Below are positions 1-64,000 of a DNA stretch of 64,000 nucleotides, in pieces; positions within the stretch are counted from its first letter, which is position 1; each line of letters starts with the position of its first letter. The DNA is from Phyllobates terribilis (taxonomy: Eukaryota): assembly GCF_046119375.1 (NCBI RefSeq), contig NW_027362764.1:799366001-799430000 (forward strand), written 5' to 3'. A model generated the notes under the pieces. It was not told where the DNA came from, ran no database searches, and worked only from the letters and a program-made list of their open reading frames with translations. The translations under genes were made by a program, and so were the position numbers.

Positions 1-1286
1 AGATCCGCCTCGCCCTCAGGAATTGCCCGACCGGGACAGCCCTAATAGTAGTTGGATGATGTGCGCTGTTGGCATGGATAAGGGAATTGGTCGACGTGGG
101 TTTCCTATAGATGTCCGTCTGGAGGCGACCATGAGTGTCCACCTCGAGACAGACATCCAGGAACTCAGTCCTGTGTGTGTCAAACTTGTACGTCAGCCTA
201 ATTCCCCACATGTTGGAATTTAGTTGCGCCATAAAACTCTCGAGCTGCTGCACCAAGCCGCACCAAAAAAACAAAATATCATCAATATAACGAAGCGAGC
301 ATAGCACATGGTCCGCGATCCCCGCGCCCTCGTCGCCAAAGATTTGCCTCTCCCATGCGCCCAGGAAGAGGTTGGCATACGAGGGCGCGCAGGCCGCCCC
401 CATGGCCGTGCTGCGCTTCTGTAAATAGATATTGTCTTTAAACAAAAAATAATTGTGTGTGAGCACAAAGTGCAGCAGCTCGAGAATTAGTTCGCATAAA
501 GGACAGCCCAGGTCGGACGCCCCAAGGAAGAGGCAGACCGCATCCAGACCAATAGTATGTTCAATGCAGGTATATAGAGTTTCGACATCTGCCGTGACGA
601 GCAAGACTCCCTCATCCAGAAGGACGCCGTCGATCCGTGTTAGGACGTCCGTGGTATCCCTGACGTATGAGGGTAATGTCTCTACGATTGGTTTCAAATA
701 ATAGTCAATAAATTTACAGACTGGTTCGCATAAACCGTTTGTGCCGGATACAATCGGACGTCCAGGCGGATCGACGGCGTCCTTGTGAATTTTGGGCAGA
801 AGGTAGAAGGTTGACACTTTTGGAAAGCGTACTGTAAATGCCTCCACTGTTTTTTTAGCTATAATATCTTCCTCACAAGCACGACTTAGAATGACCTGAA
901 GTGCGGAGGAATAGGAGCCGGTCGGATTATAGTGTAACCTAGAATAGGTATTACTATCTCGTAGATGTAGAAATACCTCTTTTTCATATTTGTTGCACGG
1001 CCAGATCACGATATTTCCCCCCTTATCCACCGGTTTGATTACAATATCATATGTTTGTAGTTGTTTTATTGCCAAATGTTGTCGTGCCGTAAGGTTATCG
1101 AACTTTCTTCTAGTAGGCAATTTTTTTAAATCTTCTGAGACAAGTTTGGCAAAGATATCAACGGCTGGGCATAGGGATGAGGGGGGAAAGTGCGTAGATC
1201 TGGGAACCGCACATTGAGGTAACCCACCTGGTTGTAAGGTTTGTTCTTGTAGGAGATCTTCTAAAGTACTAATCGCTTCCTGTTCC
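1..1286 (-). mobile_element. Penelope-like retroelement fragment (degenerate RT region)
   Basis: Manual minus-strand translation gives LVTADVETLYTCIEH (about 540-600), LTHNYFLFKDNIYLQKRSTAMGAACAPSYANLFLGAWE (about 350-465) and RYIDDIL (about 270-300). These are PLE-type RT motifs broken by frameshifts. Confidence 0.8.
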
Positions 1287-1726
1287 TGTGAACATAGCCC
1301 AAGGTGTGGAGGAGTATTTTTGTTTTTGGTTATTTATTTTACCTTATACACAAGTCTTTACCCTGGAAAGGAAGTTCCTTAACATATTTCACAGGAAAAC
1401 CGTTTGGGTTTAGTTTTTGAACGTTTTATTGTGAGCCCGTAAAAGTGGCTTAATACCTCTGACCACGTTGTTGACAGCAGTGACCTGGGGGTCAGAAATG
1501 CTTCCTGTGGTGATGCCCATGCTGTCCCCATGTCATTTGAGCACTGTCACTATCGTTTTGGGCACTTTTTAGGCTTTGTACAGACTGCCGGGGGTGCCGC
1601 TGCAAAAATGCTCGGGTCTCCCATAGACTAACATTGGGCTCGTTGCGCGGGTCGAGCACCCGAGAATCACGGCGAGCTCCGCCCGAGCTTAGAGCACCCG
1701 AGCATCTTAGTGCTCGCTCAACACTA
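1287..1726. mobile_element. Truncated hAT-family terminus, inverted copy of 8928-9345
   Basis: Ends in CGCTCAACACTA (reverse complement TAGTGTTGAGCG); the whole segment is the reverse complement of the hAT end at 8928. Confidence 0.8.
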
Positions 1727-2116
1727 GTAGGCATACAATATTATATGGGGGTATACAGTAGTATATTGAGGGTATATGGCACAGAAGTCCAGTGGGAGAG
1801 GACACTATACGGGGAAAATCCTCCAGAGAGCCCGTTATTATTCTTATTACTTATTATAACACCATTTATTCCATGGCTTTACATGTTCCAAGTGTGTAAA
1901 ATTCTCACCATCAAAATCAAGAAGTGAAGGATTTCACAGGATCAGGAGATAAATACAAGGGATCTTATTGATCCCCTGAGCACTGGATCCTCCACTATAT
2001 GGAGCGACTATAGGAGGAGCCTAATGTATACACTACTGGTGTCATATATACAGCGTATAGGACACAGCATCAGGAAGTATTCACACTGGCACCGGCTCTT
2101 ATCAGGAGGATGTGGT

Positions 2117-2132
2117 GGCTCTCAAAAGAGCC
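2117..2132 (-). promoter_or_regulatory. Histone 3' stem-loop (H2A unit A) with downstream HDE-like AAGAGC
   Basis: Minus strand GGCTCT-TTTG-AGAGCC, then ACCAC, then ATAAGAGCC. Confidence 0.9.
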
Positions 2133-2161
2133 TTTGGTTGTGGACAGATCGGCTGCAGCGC

Positions 2162-2569
<408 letters not shown>

Positions 2570-2599
2570 TCAGCAGAATGTGAGGAGCCCGCGCTGCTG

Positions 2600-2720
2600 G
2601 AGGTTTATATAAGCTGCTGCCCCGCCCTCCTCTCCTCTCATTGGACGGATCTGAAGCCGAATATGGAGATCAGACGAGAAAACACCAATTGGCTGCAGGG
2701 GAGGGACGTGTGACGTCACT
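2600..2720 (-). promoter_or_regulatory. H2A promoter: TATA, CCAAT boxes, CRE
   Basis: tttatataa 2604-2612, cattgg about 2640, ccaattgg 2685-2692, TGACGTCA 2711-2718. Conserved in unit B (about 26070-26190). Confidence 0.75.
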
Positions 2721-3007
2721 GTGGTCAGATGACTTTCTCACCCAACCGCCACTTGCCCTCATCACAGCTGCTCGCGAAAGACGTTACATTAACTCTTTCC
2801 TGCCTGTCACTATCAGGTTGTCCTTCTTGCTCTGCTTCTGCTGCCGATTACTGGCTGCTGCAGTGGGGGATGGAGGGTGAGCAGACACTGGAGACGGTCC
2901 TGCTCCCTCCCTCCTGCCCCCTCCTGTCTGTCATCTGGGCTGAGCTGATAACCGCAGTGTGTGTACCGCTGCTTGATAAATCACCAATACTATTCACAGT
3001 CTAGCAT

Positions 3008-6000
3008 TGCGTCATCATCATCAGCAGCCCTCCATCCTCTGCACTGCGTCATCAGCAGCAGCCCTCCATCCTCTGCACTGCGTCATCATCATCAGCAGCC
3101 CTCCATCCTCTGCACTGCGCCATCATCATCATCAGCGCTCCATCCTCTGCACTGCGTCATCAGCAGCAGCAGCCCTCCATCCTCTGCACTGCGCCATCAT
3201 CATCAGCAGCCCTCCATCCTCTGCACTGCGCCATCATCATCAGCAGCGCTCCATCCTCTGCACTGCGTCATCAGCAGCAGCAGCGCTCCATCCTCTGCAC
3301 TGCCCATCATCAGCAGCCCTCCATCCTCTGCACTGCGCCATCATCATCAGCAGCGCTCCATCCTCTGTACTGCCCATCATCAGCAGCTCTCCATCCTCTG
3401 CACTGAGTCATCATCATCAGCGCTCCATCCTCTGCACTGCGTCATCATCAGCGCTCCATCCTCTGCACTGCGTCATCAGCAGCAGCAGCTCTCCATCCTC
3501 TGCACTGCGCCATCATCATCAGCAGCGCTCCATCCTCTGCACTGCCCATCAGCAGCAGCGCTCCATCCTCTGCACTGCGTCATCAGCAGCAGCAGCGCTC
3601 CATCCTCTGCACTGCCCATCATCAGCAGCCCTCCATCCTCTGCACTGTGCCATCATCATCAGCAGCGCTCCATCCTCTGCACTGCCCATCATCAGCAGCT
3701 CTCCATCCTCTGCACTGCGTCATCAACAGCAGCGCTCCATCCTCTGCACTGCGCCATCAGCAGCGCTCCATCCTCTGCACTGCGTCATCAGCAGCAGCAG
3801 CGCTCCATCCTCTGCACTGCCCATCATCAACAGCTCTCCATCCTCTGCACTGCACTATCAACAGCAGTGCTCCATCCTCTGCACTGCGCCATCATCAGCA
3901 GCGCTCCATCCTCTGCACTGCGTCATCAACAGCAGCGCTCCATCCTCTGCACTGCGCCATCATCAGCAGCGCTCCATCCTCTGCACTGCGTCATCAGCAG
4001 CAGCAGCGCTCCATCCTCTGCACTGCCCATCATCAGCAGCCCTCCATCCTCTGCACTGTGCCATCATCATCAGCAGCGCTCCATCCTCTGCACTGCCCAT
4101 CATCAGCAGCCCTCCATCCTCTGCACTGCGCCATCATCATCAGCAGCGCTCCATCCTCTGCACTGCGTCATCATCATCAGCGCTCCATCCTCTGCACTGC
4201 GTCATCAGCAGCAGCAGCGCTCCATCCTCTGCACTGCCCATCATCAGCAGCCCTCCATCCTCTGCACTGCGCCATCATCATCAGCAGCGCTCCATCCTCT
4301 GTACTGCCCATCATCAGCAGCTCTCCATCCTCTGCACTGCGTCATCATCATCAGCGCTCCATCCTCTGCACTGCGTCATCATCAGCGCTCCATCCTCTGC
4401 ACTGCGTCATCAGCAGCAGCAGCTCTCCATCCTCTGCACTGCGCCATCATCATCAGCAGCGCTCCATCCTCTGCACTGCCCATCAGCAGCAGCGCTCCAT
4501 CCTCTGCACTGCGTCATCAGCAGCAGCAGCGCTCCATCCTCTGCACTGCCCATCATCAGCAGCCCTCCATCCTCTGCACTGTGCCATCATCAGCAGCAGC
4601 GCTCCATCCTCTGCACTGCCCATCATCAGCAGCTCTCCATCCTCTGCACTGCGTCATCAACAGCAGCGCTCCATCCTCTGCACTGCGCCATCATCAGCAG
4701 CGCTCCATCCTCTGCACTGCGTCATCAGCAGCAGCAGCGCTCCATCCTCTGCACTGCCCATCATCAACAGCTCTCCATCCTCTGCACTGCACTATCAACA
4801 GCAGTGCTCCATCCTCTGCACTGCGCCATCATCAGCAGCGCTCCATCCTCTGCACTGCGTCATCAACAGCAGCGCTCCATCCTCTGCACTGCGCCATCAT
4901 CAGCAGCGCTCCATCCTCTGCACTGCGTCATCAGCAGCAGCAGCGCTCCATCCTCTGCACTGCCCATCATCAGCAGCCCTCCATCCTCTGCACTGTGCCA
5001 TCATCATCAGCAGCGCTCCATCCTCTGCACTGCCCATCATCAGCAGCTCTCCATCCTCTGCACTGCGCCATCAGCAGCAGCGCTCCATCCTCTGCACTGC
5101 GCCATCATCAGCAGCGCTCCATCCTCTGCACTGCATCATCAACAGCAGCCCTCCATCCTCTGCACTGCGTCATCATCAGCAGCGCTCCATCCTCTGCACT
5201 GCGCCATCATTATCAGCAGCGCTCCTTCCTCTGCACTGCCCATCAGCAGCAGCGCTCCATCCTCTGCACTGCGCCATCATCAGCAGCGCTCCATCCTCTG
5301 CACTGCGTCATCAGCAGCAGCAGCGCTCCATCCTCTGCACTGCCCATCATCAGCAGCCCTCCATCCTCTGCACTGCGCCATCATCATCAGCAGCGCTCCA
5401 TCCTCTGTACTGCCCATCATCAGCAGCTCTCCATCCTCTGCACTGCGTCATCATCATCAGCGCTCCATCCTCTGCACTGCGTCATCATCAGCGCTCCATC
5501 CTCTGCACTGCGTCATCAGCAGCAGCAGCTCTCCATCCTCTGCACTGCGCCATCATCATCAGCAGCGCTCCATCCTCTGCACTGCCCATCATCAGCAGCT
5601 CTCCATCCTCTGCACTGCGCCATCATCATCAGCAGCGCTCCATCCTCTGCACTGCCCATCATCAGCAGCTCTCCATCCTCTGCACTGCGTCATCAGCAGC
5701 AGCAGCTCTCCATCCTCTGCACTGCGCCATCATCATCAGCAGCGCTCCATCCTCTGCACTGCCCATCATCAGCAGCGCTCCATCCTCTGCACTGCGTCAT
5801 CATCATCAGCGCTCCATCCTCTGCACTGCGTCATCATCAGCCCTCCATCCTCTGCACTGCGTCATCAGCAGCAGCCCTCCATCCTCTGCACTGCGCCATC
5901 ATCATCAGCAGCGCTCCATCCTCTGCACTGCCCATCATCAGCAGCTCTCCATCCTCTGCACTGCGTCATCAACAGCAGCGCTCCATCCTCTGCACTGCGC

Positions 6001-8224
6001 CATCATCAGCAGCGCTCCATCCTCTGCACTGCGTCATCAGCAGCAGCAGCGCTCCATCTTCTGCACTGCCCATCATCAGCAGCTCTCCATCCTCTGCACT
6101 GCGCCATCAACAGCAGCGCTCCATCCTCTGCACTGCGCCATCATCAGCAGCGCTCCATCCTCTGCACTGCGTCATCAACAGCAGCTCTCCATCCTCTGCA
6201 CTGCGCCATCATCAGCAGCGCTCCATCCTCTGCACTGCGTCATCAGCAGCAGCAGCGCTCCATCCTCTGCACTGCCCATCATCAGCAGCGCTCCATCCTC
6301 TGCACTGCCCATCATCAGCAGCTCTCCATCCTCTGCACTGCGCCATCAGCAGCAGCGCTCCATCCTCTGCACTGCGCCATCATCAGCAGCGCTCCATCCT
6401 CTGCACTGCATCATCAACAGCAGCCCTCCATCCTCTGCACTGCGTCATCAGCAGCAGCGCTCCATCCTCTGCACTGCGCCATCATTATCAGCAGCGCTCC
6501 ATCCTCTGCACTGCCCATCAGCAGCAGCGCTCCATCCTCTGCACTGCGCCATCAGCAGCGCTCCATCCTCTGCACTGCGTCATCAGCAGCAGCAGCGCTC
6601 CATCCTCTGCACTGCCCATCATCAGCAGCCCTCCATCCTCTGCACTGCGCCATCATCAGCAGCAGCGCTCCATCCTCTGCACTGCCCATCATCAGCAGCT
6701 CTCCATCCTCTGCACTGCGCCATCAGCAGCAACGCTCCATCCTCTGCACTGCGCCATCATCAGCAGCGCTCCATCCTCTGCACTGCATCATCAACAGCAG
6801 CCCTCCATCCTCTGCACTGCATCATCATCAGCAGCGCTCCATCCTCTGCACTGCGCCATCATCAGCAGCAGCGCTCCATCCTCTGCACTGCCCATCAGCA
6901 GCAGCGCTCCATCCTCTGCACTACGTCATCAACAGCAGCCCTCCATCCTCTGCAGTGCGTCATCAGCAGCAGCGCTCCATCCTCTGCACTGCATCATCAG
7001 CAGCAGCGCTCCATCCTCTGCACTGCACCATCATCAGCAGCGCTCCATCCTCTGCACTACGTCATCAGCAGCAGCCCTCCATCCTCTGCAGTGCGTCATC
7101 AGCAGCAGCCCTCCATCCTCTGCACTGCGCCATCATCAGCAGCCCTCCATCCTCTGCACTGCGTCATCATCAGCAGCGCTCCATCCTCTGCACTGCCCAT
7201 CATCAGCAGCGCTCCATCCTCTGCACTGCCCATCATCAGCAGCGCTCCATCCTCTGCACTGCCCATCATCATCAGCGCTTAATCCTCTGCACTGCGTCAT
7301 CAACAGCAGCGCTCCATCCTCTGCAGTGCGTCATCAGCAGCAGCGCTCCATCCTCTGCACTGCGCCATCATCAGCAGCAGCGCTCCATCCTCTGCACTGT
7401 GTCATCATCAGCAGCGCTCTATCTTCAGCACTGCGTCATCATCAGCAGCGCTGCATCCTCTACACTGTGTCAGCAGTAGCAGCGCTCCATCCTCTGCACT
7501 GCCCATCATCAGCAGCGCTCCATCCTCTGCACTGCGTCATCAGCAGCAGCGCTCCATCCTCTGCACTGCGCCATCACCATCAGCAGCGCTCCATCCTCTG
7601 TACTGCGTCATCATCAGCAGCGCTCCATCCTCTGTACTGCGTCATCATCAGCAGCGCTCCATCCTCTGCACTGCGTCATCATCAGCAGCAGCGCTCTATC
7701 CTCTACACTGTGTCAGCAGCAGCTGCGCTCCATCCTCTGCAGTGCGTCATCAGCAGCAGCGCTCCATCCTCTGCACTGCGCCGTCATCAGCAGCAGCGCT
7801 CCATCCTCTGCACTGTGTCATCATCAGCAGCAGCGCTCCATCCTCTGCACTGTGTCATCATCAGCAGCGCTCCATCTTCAGCACTGCGTCATCATCAGCA
7901 GCGCTCCATCCTCTACACTGTGTCAGCAGCAGCAACGCTCCATCCTCTGCACTGCCCATCATCAGCAGCGCTCCAGCCTCTGCAGTGCGTCATCAGCAGC
8001 AACGCTCCATCCTCTGCACTGCCCATCATCAGCAGCGCTCCAGCCTCTGCAGTGCGTCAGCAGCAGCAACGCTCCATCCTCTGCACTGCCCATCATCAGC
8101 AGCGCTCCATCCTCAGTAATGCGTCATCATCAGCAGCGCTCCATCCTCTAAACTGTGTCAGCAGCAGCAGCGCTCCATCCTCTACACTGTGTCAGCAGCA
8201 GCAGCGCTCCATCCTCTGCACTGC
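3008..8224. repeat. About 5.2-kb compound minisatellite, core CTCCATCCTCTGCACTGC plus variable (CAT)n(CAG)n linker, unit about 30-39 bp
   Basis: Directly visible tandem array, more diverged beyond about 7200. Confidence 0.97.
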
Positions 8225-8464
8225 AATCCCACTGATTCTGAGAATTTTATGCTATTGGACGGTGAAGAAAGAATAATTACATTTCTACCACTAAAATGTT
8301 GTTTTAGCCCCAAGTTTTTAATTTTTCTAAGGGCTAATAGGAACAAATGGACTTCAGTTTGTTGTAAATCTTCTCCAGAGTGCGCCAATACCCTACAGTG
8401 CAAAACTCAGAAGGGAAGGTGCGGCATATTATAGTGCAGATTTTACTGTTATGGTTTGCAGATG

Positions 8465-8927
8465 CCATGATTATTGTTTATTTTTATAGTACCATTGATT
8501 CCATGGTGCTGTACATGAGGAGGGGTTACATACAAAACACAAGTCGACACTACAATGAACAAACTAATAGTGACAGACAGGCACAGAGGGGAGAGGACCC
8601 TGCCCATGCGGCCTTACATTCTATAGGATAATGGGGAAGCAGACAGTAGGATCGGAGGTTTCGACAGCTTTGGTGTTGGTGAAGCGGTGGCTCTGGAAGT
8701 GGCGAGGTGGCAGAGGGGTCATTGCAGGCCGTAAGCTGTTCTGAAGAGGTTGGTTTTCAAGTTCCTCTTGAAAGTTCCGAATGTACGGGACAGTAGTATG
8801 TGTTGGGGCACAGAATTCTAGAGGTTGGGGGATACTCGGCAGAAGTCTTGAAGCGATTTGGTGAGGAAAATATGAGTGTGAAGGAGAGGAGCACATCTAG
8901 GGAGGACCGGAGATTATGTGTGGGAAG
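8465..8927 (-). mobile_element. Probable L2/CR1-type LINE 3' remnants
   Basis: Minus strand tail TGTACAGCACCATGGAATCAATGGTACTATAAAAATAAACAATAAT resembles amphibian L2-like 3' ends. Recognised from memory, not searched. Confidence 0.45.
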
Positions 8928-11900
8928 TAGTGTTGAGCGAGCACTAAAATGCTCGGGTGCTCGAAGCTCGGGCCGAGCTCGCCGTGATACTCGGGTGCTC
9001 GACCCGAGCAACGAGCCCAATGTTAGTCTATGGGAGACTCGAGCATTTTTGCGGCGGCACCCCCGGCAGTCTGTAGAAATGACAGTGCTCAAAAGACATG
9101 GGGACAGCATGGGCATCGCCCCAGGAAGCATTTCTGACCCCCAGGTCACTGCTGTCAACAACGTGGCCAGAGGTATTAAGCCACTTTTGCGGGCTCACAA
9201 TAAAACGTTCAAAAACTAAACTGAAACTGCTTTTCTGTGAAATATGTTAAGTAATTTCCTTTCCAGGGTAAAGACTTGTGTATAAGGTAAAATAAATAAC
9301 CAAAAACAAAAATACTCCTCCACACCTTGGGCTATGTTCACAAGTAGCATTTTTTATGCGTTTTTGCACTTTTGTATTGCTTTCAACCGTGACAAATGCA
9401 TTCACCGGGAAATGTCGTTTTAACATTTTACAACCTTATCTGGCCATGTGCTGTGTGACACATGCATAAAGTGCTGAAAAGACATGGGAACAGCATGAGG
9501 AAGACCCCAGGAAGCATCTCTGACTCCCAGGTCACTGCCTAAAAGTGTGCCCATCAGAAGTGATCCTTTCCGCATCAGAAGATGCAGACTTGCAACTATC
9601 CCCATGCAAGTCCTTGTCCCAGGGCAGTGTTCAATTGTACCTCCCCCATTCCTTGCAATGCAAGCGCAAGAATGCAGCCAACCACCCACCTACCCGCAGG
9701 TTGCAATTCCATACTGCTAGCTCCACTTGAAATGGGGCCTTTTAGTTTGGAGGAGGCTGAAGCGGGCCACTACCTCATGGCTGCTTCGGCAGCGAGGTAT
9801 CCATACTCAGTCCCCAGCCGCCCGGCGGCCGGGTGTCCACGCTCGGTCCCCAGCCGCCAGGGGGCGGCCGGGGGTCCACGCTCGGTCTCCAGCCGCCAGG
9901 AGGCGGCCGGGTGTCCATAAACGGTCCCCAGCCGCCCCTATTTCTCATTGGAACAACCCCCCACACACTTTTCTTAGCCCAGCCTGCTTTAGGGCAGCAT
10001 TGGACGAGCCCACCAGAGAACCAGACTCCTCCGGTGGGCCCTGGCTTCTCCATCAGGGGAGTTGAGAGTGCCAAGGTGAGGAGCATGATGATGATGATAG
10101 AAGTTAGCATCTGCTTTGTTTTCTTGGAATGCAAGCGCATGTATGTAGTAGCGGCTAGGCCTGAGGTGGTCAGCGTTTTGGCGCATATCCTACCTCCTCT
10201 GAGGATTGCTGGATGTTTTCCTGCTACTATCCAAGTTCTATGACTCCCGTTAAAACAAAGCTTCAGGTGATAAATGATGGATGAGGTGGTGGCAAAGGAG
10301 AAAGAGCAGGAGGAACAGGGACCATTCACATCAATATCAGGCCAGTCAACCACACATGTCTTGTAGGATATGTTTCTGTACCAAAAGGAGCGGTTCGGCT
10401 ACACAGTTATAGGGCATACAGTGAGTGCAATGCCTACCAAAAATTTCGAGGCACTCCAATGCCCCTTGGAAGTGACATGGAGGTCCGAGGATCTTAACTA
10501 AACCGTTTTTTCCATTTATAGCAACTGGGTCTCCTGTGCACTGTTGGCCTAAGCAGTGAATGGAAGGCTTTCAAAAAATTATGAGGAACTGCAATGCCCC
10601 TTGAAACACACGTGGATTACAGAGTACTAAAAACCTTGTACCCATTATTGGGGAGTGGGTCTCCCTTAGTTTTCGCATTTGCATTGAAAAGCAAAAGCTG
10701 ACTAAAATTAGGAGGAAATGCAATGCCCGTTGGAAGAAACGTGGAGGTTAGAGGTAATTAAAAACAACTTTTCAATGCCCCTCAGAAGAGCTGTGGAGTT
10801 CAGAGTGGTTTAACAAGACGGTTTTAATGCCCCTTGGAAAAGTGGTGGAGGTCACAGTAGCTTAACAAGACGCTTTTAATGCCCCTTACAAGAGCCATAC
10901 AGTACAGCATCTTAAAAACATTATTCCCATTATTGGGGAGTGGGTCTCCCGTAGTCTTTGCTTATGACTTCCAAGCAAAAGCTGCCAAAAATAAGAACGG
11001 GGGAACTTGCAATAATGGCAACACGGACAACGGTCACCCTGGTGGTATAGTGGTGGTGGAGGCTGAGGATAAGAACATAAAACAGCCGAAATAGGTGTGA
11101 AGCGGTGCATGTAAATACACCTCCTGAAATAACACAGTGGATTTGACTTTATTTTACTCTGCTGTCATTTGGTGGTGATGAGAAGTCTGGCCCAATCCAG
11201 CCCTTGTTCATTTTGATAAGGGTCAGCTTGTCAGCATTTTCAGTTGACAGGCGGATGCGCTTATCAGTTATAATTCCCCCAGCAGCACTAAAAACACGCT
11301 CCGATAACACGCTAGCGGCAGGGCAGGCCAGGACCTCCAAGGCATAGAGAGCAAGTTCATTCCAAGTGTCCAGCTTGGATACAGAATAATTAAAAGGCAC
11401 AGAGGAACCACGGAGGACGCTGGTACGGTCGGCAAGGTACTCCGTCACCATCTTTTGAAACTTTCCACTCATTGTGAGAGTACCCCGCGCCTCAGGGCCT
11501 GTAAGCTGGGCGGGTCTCAGAAAACTGTCCCAGAATATTGACAGTGTTCCCCTGCCTCTGCTCGATTGGAGTTGCATCTCTCTCGCTTGTACGCCTTGGT
11601 TGGGCAACGAACTGTGACCTCTGCCGCTAGCGTGTTCAGTTGGGAATTTTTTCTGCAGCAAGGGCCTTCTGGTACTGCCCCATTTTTGTAGACCTCTCCA
11701 CCTCAGGAATAAGAGAGTGAAAGTTCTCCTTGTAGCGGGGGTCTAAAAGTGTCACCAACCAGTAATGACTGTCACCCAACATTTTGACAACGCGAGGGTC
11801 ACGGTTAAGGCAGGGTAACAAAGTCAGCCATGCATGACAGACTGGTAATGGGCAAGACTTCCGTGTCCTCACCAAGATGACGACTGACCATGCTCTCCTC

Positions 11901-13589
11901 CTCCCCCCCCCCCCCGTCTTCAGGCCACCCACGCTGAACCGACGGTATGACAGTTGTACAGGTACTATCGTCTACAGCGCATGATAGCAGCTCCTGTTCT
12001 TCCTCCTCCTCCTCTCCCTCATTGTCCCCCAATGCACGTTGGGATGAGATGAGGCTGGGCTGTGTGTAATCGCCCACTACGGCTTCTTGATCCATCTCAT
12101 CATACTCTGGCTGCAATGCCTGCTCTTTAATTCTCTGTAGAGAGCGTTGCAAAAGACAGACAAGTGGGATGCTGACACTAATGATGGCGTCATCGCCACT
12201 CACCATCTTGGTGGACTCCTCAAAGTTTGTCAAGATGGTACATATGTCAGACATCCAGGTCCACTCCTGAGGTCTTATGTGTGGAGTCTGACCTGAATAT
12301 CGATAGCTTTGTTGCAGCTGGTACTCCACAACTGCTCTCTTCTGCTCACAAATCCTTTGCAACATGTGGAGGGTAGAGTTCCAACGTGTGGGGACATCAC
12401 ACACCAGTCGGTGTGCCGGAAGCTGCAAACGCTGCTGCAACACAGCAATAGTGGCGGAAGCTGTAGCCGACTTCCGAAAATGAGCAGACAGGCGGCGTAC
12501 TTTCACGAGCAGATCTGGCAACTCGGGGTACGATTTAAGAAACCACTGAACCACGAGGTTAAGCACATGAGCCAGGCATGGTATGTGTGTGATCTCGCCT
12601 CGCCTCAGAGCCGCCACCAGGTTACAGCCATTGTCACACACGACCATGCCTGGATGTAGGTTCAGCGGTCTCATCCACAGATCTGCCTGCTCTTTTACAG
12701 CTGTCCACAACTCACAAGCAGTGTGAGGTTTCTCACCTAAGCTTATGAGTTTCAGATCAGCCTGTTGCCGCTTGGCTGAGGCAGTACTGCAGTGCTTCCA
12801 GCTTGCAACTGATGTGGTGATATCTGAGATGGAGGCTGAACATGAGGAGGAGGAGGATGCGCAGGAGCTGTACACTGTGGGGGCAACTCTGACTGACATA
12901 GGGCCCGCAATCCTCGGTGTGGGGAGGATGTGTTCCGTCCCAAGGTCCGACTGGGTCCCGCCTTTCACTATGTTTACCCAGTGTGCCGTCAGGGAGATGT
13001 ACCGTCCCTGGCCACAAGCACTTGTCCACGTGTCTGTTGTCAGGTGGACTCTCCCAGTAACTGCGTTGTTGAGGGCACGGCAGATGCTTTGGGACACGTG
13101 CTTGTGTAGTGCGGGGATGGCACACCGGGCAAAAAAAGTACTGGGGACCGAGTACCGAGGGACGGCCACCGCCATAAGGTTGCGGAAGGATTCCGTCTCC
13201 ACCAGCCTAAAAGGCAGCATTTCCAACGCAAGCAGTCGTGAAATGTGCGAATTTAGGACTGTGGCCTGTGGGGCGTTAGCTGCCAATTTGCGCTTTCGTT
13301 CAAAGCTCTGGGATATGGACAATTCAACCCTGCGGTGGGACGTGGACATGGACGTTGATGCTGTTTCTTGAGAAACTGCCATAACAAGTGAAGACTGAGA
13401 GGAGGGGGCATCTTTACATGCAGTATGGACAGGGGATTGCCTTGCACACACAACAGGGGGCTCTATTGCATGCACAACAGCGGAAGAAGCAGTGGTGACA
13501 CCCGCTGACACTGGTCGTGGACCCTGGGGTTCGTCCCACAAAGTCGGGTGCTTTGCTGCCATGTGCCTGATCATGCTGGTGGTGGTCAG
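8928..13589 (-). mobile_element. hAT DNA transposon, 5'-truncated
   Basis: Terminus TAGTGTTGAGCG at 8928 and transposase remnants. The other end is lost at the junction with a piggyBac-like fragment. Confidence 0.85.
11149..13589 (-). pseudogene. Frameshifted hAT transposase
   Basis: BED-finger tail TTTSMIRHMAAKHP, HLTTDTW, CLAHVLNLVV, DVPTRWNST and dimerisation motif ALEVLACPAASVLSERVFS. Split over ORFs 11805-13676, 11636-11932 and 11149-11661, with a frameshift at the poly-C run near 11905. Confidence 0.9.
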
Positions 13590-14426
13590 CGATCCACCCG
13601 CGGCTGTTAACATGTTAAATGCCGCTGTCAATCTCCGACAGCGGCATTTAACGCGCACTTCCGGGTAGCGCGTCATAAGCCCCGCCCATCGGCGACCCCG
13701 TCACGTGATCGCGGGTCACCGATGGGTGGGCATGACAACCCAGGGTCTACAGCAGACGCCTGTGGTTGTCATGATCTGGTCGCTATGAGCGCCACCTAGT
13801 GGTCGGCGCTCATAGCACAGGACCATTTCTGCTGCATGCAGGGGATCTGCTCGTCCCCTGCATGTAGCAGAGCCGATCGGATAAATATAAAATGCAATAA
13901 CGGGCGATCAAAACATCGGATTTACCACAAAATGTTATCAATAAAAATGTCGGCCCAGCGCGCAAAAAATAAGCCCTCACCCGGCCCCAGATCCCGAAAA
14001 ATGGAGACGCTACATGTCTCAGAAAATGGCGCTATTTTTTTTGTACCAAATTTTGGATTTTTTTTTCACCACTTACATATAAAAGAACCTATACATGTTT
14101 GGTGTCTACGAACTCGTAATGACCTGGAGAATAAGAATGGCAGCTCAGTTTCAGCATTCAGTGAACGTGGTAAAAAAATAAATAAAAAACAACTGTGGTA
14201 TTGCACTTTTTTTGCAATATTACCGCACTTGGAACTTTTTTCCCGTTTTCCCGTATATGATATGGTAAAACTAGTAATGGCGTTGAATAGTACAACTCGT
14301 CCCACAAAAAATAAGCCCTCACATGGCTATATTGCCCAAAAAATAAAAACGCTATGGCTCTGGGAACAAGAGGAGCAAAAAACGAAAAAGCAAAAACGGA
14401 AAAAGCTCTGGTCCTTAAGGGGTTAA
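13590..14426. mobile_element. One end of a non-autonomous piggyBac-like (TTAA) element
   Basis: Ends CCTTAAGGGG-TTAA at 14426, the same terminus type as the element at 57920-61581. Confidence 0.7.
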
Positions 14427-14635
14427 AAAAATTGCAGACTCTGGAAGACCTACCGCTTGTACTGGCAACGTCCCTCGTGTTGGTGTTACGGGGAATGGTT
14501 GCCTGCCTTCTGTCTGCGGCCACCACTCTGCTTCTTCCTGCCTGTTGGGGTACTCTGCCTCCCTCCCCCTGTGTGCTGCTCTGCATGTCCTAAGCCAGGT
14601 TGGGTCAGCTACTAGATCATCCTGCTCAGTGCAGA

Positions 14636-17503
14636 CACATGTTTCCAGGGGAGAGGAGCCGCTCAGTGCAGCCACATGTTTCCAGGGGAGAGGAGCCGCT
14701 CAGTGCAGCCACATGTTTCCAGGGGAGAGGAGCCGCTCAGTGCAGCCACATGTTCCTCGGGGAGAGGAGCCGCTCAGTGCAGCCACATGTTCCTCGGGGA
14801 GAGGAGCCGCTCAGTGCAGCCACATGTTCCTCAGGGAGAGGAGCCGCTCAGTGCAGCCACATGTTCCTCGGAGAGGAGCCGCCACATGTTCCCAGGGGAG
14901 AGGAGCCGCTCAGTGCAGCCACATGTTCCTCGGGGAGAGGAGCCGCTCAGAGCAGCCACATGTTCCCAGTGGAGAGGAGCCGCTCAGTGCAGCCACATGT
15001 TCCTCGGGGAGAGGATCCGCTCAGTGCAGCCACATGTTCCTCGGGGAGAGGAGCCGCTCAGTGCAGCCACATGTTCCCAAGGGAGAGGAGCCGCTCAGTG
15101 CAGCCACATGTTTCCAGGGGAGAGGAGCCGCTCAGTGCAGCCACATGTTTCCAGGGGAGAGGAGCCGCTCAGTGCAGCCACATGTTTCCAGGGGAGAGGA
15201 GCCGCTCAGTGCAGCCACATGTTCCTCGGGGAGAGGAGCCGCTCAGTGCAGCCACATGTTCCTCGGGGAGAGGAGCCGCTCAGTGCAGCCACATGTTCCT
15301 CGGAGAGGAGCCGCCACATGTTCCCAGTGGAGAGGAGCCGCTCAGTGCAGCCACATGTTCCTCGGGGAGAGGAGCCGCTCAGAGCAGCCACATGTTCCCA
15401 GTGGAGAGGAGCCGCTCAGTGCAGCCACATGTTCCTCGGGGAGAGGATCCGCTCAGTGCAGCCACATGTTCCTCGGGGAGAGGAGCCGCTCAGTGCAGCC
15501 ACATGTTCCCAAGGGAGAGGAGCCGCTCAGTGCAGCCACATGTTTCCAGGGGAGAGGAGCCGCTCAGTGCAGCCACATGTTTCCAGGGGAGAGGAGCCGC
15601 TCAGTGCAGCCACATGTTCCTCGGGGAGAGGAGCCGCTCAGTGCAGCCACATGTTCCTCGGGGAGAGGAGCCGCTCAGTGCAGCCACATGTTCCTCGGAG
15701 AGAGGAGCCGCCACATGTTCCCAGGGTAGAGGAGCCGCTCAGTGCAGCCACATGTTCCTCGGGGAGAGGAGCCGCTCAGAGCAGCCACATGTTCCCAGTG
15801 GAGAGGAGCCGCTCAGTGCAGCCACATGTTCCTCGAGGAGAGGATCCGCTCAGTGCAGCCACATGTTCCTCGGGGAGAGGAGCCGCTCAGTGCAGCCACA
15901 TGTTTCCAGGGGAGAGGAGCCGCTCAGTGCAGCCACATGTTCCTCGGGGAGAGGAGCCGCTCAGTGCAGCCACATGTTCCTCGGGGAGAGGAGCCGCTCA
16001 GTGCAGCCACATGTTCCTCGGAGAGAGGAGCAGCCACATGTTCCTCGGAGAGAGGAGCCGCCACATGTTCCCAGGGGAGAGGAGCCGCTCAGTGCAGCCA
16101 CATGTTTCCAGGGGAGAGGAGCCGCTCAGTGCAGCCACATGTTCCTCGGGGAGAGGAGCCGCTCAGTGCAGCCACATGTTCCTCGGGGAGAGGAGCCGCT
16201 CAGTGCAGCCACATGTTCCTCGGAGAGAGGAGCAGCCACATGTTCCTCGGAGAGAGGAGCAGCCACATGTTCCCAGGGGAGAGGAGCCGCTCAGTGCAGC
16301 CACATGTTCCTCGGGGAGAGGAGCCGCTCAGAGCAGCCACATGTTCCCAGTGGAGAGGAGCCGCTCAGTGCAGCCACATGTTCCCAGTGGAGAGGAGCTG
16401 CTCAGTGCAGCCACATGTTCCTCGGGGAGAGGAGCCGCTCAGTGCAGCCACATGTTCCCAGGGGAGAGGAGCCGCTCAGTGCAGCCACATGTTTCCAGGG
16501 GAGAGGAGCCGCTCAGTGCAGCCACATGTTCCTCGGGGAGAGGAGCCGCTCAGTGCAGCCACATGTTCCTCGGGGAGAGGAGCCGCCACATGTTCCCAGG
16601 GGAGAGGAGCCGCTAAGAGCAGCCACATGTTCGCAGTGGAGAGGAGCCGCTCAGAGCAGCCACATGTTCCCAGTGGAGAGGAGCCGCTCAGAGAAGCCAC
16701 ATGTTCCCAGTGGAGAGGAGCCGCTCAGTGCAGCCACATGTTCCTCGGGGAGAGGATCCGCTCAGTGCAGCCACATGTTCCTCGGGGAGAGGAGCCGCTC
16801 AGAGCAGCCACATGTTCCCAGTGGAGAGGAGCCGCTCAGTGCAGCCACATGTTCCCAGTGGAGAGGAGCCGCTCAGTGCAGCCACATGTTCCCAGTGGAG
16901 AGGAGCCGCTCAGTGCAGCCACATGTTCCTCGGGGAGAGGAGCCGCTCAGAGCAGCCACATGTTCCCAGTGGAGAGGAGCCGCTCAGTGCAGCCACATGT
17001 TCCCAGTGGAGAGGAGCCGCTCAGTGCAGCCACATGTTCCTCGGGGAGAGGAGCCGCTCAGAGCAGCCACATGTTCCCAGTGGAGAGGAGCCGCTCAGTG
17101 CAGCCACATGTTCCCAGTGGAGAGGAGCCGCTCAGTGCAGCCACATGTTCCCAGGGGAGAGGATCCGCTCAGTGCAGCCACATGTTCCTCGGGGAGAGGA
17201 GCCGCTAAGTGCAGCCACATGTTCCCAGGGGAGAGGAGCCGCTCAGTGCAGCCACATGTTCCTCGGAGAGAGGAGCCGCCACATGTTCCTCGGGGAGAGG
17301 AGCCGCTCAGAGCAGCCACATGTTCCCAGTGGAGAGGAGCCGCTCAGAGCAGCCACATGTTCCCAGTGGAGAGGAGCCGCTCAGTGCAGCCACATGTTCC
17401 TCGGAGAGAGGAGCCGCCACATGTTCCTCGGGGAGAGGAGCCGCTCAGAGCAGCCACATGTTCCCAGTGGAGAGGAGCCGCTCAGAGCAGCCACATGTTC
17501 CCA
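14636..17503. repeat. About 2.9-kb 37-bp minisatellite GAGGAGCCGCTCAGTGCAGCCACATGTTCCTCGGGGA
   Basis: Directly visible tandem array with 38-bp and deleted variants. It abuts the H3 downstream spacer at ccagttataaag. Confidence 0.97.
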
Positions 17504-17662
17504 GTTATAAAGCTGCATACAGGTCGCATCACTGGGCTCAGCTCCATCACAGGCATAATCTGACAGCAACCGCAGCAGTGAGAACAGCACCGACATCCCG
17601 CAGCCCAGGCCGCTTCTGAGGGATCAGAGTAATAGAGATCAGCTCGTCTTGGAGGATTTGGT

Positions 17663-17678
17663 GGCTCTGAAAAGAGCC
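17663..17678 (-). promoter_or_regulatory. Histone 3' stem-loop (H3 unit A)
   Basis: GGCTCT-TTTC-AGAGCC then ACCA; downstream GACGAGCTG. Confidence 0.92.
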
Positions 17679-17707
17679 TTTGTGTTGTTCTCGGGGCCCG
17701 GGCAGAT

Positions 17708-18172
<465 letters not shown>

Positions 18173-19157
18173 TTATACTCGTGTGCGCGTCCTCATTGGT
18201 CTGTGGGAATTACGCCCCCTGCACGCCATTGGTTCTTATATTAAAAAGCGACCAATAAACACCCGATGCTTTTGTCAGCTATAATAAGAATCTGTCCCGC
18301 TACTCGCGAATGGTGAGAAAAATACAAGAAATAAAGAGCAGAAATGCGAAGAGAAAACTTCTAGTGATCTATGGAGAATAAATGTATGAAAACCCTCCCC
18401 GATAATAATTCATGGGAATCTACTGTATAGTCCACAGTCCTTGTTTGCTGGATCAGTCCAGGTGATGATTATTATTCAGCTTTATGCATCATCACACGTC
18501 GCTTCCAGACCGGTGACCGCTGCTGCCCATCACATCCGCCTCTATGATGACTTGTCACCTGCCGCTGCCCGGGGACTCGTCACGTGTCGCTTCCTTTCCT
18601 TATGGATACATAAGGTCCTGTATTGCCTGCACATGAGGAAAGAGACATAGCGAATCAGAAGAACTATACTACATTTCTAATTAGAGATATTTGCTAATAT
18701 TCTTATTACACCTACTACATATTGGGATGGGATCTTGGAGATGAGAATACCCCTTTAATTTCGCGCTTAATCGCTGCTGGTTTCTTCCGGTGATTGTGCA
18801 ATACGCGGTGTGAGATCGGGCGATCAGGTTGTGCTCAGTGATCGGCGGCCGCTTTCCTTCCACACAGGAGTGCGATTCCCGGATTAGTTGCGCGGTATCC
18901 GCTCCTCCCCGCAGCCGGTATTATAGCGATGTGATTCATCCGTCAGACCGAGCACAGGAGATCGCTGTCGGCTGGAGCTCCGGCCGCACTTTACACTGAC
19001 GCGGATATTAGTGATCTCTCCCCTCCGTCCCCAGCACCTGACGCTGCAGGGAGCGGATCTAACACCGCGGCGCCTCCTGCTCCAGACCCGAGATCCCGTC
19101 ACCTCATTACTGCATTCATCCAGCAGGAATCACAGCTTCTCCACTGTACATGTGGGG

Positions 19158-19173
19158 GGCTCTGATAAGAGCC
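19158..19173 (-). promoter_or_regulatory. Histone 3' stem-loop (H4 unit A), UAUC loop
   Basis: GGCTCT-TATC-AGAGCC then CCCCAC; downstream GAGAAGCTGTG. Confidence 0.88.
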
Positions 19174-19205
19174 TTTGGGGGGTGAGGATGGAGCGGAGAA
19201 CACAA

Positions 19206-19690
<485 letters not shown>

Positions 19691-19926
19691 CAGTTGGTGA
19701 TTTTGAATTTCCCGCTCATTGTGCTGTAATTTTCCGGCTTCTCTCCTCATCTCGGGGCCGCTGCTGCTCGGAGACTGGAGATCCTGCCTGCTCCAATAAT
19801 GACAGCGGGAGATCCAGGCTGGAAATAGATCAATCTCTGGGAGATCATCATCGATCAGACGCCTCCACCGGCCTGGAGAGCGAAGGGTGTGTGACATCAG
19901 AGGGAAATCAGCGGAAAAGTGGATAT

Positions 19927-20050
19927 AGCTCAGTGGGTATAATCCCTTCTATTAGGGTTTAGCTCAGTGGGTATAATCCCTTCTATTAGTGTTTAGCTCA
20001 GTGGGTATAATCCCTTCTATTAGGGTTTAGCTCAGTGGACATAATCCTTT
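19927..20050. repeat. 34-bp tandem repeat AGCTCAGTGGGTATAATCCCTTCTATTAGGGTTT, about 3.5 copies (2 in unit B)
   Basis: Unit starts at 19927, 19961, 19995 and 20029. Confidence 0.85.
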
Positions 20051-20091
20051 CTGCATATAATCATCTATTAGTGCTTGGCACAGTAGCTATA

Positions 20092-20444
20092 ATCATACAG
20101 CTCTGCAGTCACAAGGTGGTGACACTGATCATACAGCTCTGCGGGGAGAAGGTGGTGGCACTGATCATACAGCTCTGCAGTGACAAGGTGGTGGCACTGA
20201 TCATACAGCTCTGCAGTGACAAGGTGGTGACACTGATCATACAGCTCTGCAGTGACAAGGTGGTGACACTGATCATACAGCTCTGCAGTGACAAGGTGGT
20301 GACACTAATCATACAGCTCTGCAGTGACAAGGTGGTGACACTAATCATACAGCTCTGCTGGGACAAGGTGGTGACACTGCTCATACAGCTCTGCTGGGAC
20401 AAGGTGGTGGCACTGCTCATACAGCTCTGCTGGGACAAGGTGGT
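20092..20444 (-). repeat. 36-bp tandem array (10 copies) of the H1 cleavage site plus HDE (U7-binding) segment
   Basis: Unit ATCATACAGCTCTGCAGTGACAAGGTGGTGACACTG at 36-bp spacing, directly abutting the H1 stem-loop. On the mRNA strand it reads CCACCTTGTC...GCAGAGCTGTAT. Confidence 0.9.
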
Positions 20445-20460
20445 GGCTCTGATAAGAGCC
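20445..20460 (-). promoter_or_regulatory. Histone 3' stem-loop (H1 unit A), UAUC loop
   Basis: GGCTCT-TATC-AGAGCC then ACCAC. Confidence 0.9.
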
Positions 20461-20489
20461 TTTGTGGTAGGAGGACAGAGCGGCTCCGC

Positions 20490-21131
20490 TTATTTCTTGG
20501 CCGCGGGCTTCTTGGCTTTAGTTGCCTTCTTAGCCGGACTCTTGGCAGCTTTTGGTTTGGCCGCCTTCTTAGCAGGGCTCTTAGTCACCTTCTTGGGCTT
20601 CGGAGCGGCCTTCGGCTTCTTGGGGCTCTTGGTTGCTTTCTTGGCCGCGGCTGCTGCGGGCTTCTTGGCCTTTTTCGGACTTTTCTTGGCCGCGGTCGGA
20701 GCCTTCTTGGGCTTCTTTGGGGATTTTGCCGCGGGTTTCTTGGGTTTGGCAGCAGCCGCCGGCTTCTTCTTGGCCGGCTTGTCCTTGGTCTCCTGTTTCT
20801 TGTTCAGCTTGAAGGAGCCGGAGGCGCCGCTGCCCTTCACCTGGAGCAGGGACTCCTTGGCGACCAGAGTCCTGACGGCCTGCTTCAGGCGGCTGTTGTT
20901 CTTCTCCACATCGTACCCGCCGGCAGCCAGAGCCTTCTTCAGGGCGGCCAGAGACACCCCGCTGCGCTCCTTAGAGGCGGACACGGCTTTCACGATCAGA
21001 TCGGACACGCTGGGACCGGAGGATTTCTTGCTCTTTTTGGCGCCCCCTGCGGCGGATTTCTTCGACTGCTTCTTGGCTTTGCCGGCCGGTTCGGCGGGAG
21101 GAGGAGCGGCGGCTGGCGCGGTCTCTGCCAT
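20490..21131 (-). CDS. H1: Linker histone H1, 213 aa
   Basis: [11 protein letters not shown]..., globular domain [45 protein letters not shown]...[13 protein letters not shown]-rich tail. Confidence 0.97.
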
Positions 21132-21189
21132 TGTGTGATGAGGAACAGACACAAGAATCTTCTGGAAGGAAAACACTGAGGACGGAGCT

Positions 21190-21330
21190 AGAGGCGCCTC
21201 TTATATATACAGTCACACTGCGCACTGATTGGCTGCTTCCTCCTGAGCTTCTATTGGCTGACACTGGACACAGGCCCCGCCCCTCCTGTCTGAGCCGAGT
21301 GAAGCTCCGCTCTCCCTTGTGCTTCCCTGC
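21190..21330 (-). promoter_or_regulatory. H1 promoter: TATA, two CCAAT, GC box, H1-box-like AAGCACA
   Basis: ttatatata about 21201, gattgg and tattgg, ccccgcccc about 21275, tgtgctt about 21318. Confidence 0.65.
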
Positions 21331-21660
21331 CCAGGATAAGAGCCCATTGCCGGCCAGGACCGGGCAGCAGAGCGCGCTTCCTCCGTGTCCTCCTCCTCCC
21401 TGACATCTCCCCTACATGTCTACAGCCGTCACTGGCGGAGGAGTAGGCAGGAAGGAGCCGGAGGATCCGGGATCTCCCCATAGTCCTCCCGGGCTGCACC
21501 TCACTGTGTATCTGCGGAGATAAAACTGCTGCGGGAGCTCGTCCCTTCTATTCCCGGCACCGGTCACCATCACCGGGATCTGTGCCCCGATCTGTATCGT
21601 GCAGGAAGCTGATTGTACGATGTGAGGACGACCTGGATCTGCTGAGAGGCCGGAAGGAGA

Positions 21661-22783
21661 CACAGACGGCGGCTCCGCTCCCTGCAGCTCCTCTCCTGTT
21701 ATATATATATATATCCAGTGTGTGCAGAGTATGGGGGACACAGGCGGCTCCTCTCCCTGCAGCTCCTCTCCTGTTATACCTATATCCAGTGTGTGCAGTG
21801 TATGGGGGACACAGGCGGCTCCTCTCCCTGCAGCTCCTCTCCTGTTATATATATATCCAGTGTGTGCAGTGTATGGGGGACACAGGCGGCTCCTCTCTCT
21901 GCAGCTCCTCTCCTGTTATATATATATCCAGTGTGTGCAGTGTATGGGGGACACAGGCGGCTCCTCTCCCTGCAGCTCCTCTCCTGTTATATATATATCC
22001 AGTGTGTGCAGTGTATGGGGGACACAGGCGGCTCCTCTCCCTGCAGCTCCTCTCCTGTTATATATATCCAGTGTGTGCAGAGTATGGGGGACACAGGCGG
22101 CTCCTCTCCTTGCAGCTCCTCTCCTGTTTTATATATATATATATATATCCAGTGTGTGCAGTGTATGGAGGACACAGGCGGCTCCTCTCCCTGCAGCTCC
22201 TCTCCTGTTATATATATCCAGTGTGTGCAGTGTATGGGGGACACAGACGGCTCCGCTCCCTGCAGCTCCTCTCCTGTTATATATATATATCCAGTGTGTG
22301 CAGTGTATGGGGGGACACAGGCGGCCCCCCCCCCCTGCAGCTCCTCTCCTGTTATATATATATATCCAGTGTGTGCAGTGTATGGGGGACACAGGCGGCT
22401 CCGCTCCCTGCAGCTCCTCTCCTGTTATATATATATATCCAGTGTGTGCAGTGTATGGGGGACACAGGCGACTCCGCTCCCTGCAGCTCCTCTCCTGTTA
22501 TATATATCCAGTGTGTGCAGTGTATGGGGGACACAGGCGGTTCCTCTCCCTGCAGCTCCTCTCCTGTTATATATATATATCCAGTGTGTGCAGTGTATGG
22601 GGGACACAGGCGGCTCCGCTCCCTGCAGCTCCTGTCCTGTTATATATATATATATCCAGTGTGTGCAGTGTATGGGGGACACAGGCGGCTCCGCTCCCTG
22701 CAGCTCCTCTCCTGTTATATATATATCCAGTGTGTGCAGTGTATGGGGGACACAGGCGGCTCCACTCCCTGCAGCTCCTCTCC

Positions 22784-22819
<36 letters not shown>

Positions 22820-23131
22820 ATATATATCTATCCAGTGTGTGCAGTGTATGGGGGACACAGGCGACTCCGCTCCCTGCAGCTCCTCTCCTGTTATATATAT
22901 CCAGTGTGTGCAGTGTATAGGGGACACAGGCGGTTCCTCTCCCTGCAGCTCCTCTCCTGTTATATATATCCAGTGTGTGCAGTGTATGGGGGACACAGGC
23001 GACTCCGCTCTCTGCAGCTCCTCTCCTGTTATATATATATATATCCAGTGTGTGCAGTGTATGGGGGACACAGGCGGCTCCGCTCCCTGCAGCTCCTCTC
23101 CTGTTATATATATATCCAGTGTGTGCAGTGT
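21661..23131. repeat. H1-upstream minisatellite: about 61-bp fixed core plus variable (TA)n
   Basis: TCCAGTGTGTGCAGTGTATGGGGGACACAGGCGGCTCCGCTCCCTGCAGCTCCTCTCCTGT(TA)n. Further tracts at 23951-24173, 30603-32369, 40483-41692, 42740-43042 and 44669-44787. Confidence 0.96.
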
Positions 23132-23133
23132 GC

Positions 23134-23950
23134 AAGAGACTTGTTTGGGCTAAAGAACACAAGGAATGGACTTTAGACCAGTGGAAATTTGTGCTTTGGT
23201 CTGATGAGTTCAAATTTGAGATATTTGGTTCCAACCACCGTGTCTTTGTGCGACGCAGAAAATGTGAACGGATGGACTCTACATGCCTGGTTCCCACCGT
23301 GAAGCATGGAGGAGGAGGTGTGATGGTGTGGGGGGGCTTTGCTGGTGACACTGTTTGGGATTTATTCAAAATTGAAGGCATACTGAACCAGCATGGCTAC
23401 CACAGAATCTTGCAGCGGCATGCTATTCCATCCGGTTTGCGTTTAGTTGGACCATCATTTATTTTTCAACAGGACAATGACCCCAAACACACCTCCAGGC
23501 TGTGTAAGGGCTATTTGACCAAGAGGGAGACTGATGGGGTGCTACGCCAGATGACCTGGCCTCCACTGTCGCCAGACCTGAACCCACTCGAGATGGTTTG
23601 GGGTGAGCTGGACTGCAGAGTGAAGGCAAAAGGGCCAACTAGTGCTAAGCATCTCTGGGAACTCCTTCAAGATTGTTGGAAGACCATTTCTGGTGACTAC
23701 CTCTTGAAGCTCATCAAGAGAATGCCAAGAGTGTGCAAAGCAGTCATCAAAGCAAAAGGTGGCTACTGTGAAGAACCGAGAATATAAGACATATTTTCAG
23801 GTGTTTCACACTTTTTTGTTAAGTATATAATTCCACATGTGGTAATTCATAGTTTTGCTGCCTTCAGTGTGAATGTACAATTTTCATAGTCATGAAAATA
23901 CAGAAAAATCTTTAAATGAGAAGGTGTGTCCAAACTTTTGGTCTGTACTG
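23134..23950 (+). mobile_element. Tc1 (DD34E) copy, 3' half with right TIR
   Basis: LWSDEFKF, FQQDNDPKH, SPDLNPLE; ends TTTTGGTCTGTACTG-TA. Confidence 0.93.
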
Positions 23951-24173
23951 TATATATATCCAGTGTGTGCAGTGTATGGGGGACACAGGCGGCTCCGCTC
24001 CTTGCAGCTCCTCTCCTGTTATATATATATCCAGTGTGTGCAGTGTATGGGGGACACAGGCGACTCCGCTCCCTGCAGCTCCTCTCCTGTTATATATATA
24101 TATATCCAGTGTGTGCAGTGTATGGGGGACACAGGCGACTCCGCTCCCTGCAGCTCCTCTCCTGTTATATATA

Positions 24174-25354
24174 CAGTACAGACCAAAAGTTTGGACACAC
24201 CTTTTCATTTAAAGATTTTTCTGTATTTTCATGACTATGAAAATTGTACATTCACACTGAAGGCATCAAAACTATGAATTACCACATGTGGAATTATATA
24301 CTTAACAAAAAAGTGTGAAACAACTGAAAATATGTCTTATATTCTAGGTTCTTCACAGTAGCCACCTTTTGCTTTGATGACTGCTTTGCACACTCTTGGC
24401 ATTCTCTTGATGAGCTTCAAGAGGTAGTCACCGGAAATGGTTTTCCAACAATCTTGAAGGAGTTCCCAGAGATGCTTAGCACTTGTTGGCCCTTTTGCCT
24501 TCACTCTGCGGTCCAGCTCATCCCAAACCATCTCGATTGGGTTCAGGTCTGGTGACTGTGGAGGCCAGGTCATCTGGCGTAGCCCCCCATCACTCTCCTT
24601 CTTGGTCAAATAGCCCTTACACAGCCTGGAGATGTGTTTGGGGTCATTGTCCTGTTGAAAAATAAATGATGGTCCAACTAAACGCAAACCGGATGGAATA
24701 GCATGCCGCTGCAAGATGCTGTGGTAGCCATGCTGGTTCAGTATGCCTTCAATTTTGAATAAATCCCCAACAGTGTCACCAGCAAAGCCCCCCCACACCA
24801 TCACACCTCCTGCTCCATGCTTCACGGTGGGAACCAGGCATGTAGAGTCCATCCGTTCACCTTTTCTCCGTCGCACAAAGACACGGTGATTGGAAATAAA
24901 AATCTCAAATTTGGACTCATCAGACCAAAGCACAGATTTCCACTGGTCTAATGTCCATTCCTTGTGTTCTTTAGCCCAAACAAGTCTCTTCTGCTTGTTG
25001 CCTGTCCTTAGCAGTGGTTTCCTAGCAGCTATTTTACCATGAAGGCCTGCTGCACAAAGTCTCCTCTTAACAGTTGTTGTAGAGATGTGTCTGCTGCTAG
25101 AACTCTGTGTGGCATTGACCTGGTCTCGAATCTGAGCTGCTGTTAACCTGCGATTTCTGAGGCTGGTGACTCGGATAAACTTATCCTCAGAAGCAGAGGT
25201 GACTCTTGGTCTTCCTTTCCTGGGGCAGTCCTCATGTGAGCCAGTTTCTTTGTAGCGCTTGATGGTTTTTGCAACTGCACTTGGGGAAACTTTCAAAGTT
25301 TGGCCAATTTTTCGGACTGACTGACCTTCATTTCTTAAAGTAATGATGGCCACT
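24174..25354 (-). mobile_element. Tc1 (DD34E) copy missing its 5' TIR and first about 12 codons; remaining ORF open (24337-25353)
   Basis: TA-CAGTACAGACCAAAAGTTTGG terminus; 338-aa ORF with WSDESKF, QQDNDPKH, SPDLNPIE. Confidence 0.93.
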
Positions 25355-25587
25355 CATGGCACTTCTTGCCATCCTGCTTCCCACGGAAAAATCCGCATCA
25401 TGGGCACAGCACATGCGGATTTCAATTGGGGAACATTGCTGCCCTTCTACCATGCGTTTTTAATGCTTTTCCGCAACTGCAAAAACGCCGCGGAAACGCA
25501 TTAAAAACGCATCATGTGAACTCAACCTAATACACACTATAGGAGACAGATGATCGGCGGCACCGGCTCTTATCAGGAGGATGTGGT

Positions 25588-25603
25588 GGCTCTTAAAAGA
25601 GCC
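25588..25603 (-). promoter_or_regulatory. Histone 3' stem-loop (H2A unit B)
   Basis: GGCTCT-TTTA-AGAGCC. Confidence 0.88.
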
Positions 25604-25632
25604 TTTGGTTGTGGACAGATCGGCTGCAGCGC

Positions 25633-26025
<393 letters not shown>

Positions 26026-27138
26026 TCAGCAGATAACAATCAGCAGAATGTGAGGAGCCCGCGCTGCTGGAGGTTTATATAAGCTGCTGCCCCGCCCTCC
26101 TCTCCTGTCATTGGACGGATCTGAAGCCGCTTATGGAGATCAGACTTGAGAAAACACCAATCAGCTGCAGGAGGGAAGGTGTGACGTCACATAGGTCAGA
26201 TCAATTTCTCACCCAACCGCCACCCGCCCTCATCACAGCAGCTCGTGAAAGCCGTTACGTTAACTCTTTACTGGCTGATTGCTTTCCTGCCTGTCGTCCG
26301 GGTGCAGACACAGCGATGCGATCTTTATCCTTAACCCTTGCCTGTCCTATGATCACATACGGGAACACAGAGCCGTCGCCTGCCCCCTCCCCTCAGGCTC
26401 TGCTGGTTACATTAAGACACGGACTGGCGCAGCGATCTCTTCTGCCATTAACCCTTTGTCATCATGATGGCGCCTGATCCAGTGCGGCCTCCTCTCAGCG
26501 GTTATTACAGATTGTGACGAACCGCACGAGAAACGCTCGTCCTGACCCCAAATATTACATGGAGAGAAAGAGCGGGAGAAGCGGGATCAGCCGAGCAGCA
26601 CCGAGCTAGAAACCGGCAAAGCGGAGGCAGAATTAACCCTTCAGTGTCTGACGTCCTATATGAGGGCGGTGGAGAATGTCGGCTACCGGCAGCAGAACCG
26701 AGAACTTACTGTAATATCAGCCAGAACCGAGGAGTGACGGGGAGAAGCCCCCTATAGACGGAGGGGAGGAGCCAGTGATAAACGTCCCCGACCCCGGAGT
26801 CCCGAGGACTGTGCGGAGGAGGCGGCGGATGAGCGCGGACATCTCTCTGCTCCGCAGACACTTCACGGATCATTTATCAGCCCCAGATGTAAGAGAGCGC
26901 CACCTGCTGATCACCTATAATATAACCACTGCCAGTTATAAAGCTGCATACAGGTCGCATCACTGGGCTCAGCTCCATCACAGGCATAATCTGACAGCAA
27001 CCGCAGCAGTGAGAACAGCACCGACATCCCGCAGCCCCGGCCGCTTCTGAGGGATCAGAGTAATAGAGATCAGCTCGTCTTGGAGGATTTGGTGGCTCTG
27101 AAAAGAGCCTTTGTGTTGTTCTCGGGGCCCGGGCAGAT

Positions 27139-27603
<465 letters not shown>

Positions 27604-28509
27604 TTATACTCGTGTGCGCGTCCTCATTGGTCTGTGGGAACCACGCCCCCTGCACGCCATTGGTTCTTATATTAAAAAGCGACCAATAAACACCCGATGC
27701 TTTTGTCAGCTATAATAAGAATCTGTCCCGCTACTCGCGAATAGTGAGAAAAATACAAGAAATAAAGAGCAGAAATGCGAAGAGAAAACTTCTAGTGATC
27801 TATGGAGAATAAATGTATGAAAACCCTCCCCGATAATAATTCATGGGAATCTACTGTATAGTCCACAGTCCTTGTTTGCTGGATCAGTCCAGGTGATGAT
27901 TATTATTCAGCTTTATGTATCATCATCATCACACGTCGCTTCCAGACCGGTGACCGCTGCTGCCCATCACATCCTCTCTATGATGACGATGATGCAGGTG
28001 GTGATCTCAGGCTGCTGTCGGTTTCTTCATGTGCGACACTGATTGGAGCAGATCCTCCCCCGCGCGCTGCGATGGTCGCTGCCGATCACTTCTGGATATT
28101 TGATGTCGTTTTCTTGTATCTGAGACTCTTCCGCCTCTCAGGTGATGGAGCTGCCCGGGGGGACTCTCACGTGTCGCTTCCTTTCCTTATGGATACATAA
28201 GGTCCTGTATTGCCTGCACATGAGGAAAGAGTCATAGCGAATCAGAAGAACTATACTACATTTCTAATTAGAGATATTTGCTCCGGCCGCACTTTACACT
28301 GACGCGGATATTAGTGATCTCTCCCCTCCGTCCCCAGCACCTGACGCTGCAGGGAGCGGAACTAACACCGCGGCGCCTCCTGCTCCAGACCCGAGATCCC
28401 GTCACCTCATTACTGCATTCATCCAGCAGGAATCACAGCTTCTCCACTGTACATGTGGGGGGCTCTGATAAGAGCCTTTGGGGGGGTGAGGATGGAGCGG
28501 AGAACACAA

Positions 28510-28872
<363 letters not shown>

Positions 28873-29432
28873 TTATATAGAGTGTGAGCGGACCGGAACG
28901 AGAACCGCAGGGATGATGCGTTTCCGGGGCGAGATTTGATACTAAATTTGCATTATCAGCTCCTCCCCTTCTCTCTGATTGGCTGAACACAGATCAGTTG
29001 GTGATTTTGAATTTCCCGCTCATTGTGCTGTAATTTTCCCGCTTCTCTCCTCATCTCGGCGCCGCTGCTGCTCGGAGACTGGAGATCCTGCCTGCTCCAA
29101 TAATGACAGCGGGAGATCCAGGCTGGAAATAGATCAATCTCTGGGAGATCATCATCGATCAGACGCCTCCACCGGCCTGGAGAGCGAAGGGTGTGTGACA
29201 TCAGAGGGAAAGTGAAAGTGGATATAGCTCAGTGGGTATAATCCCTGCTATTGGTGTTTAGCTCAGTGGGTATAATCCTTTCTGCATATAATCATCTATT
29301 AGTGCTTGGCACAGTAGCTATAATGATACTGCTCTGCAGAGATAAGGTGGTGGCACTGATCATACAGCTCTGCAGGAACAAGGTGGTGGCTCTGATAAGA
29401 GCCTTTGTGGTAGGAGGACAGAGCGGCTCCGC

Positions 29433-30074
29433 TTATTTCTTGGCCGCGGGCTTCTTGGCTTTAGTTGCCTTCTTAGCCGGACTCTTGGCAGCTTTTGGTT
29501 TGGCCGCCTTCTTAGCAGGGCTCTTAGTCACCTTCTTGGGCTTCGGAGCGGCCTTCGGCTTCTTGGGGCTCTTGGTTGCTTTCTTGGCCGCGGCTGCTGC
29601 GGGCTTCTTGGCCTTTTTCGGACTTTTCTTGGCCGCGGTCGGAGCCTTCTTGGGCTTCTTTGGGGATTTTGCCGCGGGTTTCTTGGGTTTGGCAGCAGCC
29701 GCCGGCTTCTTCTTGGCCGGCTTGTCCTTGGTCTCCTGCTTCTTGTTCAGCTTGAAGGAGCCGGAGGCGCCGCTGCCCTTCACCTGGAGCAGGGACTCCT
29801 TGGCGACCAGAGTCCTGACGGCCTGCTTCAGGCGGCTGTTGTTCTTCTCCACATCGTAGCCTCCGGCAGCCAGAGCCTTCTTCAGGGCGGCCAGAGACAC
29901 CCCGCTGCGCTCCTTAGAGGCGGACACGGCTTTCACGATCAGCTCGGACACGCTGGGACCGGAGGATTTCTTGCTCTTCTTGGCGCCACCTGCGGCGGAT
30001 TTCTTCGGCTGCTTCTTGGCTTTGCCGGCCGGTTCGGCGGGAGGAGGAGCGGCGGCTGGCGCGGTCTCTGCCAT
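29433..30074 (-). CDS. H1: Linker histone H1, unit B
   Basis: Differs from unit A at KKQPKK/KKQSKK and VSELI/VSDLI; stem-loop at 29388-29403. Confidence 0.97.
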
Positions 30075-30602
30075 TGTGTGATGAGGAACAGACACAAGAA
30101 TCTCCTGGAAGGAAAACACTGAGGACGGAGCTGGAGGCGCCTCTTATATATACAGTCACACTGCGCACTGATTGGCTGCTTCCTCCTGAGCTTCTATTGG
30201 CTGACACTGGACACAGGCCCCGTCCCTCCTGTCTGAGCCGAGTGAAGCTCCGCTCTCCCTTGTGCTTCCCTGCCCGGGATAAGAGCCCAGTACCGGCCAG
30301 GACCGGGCAGCAGAGCGCGCTTCCTCCGTGTCCTCCTCCTCCCTGACATCTCCCCTACATGTCTACAGCCGTCACTGGCGGAGGAGGAGGCAGGAAGGAG
30401 CCGGAGGATCCGGGATCTCCCCATAGTCCTCCCGGGCTGCACCTCACTGTGTATCTGCGGAGATAAAACTGCTGCGGGAGCTCGTCCCTTCTATTCCCGG
30501 CACCGGTCACCATCACCGGGATCTGTGCCCCGATCTGTATCGTGCAGGAAGCTGATTGTACGATGTGAGGACGACCTGGATCTGCTGAGAGGCCGGAAGG
30601 AG

Positions 30603-31568
30603 ACACAGACGGCGGCTCCGCTCCCTGCAGCTCCTCTCCTGTTATACCTATATCCAGTGTCTGCAGAGTATGGGGGACACAGGCGGCTCCTCTCCCTGCA
30701 GCTCCTCTCCTGTTATATATATATATATATATATCCAGTGTGTGCAGTGTATGGGGGGACACAGGCGGCTCCGCTCCCTGCAGCTCCTCTCCTGTTATAT
30801 ATATATATCCAGTGTGTGCAGTGTATGGGGGACACAGGCGGCTCCTCTCCCTGCAGCTCCTCTCCTGTTATATATATGCAGTGTATGGGGGGACACAGGC
30901 GGCCCCCCCCTGCAGCTCCTCTCCTGTTATATATATATATATCCAGTGTGTGCAGTGTATGGGGGACACAGGCGGCTCCGCTCCCTGCAGCTCCTCTCCT
31001 GTTATATATATATATCCAGTGTGTGCAGTGTATGGGGGACACAGGCGGCTCCTCTCCCTGCAGCTCCTCTCCTGTTATATATATATCCAGTGTGTGCAGT
31101 GTATGGGGGACACAGGCGGCTCCGCTCCCTGCAGCTCCTCTCCTGTTATATATATCCAGTGTGTGCAGTGTATGGGAGACACAGGCGGCTCCGCTCCCTG
31201 CTGCTCCTCTCCTGTTATATCTATATCCAGTGTGTGCAGTGCATGGAGCACACAGGCTCCGCTCCCTGCAGCTCCTCTCCTGTTATATATATATATCCAG
31301 TGTGTGCAGTGTATAGGGGACACAGGCTCCGCTCCCTGCAGCTCCTCTCCTGTTATATATATATATATCTAGTGTGGGCAGTGTATGGAGGAACACAGGC
31401 GGCTCCGCTCCCTGCAGCTCCTCTCCTGTTACATATATATATCCAGTGTGTGCAGTGTATGGGGGACACAGGCGGCTCCTCTCCCTGCAGCTCCTCTCCT
31501 GTTATATATATCCAGTCTGTGCAGAGTATGGGGGACACAGGCGGCTCCTCTCCTTGCAGCTCCTCTCC

Positions 31569-31629
<61 letters not shown>

Positions 31630-32369
31630 CAGTGTGTGCAGTGTATGGGGGACACAGGCGGCTCCTCTCCCTGCAGCTCCTCTCCTGTTATATATATCCA
31701 GTGTGTGCAGTGTATGGGGGACACAGACGGCTCCGCTCCCTGCAGCTCCTCTCCTGTTATATATATATATATATATATATCCAGTGTGTGCAGTGTATGG
31801 GGGGACACAGGCGGCTCCCCCCCCCCGCAGCTCCTCTCCTGTTATATATATATATCCAGTGTGTGCAGTGTATGGGGGACACAGACGGCTCCGCTCCCTG
31901 CAGCTCCTCTCCTGTTATATATATATATTCAGTGTGTGCAGTGTATGGGGGGACACAGGCGGCTCCCCCCCCCTGCAGCTCCTCTCCTGTTATATATATA
32001 TTCAGTGTGTGCAGTGTATGGGGGACACAGGCGGCTCCTCTCCTTGCAGCTCCTCTCCTGTTTTATATATATATATATATATATATCCAGTGTGTGCAGT
32101 GTATGGGGGACACAGGCGGCTCCGCTCCCTGCAGCTCCTCTCCTGTTATATATATATCCAGTGTGTGCAGTGTATAGGGGACACAGGCTCCGCTCCCTGC
32201 AGCTCCTCTCCTGTAATATATATATCCAGTGTGTGCAGTGTATGGGGGACACAGGCGGCTCCTCTCCCTGCAGCTCCTCTCCTGTTATATATATATATAT
32301 CTTGTGTGGGCAGTGTATGGAGGAACACAGGCGGCTCCGCTCCCTGCAGCTCCTCTCCTGTTATATATA
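30603..32369. repeat. H1-upstream (TA)n minisatellite, unit B tract
   Basis: Same unit as 21661-23131. Confidence 0.96.
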
Positions 32370-33356
32370 CAGTACAGACCAAAAGTTTGGACACACCTTC
32401 TCATTTAAAGATTTTTCTGTTTTTTTCATGACTTTGAAAACTGTACATTCACACTGAAGGCATCAAAACTATGAATTAACACATGTGGAATTATATACTT
32501 AACAAAAAAGTGTGAAACAACTGAAAATATGTCTTATATTCTAGGGTCTTCACAGTAGCCACCTTTTGCTTTGATGACTGCTTTGCACACTCTTGGCATT
32601 CTCTTGATGAGCTTCAAGAGGTAGTCACCGGAAATGGTCTTCACTTCACAGGTGTGCCCTGTCAGGTTTAACACTAGAACTACTGATGGAGTCATTTTGA
32701 CTCCTTTCGTTTTTTATTTCTCTTCTGTGACTACATTTTTCAGAATTCCGGCTTGAAACTCGGTGACTTTTCCTCAAATATGATGTGAAAAAAGATTTTG
32801 TGAGAATAAATAATTTTGGTGAAAAATTTGCGCGTTTTTTTTCAAAATTTACCAAGAACTACTGAAGGGAGTCATTTTGACTCCCTACTATATTTTGAGG
32901 TCCTTTTGTCACTAAATGTTGCTATAAAGTTTTGTGCATAATTTTTTCACTCTGTCTTATTTACCCTGATGTTCATATAGATGTAGTTCAATTTACATGT
33001 CAACTTTTCACATTTTCCTTGTGTTTTACCTGCTTGTATTACTGTGTAATGCTGAACAAAATAGCTTGTTTACTCTAGGCTCTTATCTTATGCTAATGAA
33101 GGGTGGTGTTTTTCTAAGGTCCTAGCAGGAGACAGTATTCTGCATAGTAACTTTACTTTCAGTTCAGCTGAAGAGACAAAGAGAACAGACGCAGACATAC
33201 GAGCTCTGAAGACTCATACAGGTATGAATTGTTATGAAATAGTTTAGCTGTCTGTCAACTGATTCAGCCCACCTACTTTTGAAGGTGGCAGAACAGTTAT
33301 TATTTCTTTTAGTTTTCATTTCATTTCTATTTTTCAGCAGGGAACTATATAGAATT

Positions 33357-35597
33357 ATGGAATTTGTGAGGAATATGGAGAGAAGACGTTTGATAAAGCC
33401 TCAGGATATTCTGGCTACTTTGCAATCCATACCGGAGGATGAATCGGAATCCGAATTGCAGGAACATGTATTTGATTCTGACAGTGATGAAGATTTCATT
33501 CCTCAGAACATATCAAGTGAATCTGAAGACTCAGAAGGAACAAATCCAGAAGGTAAGTAGTTATGTGTATTTATTTGTTCTTCCACACACTGAGTTAGGG
33601 CCTGTGCACACTAGCAGAATTCTGGCTGAATAGCCATCTGGATATTCTTGCCGCAATACAGGCCGTACCTGCCCGCTCATGCCTGAAGCTCCGCTCCGAA
33701 CCCCAGGCTGGAGCCGCTGTCAGGGACAGAGCAGCGCTTGCTTACGCGCGAGCTCCGTCCCAGACAGCGGCTCCAGCCCGGGGTTCTGAGCGGAGCTTCA
33801 GGTATGAAACTCCGCTCTGTACCTGAGCGGGCAGGTATGGGCCGGATTGTGGTGAGAATATCCGGTCGGATATTCCGCCGCTAATCCAGCCAGTGTGCAC
33901 GGACCCTTACAAAACAAAAATTCTAAATATTCATCAACTTTTTTACAGATATTCCAAGCACATCAACTGGGGATCGGGCTCATGCAGTTATGTTGCCTCG
34001 TGACCATCCTCCTGGTCGTGGACAGAAAAAATCAGCAAAACGTCCCAGAAATGAAAGAACAACAGATAACGATGGCGGCGAAGGTAATGCAACAACAAAC
34101 ACCAGAGAAGGCGAATCTGAAGGAATACTAGTTTCAGCGGATGGTATTCAATGGAAACCTGTTGAAATTGGAGAACACTTGCCTGGTAGGCGTGACAGCC
34201 AAAATATTCTTCGAGAAGCACCTGGCCCTACAGGATACGCCAGAAGAAATATCATTATCGATAGTCCTTTGAGCGCATGGCGTTTATTTTTTGATTCATA
34301 TATATTGACACATATAAAGAACTGTACGCTTGCAGAAGCATGCAGGAACAATAATTTACAGTTTACTCTATCTGATGAGGAGCTAGATGCATTCATTGCG
34401 ATATTCTATGCTCGTGGAATATCTGGCACGAACCGTCACTCGATTAGCAGTATTTGGTGTAATGACTGGGGAATACCGTTTTGCAAAGCGACAATGTCTA
34501 GGGACCGCTTTGTTGAAATTATGAGGTTTCTCAGATTTGATGAGAAATCTACTCGATCGGAGAGACTGCAAACGGACAAGTTTGCTCTATTTTCTACTGT
34601 GTGGGACAGGTTTATTGAAAATTGTATTGCGTGTTATAAACCTGGCCCATACATAACGGTGGTTGAGCAACTTTTCCCAAGCAAAACTAGGTGTCCATTC
34701 ACGCAGTACATGCCTTCCAAACCAGATAAATATGGCCACAAATATTGGCTAGCTGTTGATAAGAGGAGCAAATATCTGGCAAATGGCTTCCCTTATCTAG
34801 GCAAAGATGACACACGCCGTGCTGAGGACCGTTTAGCTGACCATGTGGTAATGAAGTTATTGGACCCGTTTTTGAAAAAAGGTCGCAATGTTACAACCGA
34901 TAATTATTTTACTTCAGTAAAATTAGCTAAACAGCTCAAAAGCAAAGGAACAACCATCGTGGGAACACTGAACAAGATAAGGCGAGAAGTGCCTAAAGAA
35001 ATAAAATCCATGAAAGAGGAATTGTACAACACTAAAGTGTTTAGAAATGAAGACAATTTTACACTTACAGTATATCAAGGAAAGCCCAACAAAAATGTTG
35101 TCATTTTGAGTTCCGTCCATCCAGATGTTGTTGTTGCGTTTGATTCCGCTAAAAAAACTCCAGAAACGGTAAAGTTTTACAATGAAACAAAATATGGAGT
35201 AGATGTAGTGGATCAGATGGCACGAAAATATACCACACGAACATGCACAAGGAGATGGCCTGTTCATGCATTTGAAAATGCCTTAGACTTTGCGGGTATA
35301 AATGCATGGATAATATTCAAGGAGATTACCCACCAAAAAATGTCACGCAAGGCATTTTTGCAAACGCTTGTGAGAGAGTTGAGTGGTCCTTATGTCACAG
35401 ATAGGGAAAAGGGTTCCACGTCCCAAGTTTCTACATGCTCAGAAGTGATGGTTCAAACAAAATTTTGCCAGATCAAAGAAAAGTGCAAGAAAAATAGATC
35501 TGTCGGAAATTGTAAGACTTGTGGTAAGTCTTTGCGTGGGCAATGTACTGCCATAAATCAAAGACAATGCCTAAAATGCGAAACACCAAATGTTTAG
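33357..35597 (+). CDS. piggyBac (PGBD4-like) transposase, predicted two coding exons (33357-33552, 33949-35597), about 614 aa, first catalytic D apparently V
   Basis: GTAAGT donor at 33553 and TTTTTTACAG acceptor at 33948 join in frame. Motifs TMSRDRF, TVVEQL, PSKPDKYG, TDNYFTS, GVDVVDQ and a Cys-rich tail. Confidence 0.8.
33598..33906. mobile_element. PIF/Harbinger-type MITE inside the predicted piggyBac intron
   Basis: TTA TSD; imperfect TIRs GGGCCTGTGCACACT / AGTGTGCACGGACCC. Confidence 0.8.
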
Positions 35598-36716
35598 AAG
35601 GTGAATTCTGCGCCATATTTTCATTTTTATGCTCCTCCACCTACATTTTCTCTGCTTTTTGTTCTTCAGTTGTTGTTTATATGTGTGCACTTGAATAAAA
35701 AAAAATGTTTGAAAAACGTCTATTATAATTATTGTTATTTTCTGTAGAAAAATAAGAAAAGCAGAAAAAAAACAATCAAAAGCATTACTGTTGGATCTCA
35801 CAATAATAATACATTACAAAAAATATAATTATTAATAAATAAGCACAAATGAAACTCTAAAAATAAACGAAAACAAGCAAGGAGTCAAAATGACTCCTTT
35901 CAGTAGTTCTAGGCGGGGTCACGAGTCCAGTAGTCCTAGTGTTAATAAGTGGGATTTCTTGCTTATAAATGGGGTTGGGACCATCAGTTGTGCTGTGCAG
36001 AAGTCTGGTGGATACACAGCTGATAGTCCTACTGAATAGACTGTTAGCTGCTTTTTTCTTGCCATAATACAAATTCTAAGTAAAGAAAAACGAGTGGCCA
36101 TCATTACTTTAAGAAATGAAGGTCAGTCAGTGCGAAAAATTGGGAAAACTTTGAAAGTGTCCCCAAGTGCAGTTGCAAAAACCATCAAGCGCTACAAAGA
36201 AACTGGCTCACATGAGGACCGCCCCAGGAAAGGAAGACCAAGAGTCACCTCTGCTTCTGAGGATAAGTTTATCCGAGTCACCAGCCTCAGAAATCGCAGG
36301 TTAACAGCAGCTCAGATTAGAGACCAGGTCAATACCACACAGAGTTCTAGCAGCAGACACATCTCTGCAACAACTGTTAAGAGGAGACTTTGTGCAGCCG
36401 GCCTTCGTGGTAAAATAGCTGCTAGGAAACCACTGCTAAGGACAGGCAACAAGCAGAGGAGACTTGTTTGGGCTAAAGAACACAAGGAACGGACATTAGA
36501 CCAGTGGAAATCTGTGCTTTGCTCTGATGAGTCCAAATTTGAGATCTTTGGTTCCAGCCACCGTGTCTTTGTGTGACGCAGAAAAGGTGAACGGATGGAC
36601 TCTACATGCCTGGTTCCCACCGTGAAGCATGGAGGAGGAGGTGTGATGGTGTGGGGGGCTTTGCTGGTGACACTGTTGGGGATTTATTCAAAATTGAAGG
36701 CATACTGAACCAGCAT

Positions 36717-39700
36717 CGCTTTTAAGCAGGTAAGAAAAAGATATTCAGCTCACCTGGCCCAGCCTGCCCAGTCCTCCTTTCCATGATCTCGGTGCTCGGA
36801 ATTAATCCATCCCCATCTGGGAGAAAAATCCTCAGTAAAAGCAAAAAATAGTTTTTCCAGCACACGATGTAGAAAAATTAAAAAAAGCCTTTATTTAATC
36901 CATCGTTAAAAAATACAATTCCAACAGAGATAAAAGCATGTGTAGGCTTACGCGTTTTGGATCATATTTGACCCTTAGTCATAGCATAAAGTACTGAATA
37001 AATGTTGCACTTTTCAAGGAAAAACAGTCAAGGGAAGCTGCCAAGGGTAACACTCAGCCAAAATCAGCTGTGATATCAGCATCACTAATTCAAGGCTAGC
37101 AGTGATCTAAACACTAGTTTAACCCTATAGTACATCCATCCTCTACAAACATATTACAATGTGAACTGTCACTTAGTAATGCACTAATTATTTGATCACT
37201 TTTTACCCAAGTTTATTATATATGTGAATTCACTGAATAATGAATTGATGCACTATTTAAATATATATGTAACAATAAGAGCTTCTAAAAATATCGAACA
37301 TTTGATTTCAAGGGCATACTTTTCCCAAAAAAAAAAAAAAAAACCTTCTCCACTTTAAAACCATATGAAAATGGCTGGAAATTATTACAAAGCGTAATTA
37401 GCATGTTTTGTTTTGTATACTATTAGTTATAGAGTCCCCTAGAGTGATCACAAAAATAAAAAATAAAAATTTTTCTCCTATGTTTATTTATTTATTTTTT
37501 CTTTCTTTTTATTTTTTCTCTCTCTCCTGAAAAAAAAAAAAAAAGGAAAAAATTTTTCATTTCCATTTATTAAATGCCTCAATTTGTCCCAACTTTTTTA
37601 GTATAGATCCATCAATTCATGTTTTAGATTTAGTCCTGCTGGGTGTCTGGTATTTAGTTTTAGAATCTATGGAGCTTCAGTCATCTGGAGTAATTTAACC
37701 CTATCACCACCTCGCCGGGGAGCAGAAACAAATTCCAAAGCACTTACTCGCAGGCTACTTAAATCCCCCTTGTGTTCGTACAAAAAATGCTTGGAAGCCC
37801 CCGAAAGACTGCGGGTAGTGACATTGTTAATGTCATAAATGTGCTCCGACAGTCTTTTTCTTATACTACGGCTTGTAGATCCCACATATTGTTTTCTGCA
37901 TATCGTGCAATAAATGATATAAACACAGTGGTCAGTAGCACAGTTCAGGAAAGTCTTCAGATTACATACTTGACCCTCATTACTTATGACAGACGTGTTA
38001 TTACTTATCATGAATTTGCATAAACCGCATGACTTCTGCCCGCATCTGAATGAGCCCTTAGCGGATAACCATGTACGACCTATTTTACCTGTACTTCTCG
38101 GAGTTCACTTTGGGAGATTACATTTCCTATTGTCAGGGATTTTTTTTGGAACAAATTTACAACCATTTTTTAGAATTTCTCTGAGGGTGCTGTCAGTGGT
38201 TAACAATGGTAGATGTTTTCGAACCACATTAATTACTTTATAATAATTGCTGTGATATGTGCTGGAGAAGATCATTTCTTTAGAGAAATCTTTCCTGTCT
38301 GATTTTTTTGTCTGGAGTAGATACTGATCTCGGCTTTTTTCATTGGCTTTTATTTCAGCTTTTTCAATGGTTTTATGATTATAGCCCCTGTGCTCGAGTA
38401 TCTTTTTAATGTTGTCACATTCTTCCTTATATTTTCTGCCATCAGTACAACACCTGCGAGCTCTGATGAATTCCCCGATGGGGATATTCCTGATTACATG
38501 TTGTGGGTGTTGACTGGAAGCAAAATAGAATTTCCTGAGATTTTTTTGCGGAAAAGCTGACAGTCTACTTTCCTATTCAAACTATCTCCACTCAGCTGTA
38601 TATCCAGAAAGGAAATCGTATCCCTATTGGTGTCTACTGTAAAAGACAGATTTTAAATCATTATCATTAATGTAATCATTAAAACCAGGGACTAAATCAT
38701 CTGATCCTTTCCACACTATCAAGATGTCATCTATAAAACGCAGGTATTGTCCTATGCAGTCTGAATGAGGGTTAGATTCAGAGTAGATGAATTTGGACTC
38801 CCACCAGTTCATGTACAGATTAGCCAGGGACGGGGAGAATTTAGCTCCCATGGAACATCCCTGACACTGGACATAGAACTGGTGGGAGAATATAAAGTCA
38901 TTGTTCTGAAGCAAAAATAGAGTGACATCCAGAATAAATTCTTTCATTACATCAGAATAATTGGAATATGTGTTTAGTTGATCTGTCAATGCTTGCATGG
39001 CTAAACCATGTGGAATGCAAGAATATAATGTTTTTACATCACAGGTAATCCACATGAGATTTTCATCCCAGTTCTGATTTAGCATTACTGATAGTACATG
39101 TTTGCTGTCTTTCAAATAGCTGGGTGACATAACTACCAATGGTTGCAGTCTCCCATCTAGCCAGGAACCTAGTCTTTCCAATAGTGAATCCACACCCGAC
39201 ACTATAGGCCTAAATGGAGGAGGAAAAAGCCCTTTATGAGTTTTTGGTAGGGCATGAAAAATAGGAATTTTGGGATTTTCTGGTAATAGGAATTCTTTTT
39301 GTTTTAAATTAAGAATACCTAAATCTACCCCATCTTGTAGAATTTTCCCCAATTTTTCCTCTATAGTTCGGGTTGGATCCCCATCTATTTTTCTGTATGA
39401 GTGGCTGTCATTTAGAATATTATTAACCTCTCTTGCATATAGGGTCTTATCCAATATTACCACTGATCCCCCCCTTATCAGCATTCTTCACTACAATGTT
39501 TGGGTTGTTTTGTATACTTTTTAGTGCTTGTCTTTCTCCCTTAAATAGATTATCCCCCTTATTACAATTAGAAAATACAGATTTTAATTCCCGTTCCACA
39601 GAAAGCTGAAACTCATCCATAATGGGGGCTCTTGATTGTAAGGGATAAAAATCTATGTTTGGCACTTTAGAAACAACACTGTTATCACCAACAAGATCGT

Positions 39701-40205
39701 AACTTTGTGAAAAATCAGATAAGGAATTAAGTTCTGTCAGGGCAACTTGTTCTTTAAACGAAAGTCCTGCATACCCATTAACTGGCAAAAAAGAAGCATT
39801 AGTTTCAGCAGCTGATTGATCCTGGTCAAAAAAATGTTTCCTGATAGTCAATCTTCTCACAAATTTGTTGACATCCAAGATTGTGGAAAAAAAGTCACCA
39901 TTGTCCTTTGGCACAAAGTTAAGCCCTTTGCGCAATATTTTCAATTCATTGTTCGTAAGGATACATGCAGATTGATTTAGGACCGTAAACTGATTTATTT
40001 GCGGTATCTCGTCCTGTAGTTGTGTTTCCGGTGTTTTAGATCTGTGCTTACGCCCCGCTCTCCTGCAGGATTTTGATTTGGATCTGGGTTTGGAGCTGCA
40101 CCGTTTTTTGCCCCACTAGATCCTTCTCCTGAACCATACCAATCATTTTCATCTTCTTCCGTTTCCCCATCTGTCGTTTCAAGTTCAGAGGAGCTAAAAG
40201 TGACT
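36717..40205 (-). mobile_element. Penelope-like element: fragmented RT plus GIY-YIG endonuclease
   Basis: KGLNFVP (39447-39944); RT with PFRPIVSG, TCDVKTLY, QGCSMGAKFSPSLANLYM, RFIDD (38624-39484); VYIIYCTICRKQYVGSTSR..RKRLSEH (37667-38011). Confidence 0.92.
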
Positions 40206-40482
40206 CGTGTCCTCCTCCTCCCTGACATCTCCCCTACATGTCTACAGCCGTCACTGGCGGAGGAGGAGGCAGGAAGGAGCCGGAGGAGCCGGGATCTCCC
40301 CATAGTCCTCCCGGGCTGCACCTCACTGTGTATCTGCGGAGATAAAACTGCTGCGGGAGCTCGTCCCTTCTATTCCCGGCACCGGTCACCATCACCGGGA
40401 TCTGTGCCCAAATCTGTATCGTGCAGGAAGCTGATTGTACGATGTGAGGACGACCTGGATCTGCTGAGAGGCCGGAAGGAGA
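40206..40482. other. Orphan H1 far-upstream block of a third histone unit
   Basis: Near-identical to 21384-21660 and about 30327-30602 and followed by the same satellite. The H1 promoter and gene are absent. Confidence 0.9.
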
Positions 40483-41692
40483 CACAGACGGCGGCTCCTC
40501 TCCCTGCAGCTCCTCTCCTGTTATATCTATATCCAGTGTGTGCAGTGTATGGGGGACACAGGCTCCGCTCCCTGCAGCTCCTCTCCTGTTATATATATAT
40601 ATATATATCCAGTGTGTGTAGTGTATGGGGGACACAGGCGGCTCCTCTCCCTGCAGCTCCTCTCCTGTTATATATATATATCCAGTGTGTGCAGTGTATG
40701 GGGGACACAGGCGGCTCCTCTCCCTGCAGCTCCTCTCCTGTTATATATATTTATCCAGTGTGTGCAGTGTATGGGGGACACAGGCGGCTCCTCTCCCTGC
40801 AGCTCCTCTCCTGTTATATATATATCCAGTGTGTACACTGTATGTGGTACACAGGCGGCTCCGCTAATTGCAGCTCCTCTCCTGTTATATATATCCAGTG
40901 TGTGCAGTGTATGGGGGACACACGCGGCTCCTCTCCTTGCAGCTCCTCTCCTGTTATATATATATATATATATATATATCCAGTGTGTGCAGTGTATGGG
41001 GGACACAGGCGGCTCCGCTAATTGCAGCTCCTCTCCTGTTATATATATCCAGTGTGTGCAGTGTATGGGGGACACAGGCGGCTCCTCTCCCTGCAGCTCC
41101 TCTCCTGTTATATATATATCCAGAGTGTACACTGTATGTGGTACACAGGCGGCTCCGCTCCCTGCAGCTCCTCTCCTGTTATATATATATATCCAGTGTG
41201 TGCAGTGTATGGGGGACACAGGCGGCTCCGCTCCCTGCAGCTCCTCTCCTGTTATATATATATATATATCCAGTGTGTACAGTGTATGGGGGACACAGGC
41301 GGCTCCTCTCCCTGCAGCTCCTCTCCTGTTATATATATATCCAGTGTGTACACTGTATGTGGTACACAGGCGGCTCCGCTCCCTGCAGCTCCTCTCCTGT
41401 TATATATATATATCCAGTGTGTGCAGTGTATGGGGGACACAGGCGGCTCCACTCCCTGCAGCTCCTCTCCTGTTATATATATATCCAGTGTGTACAGTGT
41501 ATGGGGGACACAGGAGGCTGCGCTCCCTGCAGCTCCTCTCCTGTTATATATATATCCAGTGTGTGCAGTGTATGTGGGACACAGGAGGCTCCGCTCCCTG
41601 CAGCTCCTCTCCTATTATATATATCCAGTGTGTACAGTGTATGGGGGACACAGGCGGCTCCACTCTCTGCAGCTCCTCTCCTGTTATATATC

Positions 41693-42739
41693 TGACGCGC
41701 CCCCTGGGCCATGTTCAAGGGATACCCGGAGCCGGATCTGGATAGGGGTAGTAGTCCTTGTGGCGGTGACCCGGTCCGTGCCCAGGGTGTCAGACTAAGT
41801 GGCGGTATATTAGCAGTAGATGTAGGATGACTACGCCACCCGTTGAATGCAGCTATGGAGCTGCCGCTGCAGGGCAGACCGCTGAGGCCGGTGGAAGGAT
41901 GGTGCAGCGTGGATGGTATAACCCCCAACGGGAGGGGTATGGCCTCAGGGCAGCCGACGTGGATGATGGTGGTAGTAGGAACCACTCAGAGACGATGCGG
42001 TGTAGTTCAGGGTCTTTACTGGTGACAAAGATAGACCCTCCCAGAGTACTGGCTAGCGGTTGGGGCCTGGTCAGTCCTTGAGCAGATGGGATCTCCCCTG
42101 GCCAGGCGGAGTTGTAGGCCTCCCAAACTAACGATACTCTTCTGGCTACCTTGCTAGAAGCGGGTATAAGTAGCCCACGTCCCTGAGTGTACCGTGTGGT
42201 GCTCACCCGTATGGCCGGTGACTCGGGGCCTTCTAGTAGCTTCCGCTCCACGACGGCGGTGCTGGTCCCATGCGTGTGACCGTGCCTTCGGGTTTCTTGG
42301 CCAGAGGACCTGAAATCCCCTGCCTGACGGATTCTGCTGCTGGGTAGGAGTTAGTCCCCACAGCCTCGGACTCCGGGTCCGGTAAGAAATCTTCTCAGTC
42401 AGGGCGAGCTCTGCAGCTGCCAGCCCCTGACTCCTTGTAACACTGCTCCCACAGAGCTCCTGTTGTTTCTTCCTATGCTGCTTCTCTTCTCTACTTCTGG
42501 CATGGCCCAGGAGCTGGGCCCAGCCGGAGCCACAGCTTCCTGTCAGCCCTCCTGGCTGAACTCTCCCTCTCAACTCTCTAACCCTGCCTCAGCCCCAGGT
42601 TTATATAGGGGAAGTTCTTCCCCTCCCAGGACTGGGCAGGAGGTGTGGCATGCATAGGATTCCTGACCAAGAGACCTCCCACCTGCTCTCAGACATAACA
42701 TTGCTGTTACTGTGGAAACCAGACCCCTGGGGTGCCACA
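41693..42739 (-). mobile_element. Solo LTR related to, but diverged from, the Gypsy LTRs at 46499 and 53453
   Basis: TGACGCGCCCC...GGGGTGCCACA; 4-bp TSD TATC within a satellite TA tract. Confidence 0.92.
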
Positions 42740-43042
42740 TATCTATATCCAGTGTGTGCAGTGTATGGGGGACACAGGCGGCTCCGCTCCCTGCAGCTCC
42801 TCTCCTGTTATATATATATATATATACAGTGTGTGCAGTGTATGGGGGACACAGACGGCGGCTCCGCTCCCTGCAGCTCCTCTCCTGTTTTATATGTATC
42901 CAGTGTGTGCAGTGTATGGGAGACACAGGCGGCTCTGCTCCCTGCAGCTCCTCTCCTGTTATATATCTATATCCAGTGTGTGCAGTGTATGGGGGACACA
43001 GGCGGCTCCGCTCCCTGCAGCTCCTCTCCTGTTATATATATA

Positions 43043-44668
43043 CAGTACAGACCAAAAGTTTGGAAACACCTTCTCATTTAAAGATTTTTCTGTATTTTCA
43101 TGACTATGAAAATTGTACATTCACACTGAAGGCATCAAAACTATGAATTACCACATGTGGAATTATATACTTAACAAAAAAGTGTGAAACAACTGAAAAT
43201 ATGTCTTATATTCTAGGTTCTTCACAGTAGCCACCTTTTGCTTTGATGACTGCTTTGCACACTCTTGGCATTCTCTTGATGAGCTTCAAGAGGTAGTCAC
43301 CGGAAATGGTCTTCCAACAATCTTGTAGGAGTTCCCAGAGATGCTTAGCACTTGTTGACCCTTTTGCCTTCACTCTGCGGTCCAGCTCACCCTAAACCAT
43401 CTCGATTGGGTTCAGGTCTGGTGACTGTGGAGGCCAGGTCATCTGGCGTAGCCCCCCATCACTCTCCTTCTTGGTCAAATAGCCCTTACACAGCCTGGAG
43501 GTTGTTTAGGGTCATTGTCCTGTTGAAAAATAAATGATGGTCCAACTAAACGCAAACCGGATGGAATAGCATGCCGCTGCAAGATGCTGTGGTAGCCATG
43601 CTGGTTCAGTATACCTTCAATTTTGAATAAATCCCCAACAGTGTCACCAGCAAAGCACCCCCACACCATCACACCTCCTCCTCCATGCTTCACGGTGGGA
43701 ACCAGGCATGTAGAGTCCATCCGTTCACCTTTTCTGCGTCGCACAAAGACACGGTGGTTGGAACCAAAGATCTCAAATTTGGACTCATCAGACCAAAGCG
43801 CAGATTTCCACTGGTCTAATGTCCATTCCTTGTGTTCTTTAGCCCAAACAAGTCTCTTCTGCTTGTTGCCTGTCCTTAGCAGTGGTTTCCTAGCAGATAT
43901 TTTACCATGAAGGCCTGCTGCACAAAGTCTCCTCTTAACAGTTGTTGTAGAGATGTGTCTGCTGCTAGAACTCTGTGTGGCATTGACCTGGTCTCTAATC
44001 TGAGCTGCTGTTAACCTGCGATTTCTGAGGCTGATGACTCGGATAAACTTATCCTCAGAAGCAGAGGTGATTCTTGGTCTTCCTTTCCTGGGGCGGTCCT
44101 CAGGTGAGCCAGTTTCTTTGTAGCGCTTGATGGTTTTTGCAACTGCACTTGGGGACACTTTCAAGTTTTCCCAATTTTCGGACTGACTGACCTTCATTTC
44201 TTAAAGTAATGATGGCCACTCGTTTTTCTTTACTTAGCTGCTTTTTTCTTGCCATAATACAAATTCTAACAGTCTATTCAGTAGGACTATCAGCTGTGTA
44301 TCCACCTGACTTCTGCACAACACAACTGATGGTCCCAACCCCATTTATAAGCAAGAAATCCCACTTATTAAACCTGACAGGGCACACCTGTGAAGTGAAG
44401 ACCATTTCCGGTGACTGCTACTTGAAGCTCATCAAGAGAATGCCAAGAGTGTGCAAAGCAGTCATCAAAGCAAAAGGGGGCTACTGTGAAGACCCTAGAA
44501 TATAAGACATATTTTCAGTTGTTTCACACTTTTTTGTTAAGTATATAATTCCACATGTGTTAATTCATAGTTTTGATGCCTTCAGTGTGAATGTACAATT
44601 TTCATAGTCATGAAAATACAGAAAAATCTTTAAATGAGAAGGTGTGTCCAAACTTTTGGTCTGTACTG
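43043..44668 (-). mobile_element. Full-length Tc1 (1626 bp), frameshifted transposase
   Basis: Both TIRs with TA flanks; start MARKKQLSKEKRVAIITLRNEG; ORF 43475-44197. Confidence 0.95.
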
Positions 44669-47600
44669 TATATATATCCCGTGTATGCAGTGTATGGGGG
44701 ACACAGGCGGCTCCGCTCCCTGCACCTCCTCTCCTGTTATTAGGCTCCGCTCCCTGCAGCTCCACTCCACACATATATATATATATACAGGGTGGTCCAA
44801 AAGTAGGTGGCTAGAAAATAATAACATTTATTTTGATTTATATATAAAATGATATTTACTAACACAAGCATAACATTGACAATTACATTTTATTCTGAAC
44901 AATAATACAAAAGCCCTTAAATTTTATCACCACAGGGGCTCGCACTGTTTTCCATTGCAATTTGCACAGCTTTGAAGTCGCCTCTTTCGCTTCAACAAAC
45001 TTTTTTGCACAAGTCTCTTTGGGTATTAATTTCTTGAAATCCATCTCTTATGTAATTTTTCAAATCACTGACACTTTTTGGTTTTCGACTATAAACTTTG
45101 TCCTTGAGTACTCCCCAAAAGAATAAATCCATTGGGGTCAAGTCTGGTGAACGTGCCGGCCAATCACGTGGGCCTCTTCGGCAAATCCATTTGTTAGGAA
45201 ATGTTTCATCAAGATACTCGCGGACCACTCTTGAATAATGTGGAGGGGCCCCATCTTGTTGGAAATAAAGGTCATTTGAATTAGGCTGTTGCTGTAACTG
45301 GGGAACAACTTGATTCATTAGAATTTCGAGATACTTATCTCCTGTGACTGTTCCATCAAAAAATATTGGTCCTAAAACACCAAAACTTGAAATACCCCCC
45401 CAAACATTGACACCAGGCTCATTTAGTTGTTGCTCTAATGTTAAATGCATGTTCTCATTATACCAGTAAATACAATTATGTCTGTTAATATGGCCGGATA
45501 ATTTGAAAGAAGCTTCATCACTCTGTAACATCCCTGGCGGCATGCTGGCATGGCTTACCACCTCCCACCATGCAAGACCGCCATCTTACCTATCAGTCCA
45601 GGCTGCACACTTTGCTCCAGTACCTGCTGTGTGCATGTCTCTTGTCTGATTGCTTAAGGCGGCGGCGCGGTTACTGCCTGAGTCTTATAGTTACTGTGTG
45701 CGCACTCCTAATGCGTCCCCAGCCTATTGTTGTGAGTCACTGGATACTTAAACCCCCTCCACCCAGTAGGAGGTGCCTGAGCAACACTTTCTTTCAGTAT
45801 GTTATGTGCAACTGAGCTCCCAGGTCCTGTCCTGTATCTTGTCTGTTTCCGCCATCCTGTGGGCTGTATACCCCGGCCTTTTACCTGTATCTGTGACTTC
45901 TAGTCTGTTTCTGCCTCCCTGGGGGCTGTATACCCTGGCCCGTTACCTGTATCTGTGACTTCTAGTCTGCTCCGCCACCCTGGGGGCTGTATACCCAGGC
46001 CTGCTACCTGTATCTGTGACTTCTAGTCTGTTCTGCCACATTGGGGGCTGAATACCCAGGCTCGTTCCTGTATCTTGTTCCTGTCTGAACAGTGTCCTAG
46101 CCCGTTACTTGTTTGTCTCTATGTTCATATCTTTCCTTTTCCTGCAGTGTCTGAACCTGCACCTAACTCCAACTCGTTGTCTCTGTACTTCTGTTTGTGA
46201 GTTTAGTGTCCACTTGCTACTTCATTGTAAGTACCTTGTGTGTATTTGCTCTGCTCTGCTTGTCTACCGCACCTGCGGGTTTTGCTCTGCTCTGCTTGTC
46301 TACCGCACCTGCGGGTTTTGCTCTGCTCTGCTTGTCTACCGCACCTGCGGGTTTTGCTCTGCTCTGCTTGTCTACCGCACTTGCGGGTTTTGCTCTTCTC
46401 TGCTTGTTTGCCGCACTTGCGGCTCTGTTCCTGTATCCCAGTCTGTACTGGTCCCTATCCTGCCTGCGTTCCTACCTGCCAGTATCCACCTGTCTGTATG
46501 ACGCGCCCCCTGGGCCTGTGTTGTGTAGCGTTGCGCACGCGGGGAATACCCGGAGCCGGATCTGTCGGGGTTAGTAGTCCTCGTGGCGGTGACCCGGTCC
46601 GTGCCCAGGGTGTCAAACTAAGTGGCGGAATTTAGCAGAAGATGTTATAGTGTTCGACTACGCCACCCGTTGAATGCGGTTATGAAGCCGCCGCTGCAGG
46701 GCAGACCGCTGAGGCCGGTGGTACAGTTGTGCAGCATGGGTAGTATAACCCCCAACGGGAGGGGTATGGCCTCAGGGCAGCAGACGTGGATGATGGGGAT
46801 AGCAGAATTGCACGCAGGCACCAGGAACCACTCAGAGACGGTGCGGTGTAGTTCAGGGTCTTTACTGGTGGCAAAGGTAGACCCTCCCGGGAGTACTGGC
46901 TAGCGATCGGGGCCTGGTCAGTCCGTGAGCAGATAGGATCTCCCCCGGCCAGGCGGAGTTGTAGGCCTCCCCAACTAATTGTACTCTTCCTGGCTACCTT
47001 GCTAGAAGCGGGTAAAAGTAGCCCACGTCCCTGAGTGTACCGTGTGGTGCTCACCCGTATGGCCGGTGACTCGGGGCCTTCTGGTAGCCTCCGCTCCACG
47101 ACGGCGGTGCTGGTCCCTTGCGTGTGACCGTGCCTTCGGGTTTCTTGGCCAGAGGACCTGAAATCCCCTGCCGGACGGTTTCTGCTGCTGGGTATGGAAC
47201 AGTACCCACAGCCTCGGACTCCGTGTCCGGTGAGATCTTTTCAGTCAGGACGAGCTCTACAGCTTCCAGTCCTGGACCCCTTTTATCACTGCTCCCACAG
47301 AGCTCCTGATCTTGCTCTCCCTGCATCTGCTCCACTCCAGACCAGACTGTGTCTCTGTCTGGGACTCCTCTTCTTCTCTTCTTTTTCTTACCTAACCCCA
47401 CCTCAGCCCCAGTTTATATAGGGGAAGTTCTTCCCCTCCCAGGACTGGTCAGGAGGTGTGGCATGCTTAGGGTTCCTGACCAGGAGACCTCCCACCTGCT
47501 CTCAGACGTAATATTGCTATTACTGTGGTAACCAGAACCCTGGGGTGCCACATTCCCCCCTAGTAAAATTTAGTACTCCGGGACTAAACATATTTTTGAA

Positions 47601-47918
47601 AACATAACAGGGTATAAACAGGAACAATACAATAAGGAAAAACACGTTAGGGTGGTCACGGAGTGTCCGCAACCGGGTGCAATTTTTGAAGCAAAAAGGG
47701 TGTCCATTTCACCAAAGAACGGGGAGCCGTAACCAGGTAGGGGTCTGTCCTGCCCCGAGTCTTTAACAGTCTATAGTCCGTTCCTGGGTTACGATCCAAA
47801 CATATATACAACAGAGTTCCGGTTAATCCACAAAAGACACCTATAAAATAACTGGAAAAACATAATTATTTACAAGCAACAGTAAACAGGTAAATACCAA
47901 TAAGACAGTCTGAACACT

Positions 47919-50900
47919 TTAGATCCTCCAACGTACGGGCAACTGGCCTCTATTGGCCCTAGTAGACCTACGGAGCTTACTGACCGGTCCTGAGCTACAG
48001 GGTGTAGGAGCTGTCAAAGGTAAGCTGGGCAGCTGTCTACGGACTCTTTGGCTCACTAGGGGCACGGCAGGCTCACTATAAGCAGAGGGTCGATTCTCCT
48101 GGTCTGCTTGTGTGGGGTCTTCTGCCTCCTGGACCGGCTGCTCTTCCAGCTCTACCTGTTTTTCCGTAGGCACTTGGGATGCTGGCTGGAGGAAGGTGAG
48201 GACGGGTACCACAACCGCGCCATTTACCTGTGTCCAAGACCGAGGGAAGTCTCCGAGTACAGTACTGACCATCTCTTCCCTTTCCTCTGCGGTTTGAGGG
48301 TTTTCTTGATCTTCTTCAGGGTTTCGTAGCTGCTCGGGACACTTCTTCAGGTGATCTCGGGAGACAATGGCTGTGGTTTCTCCTCCATCCTTACTGATTG
48401 TGCAGATTTTTGGGTTTTCATGGCTTGATGGCAGTACGGTGTACGGGTCCTTCTCCCACTGGTCGACCAACTTGTGGAGCCGTCTTTTCCTCTTCAAGAC
48501 CTGCTCTCCAGGTACCAGGGGAACAGCGGGAGCATGCTGGTTGTAAGTCTTCTCCTGTCTTTCTCTTGCTTGACGGAGACTTCGCTCAACGCTCTCCTGT
48601 ACTTTCCGGTACTGCTGCTGCCTCTCTGTGTCCCAGTCTGCTTCTGGTGAAGTGTCCTCGGGTGTCAGGACTCCCATATCCAGATCAACAGGCAGCTTAC
48701 CAGGTCTTGCTCTCATTAGGTAAGCCGGGGTACAGTTGGTAGAACCTACAGGGATGTGGTTGTATAGGTCCACCAGATCAGGCAGTTTCTCAGGCCACAG
48801 ACTGCGTTCTTCCAGGGGCAATGTTTTCAGAAGGTCTATCACCACCTGGTTCATCTTCTCGCAAAGTCCATTGGTTTGCGGATGATAGGGTGTTGTTCTT
48901 ATCTTCCGGCAGCCATACAGAGTGCAGAACTCCTGGAAGACTTCCGCTTCAAAGGCAGGTCCTTGGTCCGTCAGCACCTGCTCTGGGTATCCGTGTGGAC
49001 GACAGAAGTGCTGCTGGAAGGCTCTAGCTGCTGTTTGAGCCGTTAAGTCCTTGACGGGGACTACAACCAAGAACCGGGAGTAGTGATCCACGATGGTTAA
49101 CGCATAGACGTAGCCACTTCTGCTGGGGGTCAGTTTTACATGGTCCAAGGCTACCAGTTCCAACGGCTGCCTGGTGACGATGGACTGCAGGGGAGTCTTC
49201 TGGCTGGCACGGTCCTTCCTTCTTAGGTTGCATGGGCCACAGTCTCTGCACCACCTCTCGATGGTCCCTCTCATGCCTACCCAGTGGAACCGCCCGCGCA
49301 GCAGGAACTCCAGCTTCTTCCATCCGAAGTGCCCAGCTCCGTCGTGGTATGCCTCCAGTACCATAGCCGCGTCTCTTCTTGGCACCACTACTTGCCAGAT
49401 CAGTTCATGCGTCCGGGAGTTAACCATTCTGTGGCACAACTTCCCCTTGTAAAGAAACAGTCGACTCTTCTCAGCCCACAGTTGTTTGGTCTCCTCCGGA
49501 GCGTCTGGGTCAAGGCGGGCATCTGGCCGAGTCAGCATCTCCTCCACTAGTCGGATGGCGGGGTCACTGTCTTGTGTTTCCGCCCAGTTGTAATGAGGTA
49601 AGGGGTTGAACGTAGCGGATTGCTTACCCCTTACACGGTGGGAATACTGGGTAGTCCCATGACGGTGAAACGCGGGGAGTTCAACTTCTTCCAGTTCCTC
49701 TGGATCTTCCCCTACGTCCGGTAGGTTTGGCATTCTGGACAAGGCATCCGCGTTGGTATTGGAGCGTCCTGCCCGGTATTTGATCGTGAACTCATAGTTG
49801 GACAGGCGGGCCATCCATCTCTGCTCCAGGGCACCGAGTCTTGCAGTGTCCAGGTGTGTCAACGGGTTGTTATCCGTGTACACGGTGAACCGCGAAGAGG
49901 CGAGGTAGTGCTTAAAGCGTTCGGTGACTGCCCACACCACTGCCAGGAACTCTAGCTTAAATGAGCTGTAATTCTCAGGGTTTCTTTCGGTGGGTCGCAG
50001 TTTTCGGCTGGCGTAAGCAATTACCCGTTCTCTCCCCTGCTGGATCTGGGACAGTACGGCTCCTAGCCCGATGTTACTTGCGTCGGTGTAGAGGATAAAG
50101 GGCTGGCTGTAATCAGGGTACGCCAGGATTTCATCCCCCGTGAGGGCCATCTTCAGCTGGCGGAAGGACTCTTCTTCCAGCTTCTCCCATCTGAAGGGCG
50201 GCTTCTGGTTCTTGGCCTTCCTGGACTGGCCTATCAGGAGGTCCTTCATAGGAGCTGCCTTTTTGGTGAAACCGGGAATGAATCTTCGGTAGTAGCCTAC
50301 CAACCCGAGGAACTGCCGCACTTCCTTTACGCTGGAGGGTCTTGGCCATTCCTTAAACGCGGTGATCTTATCAGGGTCGGGAGCCACTCCGTCAGCACTC
50401 ACCAGGTGTCCCAGGTACTGCACTTTTGGTTTTAGCAGGTGACACTTCGACGGTTTCACCTTCAGACCGTAGTTTGCCAGGGCTTCGAACACTTCCGCCA
50501 GGTGTTTCAGGTGGTCCTCGTAGGTTTTGGAATAAACTATAACATCGTCCAGGTACAGCAGGAACGTCTCAAAGTTCCGGTGTCCCAGACAGCATTCCAT
50601 CAATCGTTGGAAGGTTCCTGGTGCGTTGCAGAGTCCGAACGGCATGCAGGTAAACTCGCTAAGTCCCATCGGGGTAGTGAATGCGGTCTTCTCCCGGTCC
50701 GCCTCTGCGACAGGAACCTGCCAGTACCCGCTAGTGAGATCCAAAGTGGAGAAGAAGTTAGCAGATTTTAAAGCAGCCAAAGACTCCTCTATCCTTGGTA
50801 AGGGGTACGCATCTTTGTGTGTGATACGGTTGATTTTCCGGTAATCTACACACATTCTCATGGTGTTGTCTTTTTTTTTAACCAAGACTAGTGGAGCTGC

Positions 50901-52175
50901 GCAGGGGCTACAGCTATCCCTGATTACACCAGCCTCCTTCATGTCTCTAAGCATCCCCTTGGCGTGTTGGTAGTGTGCAGGGGGTACGGGACGATACCTT
51001 TCCTTTATGGGAGGATGATCTCCCGTGGGGATGTGATGTTCCACTCCCTTTACTCGCCCGAAGTCCAGCGGGTGTTTACTGAACACTCTCTCGTATTCCT
51101 GGATCACCCGGTAGACTCCCTGCTTTTGGTGAGCAGGTGTGGAGTCAGTACCCAAATGCAGTTGCTGACACCAGTCCTCCATTTGTTGCTTAGAGCCGTT
51201 ACCTTCCTCTGGATGAGATGGAGGCAAGGGTTCCACGGACTGTACAGAATTTTGGTTGATGGTATACAATTTGGCTAGCGTAGCATACCGGGGCAGGTAC
51301 ACTTCCCTCTTCCCGATATTTATTATGCGAACGGGCACCCTCCCATGGCGTACATCAACCACCCCCCGTGCAGTCAAAATGGTGGGCCTACTATCTGAGT
51401 AGACTGGTTCTACCATTGCCTGGTAATCTCTACCTCTCAGACCAATAGCTGCCCGGCACCAAATCATCATTTCACTTTTCGGGGGCATGGCAATAGGGAA
51501 AGGGTCACACATTCTCACGCTACCAATCTCACCACCGGAGAGTTCCACCTGTTGCCGTCGCATCAGTGCCCGGATCTCTTTTTGGAGCACTCGCTGCTGG
51601 CCGGAGCTGGCGTTCTTGGCAATCTGCTGTAAAATGAGAATCACCTCTGCAAGACAATTTTCAATCACATTAGTTCCTAGAGTTATCTTTGGGTGACTCT
51701 CGCGCTTGTCAATGTCTACAATGATCAGTCCCTGTGCTGCCAGTTCGACTTTACCGATTTTAATGGTCATCTCTTTAAATCCGATCTGTGGCACGGGCTG
51801 ACCATTGCTGGCGATGATACTCAAGTCGTCGTCTGGGTAGCGGGTTATATCCGAGTCATTCCAGTACTGCTTGAAGAGCACGTACGGGATGGTGGTGACC
51901 TGTGACCCGGTGTCAAGTAGGGCACTCATAGGAATGCCATCCAGTACTACAGGCAAAACTGGACGTCCTCCCACGTATTTGTCACGCCAGTTCGATGGGC
52001 CTGGTGATCTTATTCCTAGGGGTTGGCCCTCTACCCCAGGTTGTGCCAGTTTAAAGGACAGTACCTTGCCATATGTCCGGGTTGATTGCAGCGGCGGCAG
52101 ATGGGTTGTCCGTCCTCGTTGTATCGGTCGCTGGGTCTTCCTCTGGCCGGTGGGGTCCTCCTTGGTCGGCGCCAC
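47919..52175 (-). CDS. pol: Gypsy Pol (PR-RT-RNaseH-IN), probably reached by a -1 frameshift
   Basis: LLDTGSQ, YLDD, YTDAS, HHCC, DDE (VALDH, LTDQG, CEKMN); open for 1418 codons. Confidence 0.96.
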   Translation of the reverse strand: MAPTKEDPTGQRKTQRPIQRGRTTHLPPLQSTRTYGKVLSFKLAQPGVEGQPLGIRSPGPSNWRDKYVGGRPVLPVVLDGIPMSALLDTGSQVTTIPYVLFKQYWNDSDITRYPDDDLSIIASNGQPVPQIGFKEMTIKIGKVELAAQGLIIVDIDKRESHPKITLGTNVIENCLAEVILILQQIAKNASSGQQRVLQKEIRALMRRQQVELSGGEIGSVRMCDPFPIAMPPKSEMMIWCRAAIGLRGRDYQAMVEPVYSDSRPTILTARGVVDVRHGRVPVRIINIGKREVYLPRYATLAKLYTINQNSVQSVEPLPPSHPEEGNGSKQQMEDWCQQLHLGTDSTPAHQKQGVYRVIQEYERVFSKHPLDFGRVKGVEHHIPTGDHPPIKERYRPVPPAHYQHAKGMLRDMKEAGVIRDSCSPCAAPLVLVKKKDNTMRMCVDYRKINRITHKDAYPLPRIEESLAALKSANFFSTLDLTSGYWQVPVAEADREKTAFTTPMGLSEFTCMPFGLCNAPGTFQRLMECCLGHRNFETFLLYLDDVIVYSKTYEDHLKHLAEVFEALANYGLKVKPSKCHLLKPKVQYLGHLVSADGVAPDPDKITAFKEWPRPSSVKEVRQFLGLVGYYRRFIPGFTKKAAPMKDLLIGQSRKAKNQKPPFRWEKLEEESFRQLKMALTGDEILAYPDYSQPFILYTDASNIGLGAVLSQIQQGRERVIAYASRKLRPTERNPENYSSFKLEFLAVVWAVTERFKHYLASSRFTVYTDNNPLTHLDTARLGALEQRWMARLSNYEFTIKYRAGRSNTNADALSRMPNLPDVGEDPEELEEVELPAFHRHGTTQYSHRVRGKQSATFNPLPHYNWAETQDSDPAIRLVEEMLTRPDARLDPDAPEETKQLWAEKSRLFLYKGKLCHRMVNSRTHELIWQVVVPRRDAAMVLEAYHDGAGHFGWKKLEFLLRGRFHWVGMRGTIERWCRDCGPCNLRRKDRASQKTPLQSIVTRQPLELVALDHVKLTPSRSGYVYALTIVDHYSRFLVVVPVKDLTAQTAARAFQQHFCRPHGYPEQVLTDQGPAFEAEVFQEFCTLYGCRKIRTTPYHPQTNGLCEKMNQVVIDLLKTLPLEERSLWPEKLPDLVDLYNHIPVGSTNCTPAYLMRARPGKLPVDLDMGVLTPEDTSPEADWDTERQQQYRKVQESVERSLRQARERQEKTYNQHAPAVPLVPGEQVLKRKRRLHKLVDQWEKDPYTVLPSSHENPKICTISKDGGETTAIVSRDHLKKCPEQLRNPEEDQENPQTAEEREEMVSTVLGDFPRSWTQVNGAVVVPVLTFLQPASQVPTEKQVELEEQPVQEAEDPTQADQENRPSAYSEPAVPLVSQRVRRQLPSLPLTAPTPCSSGPVSKLRRSTRANRGQLPVRWRI

Positions 52176-53374
52176 GGGATATCCTCCGGTCCGGATGCCA
52201 GCTGGATCTTCCCTGGAGTAGAAACCTGTAAAGACTGCACAGTTCGGGTTAGCGCGGCAACATTTTTAGTTAGCTCTTGGACCTGACGGTGCAGGTCTGT
52301 AGCCGGGTCATTGTTTAAAGCCTGCGCATCAGCTCCCACAGGCCCTGCCGACAAGGGCGCCGTCTCCTGGTGGTAAATGGTAGCAGGGCGTTTGTGGGTC
52401 ACAGCGCCACCTGGTGTCGGTTCTCGGAGCACCCGGATGGCTCTGTCCTTGAACTGTGAAAAGTCCAGATGAGGGTCCTGTAAGGCCATTGCTCGCAACT
52501 GGGTTCGGTGGGCATTGCAATGTAGACCCTCTATAAATTGTTCAGTCAACAACTTGTCTTCGTTTCCCACGCCGTCAGGGTCGGCCTGCTTAATGGCTCT
52601 CAGGGCCTCTTGTAGGTTTAGTGCATAGTCCCTTATATTCTCATGTGCTCGCTGCTTGCACCCGTAGAATCTAAGCTTGATCTCGGCTGAGGTACGGGTA
52701 TCAAAGGTGTCCTTCAGCCGGGCTAGTATCTCTGCGACAGTCTTCCTCCTCCCAAGTGGCCAGGACTTTACCTCCCTTTGGGCTGCCCCTGTTAATTGAG
52801 CCACCAGGATGCTCACTTTTTGCTCTTCTGTGAGGGGGTACACCTGGAAGAGGCTATCCAGCCTTTCTCTGAAGTCATTTAGGGTATGGGACTCCCCTGA
52901 GTACTGGGGTAGCCAGGCTGCCCCCGGGATGTAGGGCATGGTGAAAGGCATGACCGCAGCAGCGGTGGTGCTGGCGGTGGCTGTGCAGTGAAGCTCTCCT
53001 CCGTATCCGACATCCTTCTCCCCCCTAGTGGACCGTGGCCTACCTTGCGATGATCCTCTTCCGTAGGCCGCAGCTCCGCAGTGGATCGTCAGGGTTGAGG
53101 ACCTTCCGTCGCGCTCCTGTGACGTCGGCGTCTGCTGGGCTCCTTCCAGGACCTTACGCAACGTCCGGACGTGAGGCGGGGCTTCAGTTCTCGCGCGCTT
53201 TCGGAGTCCACGCCCCTCTTCTTCTCGCGCGGCATCCTCGAGATGGCGTCCAATGGCGGGAAAACTCCACGGATGGCGGGAAGAAGGCAAAAGATGGCGT
53301 CGGATGGCGGGAAAACTCCACGGATGGCGGGAAGAAGGCAAAAGATGGCGTCGGATGGCGGGAATCTTCACCAC
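52031..53374 (-). CDS. gag: Gypsy Gag with CCHC knuckle (true start uncertain)
   Basis: CRRCNQPGHMARYC; overlaps pol. Confidence 0.9.
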   Translation of the reverse strand: MVKIPAIRRHLLPSSRHPWSFPAIRRHLLPSSRHPWSFPAIGRHLEDAAREEEGRGLRKRARTEAPPHVRTLRKVLEGAQQTPTSQERDGRSSTLTIHCGAAAYGRGSSQGRPRSTRGEKDVGYGGELHCTATASTTAAAVMPFTMPYIPGAAWLPQYSGESHTLNDFRERLDSLFQVYPLTEEQKVSILVAQLTGAAQREVKSWPLGRRKTVAEILARLKDTFDTRTSAEIKLRFYGCKQRAHENIRDYALNLQEALRAIKQADPDGVGNEDKLLTEQFIEGLHCNAHRTQLRAMALQDPHLDFSQFKDRAIRVLREPTPGGAVTHKRPATIYHQETAPLSAGPVGADAQALNNDPATDLHRQVQELTKNVAALTRTVQSLQVSTPGKIQLASGPEDIPWRRPRRTPPARGRPSDRYNEDGQPICRRCNQPGHMARYCPLNWHNLG

Positions 53375-53430
53375 AGGTAAGTTTAACAGTCTTTTTCAGG
53401 CACGCAGTACCCGGTGGTTGCGGGCACGAG

Positions 53431-53448
53431 ATCCTGCCGACTACGCCA
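53431..53448 (-). promoter_or_regulatory. Primer-binding site complementary to the tRNA-Ser 3' end
   Basis: Plus strand ATCCTGCCGACTACGCCA equals the last 18 nt of vertebrate tRNA-Ser(AGA/TGA) including CCA, as recalled. Confidence 0.88.
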
Positions 53449-55444
53449 ATGTTGACGCGCCCCCTGGGCCTGTGTTGTGTAGCGTTGCGCACGCGGGGAA
53501 TACCCGGAGCCGGATCTGTCGGGATTAGTAGTCCTCGTGGCGGTGACCCGGTCCGTGCCCAGGGTGTCAAACTAAGTGGCGGAATTTAGCAGAAGATGTT
53601 ATAGTGTTCGACTACGCCACCCGTTGAATGCGGTTATGAAGCCGCCGCTGCAGGGCAGACCGCTGAGGCCGGTGGTACAGTTGTGCAGCATGGGTAGTAT
53701 AACCCCCAACGGGAGGGGTATGGCCTCAGGGCAGCAGACGTGGATGATGGGGATAGCAGAATTGCACGCAGGCACCAGGAACCACTCAGAGACGGTGCGG
53801 TGTAGTTCAGGGTCTTTACTGGTGGCAAAGGTAGACCCTCCCGGGAGTACTGGCTAGCGATCGGGGCCTGGTCAGTGCGTGAGCAGATAGGATCTCCCCC
53901 GGCCAGGCGGAGTTGTAGGCCTCCCCAACTAATTGTACTCTTCCTGGCTACCTTGCTAGAAGCGGGTAAAAGTAGCCCACGTCCCTGAGTGTACCGTGTG
54001 GTGCTCACCCGTATGGCCGGTGACTCGGGGCCTTCTGGTAGCCTCCGCTCCACGACGGCGGTGCTGGTCCCTTGCGTGTGACCGTGCCTTCGGGTTTCTT
54101 GGCCAGAGGACCTGAAATCCCCTGCCGGACGGTTTCTGCTGCTGGGTATGGAACAGTCCCCACAGCCTCGGACTCCGTGTCCGGTGAGATCTCTTCAGTC
54201 AGGACGAGCTCTACAGCTTCCAGTCCTGGACCCCTTTTATCACTGCTCCCACAGAGCTCCTGATCTTGCTCTCCCTGCATCTGCTCCACTCCAGACCAGA
54301 CTGTGTCTCTGTCTGGGACTCCTCTTCTTCTCTTCTTTTTCTTACCTAACCCCACCTCAGCCCCAGTTTATATAGGGGAAGTTCTTCCCCTCCCAGGACT
54401 GGGCAGGAGGTGTGGCATGCTTAGGGTTCCTGACCAGGAGACCTCCCACCTGCTCACAGACGTAATATTGCTATTACTGTGGTAACCAGAACCCTGGGGT
54501 GCCACATGTATACCAGCCGTGCCTGCCAGTATCCACCTGTCGGTATACCAGCCGTGCCTGCTAGTACCCACCTGTCTGCATACCAGCCGTGCCTGCCAGT
54601 ACCCACCTGTCTGTATACCAGCCGTGCCTGCTAGTATCCACCTGTCTGCATACCAGCCGTGCCTGCCAGTACCCACCTGTCAGTATGCCAGCCTAACCTG
54701 CCTGTTCCTGCATTCCCCGGTATGGGTCAACAGCTGTGACCGGGGTCTGACCTGGAGTAGCACCTGGTCTCTCTGCTTGGTTCCTCCCTGGTTCACGGAG
54801 TCGATTGAGCCGCCGTGCGACCTTGGTCGGACCGAGTGGATACTTAGTCACGCCCCTCCAGGCACTCCTCGGTTCATGGTCCAGTGGGATCACTAACCAC
54901 ACTCGCGTCAGTCAGTCAGGGCGTGTGCGTAACACACTCCACATAATGTTATCTAAAATTACTGGATTTTCTTCAATTTCGTTAAGCATAATCTCACTAA
55001 ATTGCAGCCGCCTGTCTGGATCATCTTCCAATAAACCATGAATTAGACGTGGACGAGAAGCTTTCCACCCCATAGATAGATTTCAGGATTCGCATGATAG
55101 AAGCTCGTGAAATTCCCAATTCCACAGAGGCTCTTCTGGTGACTTTTTTGGACTCTGAACAAATGTTTCAGCAACAAGTTGTTTATTATCTTCTGTACAG
55201 ACTGTTTTGGGTCGAGCAGTTTTTGGAGCATTAAGGATTGAGCCAGTGGCATTGAATTTGTCACCAATGCGGTAAATGGTTTGTCTCTTTGGGGCTTGAG
55301 TACCAAATGTTTCAACCCAATTTGCTCTAACGGTTTCAGCATTTAGAGATTTCAAATACTCCGTTAAAATCCATTTTCTTAGATCTGTATTTAAATTATT
55401 TGCCATTATGTGTTATCTGAATTATCTGAAAAGAAAACAGATTT

Positions 55445-55623
55445 GGGGGAGATCTATCTGTGAAAACTAGATCTGTGAAACTGGCTCAGTTGCCCTTAGC
55501 AACCAATCAGATTCCACCTTTCATTTTCCAAAGAGTCTGTGAGGAATGAAAAGTGGAATCTGATTGGTTGCTAAGGGCAACTGAGCCAGTTTCACTTTAC
55601 ACCATGTTTGATAAATCTCCCCC
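55445..55623. mobile_element. Palindromic MITE inside the DD41D element
   Basis: GGGGGAGATCTATC...GATAAATCTCCCCC with a long internal hairpin CTGGCTCAGTTGCCCTTAGCAACCAATCAGATTCCAC. Confidence 0.75.
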
Positions 55624-56224
55624 TTCATAACCTTATTACACTTTCTGTCCACCTACTTTTGGACCACCCTGTATGTATGTATATATAGTGCATTTTCTAC
55701 CTCTTGCCACATTTCTGGCTTCAAACATAAAGATATAAAATTCTAATTTTTTTGGGAAGAATAAACAACAAGTGGGACACAAACGTGAAGTGGAACGAAA
55801 TTTATTGGATATTTTAAAATTTTTTAACAAATTAAAAACTGAAAAGTGGGGTGTGCAATATTATTCGGCCCCCTTGAGTTAATAATTTGTAGCGTCACCT
55901 TTTGCTGCGATTACAGCTGCAAGTCGCTTGGGGTATGTCTCTATCAGTTTTGCACATCGAGAGGCTGAAATTCTTGCCCATTCTTCCTTGCAAAACAGCT
56001 CGAGCTCATTGAGGTTGGATGGAGGGCGTTTATGAACAGCAGTTTTCAGCTGTTTCCACAGATTCTCGATTGGATTCTGGTCTGGACTTTGACTTATCCA
56101 TTCTAACACCTGGATACGTTTATTTTTGAACCATTCCATTGTAGATTTTCCTTAATGTTTGGGATCATTGTCTTGTTGGAAGATAAATCTCCATCCCAGT
56201 CTCAGGTCTTTTGCAGACTCCAAC

Positions 56225-57860
56225 TGTTATGTTCTGCTACCAGAGCTAAGGAAAGAGAGGAGATCTGTCCCTACGATAGAACTCAGCTGAATCCCTACGA
56301 TGTAACAGGGAACCTGATCCTGCGATCAGACCTGCTAAAGTCCTAAGCTAGTCTGTACGGAGACCTATAGATGTGGGGAAGGAATCCCTACAAGTACTAA
56401 GGACTGGGAGGAAAATGGGACACCTCCTAACAGAAATAGTAGCAGACAGACGAACAAACAAAATATATAGAACATAGAGGTCCGTAGACCAAGCAAACTA
56501 ACAGAGTTAGATACAGAGCACAGGCTAGCTAGAAAGTAGTTATACAATGAAGTCCAGCAAAGCCAGAAGGGGGGAGCAGGATTAAATAGGCCAACAAGGT
56601 CATGTGACCAGCAAAGGAAAAAACCTAAGAGCAAGGTTCTAACAGTACCCCCCCTTCTAAGAGGATCCTCCGGATCCCCTAGGACCAGGCTTATCAGGAA
56701 ATCTCCTGTGAAACGCTCTGATAAGTCTGGACGCGGAAACATCATCTGACCTCACCCAAGAGTTATCCTCGGGTCCGAAACCTTTCCAGGCCACAAGATA
56801 CTGCAAACTACCTCTATACCGTCTAGAGTTAAGGATGCGAGAAATTTCATATTCCCCGTCCTCCACCACCGGAGGAACAGAGGCAGAGGCGTCACCATCC
56901 GACACAACAGCTTTTTTTAACAGAGAGACATGAAATACCGGATTAATTCTCCAGGAGGTAGGAACCTCCAACCTAACAGCAGATTGGTTGACAACCTGAA
57001 GCACCTTAAAGGGCCCTACAAACTTGGGACCCAATTTCTTAGAAGGAATCCTCAACCGCAGATTCCTAGAGGACAACCAAACCATGTCACCAACAGTGAA
57101 CAAAACCTCCTGTCGTTTCCTATCAAAGTAGTCTTTAGATTTTCTGTTGGCCTCCTGAAGATTACCACGCACATCCGTCCAAACTCTCTCCAAATCACCG
57201 GAAAAATTCTCCTCCTCAGGCACGGCAGATCCCAACTTGGAGAACGACCCAAACGACGGATGTCTCCCAGAACAACAAAAAAAAGGCGAACAACCAGCAG
57301 AAGAAGATGTATGATTGTTCAGAGCAAATTCAGCAAGTGGCAGAAACTCAGACCACCCCTCTTGATTGTCTGCCACAAAACAACGCAAGAACTGCTCAAC
57401 ATCCTGGTTTTTCCTTAGAGAATTTGCAGGCTGGACTTACTGTTATGTTCTGCTACCAGAGCTAAGGAAAGAGAGGAGATCTGTCCCTACGATAGAACTC
57501 AGCTGAATCCCTACGATGTAACAGGGAACCTGATCCTGCGATCAGACCTGCTAAAGTCCTAAGCTAGTCTGTACGGAGACCTATAGATGTGGGGAAGGAA
57601 TCCCTACAAGTACTAAGGACTGGGAGGAAAATGGGACACCTCCTAACAGAAATAGTAGCAGACAGACGAACAAACAAAATATATAGAACATAGAGGTCCG
57701 TAGACCAAGCAAACTAACAGAGCTAGATACAGAGCACAGGCTAGCTAGAAAGTAGTTATACAATGAAGTCCAGCAAAGCCAGAAGGGCGGAGCAGGATTA
57801 AATAGGCCAACAAGGTCATGTGACCAGCAAAGGAAAAAACCTAAGAGCAAGGTTCTAACA
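56225..57860 (-). mobile_element. Mini (1636 bp) chromovirus-type LTR element with two 420-bp LTRs
   Basis: LTRs 56225-56644 and 57441-57860 (2 differences seen); TSD CCAAC; PPT 56648-56658. Confidence 0.95.
56657..57412 (-). pseudogene. Integrase C-terminal part (GPY/F) plus chromodomain
   Basis: RKNQDVEQFLRCFV...KLGPKFVGPF...FHVSLLK...EYEISRILNSR...QYLVAWKGFGPEDNSW. No ATG. Confidence 0.88.
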
Positions 57861-59353
57861 CCAACAGGTTTTCTTCCAGAATGGTCCTGTATTTAGTTCC
57901 GTCCATCTTCCCATCAATTTTAACCCCTTAACAACATTTGACGTACTAATATGCGTCTGTGCCCTGGGACTTAAGAGCCAGACCCGTATTAGTACGTCAT
58001 GGCGATCGCGCGGGCACACAGGCTGTGCGGACGCGATCGCCGCCGGGTGTCAGCTGATTGTCACAGCTGACACCCGGTACTATGTGCAGGGAGCGGTCCT
58101 TCACCGCTCCTAGCACATTAACCCCCGCGATGCTGCAATCGAAGTCGATCGCAGCATTGCGGTGGCAAGGGGAGGTGATCGCAGATACTCACCTCCTCTT
58201 CCAGCTTCCAGCGCTGACTGACGTGGCTTCCAGGATGTTGCCATGACGACCCGATGTCGTCATGACAACATCCGGGTCACCAGACAGCAGGAAGATTTTT
58301 TGGACATGCGCAGTGCATCTCCAAACAATCTTCTCCCTGTCCAGCGCTGACAGCCTGCATGGCACAGGGATGGTGCTGCATTCCTGTGCCATGCAGGCGA
58401 TCAGAGAAAAAAAAGTGAAAGTCCCACAGTGGGACAAAGTAATAAAGTATTAAAACTATCAGAAAGTGCAAAAAAAAAAAATTGTAAAAATATTAAAAAA
58501 AAAATAATCCACCAAAAATAAAAATATAATGTACCCATCAATAAATATTATTATAAAAAAAAAAAAAACAATAAAAGTACACATATTTGGTATTGCCGCG
58601 TCCGGAACAACCTGACCTATAAAACTGTCTCACTAGTTAACTCCTTCAGTGAACACGGTAAAAAATAAAAATAAAAAACGAAGCAAAAAACAATGCTTTA
58701 TCACCATACCACCAAACAAAAAATGGAATAACACGCGATCAAAAAGACAAATATAAATAAAAATGGTACCGCTGAAAACGTCATCTCGTCCCGCAAAAAA
58801 CAAGTTGCCATACAGCTCCATCAGCCGAAAAATAAAAAAGTTATAGCTCTCAGAATAAAGCTATGCTAAAAAATAATTTTTTCTATAAAATTGCTTTTAT
58901 TATGTAAAAGTGCAAAATATAGAAATACAATACAAATGTGGTACCGCTGTAAACGTACTGACCCGAAGAATAAAGCTGCCTTATCAATTTTGCCACACGC
59001 GGAACAGAATAAAAAAGAAAAAAAAATTCCTGAATTGTTGGTTTTTGTTTATTCTGCCTCCCAAAAATCGAAATAGAAAGCGATCAAAAAATGTCACGTG
59101 CCTGAAAATGGCATCAATAACAACATCAACTCATCCCACAAAAGGCGAGCCGTCACATGACTGTCTGCCAAAATCTGGAGAAATTATAGGTCTCAAAATA
59201 TGGCGATGCAAAAACTAGTCTTTTAGTGTGTGACAGCTGTCAGTCATAAAAACCCCATATGATTCTGGTATCGTTGTAATCACACCGACCTGAAGAATAA
59301 AGTCGTCTAATCACTTATACCGCATGAGGAACGGCGTAAAAAATAAACTCTCA

Positions 59354-59468
59354 GGTTAGGGTTGTGCTAGGGTTAGGGTTGTGCTAGGGTTAGGGTTGTG
59401 CTACGGTTAGGGTTGTGCTACGGTTAGGGTTGTGTTAGGGTTAGGGCTGGGGTTGTGATGGGGTTGGG
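59354..59468 (+). repeat. Telomere-like 17-bp repeat GGTTAGGGTTGTGCTAG
   Basis: About 5 copies plus a degenerate tail, internal to the piggyBac-like element. Confidence 0.85.
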
Positions 59469-59510
59469 ATTTTTTTCAAAAGTAAGAAAAAAAGATGACG
59501 ATATGGCGAC

Positions 59511-59810
59511 TAGTGTTGAGCGCAAGTGCTCGCTACTTGAGTTTGCATCGGGTGTTCTGGTATACATTGAGTATCGTGGGTATTTGAGTGACATGCTCGA
59601 GTCTCCGCCCCATATGCTTCACGGCCCAAAAAACTTTGCGGGGATTGCCTGCCATGCACGAGCGATCCCCGCATTTTTTTTTTTGGGTGTCTAATAACCG
59701 TGAAACATCCGGGCGGACACTCGAGCATGTTACTCGAGCACACGCAGTACATGGTGCATACCTTAGTACCCGATGCAAACTCAAGTAGCGAGCACTTGCG
59801 CTCAAGACTA
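59511..59810. mobile_element. 300-bp hAT-type MITE
   Basis: About 43-bp TIR starting TAGTGTTGAGCG, the same terminus as the hAT at 8928. No clean TSD. Confidence 0.75.
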
Positions 59811-62590
59811 TTGACAACTTATTCAATATGATGACCTAATGTTATCAAATTCTGTGTCGTACCTCTGGGTTCAAAATGTTCACTATACACCTTAATTAAA
59901 TCCTTGAGGGGTATAGTTTCCAAAATGGGGTCACTTGTGGGAGAGCTCCACTGTTTAGGCACATCAGGGGCTCTCCAAACGCGACATGGTGTCCGCTAAC
60001 AAATTGAATGGAAAATCGGCTCAAATTGTTAGCGGACACCATGTTGCATTTGGAGAGTCCCTGTGTGCCCAAACATTGGAGCTCCCCCACAAGTGACCCC
60101 ATTTTGGAAACTAGACCACCCCAAGGCACCTATCTAGATGCATAGTGAGCACTTGGAACCCTTAGGTGCTACACAAATTGATTCGTAAAAATGGAAAAGT
60201 ATTTTTTTTCCACTTTTTCACTTTTACGAATCAATTTGTGAAGCACCTGGGGGTTCCAACTGCTCACTATGCATCTAGATCGGTGCCTTGGGGGTTCTAG
60301 TTTCCAAAATGGGGTCACTTGTGGGGGAGCTCCAATGTTTGGGCACACAGGGACTCTCCAAATGCAACATGGTGTCCGCTAACAAATTGTCGGCTCAAAT
60401 TGTTAGCGGACACCATGTTGCGTTTGGAGAGCCCCTGTGTGCCCAAACATTGGAGCTCCCCCACAAGTGACCCCATTTTGGAAACTAGACCCCCAAGGCA
60501 CCTATCTAGATGCATAGTGAGCACTTGGAACCCCCAGGTGCTTCACAAATTGATTCGAAAAAATGAAAAAGTGAAAAAAAAAACACTTTTTCATTTTTAC
60601 GAATCAATTTGTGAAGCATCTGGGGGTTCCAAGTGCTCACTATGCATCTAGATAGGTGCCTTGGCGGGTCTAGTTTCCAAAATGGGGTCACTTGTGGGGG
60701 AGCTCCAATGTTTGGGCACACAGGGGTTCTCCAAACGCAACATGGCGTCCGCTAATTATTCAAGCAAATTTTTCAATCAAAAAGTCAAATGGTGCTCCTT
60801 CCCTTCCGAGCCCTGCCGTGCGCCCAAACAGTGTTTCTTCCCCACATATGGGGTATCTGCGTGGTCAGGGGAAATTGCACAACAAATTTTGCTGTCCATT
60901 TTTTCCTGTTACCCCTGTGAAAATAAAAAAAATTGGGTCTAAAGTAACATTTTTGTGAAAAGTTAAATGTTCATTTTTTTCTTCCACATTCCAAAAATTC
61001 CTGTGAAGCACCTGAAGGGTTAATAAACTTATTGAATGTGGTTTTGAGCACCTTGAGGGGTGCAGTTTTTAGAATGGTGTCACTTTTGGGTATTTTCTGT
61101 CATAAAGACCCCTCAAAGTGACTTCAAATGTGATGTGGTCCCTAAAAAAATGGTTTTGTAAATTTTGTTGGAAAAATGAGAAATCGCTGGTCAACTTTTA
61201 ACCCTTATAGCTCCCTAACAAAAAAAATTTTGCTTCCAAAATTGTGCTGATGTAAAGTAGACATGTGGGAAATGTTATTTATTAACTCTTTTGTGTGACA
61301 TATCTCTCTGATTTGGGGGCATAAAAATTCAAATTTTGAAAATTGCAAAATTTTCAAAATTTTTGCCAAATTTCCATTTTTTTCACAAATAAACGCAAGT
61401 GATATCGAAGAAATTTTACCACAATCATGAAGTACAATATGTCATGAAAAAACATTCTCAGAATCAGGGGGATCCGTTGAAGCGTTCCAGAGTAATTACC
61501 TCATAAAGTGACAGTGGTCAGAATTGTAAAAATTGGCCTGGTCATTAACGTGCAAACCACCCTCGGGGGTTAAGGGGTTAACCATCTTCCCTGTCCCTGC
61601 TGAAGAAAAGCAGGCCCAAACCATGATGCTGCCACCACCATGTTTGACAGTGGGGAAGGTGTTTTGAGAGTGATGAGCTGTGTTGCTTTTACGCCAAACA
61701 TATCGTTTTGCATTGTGGCCAAAAAGTTCAATATTGGTTTCATCTGACCAGAGCACCTTATTCCACATGTTTGGTGTGTCTCCCAGGTGGTTTGTGGTAA
61801 ACTTCTAACAAGACTATTTATGGATATCTTTGAGAAATGGCTTTCTTGCCACTCTTCCATAAAGGACAGATTTGTGCAGTGAACGACTGATTGTTGTCCT
61901 ATGGACAGACTCTCCCACCTCAGCTGTAGATCTCTGCAGTTCATCCAGAGTGATCATGGGCCTTTTGGCTGCATCTCTGATCAGTCTTCTCCTTGTTCTA
62001 GATGAAAGTTTAGAGGGATGGCCGGGTCTTGGTAGATTTGCAGTGGGCTACTCCTTCCATTTCAATATGATCGCTTGCACAGTGCTCCTTGAGATGTTTA
62101 AAACTTGGGAATTTTTTTTGTATCCAAATCCGGCTTTAAACTTCACCACAACAGTATCTCGGACCTGCCTGGTGTGTTCCTTGGTCTTCATGATGCTCTC
62201 TGCACTTGAAACAGAACCCTGAGACTATCACAGAGCAGAGACCCCTGAGACTATCACAGAGCAGGTGCATTTATACGGGGACTGGATTACACACAGGTGG
62301 ATTCTAGTTATCATTACCAGTCATTTAGGAGAACATTGGATCCTTCAGAGATCCTCACTGAACTTCTGCACTGAAAGTAAAGGGGCCGAATAATATTGCA
62401 CTCCCCACTTTTCGGTTTTGAATTTGTTAAAAAAGTTTAAAATATCCAATAAATTTTGTTCCACTTCACGATTGTGTCCCACTTGTTGCTGATTCTTCAC
62501 AAAAAAATTAGAATGTTATATCTTTATGTTTGAAGCCAGAAATGTGGCAAAAGGTAGAAAAGTTCAAGGGGGCCAAATACTTTTACAATG

Positions 62591-62592
<2 letters not shown>

Positions 62593-62669
<77 letters not shown>
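62593..62669. repeat. (TA)n microsatellite
   Basis: About 38 TA units between two Tc1 termini. Confidence 0.97.
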
Positions 62670-62672
<3 letters not shown>

Positions 62673-62760
62673 TGCTCAAAAAAATAAAGGGAACAGTGAA
62701 ATAACACATCCTAGATTTGAATGACTGAAATATTCTCATTGTCCTTAAAACAAGTCACAA
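62670..62760 (-). mobile_element. Terminus of a third Tc1 family
   Basis: TA-CACTGCTCAAAAAAATAAAGGGAACA terminus leading straight into the 71-bp array. Confidence 0.75.
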
Positions 62761-64000
62761 TGAGGCTGAGTATTGTGTGTGGCCTCCACGTGCCTGTATG
62801 ACCTCCCTACAACGCCTGGGCATGCTCCTGATGAGGCTGAGTATTGTGTGTGGCCTCCACGTGCCTGTATGACCTCCCTACAACTCCTGGGCATGCTCCT
62901 GATGAGGCTGAGTATTGTGTGTGGCCTCCACGTGCCTGTATGACCTCCCTACAACACCTGGGCATGCTCCTGATGAGGCTGAGTATTGTGTGTGGCCTCC
63001 ACGTGCCTGTATGACCTCCCTACAACGCCTGGGCATGCTCCTGATGAGGCTGAGTATTGTGTGTGGTCTCCACGTGCCTGTATGACCTCCCTACAACGCC
63101 TGGGCATGCTCCTGATGAGGCTGAGTATTGTGTGTGGCCTCCACGTGCCTGTATGACCTCCCTACAACGCCTTGGCATGCTCCTGATGAGGCTGAGTGTT
63201 GTGTGTGGCCTCTACTGTAGGACCTCCCTACAACGCCTGGGCATGCTCCTGATGAGGCTGAGTATTGTGTGTGGCCTCCACGTGCCTGTATGACCTCCCT
63301 ACAACGCCTGGGCATGCTCCTGATGAGGCTGAGTATTGTGTGTGGCCTCCACGTGCCTGTATGACCTCCCTACAATGCCTGGGCATGCTCCTGATGATGC
63401 TGAGCATTGTGTGTGGCCTCCACGTGCCTGTATGACCTCCCTACAATGCCTGGGCATGCTCCTGATGAGGCTGAGTATTGTGTTTGGCCTCCACTTGCCT
63501 GTATGACCTCCCTACAACGCCTGGGCATGTTCCTGATGAGGCTGAGTATTGTGTGTGGCCTCCACGTGCCTGTATGACCTCCCTACAACGCCTGGGCATG
63601 CTCCTGATGAGGCTGAGTATTGTGTTTGGCCTCCACTTGCCTGTATGACCTCCCTACAACGCCTGGGCATGCTCCTGATGAGGCTGAGTATTGTGTGTGG
63701 CCTCCACGTGCCTGTATGACCTCCCTACAACGCCTGGGCATGCTCCTGATGAGGCTGAGTATTGTGTGTGGCCTCCACGTGCCTGTATGACCTCCCTACA
63801 ACACCTGGGCATGCTCCTGATGAGGCTGAGTATTGTGTGTGGCCTCCACGTGCCTGTATGACCTCCCTACAACGCCTGGGCATGCTCCTGATGAGGCTGA
63901 GTATTGTGTGTGGCCTCCACGTGCCTGTATAACCTCCCTACAATGCCTGGGCATGCTCCTGATGAGGCTGAGTATTGTGTGTGGCCTCCACGCGCCTGTA
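62761..64000. repeat. 71-bp satellite derived from a Tc1 transposase C-terminus, at least 17 copies, runs off the window
   Basis: Unit TGAGGCTGAGTATTGTGTGTGGCCTCCACGTGCCTGTATGACCTCCCTACAACGCCTGGGCATGCTCCTGA; minus strand reads LIRSMPRRCREVIQARGGHTQY. Confidence 0.92.

What the first reader, a model, noticed from the sequence alone, without database searches (positions are those of the whole stretch)
20092..20444. Tandem array of ten histone-downstream (U7 snRNA-binding) elements behind H1
Seen: the 36-bp unit is exactly the stretch from the ACCAC cleavage flank through the HDE. It is repeated 10 times in unit A but only twice in unit B (about 29322-29387), and there is a single stem-loop. Each unit has TACAGCTCT on the plus strand, identical to the 5' region of vertebrate U7 (...GUUACAGCUCUUUU, recalled), so the RNA carries AGAGCUGUA ten times. 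Established: U7 pairing to the HDE recruits CPSF73 cleavage and degradation of the downstream product. Inference: a multimerised U7 landing strip that could act as a fail-safe terminator protecting the co-oriented H4 promoter about 500 bp downstream, a U7 sink, or a source of alternative H1 3' ends. Neutral slippage is also possible.
Basis: partly seen in the sequence, partly recalled or inferred. Interest (0 to 1): 0.8.

Follow-up and report, generated by a model that had tools for sequence, protein, structure and literature searches.

The report
Histone H1 processing-signal minisatellite
Behind one histone H1 gene of the golden poison frog, the short signal that tells the cell where to cut the H1 message has been copied ten times in a row. 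The copies are real and could still bind the cutting machinery, but they most likely arose as a by-product of a repeat-prone genome and are not a working device.

Summary
H1 lies on the minus strand (CDS 21131->20490). A single canonical histone stem-loop (20460->20445) is followed by ten in-phase 36-bp units (20444->20085). Each unit carries ACCACC, a 10-nt spacer and AGAGCTGTA. That 9-mer pairs perfectly with the 5' end of human and mouse U7 snRNA (-14 to -15 kcal/mol). The paralogous H1 9 kb away has two units, and the core of its second unit is mutated.

Function is not supported. Units 2-10 have no stem-loop. The two histone repeat units are 98% identical outside the arrays and both have intact H1 and H4 genes, yet they differ 10 to 2 in copy number. 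A neighbouring, unrelated 34-bp unit also differs (3.7 against about 1.7 copies). About 26% of the window is tandem array, and neighbouring copies are the most alike.

One weak hint points the other way. All 7 variable columns avoid ACCACC and the core (p about 0.01-0.1).

My best reading is a young, probably neutral minisatellite seeded by the H1 3' processing signal, in which only unit 1 works. I found no paper describing this. The scan has already found the same family on other DNA of this genome (Phyllobates terribilis), up to 43.8 kb. This is a small member of that family, but it offers a clean natural comparison of 10 against 2 copies.

The parts
20490..21131 (-). Histone H1 coding sequence (213 aa plus stop)
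   Evidence: ORF. Pfam Linker_histone PF00538, E 2.1e-22. The nearest named relatives are Phyllobates terribilis and Ranitomeya H1.
20445..20460 (-). The only histone 3' stem-loop of this gene (GGCTCTTATCAGAGCC)
   Evidence: Pattern search. Rfam RF00032 match at 20419-20465, 33.7 bits against a gathering score of 34, E 1.4e-7. It is the only helix kept in the centroid fold.
20409..20444 (-). Unit 1: ACCACC cleavage flank, 10-nt spacer, HDE core AGAGCTGTA (20420-20428). This is the presumed working processing signal.
   Evidence: It lies directly after the stem with canonical spacing, the core starting 17 nt after the stem. It forms a 9-bp duplex with the U7 5' region, -15.1 kcal/mol.
20085..20408 (-). 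Units 2-10: nine further copies of the same 36-nt unit, each with ACCACC and an intact AGAGCTGTA but no stem-loop
   Evidence: Duplex energy is -14.0 to -15.1 kcal/mol for every unit. There is no RF00032 match here.
19926..20052 (.). Adjacent, unrelated 34-bp array. It has 3.7 copies here and about 1.7 in unit B, and serves as an internal control for copy-number turnover.
   Evidence: TRF. In unit B the region 29225-29283 aligns twice to unit A. Sequence.
19206..19517 (-). Co-oriented histone H4 gene downstream of the array (TATA near 19568-19576)
   Evidence: ORF, sequence, weak Pfam histone-fold hits.
29433..30074 (-). Paralogous H1 of unit B. It is intact and differs from H1_A at 2 residues.
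   Evidence: Pfam E 2.3e-22. The flanks are 98.4% identical to unit A.
29316..29403 (-). Unit B stem-loop (29388-29403) plus two 36-nt units. The first has an intact core (29363-29371). The second has AGAGCAGTA.
   Evidence: Duplex energy is -14.0 and -12.1 kcal/mol.

Best explanation
This is a young minisatellite that grew out of the 3' processing signal of a replication-dependent histone H1 gene. The duplicated block runs from the loop end and 3' arm of the stem through the ACCACC cleavage flank and the HDE. Replication slippage or unequal exchange has copied it to ten units here and two in the sister repeat unit. Only unit 1 sits beside the single stem-loop, so only there can SLBP and U7 snRNP cooperate, and the H1 message is cut there (inferred). 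Units 2-10 are at most transcribed as part of the short-lived downstream cleavage product. They can still base-pair with U7 because the array is recent and homogenised. They are not needed for H1 3'-end formation or for insulating H4. Shown: the anatomy, complementarity to mammalian U7, copy-number difference between near-identical paralogs, the same turnover in unrelated arrays, and the neighbour-similarity gradient. Inferred: that cutting happens only at unit 1, and that the extra units have no or negligible effect.
For: 1. Units A and B are 98.1-98.4% identical outside the arrays but carry 10 against 2 units. Both H1 ORFs and both H4 ORFs are intact.
2. The distal unit of B has lost the core (AGAGCAGTA).
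3. The unrelated 34-bp array next door also differs (3.7 against about 1.7 copies). The 71-bp arrays upstream of the two H1 genes differ too (1464 against 1721 bp).
4. 16.8 kb, or 26% of the window, lies in tandem arrays, so this 360-bp array is one of the smallest.
5. The mean difference between units rises from 1.4 at lag 1 to 3-5 at lag 5 or more, the signature of local duplication.
6. Units 2-10 have no stem-loop. The RNA has no excess structure, z = 0.31.
7. Published assays show that a substrate with a 9-bp U7 duplex is processed below 5% even with a stem-loop, and not at all by endogenous U7 once the stem-loop is removed. SLBP-independent cleavage needs a duplex of about 15-16 bp (PMC7026596).
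8. In probable RNA runs, contigs cover the H1 mRNA region up to the stem-loop and leave 19900-20075 empty. Collapsed-repeat contigs of the unit are shallow, depth 5-11 against up to about 150 on the CDS.
Against: All 7 variable columns of the ten units (columns 9, 11, 12, 14, 29, 30, 35) fall outside ACCACC and the 9-nt core. The probability is 0.014 for both elements and 0.11 for the core alone, if columns are independent and equally mutable. That is the pattern purifying selection on every unit would give. The columns are few, partly linked and recurrently hit. Selection on whichever unit sits first, combined with rapid shuffling, would give the same picture. One contig (X15, 20417-20565) crosses the cleavage site, so some unprocessed or read-through molecules, or DNA, exist. 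The runs are only guessed to be RNA, and contigs cannot show ends. The frog's own U7 was not seen.
Confidence: 0.65

Rival explanations
1. The extra units are working back-up U7 sites. A polymerase that passes the first site uncut meets nine more ACCACC-plus-HDE modules. U7 snRNP and CPSF73 cut or degrade the transcript there, end transcription and shield the co-oriented H4 promoter.
For: Every unit keeps a perfect 9-bp match to the U7 5' region with the canonical distance from ACCACC to the core. No variable column touches ACCACC or the core (p 0.014). No AATAAA or ATTAAA lies between H1 and H4 to catch read-through. Processing is coupled to termination, and slowed processing gives read-through at histone loci (PMC4896052). 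U7 snRNP can cut without SLBP if pairing is strong (PMC7026596).
Against: The duplex is only 9 bp and there is no stem-loop, which is the weak class in PMC7026596. Sister unit B has the same H1-to-H4 layout with one intact HDE and an identical H4 protein. Unrelated arrays differ in copy number in the same way. The scan's notes give a copy-number range of 2 to about 1200 behind H1 genes (unverified here), which argues against a tuned number.
Confidence: 0.2
2. The arrays act in trans. Nascent transcripts carrying many HDEs soak up U7 snRNP or concentrate it at the histone locus body, tuning histone mRNA output.
For: There are ten U7-complementary sites per transcript. The unit's collapsed-repeat contigs do appear in probable RNA runs. 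In human cells, HDE-like motifs in LTR12 repeats are bound and regulated by U7 (PMC11417402).
Against: In that human study, over-expressing multi-HDE lincRNAs changed neither U7 level nor histone processing. The repeat's depth in the runs is low, although the scan notes suggest thousands of genomic copies. The match to the 15-nt LTR12-type motif is only 10 of 15 by my count from the sequences. There is no direct evidence.
Confidence: 0.07
3. The array is neutral in function, but its origin is not random. Polymerase pausing and replication-coupled transcription at histone 3' ends make the processing site a hot spot for tandem duplication. This would explain arrays behind both H1 and H2B in this genome.
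For: The scan's notes list HDE arrays behind two different histone classes (unverified). A pol II pause 3' of the HDE is part of the current model (PMC4896052).
Against: H3, H4 and H2A in this window have single HDEs. A quarter of the window is tandem array of unrelated units, so no special hot spot is needed. Many H1 arrays may share one origin, spread with the histone repeat unit.
Confidence: 0.05
4. The copy number is an assembly artefact, an expansion or collapse of a short repeat.
For: No listed contig spans the whole array. DNA runs hold only a small share of its words.
Against: The array is only 360 bp, with position-specific variants arranged in ordered blocks and clean unique flanks. 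A second locus shows the same junctions. Collapsed 66-nt repeat contigs in independent runs show that tandem units exist in the organism.
Confidence: 0.03

Closest known systems
Canonical replication-dependent histone 3' processing signal (stem-loop, ACCCA cleavage flank, HDE paired by U7 snRNA), as in mouse H2a (PMC7026596)
   Same: Unit 1 has all the parts in the canonical order and spacing. The stem-loop matches RF00032. The core AGAGCTGTA pairs with U7 UACAGCUCU. H2A, H3 and H4 in the window carry single HDEs matching overlapping parts of the same U7 region.
   Different: Known histone genes are described with one HDE. Here the flank-plus-HDE block is repeated ten times head to tail, with nine copies divorced from any stem-loop.
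Ordinary minisatellites (10-100 bp units with unstable copy number, arising by slippage or unequal exchange)
   Same: Shared features are the 36-bp unit, head-to-tail order, 10 against 2 copies in 98%-identical paralogs, the neighbour-similarity gradient, and a region where 26% of the DNA is such arrays.
   Different: The seed is a defined RNA-processing signal lying in a transcribed position, so every unit is a potential binding site for a low-abundance snRNP.
HDE-like motifs in human LTR12 repeats and LTR12 lincRNAs, repressed by U7 snRNA (PMC11417402)
   Same: Both involve several U7-complementary motifs per transcript, carried by repeated DNA outside the canonical single-HDE context.
   Different: The LTR12 motif is 15 nt with at most 2 mismatches to U7 nt 2-16, it is not of histone-gene origin, and it acts on transcription through NF-Y sites. 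This unit has 9 contiguous matches (10 of 15 by my count) and is a direct copy of an H1 3' end.
Larger satellites of the same 36/37-bp family elsewhere in this genome (scan notes s1-230035, 43.8 kb; s1-224812, 11.7 kb; other H1 arrays of 16-48 units)
   Same: They have the same origin, the H1 processing signal. The earlier follow-ups also judged them neutral satellite DNA.
   Different: This is the small, gene-attached end of the series, still joined to a live H1 gene and its stem-loop, with a 2-unit sister locus in the same window. I could not read the other loci myself.
Newt (Notophthalmus) histone clusters embedded in long satellite tracts and read through on lampbrush loops (recalled from Stephenson, Diaz, Gall and co-workers, 1981; only partly checked through PMC2114352)
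   Same: Both are amphibian histone clusters flanked by tandem repeats that can be transcribed by read-through from gene promoters.
   Different: The newt satellites are not reported to derive from the histone processing signal. This comparison rests on my memory, not on a test.

Membership tests
Histone 3' processing signal (stem-loop plus HDE) | Lies just 3' of a replication-dependent histone ORF and a canonical 16-nt stem-loop | tested here: met
   Met for unit 1 only. The H1 ORF has Pfam PF00538. The stem-loop is at 20445-20460, RF00032 33.7 bits, E 1.4e-7, 0.3 bit under the gathering score.
Histone 3' processing signal (stem-loop plus HDE) | Each HDE is accompanied by its own stem-loop for SLBP | tested here: not met
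   Units 2-10 have no stem-loop. They keep only a 9-nt copy of the loop end and 3' arm.
Histone 3' processing signal (stem-loop plus HDE) | Purine-rich core at canonical distance from the cleavage flank, complementary to the 5' end of U7 snRNA | tested here: met
   AGAGCTGTA starts 17 nt after the stem, or 11 nt after ACCACC. It forms 9 contiguous pairs with the human/mouse U7 5' region, -14.0 to -15.1 kcal/mol in all ten units, as good as or better than H4 (-14.3), H2A (-12.5 and -14.4) and H3 (-10.5).
Histone 3' processing signal (stem-loop plus HDE) | Complementarity to the species' own U7 snRNA | not testable with these tools
   There is no U7 gene in the window. The Xenopus U7 paper is not held. 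Indirect support: all four histone classes in the window match overlapping parts of the same mammalian-type sequence.
Histone 3' processing signal (stem-loop plus HDE) | U7- and CPSF73-dependent cleavage at the site | not testable with these tools
   Only contigs were available, and they cannot show RNA ends.
Minisatellite | Head-to-tail array of a 10-100 bp unit | tested here: met
   Period 36, 10.1 copies, 94% matches, no indels, in exact phase.
Minisatellite | Unstable copy number between close paralogs or alleles | tested here: met
   10 against 2 units in repeat units that are 98.1-98.4% identical.
Minisatellite | Neighbouring copies more alike than distant ones (local duplication) | tested here: met
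   Mean differences are 1.44 at lag 1, 2.3-3.0 at lags 3-7 and 4-5 at lags 8-9.
U7-regulated HDE-like motif (LTR12 type) | 15-nt motif with at most 2 mismatches to U7 nt 2-16 | tested here: not met
   By my count from the sequences, the unit matches 10 of 15 positions (9 contiguous).

The most novel reading that the evidence does not exclude
The HDE arrays of this frog are not junk. They are a lineage-specific addition to histone gene control, rows of U7 landing sites on nascent read-through RNA. Under this reading they either enforce termination between co-oriented histone genes or concentrate scarce U7 snRNP at the histone locus. Selection would keep ACCACC and the U7-pairing core intact in every unit while the spacers drift.
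Probability: 0.12. Interest if true: 0.8.

Novelty: new variant of a known kind. Interest (0 to 1): 0.4.

Why it matters
Histone mRNAs are the only animal mRNAs ended by U7 snRNP. I know of no description of a histone gene with more than one HDE, or of tandem HDE repeats, and three full-text searches found none. This locus shows a defined RNA-processing signal seeding a tandem repeat. According to the scan's other notes, the same repeat has grown into satellites of tens of kilobases in this genome, so this is a visible early stage of satellite birth.

The locus also supplies a natural experiment. Two 98%-identical H1-H4 units in one window differ mainly in carrying 10 against 2 units. Read-through, termination and H4 expression behind them can therefore be compared directly. 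If the extra sites turned out to work, this would be a new way of terminating or insulating tandem histone genes. If they do not, it is a clean example of functional-looking sequence made by neutral turnover.

Tried and rejected
1. I asked whether the 2.9-kb, 37-bp array at 14624-17504 descends from the H1 unit. It looks alike by eye, sharing GGAGCCGCTC with the H1 3' UTR and a CAGTGC..CCAC..TGTTCCCAG stretch. The tests disagree: a shuffled-unit null gives 0 of 500, a random-target null gives 28 of 500, and sensitive blastn finds nothing. I leave it as inconclusive and did not use it.
2. I tried to fetch other H1 loci to survey copy number and test constraint. Each H1 protein is on record once, in GCA_046119375.1, and no DNA is served. 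Three Ranitomeya imitator H1 contigs were also listed without DNA. The homolog search gave no dendrobatid Logan contigs.
3. I could not obtain the frog's own U7. It is not in the window, PMC46907 is not held, and the U7 survey gives sequences only in a figure.
4. RNA structure of the array shows nothing beyond the one histone hairpin, with z-score 0.31.
5. The neighbouring 34-bp unit begins like a tRNA A box, but ARAGORN finds no tRNA.
6. The bacterial promoter and terminator scan is irrelevant to a vertebrate and was ignored.
7. Read laying had only contigs of runs whose RNA nature is a guess, so I claim no RNA ends, strands or levels. The array's words occur at small shares in runs of several other coded organisms. 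I could not lay these, so I make no claim about conservation.
8. The ORFs through the array (20109-20438 on the minus strand, 20035-21138 on the plus strand) are repeat artefacts.

Full report
**What is there**

The window is a histone gene cluster of the golden poison frog. The H1 proteins of the window are on record only in assembly GCA_046119375.1, on a contig of 816,908,810 bp. A close H1 relative on a contig of exactly that length is named Phyllobates terribilis.

All histone genes near the finding lie on the minus strand. In repeat unit A they are H1 (CDS 21131->20490), H4 (19517->19206), H3 (18172->17708) and, further on, H2A. Unit B, about 9 kb away, has H1 (30074->29433), H4, H3 and H2A. 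Both H1 products carry the linker-histone domain (E about 2e-22) and differ at two residues.

Forty-five nucleotides after the H1 stop codon comes GGCTCTTATCAGAGCC (20460->20445). It matches Rfam's histone 3' stem-loop model at 33.7 bits, E 1.4e-7, just under the gathering score of 34.

From the first base after the stem, ten units of exactly 36 nt follow without any indel (20444->20085). TRF reports period 36, 10.1 copies and 94% matches.

- Each unit reads ACCACC, then a 10-nt spacer, then AGAGCTGTA, then 11 nt.
- The 9-mer occurs 11 times in 64 kb, against 0.74 expected. All occurrences are behind the two H1 genes. A looser 28-nt unit pattern finds only these 12 units.
- Unit B has two units. 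The second has AGAGCAGTA and a further change just after the core.
- There is only one stem-loop per gene.
- H4's TATA box lies about 510 bp beyond the array, in the same orientation.

One refinement is needed. The last 9 nt of the unit (ATCAGTGCC or ATCAGTGTC) copy the loop end and 3' arm of the stem (ATCAGAGCC). The block that was first duplicated therefore began inside the hairpin, but without its 5' arm no further hairpin can form.

**Is it a U7 site?**

The human and mouse U7 sequences printed in PMC7026596 share AGUGUUACAGCUCUUUUAG upstream of the Sm site. RNAduplex gives a perfect 9-bp helix (AGAGCUGUA with UACAGCUCU) at -14.0 to -15.1 kcal/mol for all ten units and for B1. B2 gives -12.1 kcal/mol.

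The single HDEs behind H4, H2A and H3 in the same window give -14.3, -12.5 and -14.4, and -10.5 kcal/mol. They match overlapping parts of the same U7 region at the same distance from the stem. This makes it likely, though it does not prove, that the frog's U7 has the mammalian-type 5' end. I could not obtain the frog's or a Xenopus U7. Every unit therefore has the sequence of a respectable HDE with its own cleavage flank.

**Evidence that the extra units are not needed**

- Units A and B are 98.1-98.4% identical outside tandem arrays, and both have intact H1 and H4 genes. They nevertheless carry 10 against 2 units, and B's second unit has a broken core. The H1-to-H4 arrangement evidently works with a single intact HDE.
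- The unrelated 34-bp array that abuts the HDE array has 3.7 copies in A and about 1.7 in B. The 71-bp arrays upstream of the two H1 genes measure 1464 and 1721 bp.
- In all, 16.8 kb (26%) of the window is tandem array with periods of 9 to 373 bp. Copy-number turnover here is general and not specific to U7 sites.
- Within the array, units differ more the further apart they lie: mean 1.4 differences at lag 1, and 3-5 at lag 5 or more. Each variant occupies a contiguous block of units. This is the mark of serial local duplication.
- A1 and B1, the two presumably working units, differ at 3 of 36 positions, all in spacers. That is several times the flank divergence, which suggests the units have been reshuffled since the repeat units split.

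**Biochemical plausibility**

In mouse extracts, a substrate with a normal stem-loop but only 9 uninterrupted pairs to U7 was processed below 5%. The same substrate without the stem-loop was not cut by endogenous U7. SLBP-independent cutting is seen with duplexes of 15-16 bp (PMC7026596). Units 2-10 (9 bp, no stem-loop) belong to the weak class.

After the normal cut, the downstream product is degraded 5'-3' by CPSF73. Processing is coupled to termination (PMC4896052). Steady-state RNA from units 2-10 should therefore be scarce.

The RNA fold of the array shows no structure beyond the histone hairpin (z = 0.31). No AATAAA or ATTAAA lies between H1 and H4 in either unit.

**Sequencing runs**

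Four small runs of the same species label were laid. Their RNA nature is only a guess, and only contigs were available.

- Contigs cover 20459-21175, that is the H1 message up to the stem-loop.
- Nothing lies on 19900-20075 or on the promoter side. That pattern fits RNA better than DNA.
- Sixty-six-nucleotide contigs of depth 5-11 lie on the array. This is the length expected for a collapsed perfect 36-bp repeat at k = 31. The CDS depth reaches about 150.
- One contig (X15, 20417-20565, depth 3.2) crosses the cleavage site into the first HDE.

Tandem units and some uncut molecules are therefore present, at low level. Contigs cannot show ends, strand or locus of origin. One array contig carries one extra base per unit, so it comes from a 37-bp variant elsewhere in the genome.

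**The one result that points the other way**

The seven variable columns of the ten units (9, 11, 12, 14, 29, 30, 35) all avoid ACCACC and the core. The chance of this is 0.014 for both elements and 0.11 for the core alone, if columns were independent and equally mutable.

The columns are few and partly linked. Columns 12 and 14 are also the variant positions seen in the run contigs. If units change places quickly, selection on whichever unit sits first would keep the motifs clean throughout a short array. I therefore treat this as a hint, not a finding.

**Context from the scan (unchecked AI notes, used as leads)**

The same genome has H1-attached arrays of 16, 20 and about 48 units, satellites of 11.7 and at least 43.8 kb of the same 36/37-bp family, and HDE arrays behind H2B. 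The 43.8-kb satellite lies 122 kb before this window. Two earlier follow-ups judged the large blocks to be neutral satellite DNA. I could not read those loci. My in-window tests agree with their verdict, and the wide copy-number range argues against a tuned number.

**Literature**

Full-text searches combining 'histone downstream element' with 'tandem repeat' or 'satellite DNA' returned nothing relevant. The P. terribilis draft genome paper mentions neither histones nor satellites.

The nearest published case is the 15-nt HDE-like motif in human LTR12 repeats, through which U7 represses transcription (PMC11417402). This unit does not meet that motif's definition, matching 10 of 15 positions.

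**Verdict**

The identification of the unit as cleavage flank plus HDE is right, and its capacity to pair with U7 is supported. The proposed functions are unsupported and, on balance, unlikely.

| Reading | Probability |
|---|---|
| Young neutral minisatellite seeded by the H1 processing signal | 0.65 |
| Back-up U7 sites or terminator | 0.20 |
| Action in trans on U7 | 0.07 |
| Mutational hot spot at the processing site | 0.05 |
| Assembly artefact | 0.03 |

It is a new variant of a known kind and is not described in the papers I could search. The scan has already met it repeatedly in this genome. Its particular value is the built-in comparison of 10 against 2 units.

Noticed in passing
window 14624-17504 (+): A 37-bp array of about 81 copies lies just 3' of the H3_A stem-loop and is absent from unit B. 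Its unit shares GGAGCCGCTC with the H1 3' UTR and a 22-nt stretch (16 matches) with the H1 36-bp unit, in the opposite orientation. The significance tests disagree (0 of 500 against 28 of 500), and blastn finds nothing.
   Followed up: partly
window 19926-20052: A 34-bp array abuts the HDE array, with 3.7 copies in unit A and about 1.7 in unit B. The unit begins TAGCTCAGTGGGTA, like a tRNA A box, but ARAGORN calls no tRNA.
   Followed up: partly
window 21668-23131, 23951-24173, 30649-32369, 40490-41691, 42739-43042: A 71-bp TA-containing minisatellite recurs upstream of both H1 genes and twice more in the window, with different lengths at equivalent positions.
   Followed up: no
window 3015-8224: A 34-bp array of about 151 copies (5.2 kb) lies just upstream of H2A_A, where a divergent H2B gene might be expected. 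No H2B ORF is present in either histone repeat unit of the window.
   Followed up: no
window 2088-2116 and 25559-25587 (-): Homology between the two H2A 3' flanks ends 29 nt after the stem, immediately after the presumed HDE (AAGAGCCGGTGCC). A rearrangement has spared the processing signal to the base.
   Followed up: no
window 2117-2132 and 25588-25603 (-): The two H2A stem-loops have unusual loops (TTTG and TTTA instead of TTTC or TATC). Only the unit B copy reaches the Rfam gathering score.
   Followed up: no
window 11805-13676, 24337-25353, 33990-35597, 47919-53374: By eye from the ORF list, there are long ORFs of mobile elements: a hAT-like transposase, Tc1/mariner transposases, a piggyBac-like transposase and a Gypsy-type gag-pol. 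They are interleaved with the histone units. None was checked against a family library.
   Followed up: no

What the first reader, a model, noticed from the sequence alone, without database searches (positions are those of the whole stretch)
56225..57860. Mini chromovirus with a self-priming (tRNA-independent) signature, retaining only integrase tail plus chromodomain
Seen: there is no TGG-type PBS. Instead, AAGTCCAGC just after the 5' LTR (plus strand 57430-57438) is complementary to GCTGGACTT inside the LTR (57766-57774), which begins 30 nt downstream of a TATTTAA box, i.e. at the expected transcript 5' end. LTRs are about 99.5% identical, and PPT and 5-bp TSD are intact. A leader of about 25 nt is fused just after the catalytic Glu position of integrase at ...CTAAG|GAAAAAC. 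Established: Tf1/sushi-group elements self-prime by pairing the first about 9-11 nt of the mRNA with the PBS. Inference: a cis-competent non-autonomous TRIM-like family, possibly a retrotransposed spliced subgenomic RNA.
Basis: partly seen in the sequence, partly recalled or inferred. Interest (0 to 1): 0.7.

Follow-up and report, generated by a model that had tools for sequence, protein, structure and literature searches.

The report
Gutted copy of self-priming retrotransposon
This is a young copy of a very abundant jumping gene that lost two-thirds of its length at a short repeated sequence, not a spliced copy and likely not a self-sustaining mini-family; its family likely starts copying with the front end of its own RNA, a trick known from yeast, and dozens of folded-back sister copies carry one extra letter that likely records the RNA's cap.

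Summary
Anatomy confirmed: 1,636-bp LTR element, LTRs 418/420 identical, TSD, PPT, and a 9-nt PBS complementary to the LTR 30 nt after TATTTAA. It is a 3.33-kb internal deletion of a 4.97-kb single-ORF chromovirus whose LTR-end+PBS 21-mer occurs 13,311 times. The junction is an AAGGAAA microhomology; no placement gives splice ends. Only 5 copies share it and one origin is rejected (AU p about 1e-5); other leader-to-internal deletions recur too. So: recurrent template-switch debris, neither spliced nor a TRIM family. Self-priming is supported (a compensatory change in a sister family) but inherited and in print for Tf1/sushi elements; the scan noted it before in another family of this genome. 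Unexpected: 91 copies run from the PBS into inverted U3; 87 have C at the junction, where U3 would give A. This fits a plus strand ending in the copied self-primer plus a cap-templated C, which would pin the RNA start at 57774. Inferred, not shown.

The parts
57441..57860 (-). 5' LTR, 420 bp, TG...CA
57798..57804 (-). TATTTAA, predicted TATA box
   Evidence: similar A/T box at the same spacing in related families
57766..57774 (-). GCTGGACTT, predicted first 9 nt of the RNA and self-primer
   Evidence: pair probabilities 0.95-1.0 with the PBS in the folded predicted leader; compensatory change in a sister family
57462..57470 (-). U5 arm TTTCCTTAG of a predicted U5-leader duplex (one side duplex of the 'pretzel')
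   Evidence: 9 bp here, 11 bp in 3 of 3 typical parents; same pairing of 7-12 bp in most related families, not seen in the ATGTCCAGC family
57430..57438 (-). PBS AAGTCCAGC, 2 nt (GT) after the LTR; not TGG type
57429..57429 (-). C directly after the PBS; no partner in the LTR; inferred partner or copy of the m7G cap
   Evidence: C in 60 of 60 loci where the pattern left it free; base before the LTR arm was T, C or A, never G, in the 86 of 90 loci where it could be read
57408..57418 (-). Leader arm of the duplex (57418-57410) and deletion junction: microhomology AAGGAAA (57416-57410), 9 nt to 57408 in variant parents; 3,331 bp of gag, PR, RT, RNase H and integrase core removed
56657..57415 (-). 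Integrase C-terminal remnant (residues 1124-1375): SH3_Tf2-1 about 57091-56909, chromodomain about 56851-56702; first in-frame ATG at codon 118 of 259, behind three other ATGs
56648..56658 (-). Polypurine tract
56225..56644 (-). 3' LTR, 420 bp
57861..57865 (-). TSD GTTGG (second copy 56220-56224)
55879..56224 (-). Host sequence: Tc1/mariner-type (DDE_3) transposase remnant into which the element inserted
   Evidence: DDE_3, E 5.5e-6, below the curated cut-off; empty-site contigs join 56219/56220 to 57861

Best explanation
The element is an internally deleted copy of a 4.97-kb Tf1/sushi-type chromovirus, joined at a short AAGGAAA repeat, likely by a reverse-transcriptase template switch that recurred in different parental subgroups, and it inherits the family's likely self-priming signals. 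Steps. (1, shown) Leader and integrase share AAGGAAA; the join removes 3,331 bp and keeps LTRs, PBS, PPT and TSD. (2, shown) The 5 copies with this join do not form one clade, and other leader-to-internal joins recur. (3, inferred) The jump happened during cDNA synthesis and the product was integrated by proteins of a full-length copy; a later chromosomal deletion would look the same. (4, inferred from covariation and Tf1 literature) The RNA starts at 57774, its first 9 nt pair with the PBS, RNase H cuts after nt 9 and the fragment primes the minus strand. (5, inferred from fold-back copies) The capped primer stays on the cDNA and is copied into the plus strand's 3' end together with a C opposite the cap; now and then that end folds back on its complement in R and copies U3 backwards.
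For: Parent: 14 of the 23 stretches fetched hold 4,957-4,995-bp elements; 5 of the 14 have one 1,363-1,375-codon open frame with gag, PR, RT, RNase H, IN, SH3, chromo (one copy scanned). Junction counts 5 vs 13,311. One clade of the 5 rejected: p-AU 1.65e-5 (23 rows) and 1.13e-5 (56 rows). Of 30 loci examined out of 45 with an unusual leader continuation: 4 join to this site, 2 to the other AAGGAAA (parent position 3621), 2 to 3829, 1 each to 1419 and 1343, 10 fold back on the LTR, 10 are small variants. Covariation: PBS A with arm T in 59 of 60 loci; PBS T with arm A in 24 of 28 (the other 4 not read by the script); one parental-family point mutant is uncompensated. Fold-backs: 91 matches; first base after the PBS C in 87, A in 4; 85 are exactly PBS+C in register. 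In 30 examined of the 90: 26 distinct insertion flanks, at least 3 families, the inverted copy spans all of U3, then jumps to varied places; TSD intact in 7 of 8 with both ends held. Tf1 cDNA often keeps a single-stranded PBS copy at its 3' end (PMC11042837 section 8); dC is almost always the first untemplated base on capped RNA for MMLV RT (PMC6885630 passages).
Against: No RNA start was measured. One clade for the four other minis is not rejected (p-AU 0.09), and L003/L004 are identical in 5' LTR, leader and internal part, so a small burst from one deleted master is possible. Recombination with co-packaged helper RNA could move one junction between subgroups and fake several origins. The compensatory change is one evolutionary event. 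The genomic base after the PBS is also C, so the fold-back C could be copied from the genome if synthesis pauses exactly there for another reason. In the ATGTCCAGC family only 2 fold-backs were found, 1 with C and 1 with A. Fold-backs also occur at other inverted repeats without any mismatch (10 of 30), so folding back needs no strong-stop end.
Confidence: 0.78

Rival explanations
1. A small non-autonomous lineage: one deleted master was re-transcribed and mobilised in trans, with recombination shuffling its LTRs.
For: All 5 have their own intact TSD; L003 and L004 are identical; 4 of 5 may be one clade (p-AU 0.09); cis signals are kept.
Against: Only 5 of 13,311; the window copy is 10-15 LTR substitutions from the other minis but 2-3 from full-length copies; L003/L004 sit on a zero-length branch beside full-length copies and share no private change; three leader variants among the 5.
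Confidence: 0.12
2. The deletion arose after integration, by microhomology-mediated repair of a chromosomal break in a full-length copy.
For: Microhomology join and intact TSD fit this equally; several origins are expected in a family this large.
Against: LTRs differ by only 0-2 substitutions in all 5, leaving little time; sister rearrangements (inverted U3 with copied PPT) look like reverse-transcription products.
Confidence: 0.2
3. Retrotransposed spliced subgenomic RNA.
For: An AG lies in the integrase repeat at one placement.
Against: At that placement the removed piece starts with GA; none of 10 placements, in either leader variant, gives GT/GC..AG or AT..AC; 5 copies only.
Confidence: 0.01
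4. The PBS binds an internal tRNA fragment and the LTR match is incidental.
For: The PBS is conserved across families only 72-85% alike in the LTR, as an external primer would cause; only tRNA-Lys(UUU) genes were retrieved for testing.
Against: Perfect complement at a fixed place after the TATA-like box in nearly all copies; PBS and LTR arm change together; another gypsy family in this genome has an ordinary TGG PBS.
Confidence: 0.04

Closest known systems
Tf1/sushi group chromoviruses, vertebrate V-clade (Sushi-ichi, Amn-ichi/ni/san); PMC6317226, PMC10085805, PMC4600332, passages read
   Same: Chromodomain at the integrase C-terminus, no tRNA PBS, self-complementary PBS, side duplexes of the 'pretzel' type, 5-bp TSD.
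   Different: Parent here has one open gag-pol frame, whereas PMC10085805 says non-fission-yeast members mostly frameshift; predicted primer 9 nt against 11 nt in Tf1 (PMC7175516 passage). No tree with named elements was built.
Tf1 of Schizosaccharomyces pombe: retained self-primer and single-stranded PBS tail (PMC11042837 section 8)
   Same: Plus-strand 3' end carrying a PBS copy that can pair elsewhere and cause aberrant products.
   Different: Shown biochemically in yeast; here read from integrated fold-back copies, with a uniform +C rather than the unspecified untemplated bases mentioned there.
TRIMs and other non-autonomous LTR elements (PMC13570524 passages)
   Same: Short, LTR-PBS-PPT intact, no autonomous coding capacity.
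   Different: 1,636 bp (over the 1-kb and 1.5-kb limits), keeps a 252-codon integrase remnant, 5 copies of more than one origin, no amplification shown.

Membership tests
Tf1/sushi chromovirus | Ty3/gypsy order PR-RT-RH-IN in the parent | tested here: met
Tf1/sushi chromovirus | Chromodomain at the integrase C-terminus | tested here: met
Tf1/sushi chromovirus | PBS complementary to own LTR, not to a tRNA 3' end | tested here: met
   internal tRNA fragments tested only for tRNA-Lys
Tf1/sushi chromovirus | Three-duplex 'pretzel' structure | tested here: inconclusive
   Central duplex and a 5-bp duplex at the LTR end in the predicted fold; 9-12-bp U5-leader complement in the parent and most related families, absent in the ATGTCCAGC family; prediction only
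Tf1/sushi chromovirus | RNA 5' end at the primer and RNase H cleavage | not testable with these tools
   No usable raw RNA reads
Tf1/sushi chromovirus | RT-IN phylogeny within the V-clade | not tested
   No named reference sequences in hand
TRIM | Under 1 kb (extended definition 1.5 kb), non-coding | tested here: not met
   1,636 bp with integrase remnant; limits from PMC13570524
TRIM | Amplified family from one defective master | tested here: not met
   5 copies, one clade rejected; 4 of the 5 not excluded as a clade
Spliced subgenomic retrocopy | GT/GC..AG or AT..AC at the ends of the removed piece | tested here: not met

The most novel reading that the evidence does not exclude
The genome holds a fossil record of cap copying in self-primed reverse transcription. 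In these vertebrate chromoviruses the capped 9-nt self-primer stays on the cDNA, RT copies it and adds a C opposite m7G, and that is why every family keeps a C right after the PBS (it completes the match for the second strand transfer). About 90 independent-looking integrated copies show this end folding back on R. Such fold-backs would map the RNA start and primer length of any self-priming family from DNA alone.
Probability: 0.6. Interest if true: 0.6.

Novelty: new member of a known kind. Interest (0 to 1): 0.4.

Why it matters
The element itself matters little: it is one of many broken by-products of a large young family. The side result matters more. Self-priming was demonstrated in yeast Tf1 and, in the passages I read, is described as implicated or predicted for vertebrates. 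A compensatory change plus about 90 fold-back copies with a uniform +C would be in-genome evidence that vertebrate elements do it, that the primer keeps its cap and is copied, and where the RNA starts. It gives a DNA-only test for other self-priming families.

Tried and rejected
Splicing: rejected. 9-nt microhomology as the rule: the BLAST search favoured a rare leader variant; 30 of 30 unselected copies have only the 7-nt repeat. 'Breakage hot spot' at the leader motif, suggested by L034, L038, L040: dropped as a selection effect of that search; one search also looked at this one position only, so no hot spot is claimed. DNA similarity searches undercount badly (8 hits for the integrase piece), so exact patterns were used for counts. 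RNA start: no RNA holder listed; the two raw-read runs laid gave 2 and 0 reads, contig runs cannot show starts. tRNA set: all 30 loci fetched were tRNA-Lys(UUU), no match to the PBS. PF03732 search for more covarying families returned mostly another gypsy group; several of 20 fetched had a TGG PBS and none was self-priming by my scan. A coded chromodomain protein: first in-frame ATG is codon 118 behind three other ATGs; no support. Fold-back test in the ATGTCCAGC family: 2 copies, 1 C and 1 A, too few. Not held, so not read: Lin and Levin 1997, Atwood-Moore 2006, Esnault and Levin 2015, Levin 1996; Butler 2001 seen only as a citation. Searches for the cap or fold-back idea gave 0 papers, 3 listings not on it by title, 12 listings of 80 (one read), and no earlier scan note; on microhomology deletions gave 0. 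The unread Tf1 papers may already report a terminal C.

Full report
OBSERVATION. The element is as described: minus strand, 56225-57860, two 420-bp LTRs differing at 2 sites, TSD GTTGG, PPT, no TGG after the LTR, and AAGTCCAGC (57438-57430) complementary to GCTGGACTT (57774-57766), which begins 30 nt after the start of TATTTAA. Such a match arose in 52 of 5000 LTR shuffles, with a TATA-like box at that spacing in 1 of 5000. The internal 796 bp hold a short leader and integrase residues 1124-1375, starting just after the catalytic Glu. It sits in a Tc1-type transposase remnant; contigs of two public runs show the empty site.

PARENT. The window's genome (10.6 Gb) holds 13,311 exact matches to the LTR-end+PBS 21-mer. 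The first 30 along contig 1 all belong to this family, 95-99% alike; some later ones are rearranged or related families, so the family size is somewhat lower. Of 23 stretches fetched, 14 are 4,957-4,995-bp elements, 5 of them with one open frame of 1,363-1,375 codons; the rest are shorter, rearranged, open-ended or another family. One long frame carries gag, protease, RT, RNase H, integrase, SH3 and chromodomain.

THE JUNCTION. Leader and integrase share AAGGAAA; a rare leader variant extends this to 9 nt. The deletion is 3,331 bp. None of 10 placements gives splice-type ends in either leader variant. An exact pattern finds 5 copies, each with its own TSD. They are not one clade: p-AU 1.65e-5 on internal part plus 3' LTR (23 rows) and 1.13e-5 on 5' LTR plus leader (56 rows). 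The window copy lies among 420-bp-LTR full-length copies (2-3 differences), the other four among 422-bp ones (10-15 differences from it). Those four are not rejected as a clade (p 0.09), and two are identical but share no private change against full-length neighbours. As a control I asked what else follows this leader position: 45 copies, 30 examined; 4 carry this join, 2 join the other AAGGAAA in pol (a third by its matched letters), 4 join three other places, 10 fold back on the LTR, 10 are small variants. The mini is one item in a spectrum of short-homology jumps. Whether the jump happened in cDNA or on the chromosome is not settled.

SELF-PRIMING. It is a family trait. 29 of 30 unselected copies keep the arm 333-335 nt before the LTR end; related families with LTRs 72-85% alike keep both arms and an A/T box at the same spacing. 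A more distant family (338 pattern matches) has ATGTCCAGC and GCTGGACAT: PBS A goes with arm T in 59 of 60 loci, PBS T with arm A in 24 of 28, and a point mutant of the main family is uncompensated. This is one compensatory event. A second complement pairs U5 with the leader (11 bp in parents, 9 bp kept in the mini), like a side duplex of the Tf1 'pretzel' (PMC10085805, passages). Self-priming in vertebrate Tf1/sushi elements is in print as a group feature (PMC6317226, PMC4600332, PMC10085805, passages), and an earlier scan note reports it for another family of this genome (e1-9302274, unchecked). Another note there describes an abundant pol-less family (e1-9279011), the kind of amplification this mini lacks.

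FOLD-BACK COPIES. Four loci ran from the PBS straight into the reverse complement of U3. A pattern found 90 such copies, 87 with C and 3 with A at the first base after the PBS; with a free gap, 91 copies: 85 PBS+C in register, 1 with C inserted, 1 with CC, 4 starting with A. U3 as template gives A. Of 30 examined, 26 have distinct flanks; at least three families are involved; the inverted copy runs the whole U3 to the LTR start, mostly plus GT, sometimes into the PPT, then jumps to varied internal sites; 7 of 8 with both ends held have an intact TSD. Inference: the primer of the inverted synthesis was a plus strand ending in PBS+C, extended over a terminal mismatch. A switch in mid-elongation should favour the matched A, as in the mismatch-free fold-backs at other repeats. 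A discrete end at PBS+1 is what copying a retained 9-nt primer and its m7G cap would give. In Tf1 about half of particle cDNA carries a single-stranded PBS copy at its 3' end (PMC11042837, section 8 read), and MMLV RT almost always adds dC first on capped RNA (PMC6885630, passages). It would also explain why C follows the PBS in 60 of 60 free loci while the base before the LTR arm is never G in 86 readable of 90. Against: the genomic base there is also C, so a pause at +1 for another reason fits; the second family gave only 1 C and 1 A; no RNA or cDNA ends were seen; and the primary Tf1 papers were not held, so a terminal C may be in print. Searches and scan look-ups did not turn it up. No supplements were read.

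VERDICT. The finding is an internally deleted member of a large, young Tf1/sushi-type chromovirus family: not spliced, not a TRIM by size, content or amplification (PMC13570524, passages). Self-priming is well supported but known in kind. The fold-back copies with +C are the part worth following. Interest 0.4.

Noticed in passing
L227-L256; 90-91 places listed: Integrated copies with PBS + C + inverted U3, then a jump into the element; likely fold-back of the plus-strand end.
   Followed up: yes
L257, L259, L263, L264, L266, L270, L271: Fold-backs at the leader/U5 inverted repeat, with inverted U5 after the leader; DNA-level trace of the predicted side duplex.
   Followed up: partly
L256, L252, L241 after the inverted U3: The inverted copy continues through GT and 11-14 PPT bases before jumping, as if a retained PPT primer had been copied.
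   Followed up: no
L049, L050 integrase core: Both have GTA (Val) at the catalytic Glu codon though their frames are open and LTRs nearly identical; a possibly integrase-dead subgroup.
   Followed up: no
L040 (G000:C11:251.226-251.237 Mb): About 4.9-kb tandem unit, three copies, each with head-to-head LTR pieces of this family.
   Followed up: no
L066/L067, L083; C1:20.005-20.019 Mb: PBS matches about 4.5 kb apart: tandem elements sharing an LTR.
   Followed up: no
L075: A solo LTR of the family inserted in the gag of another copy.
   Followed up: no
L118, L125, L130, L132, L133: A different gypsy group with about 1.5-kb LTRs and a TGG-type PBS.
   Followed up: partly
window 48477-50933 (-), flanked by 46499-47553 and 53453-54507: Distant RT/integrase matches (26-39% identity) between two 1,055-bp repeats 99.4% alike: another young LTR element.
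   Followed up: no
window 3004-8224, 14624-17504, 21656-23131, 30599-32369, 40478-41691, 62760-64000: Long tandem arrays with units of about 70 bp.
   Followed up: no
L197-L226: Large tandem clusters of tRNA-Lys(UUU) genes on contigs 1 and 11.
   Followed up: no
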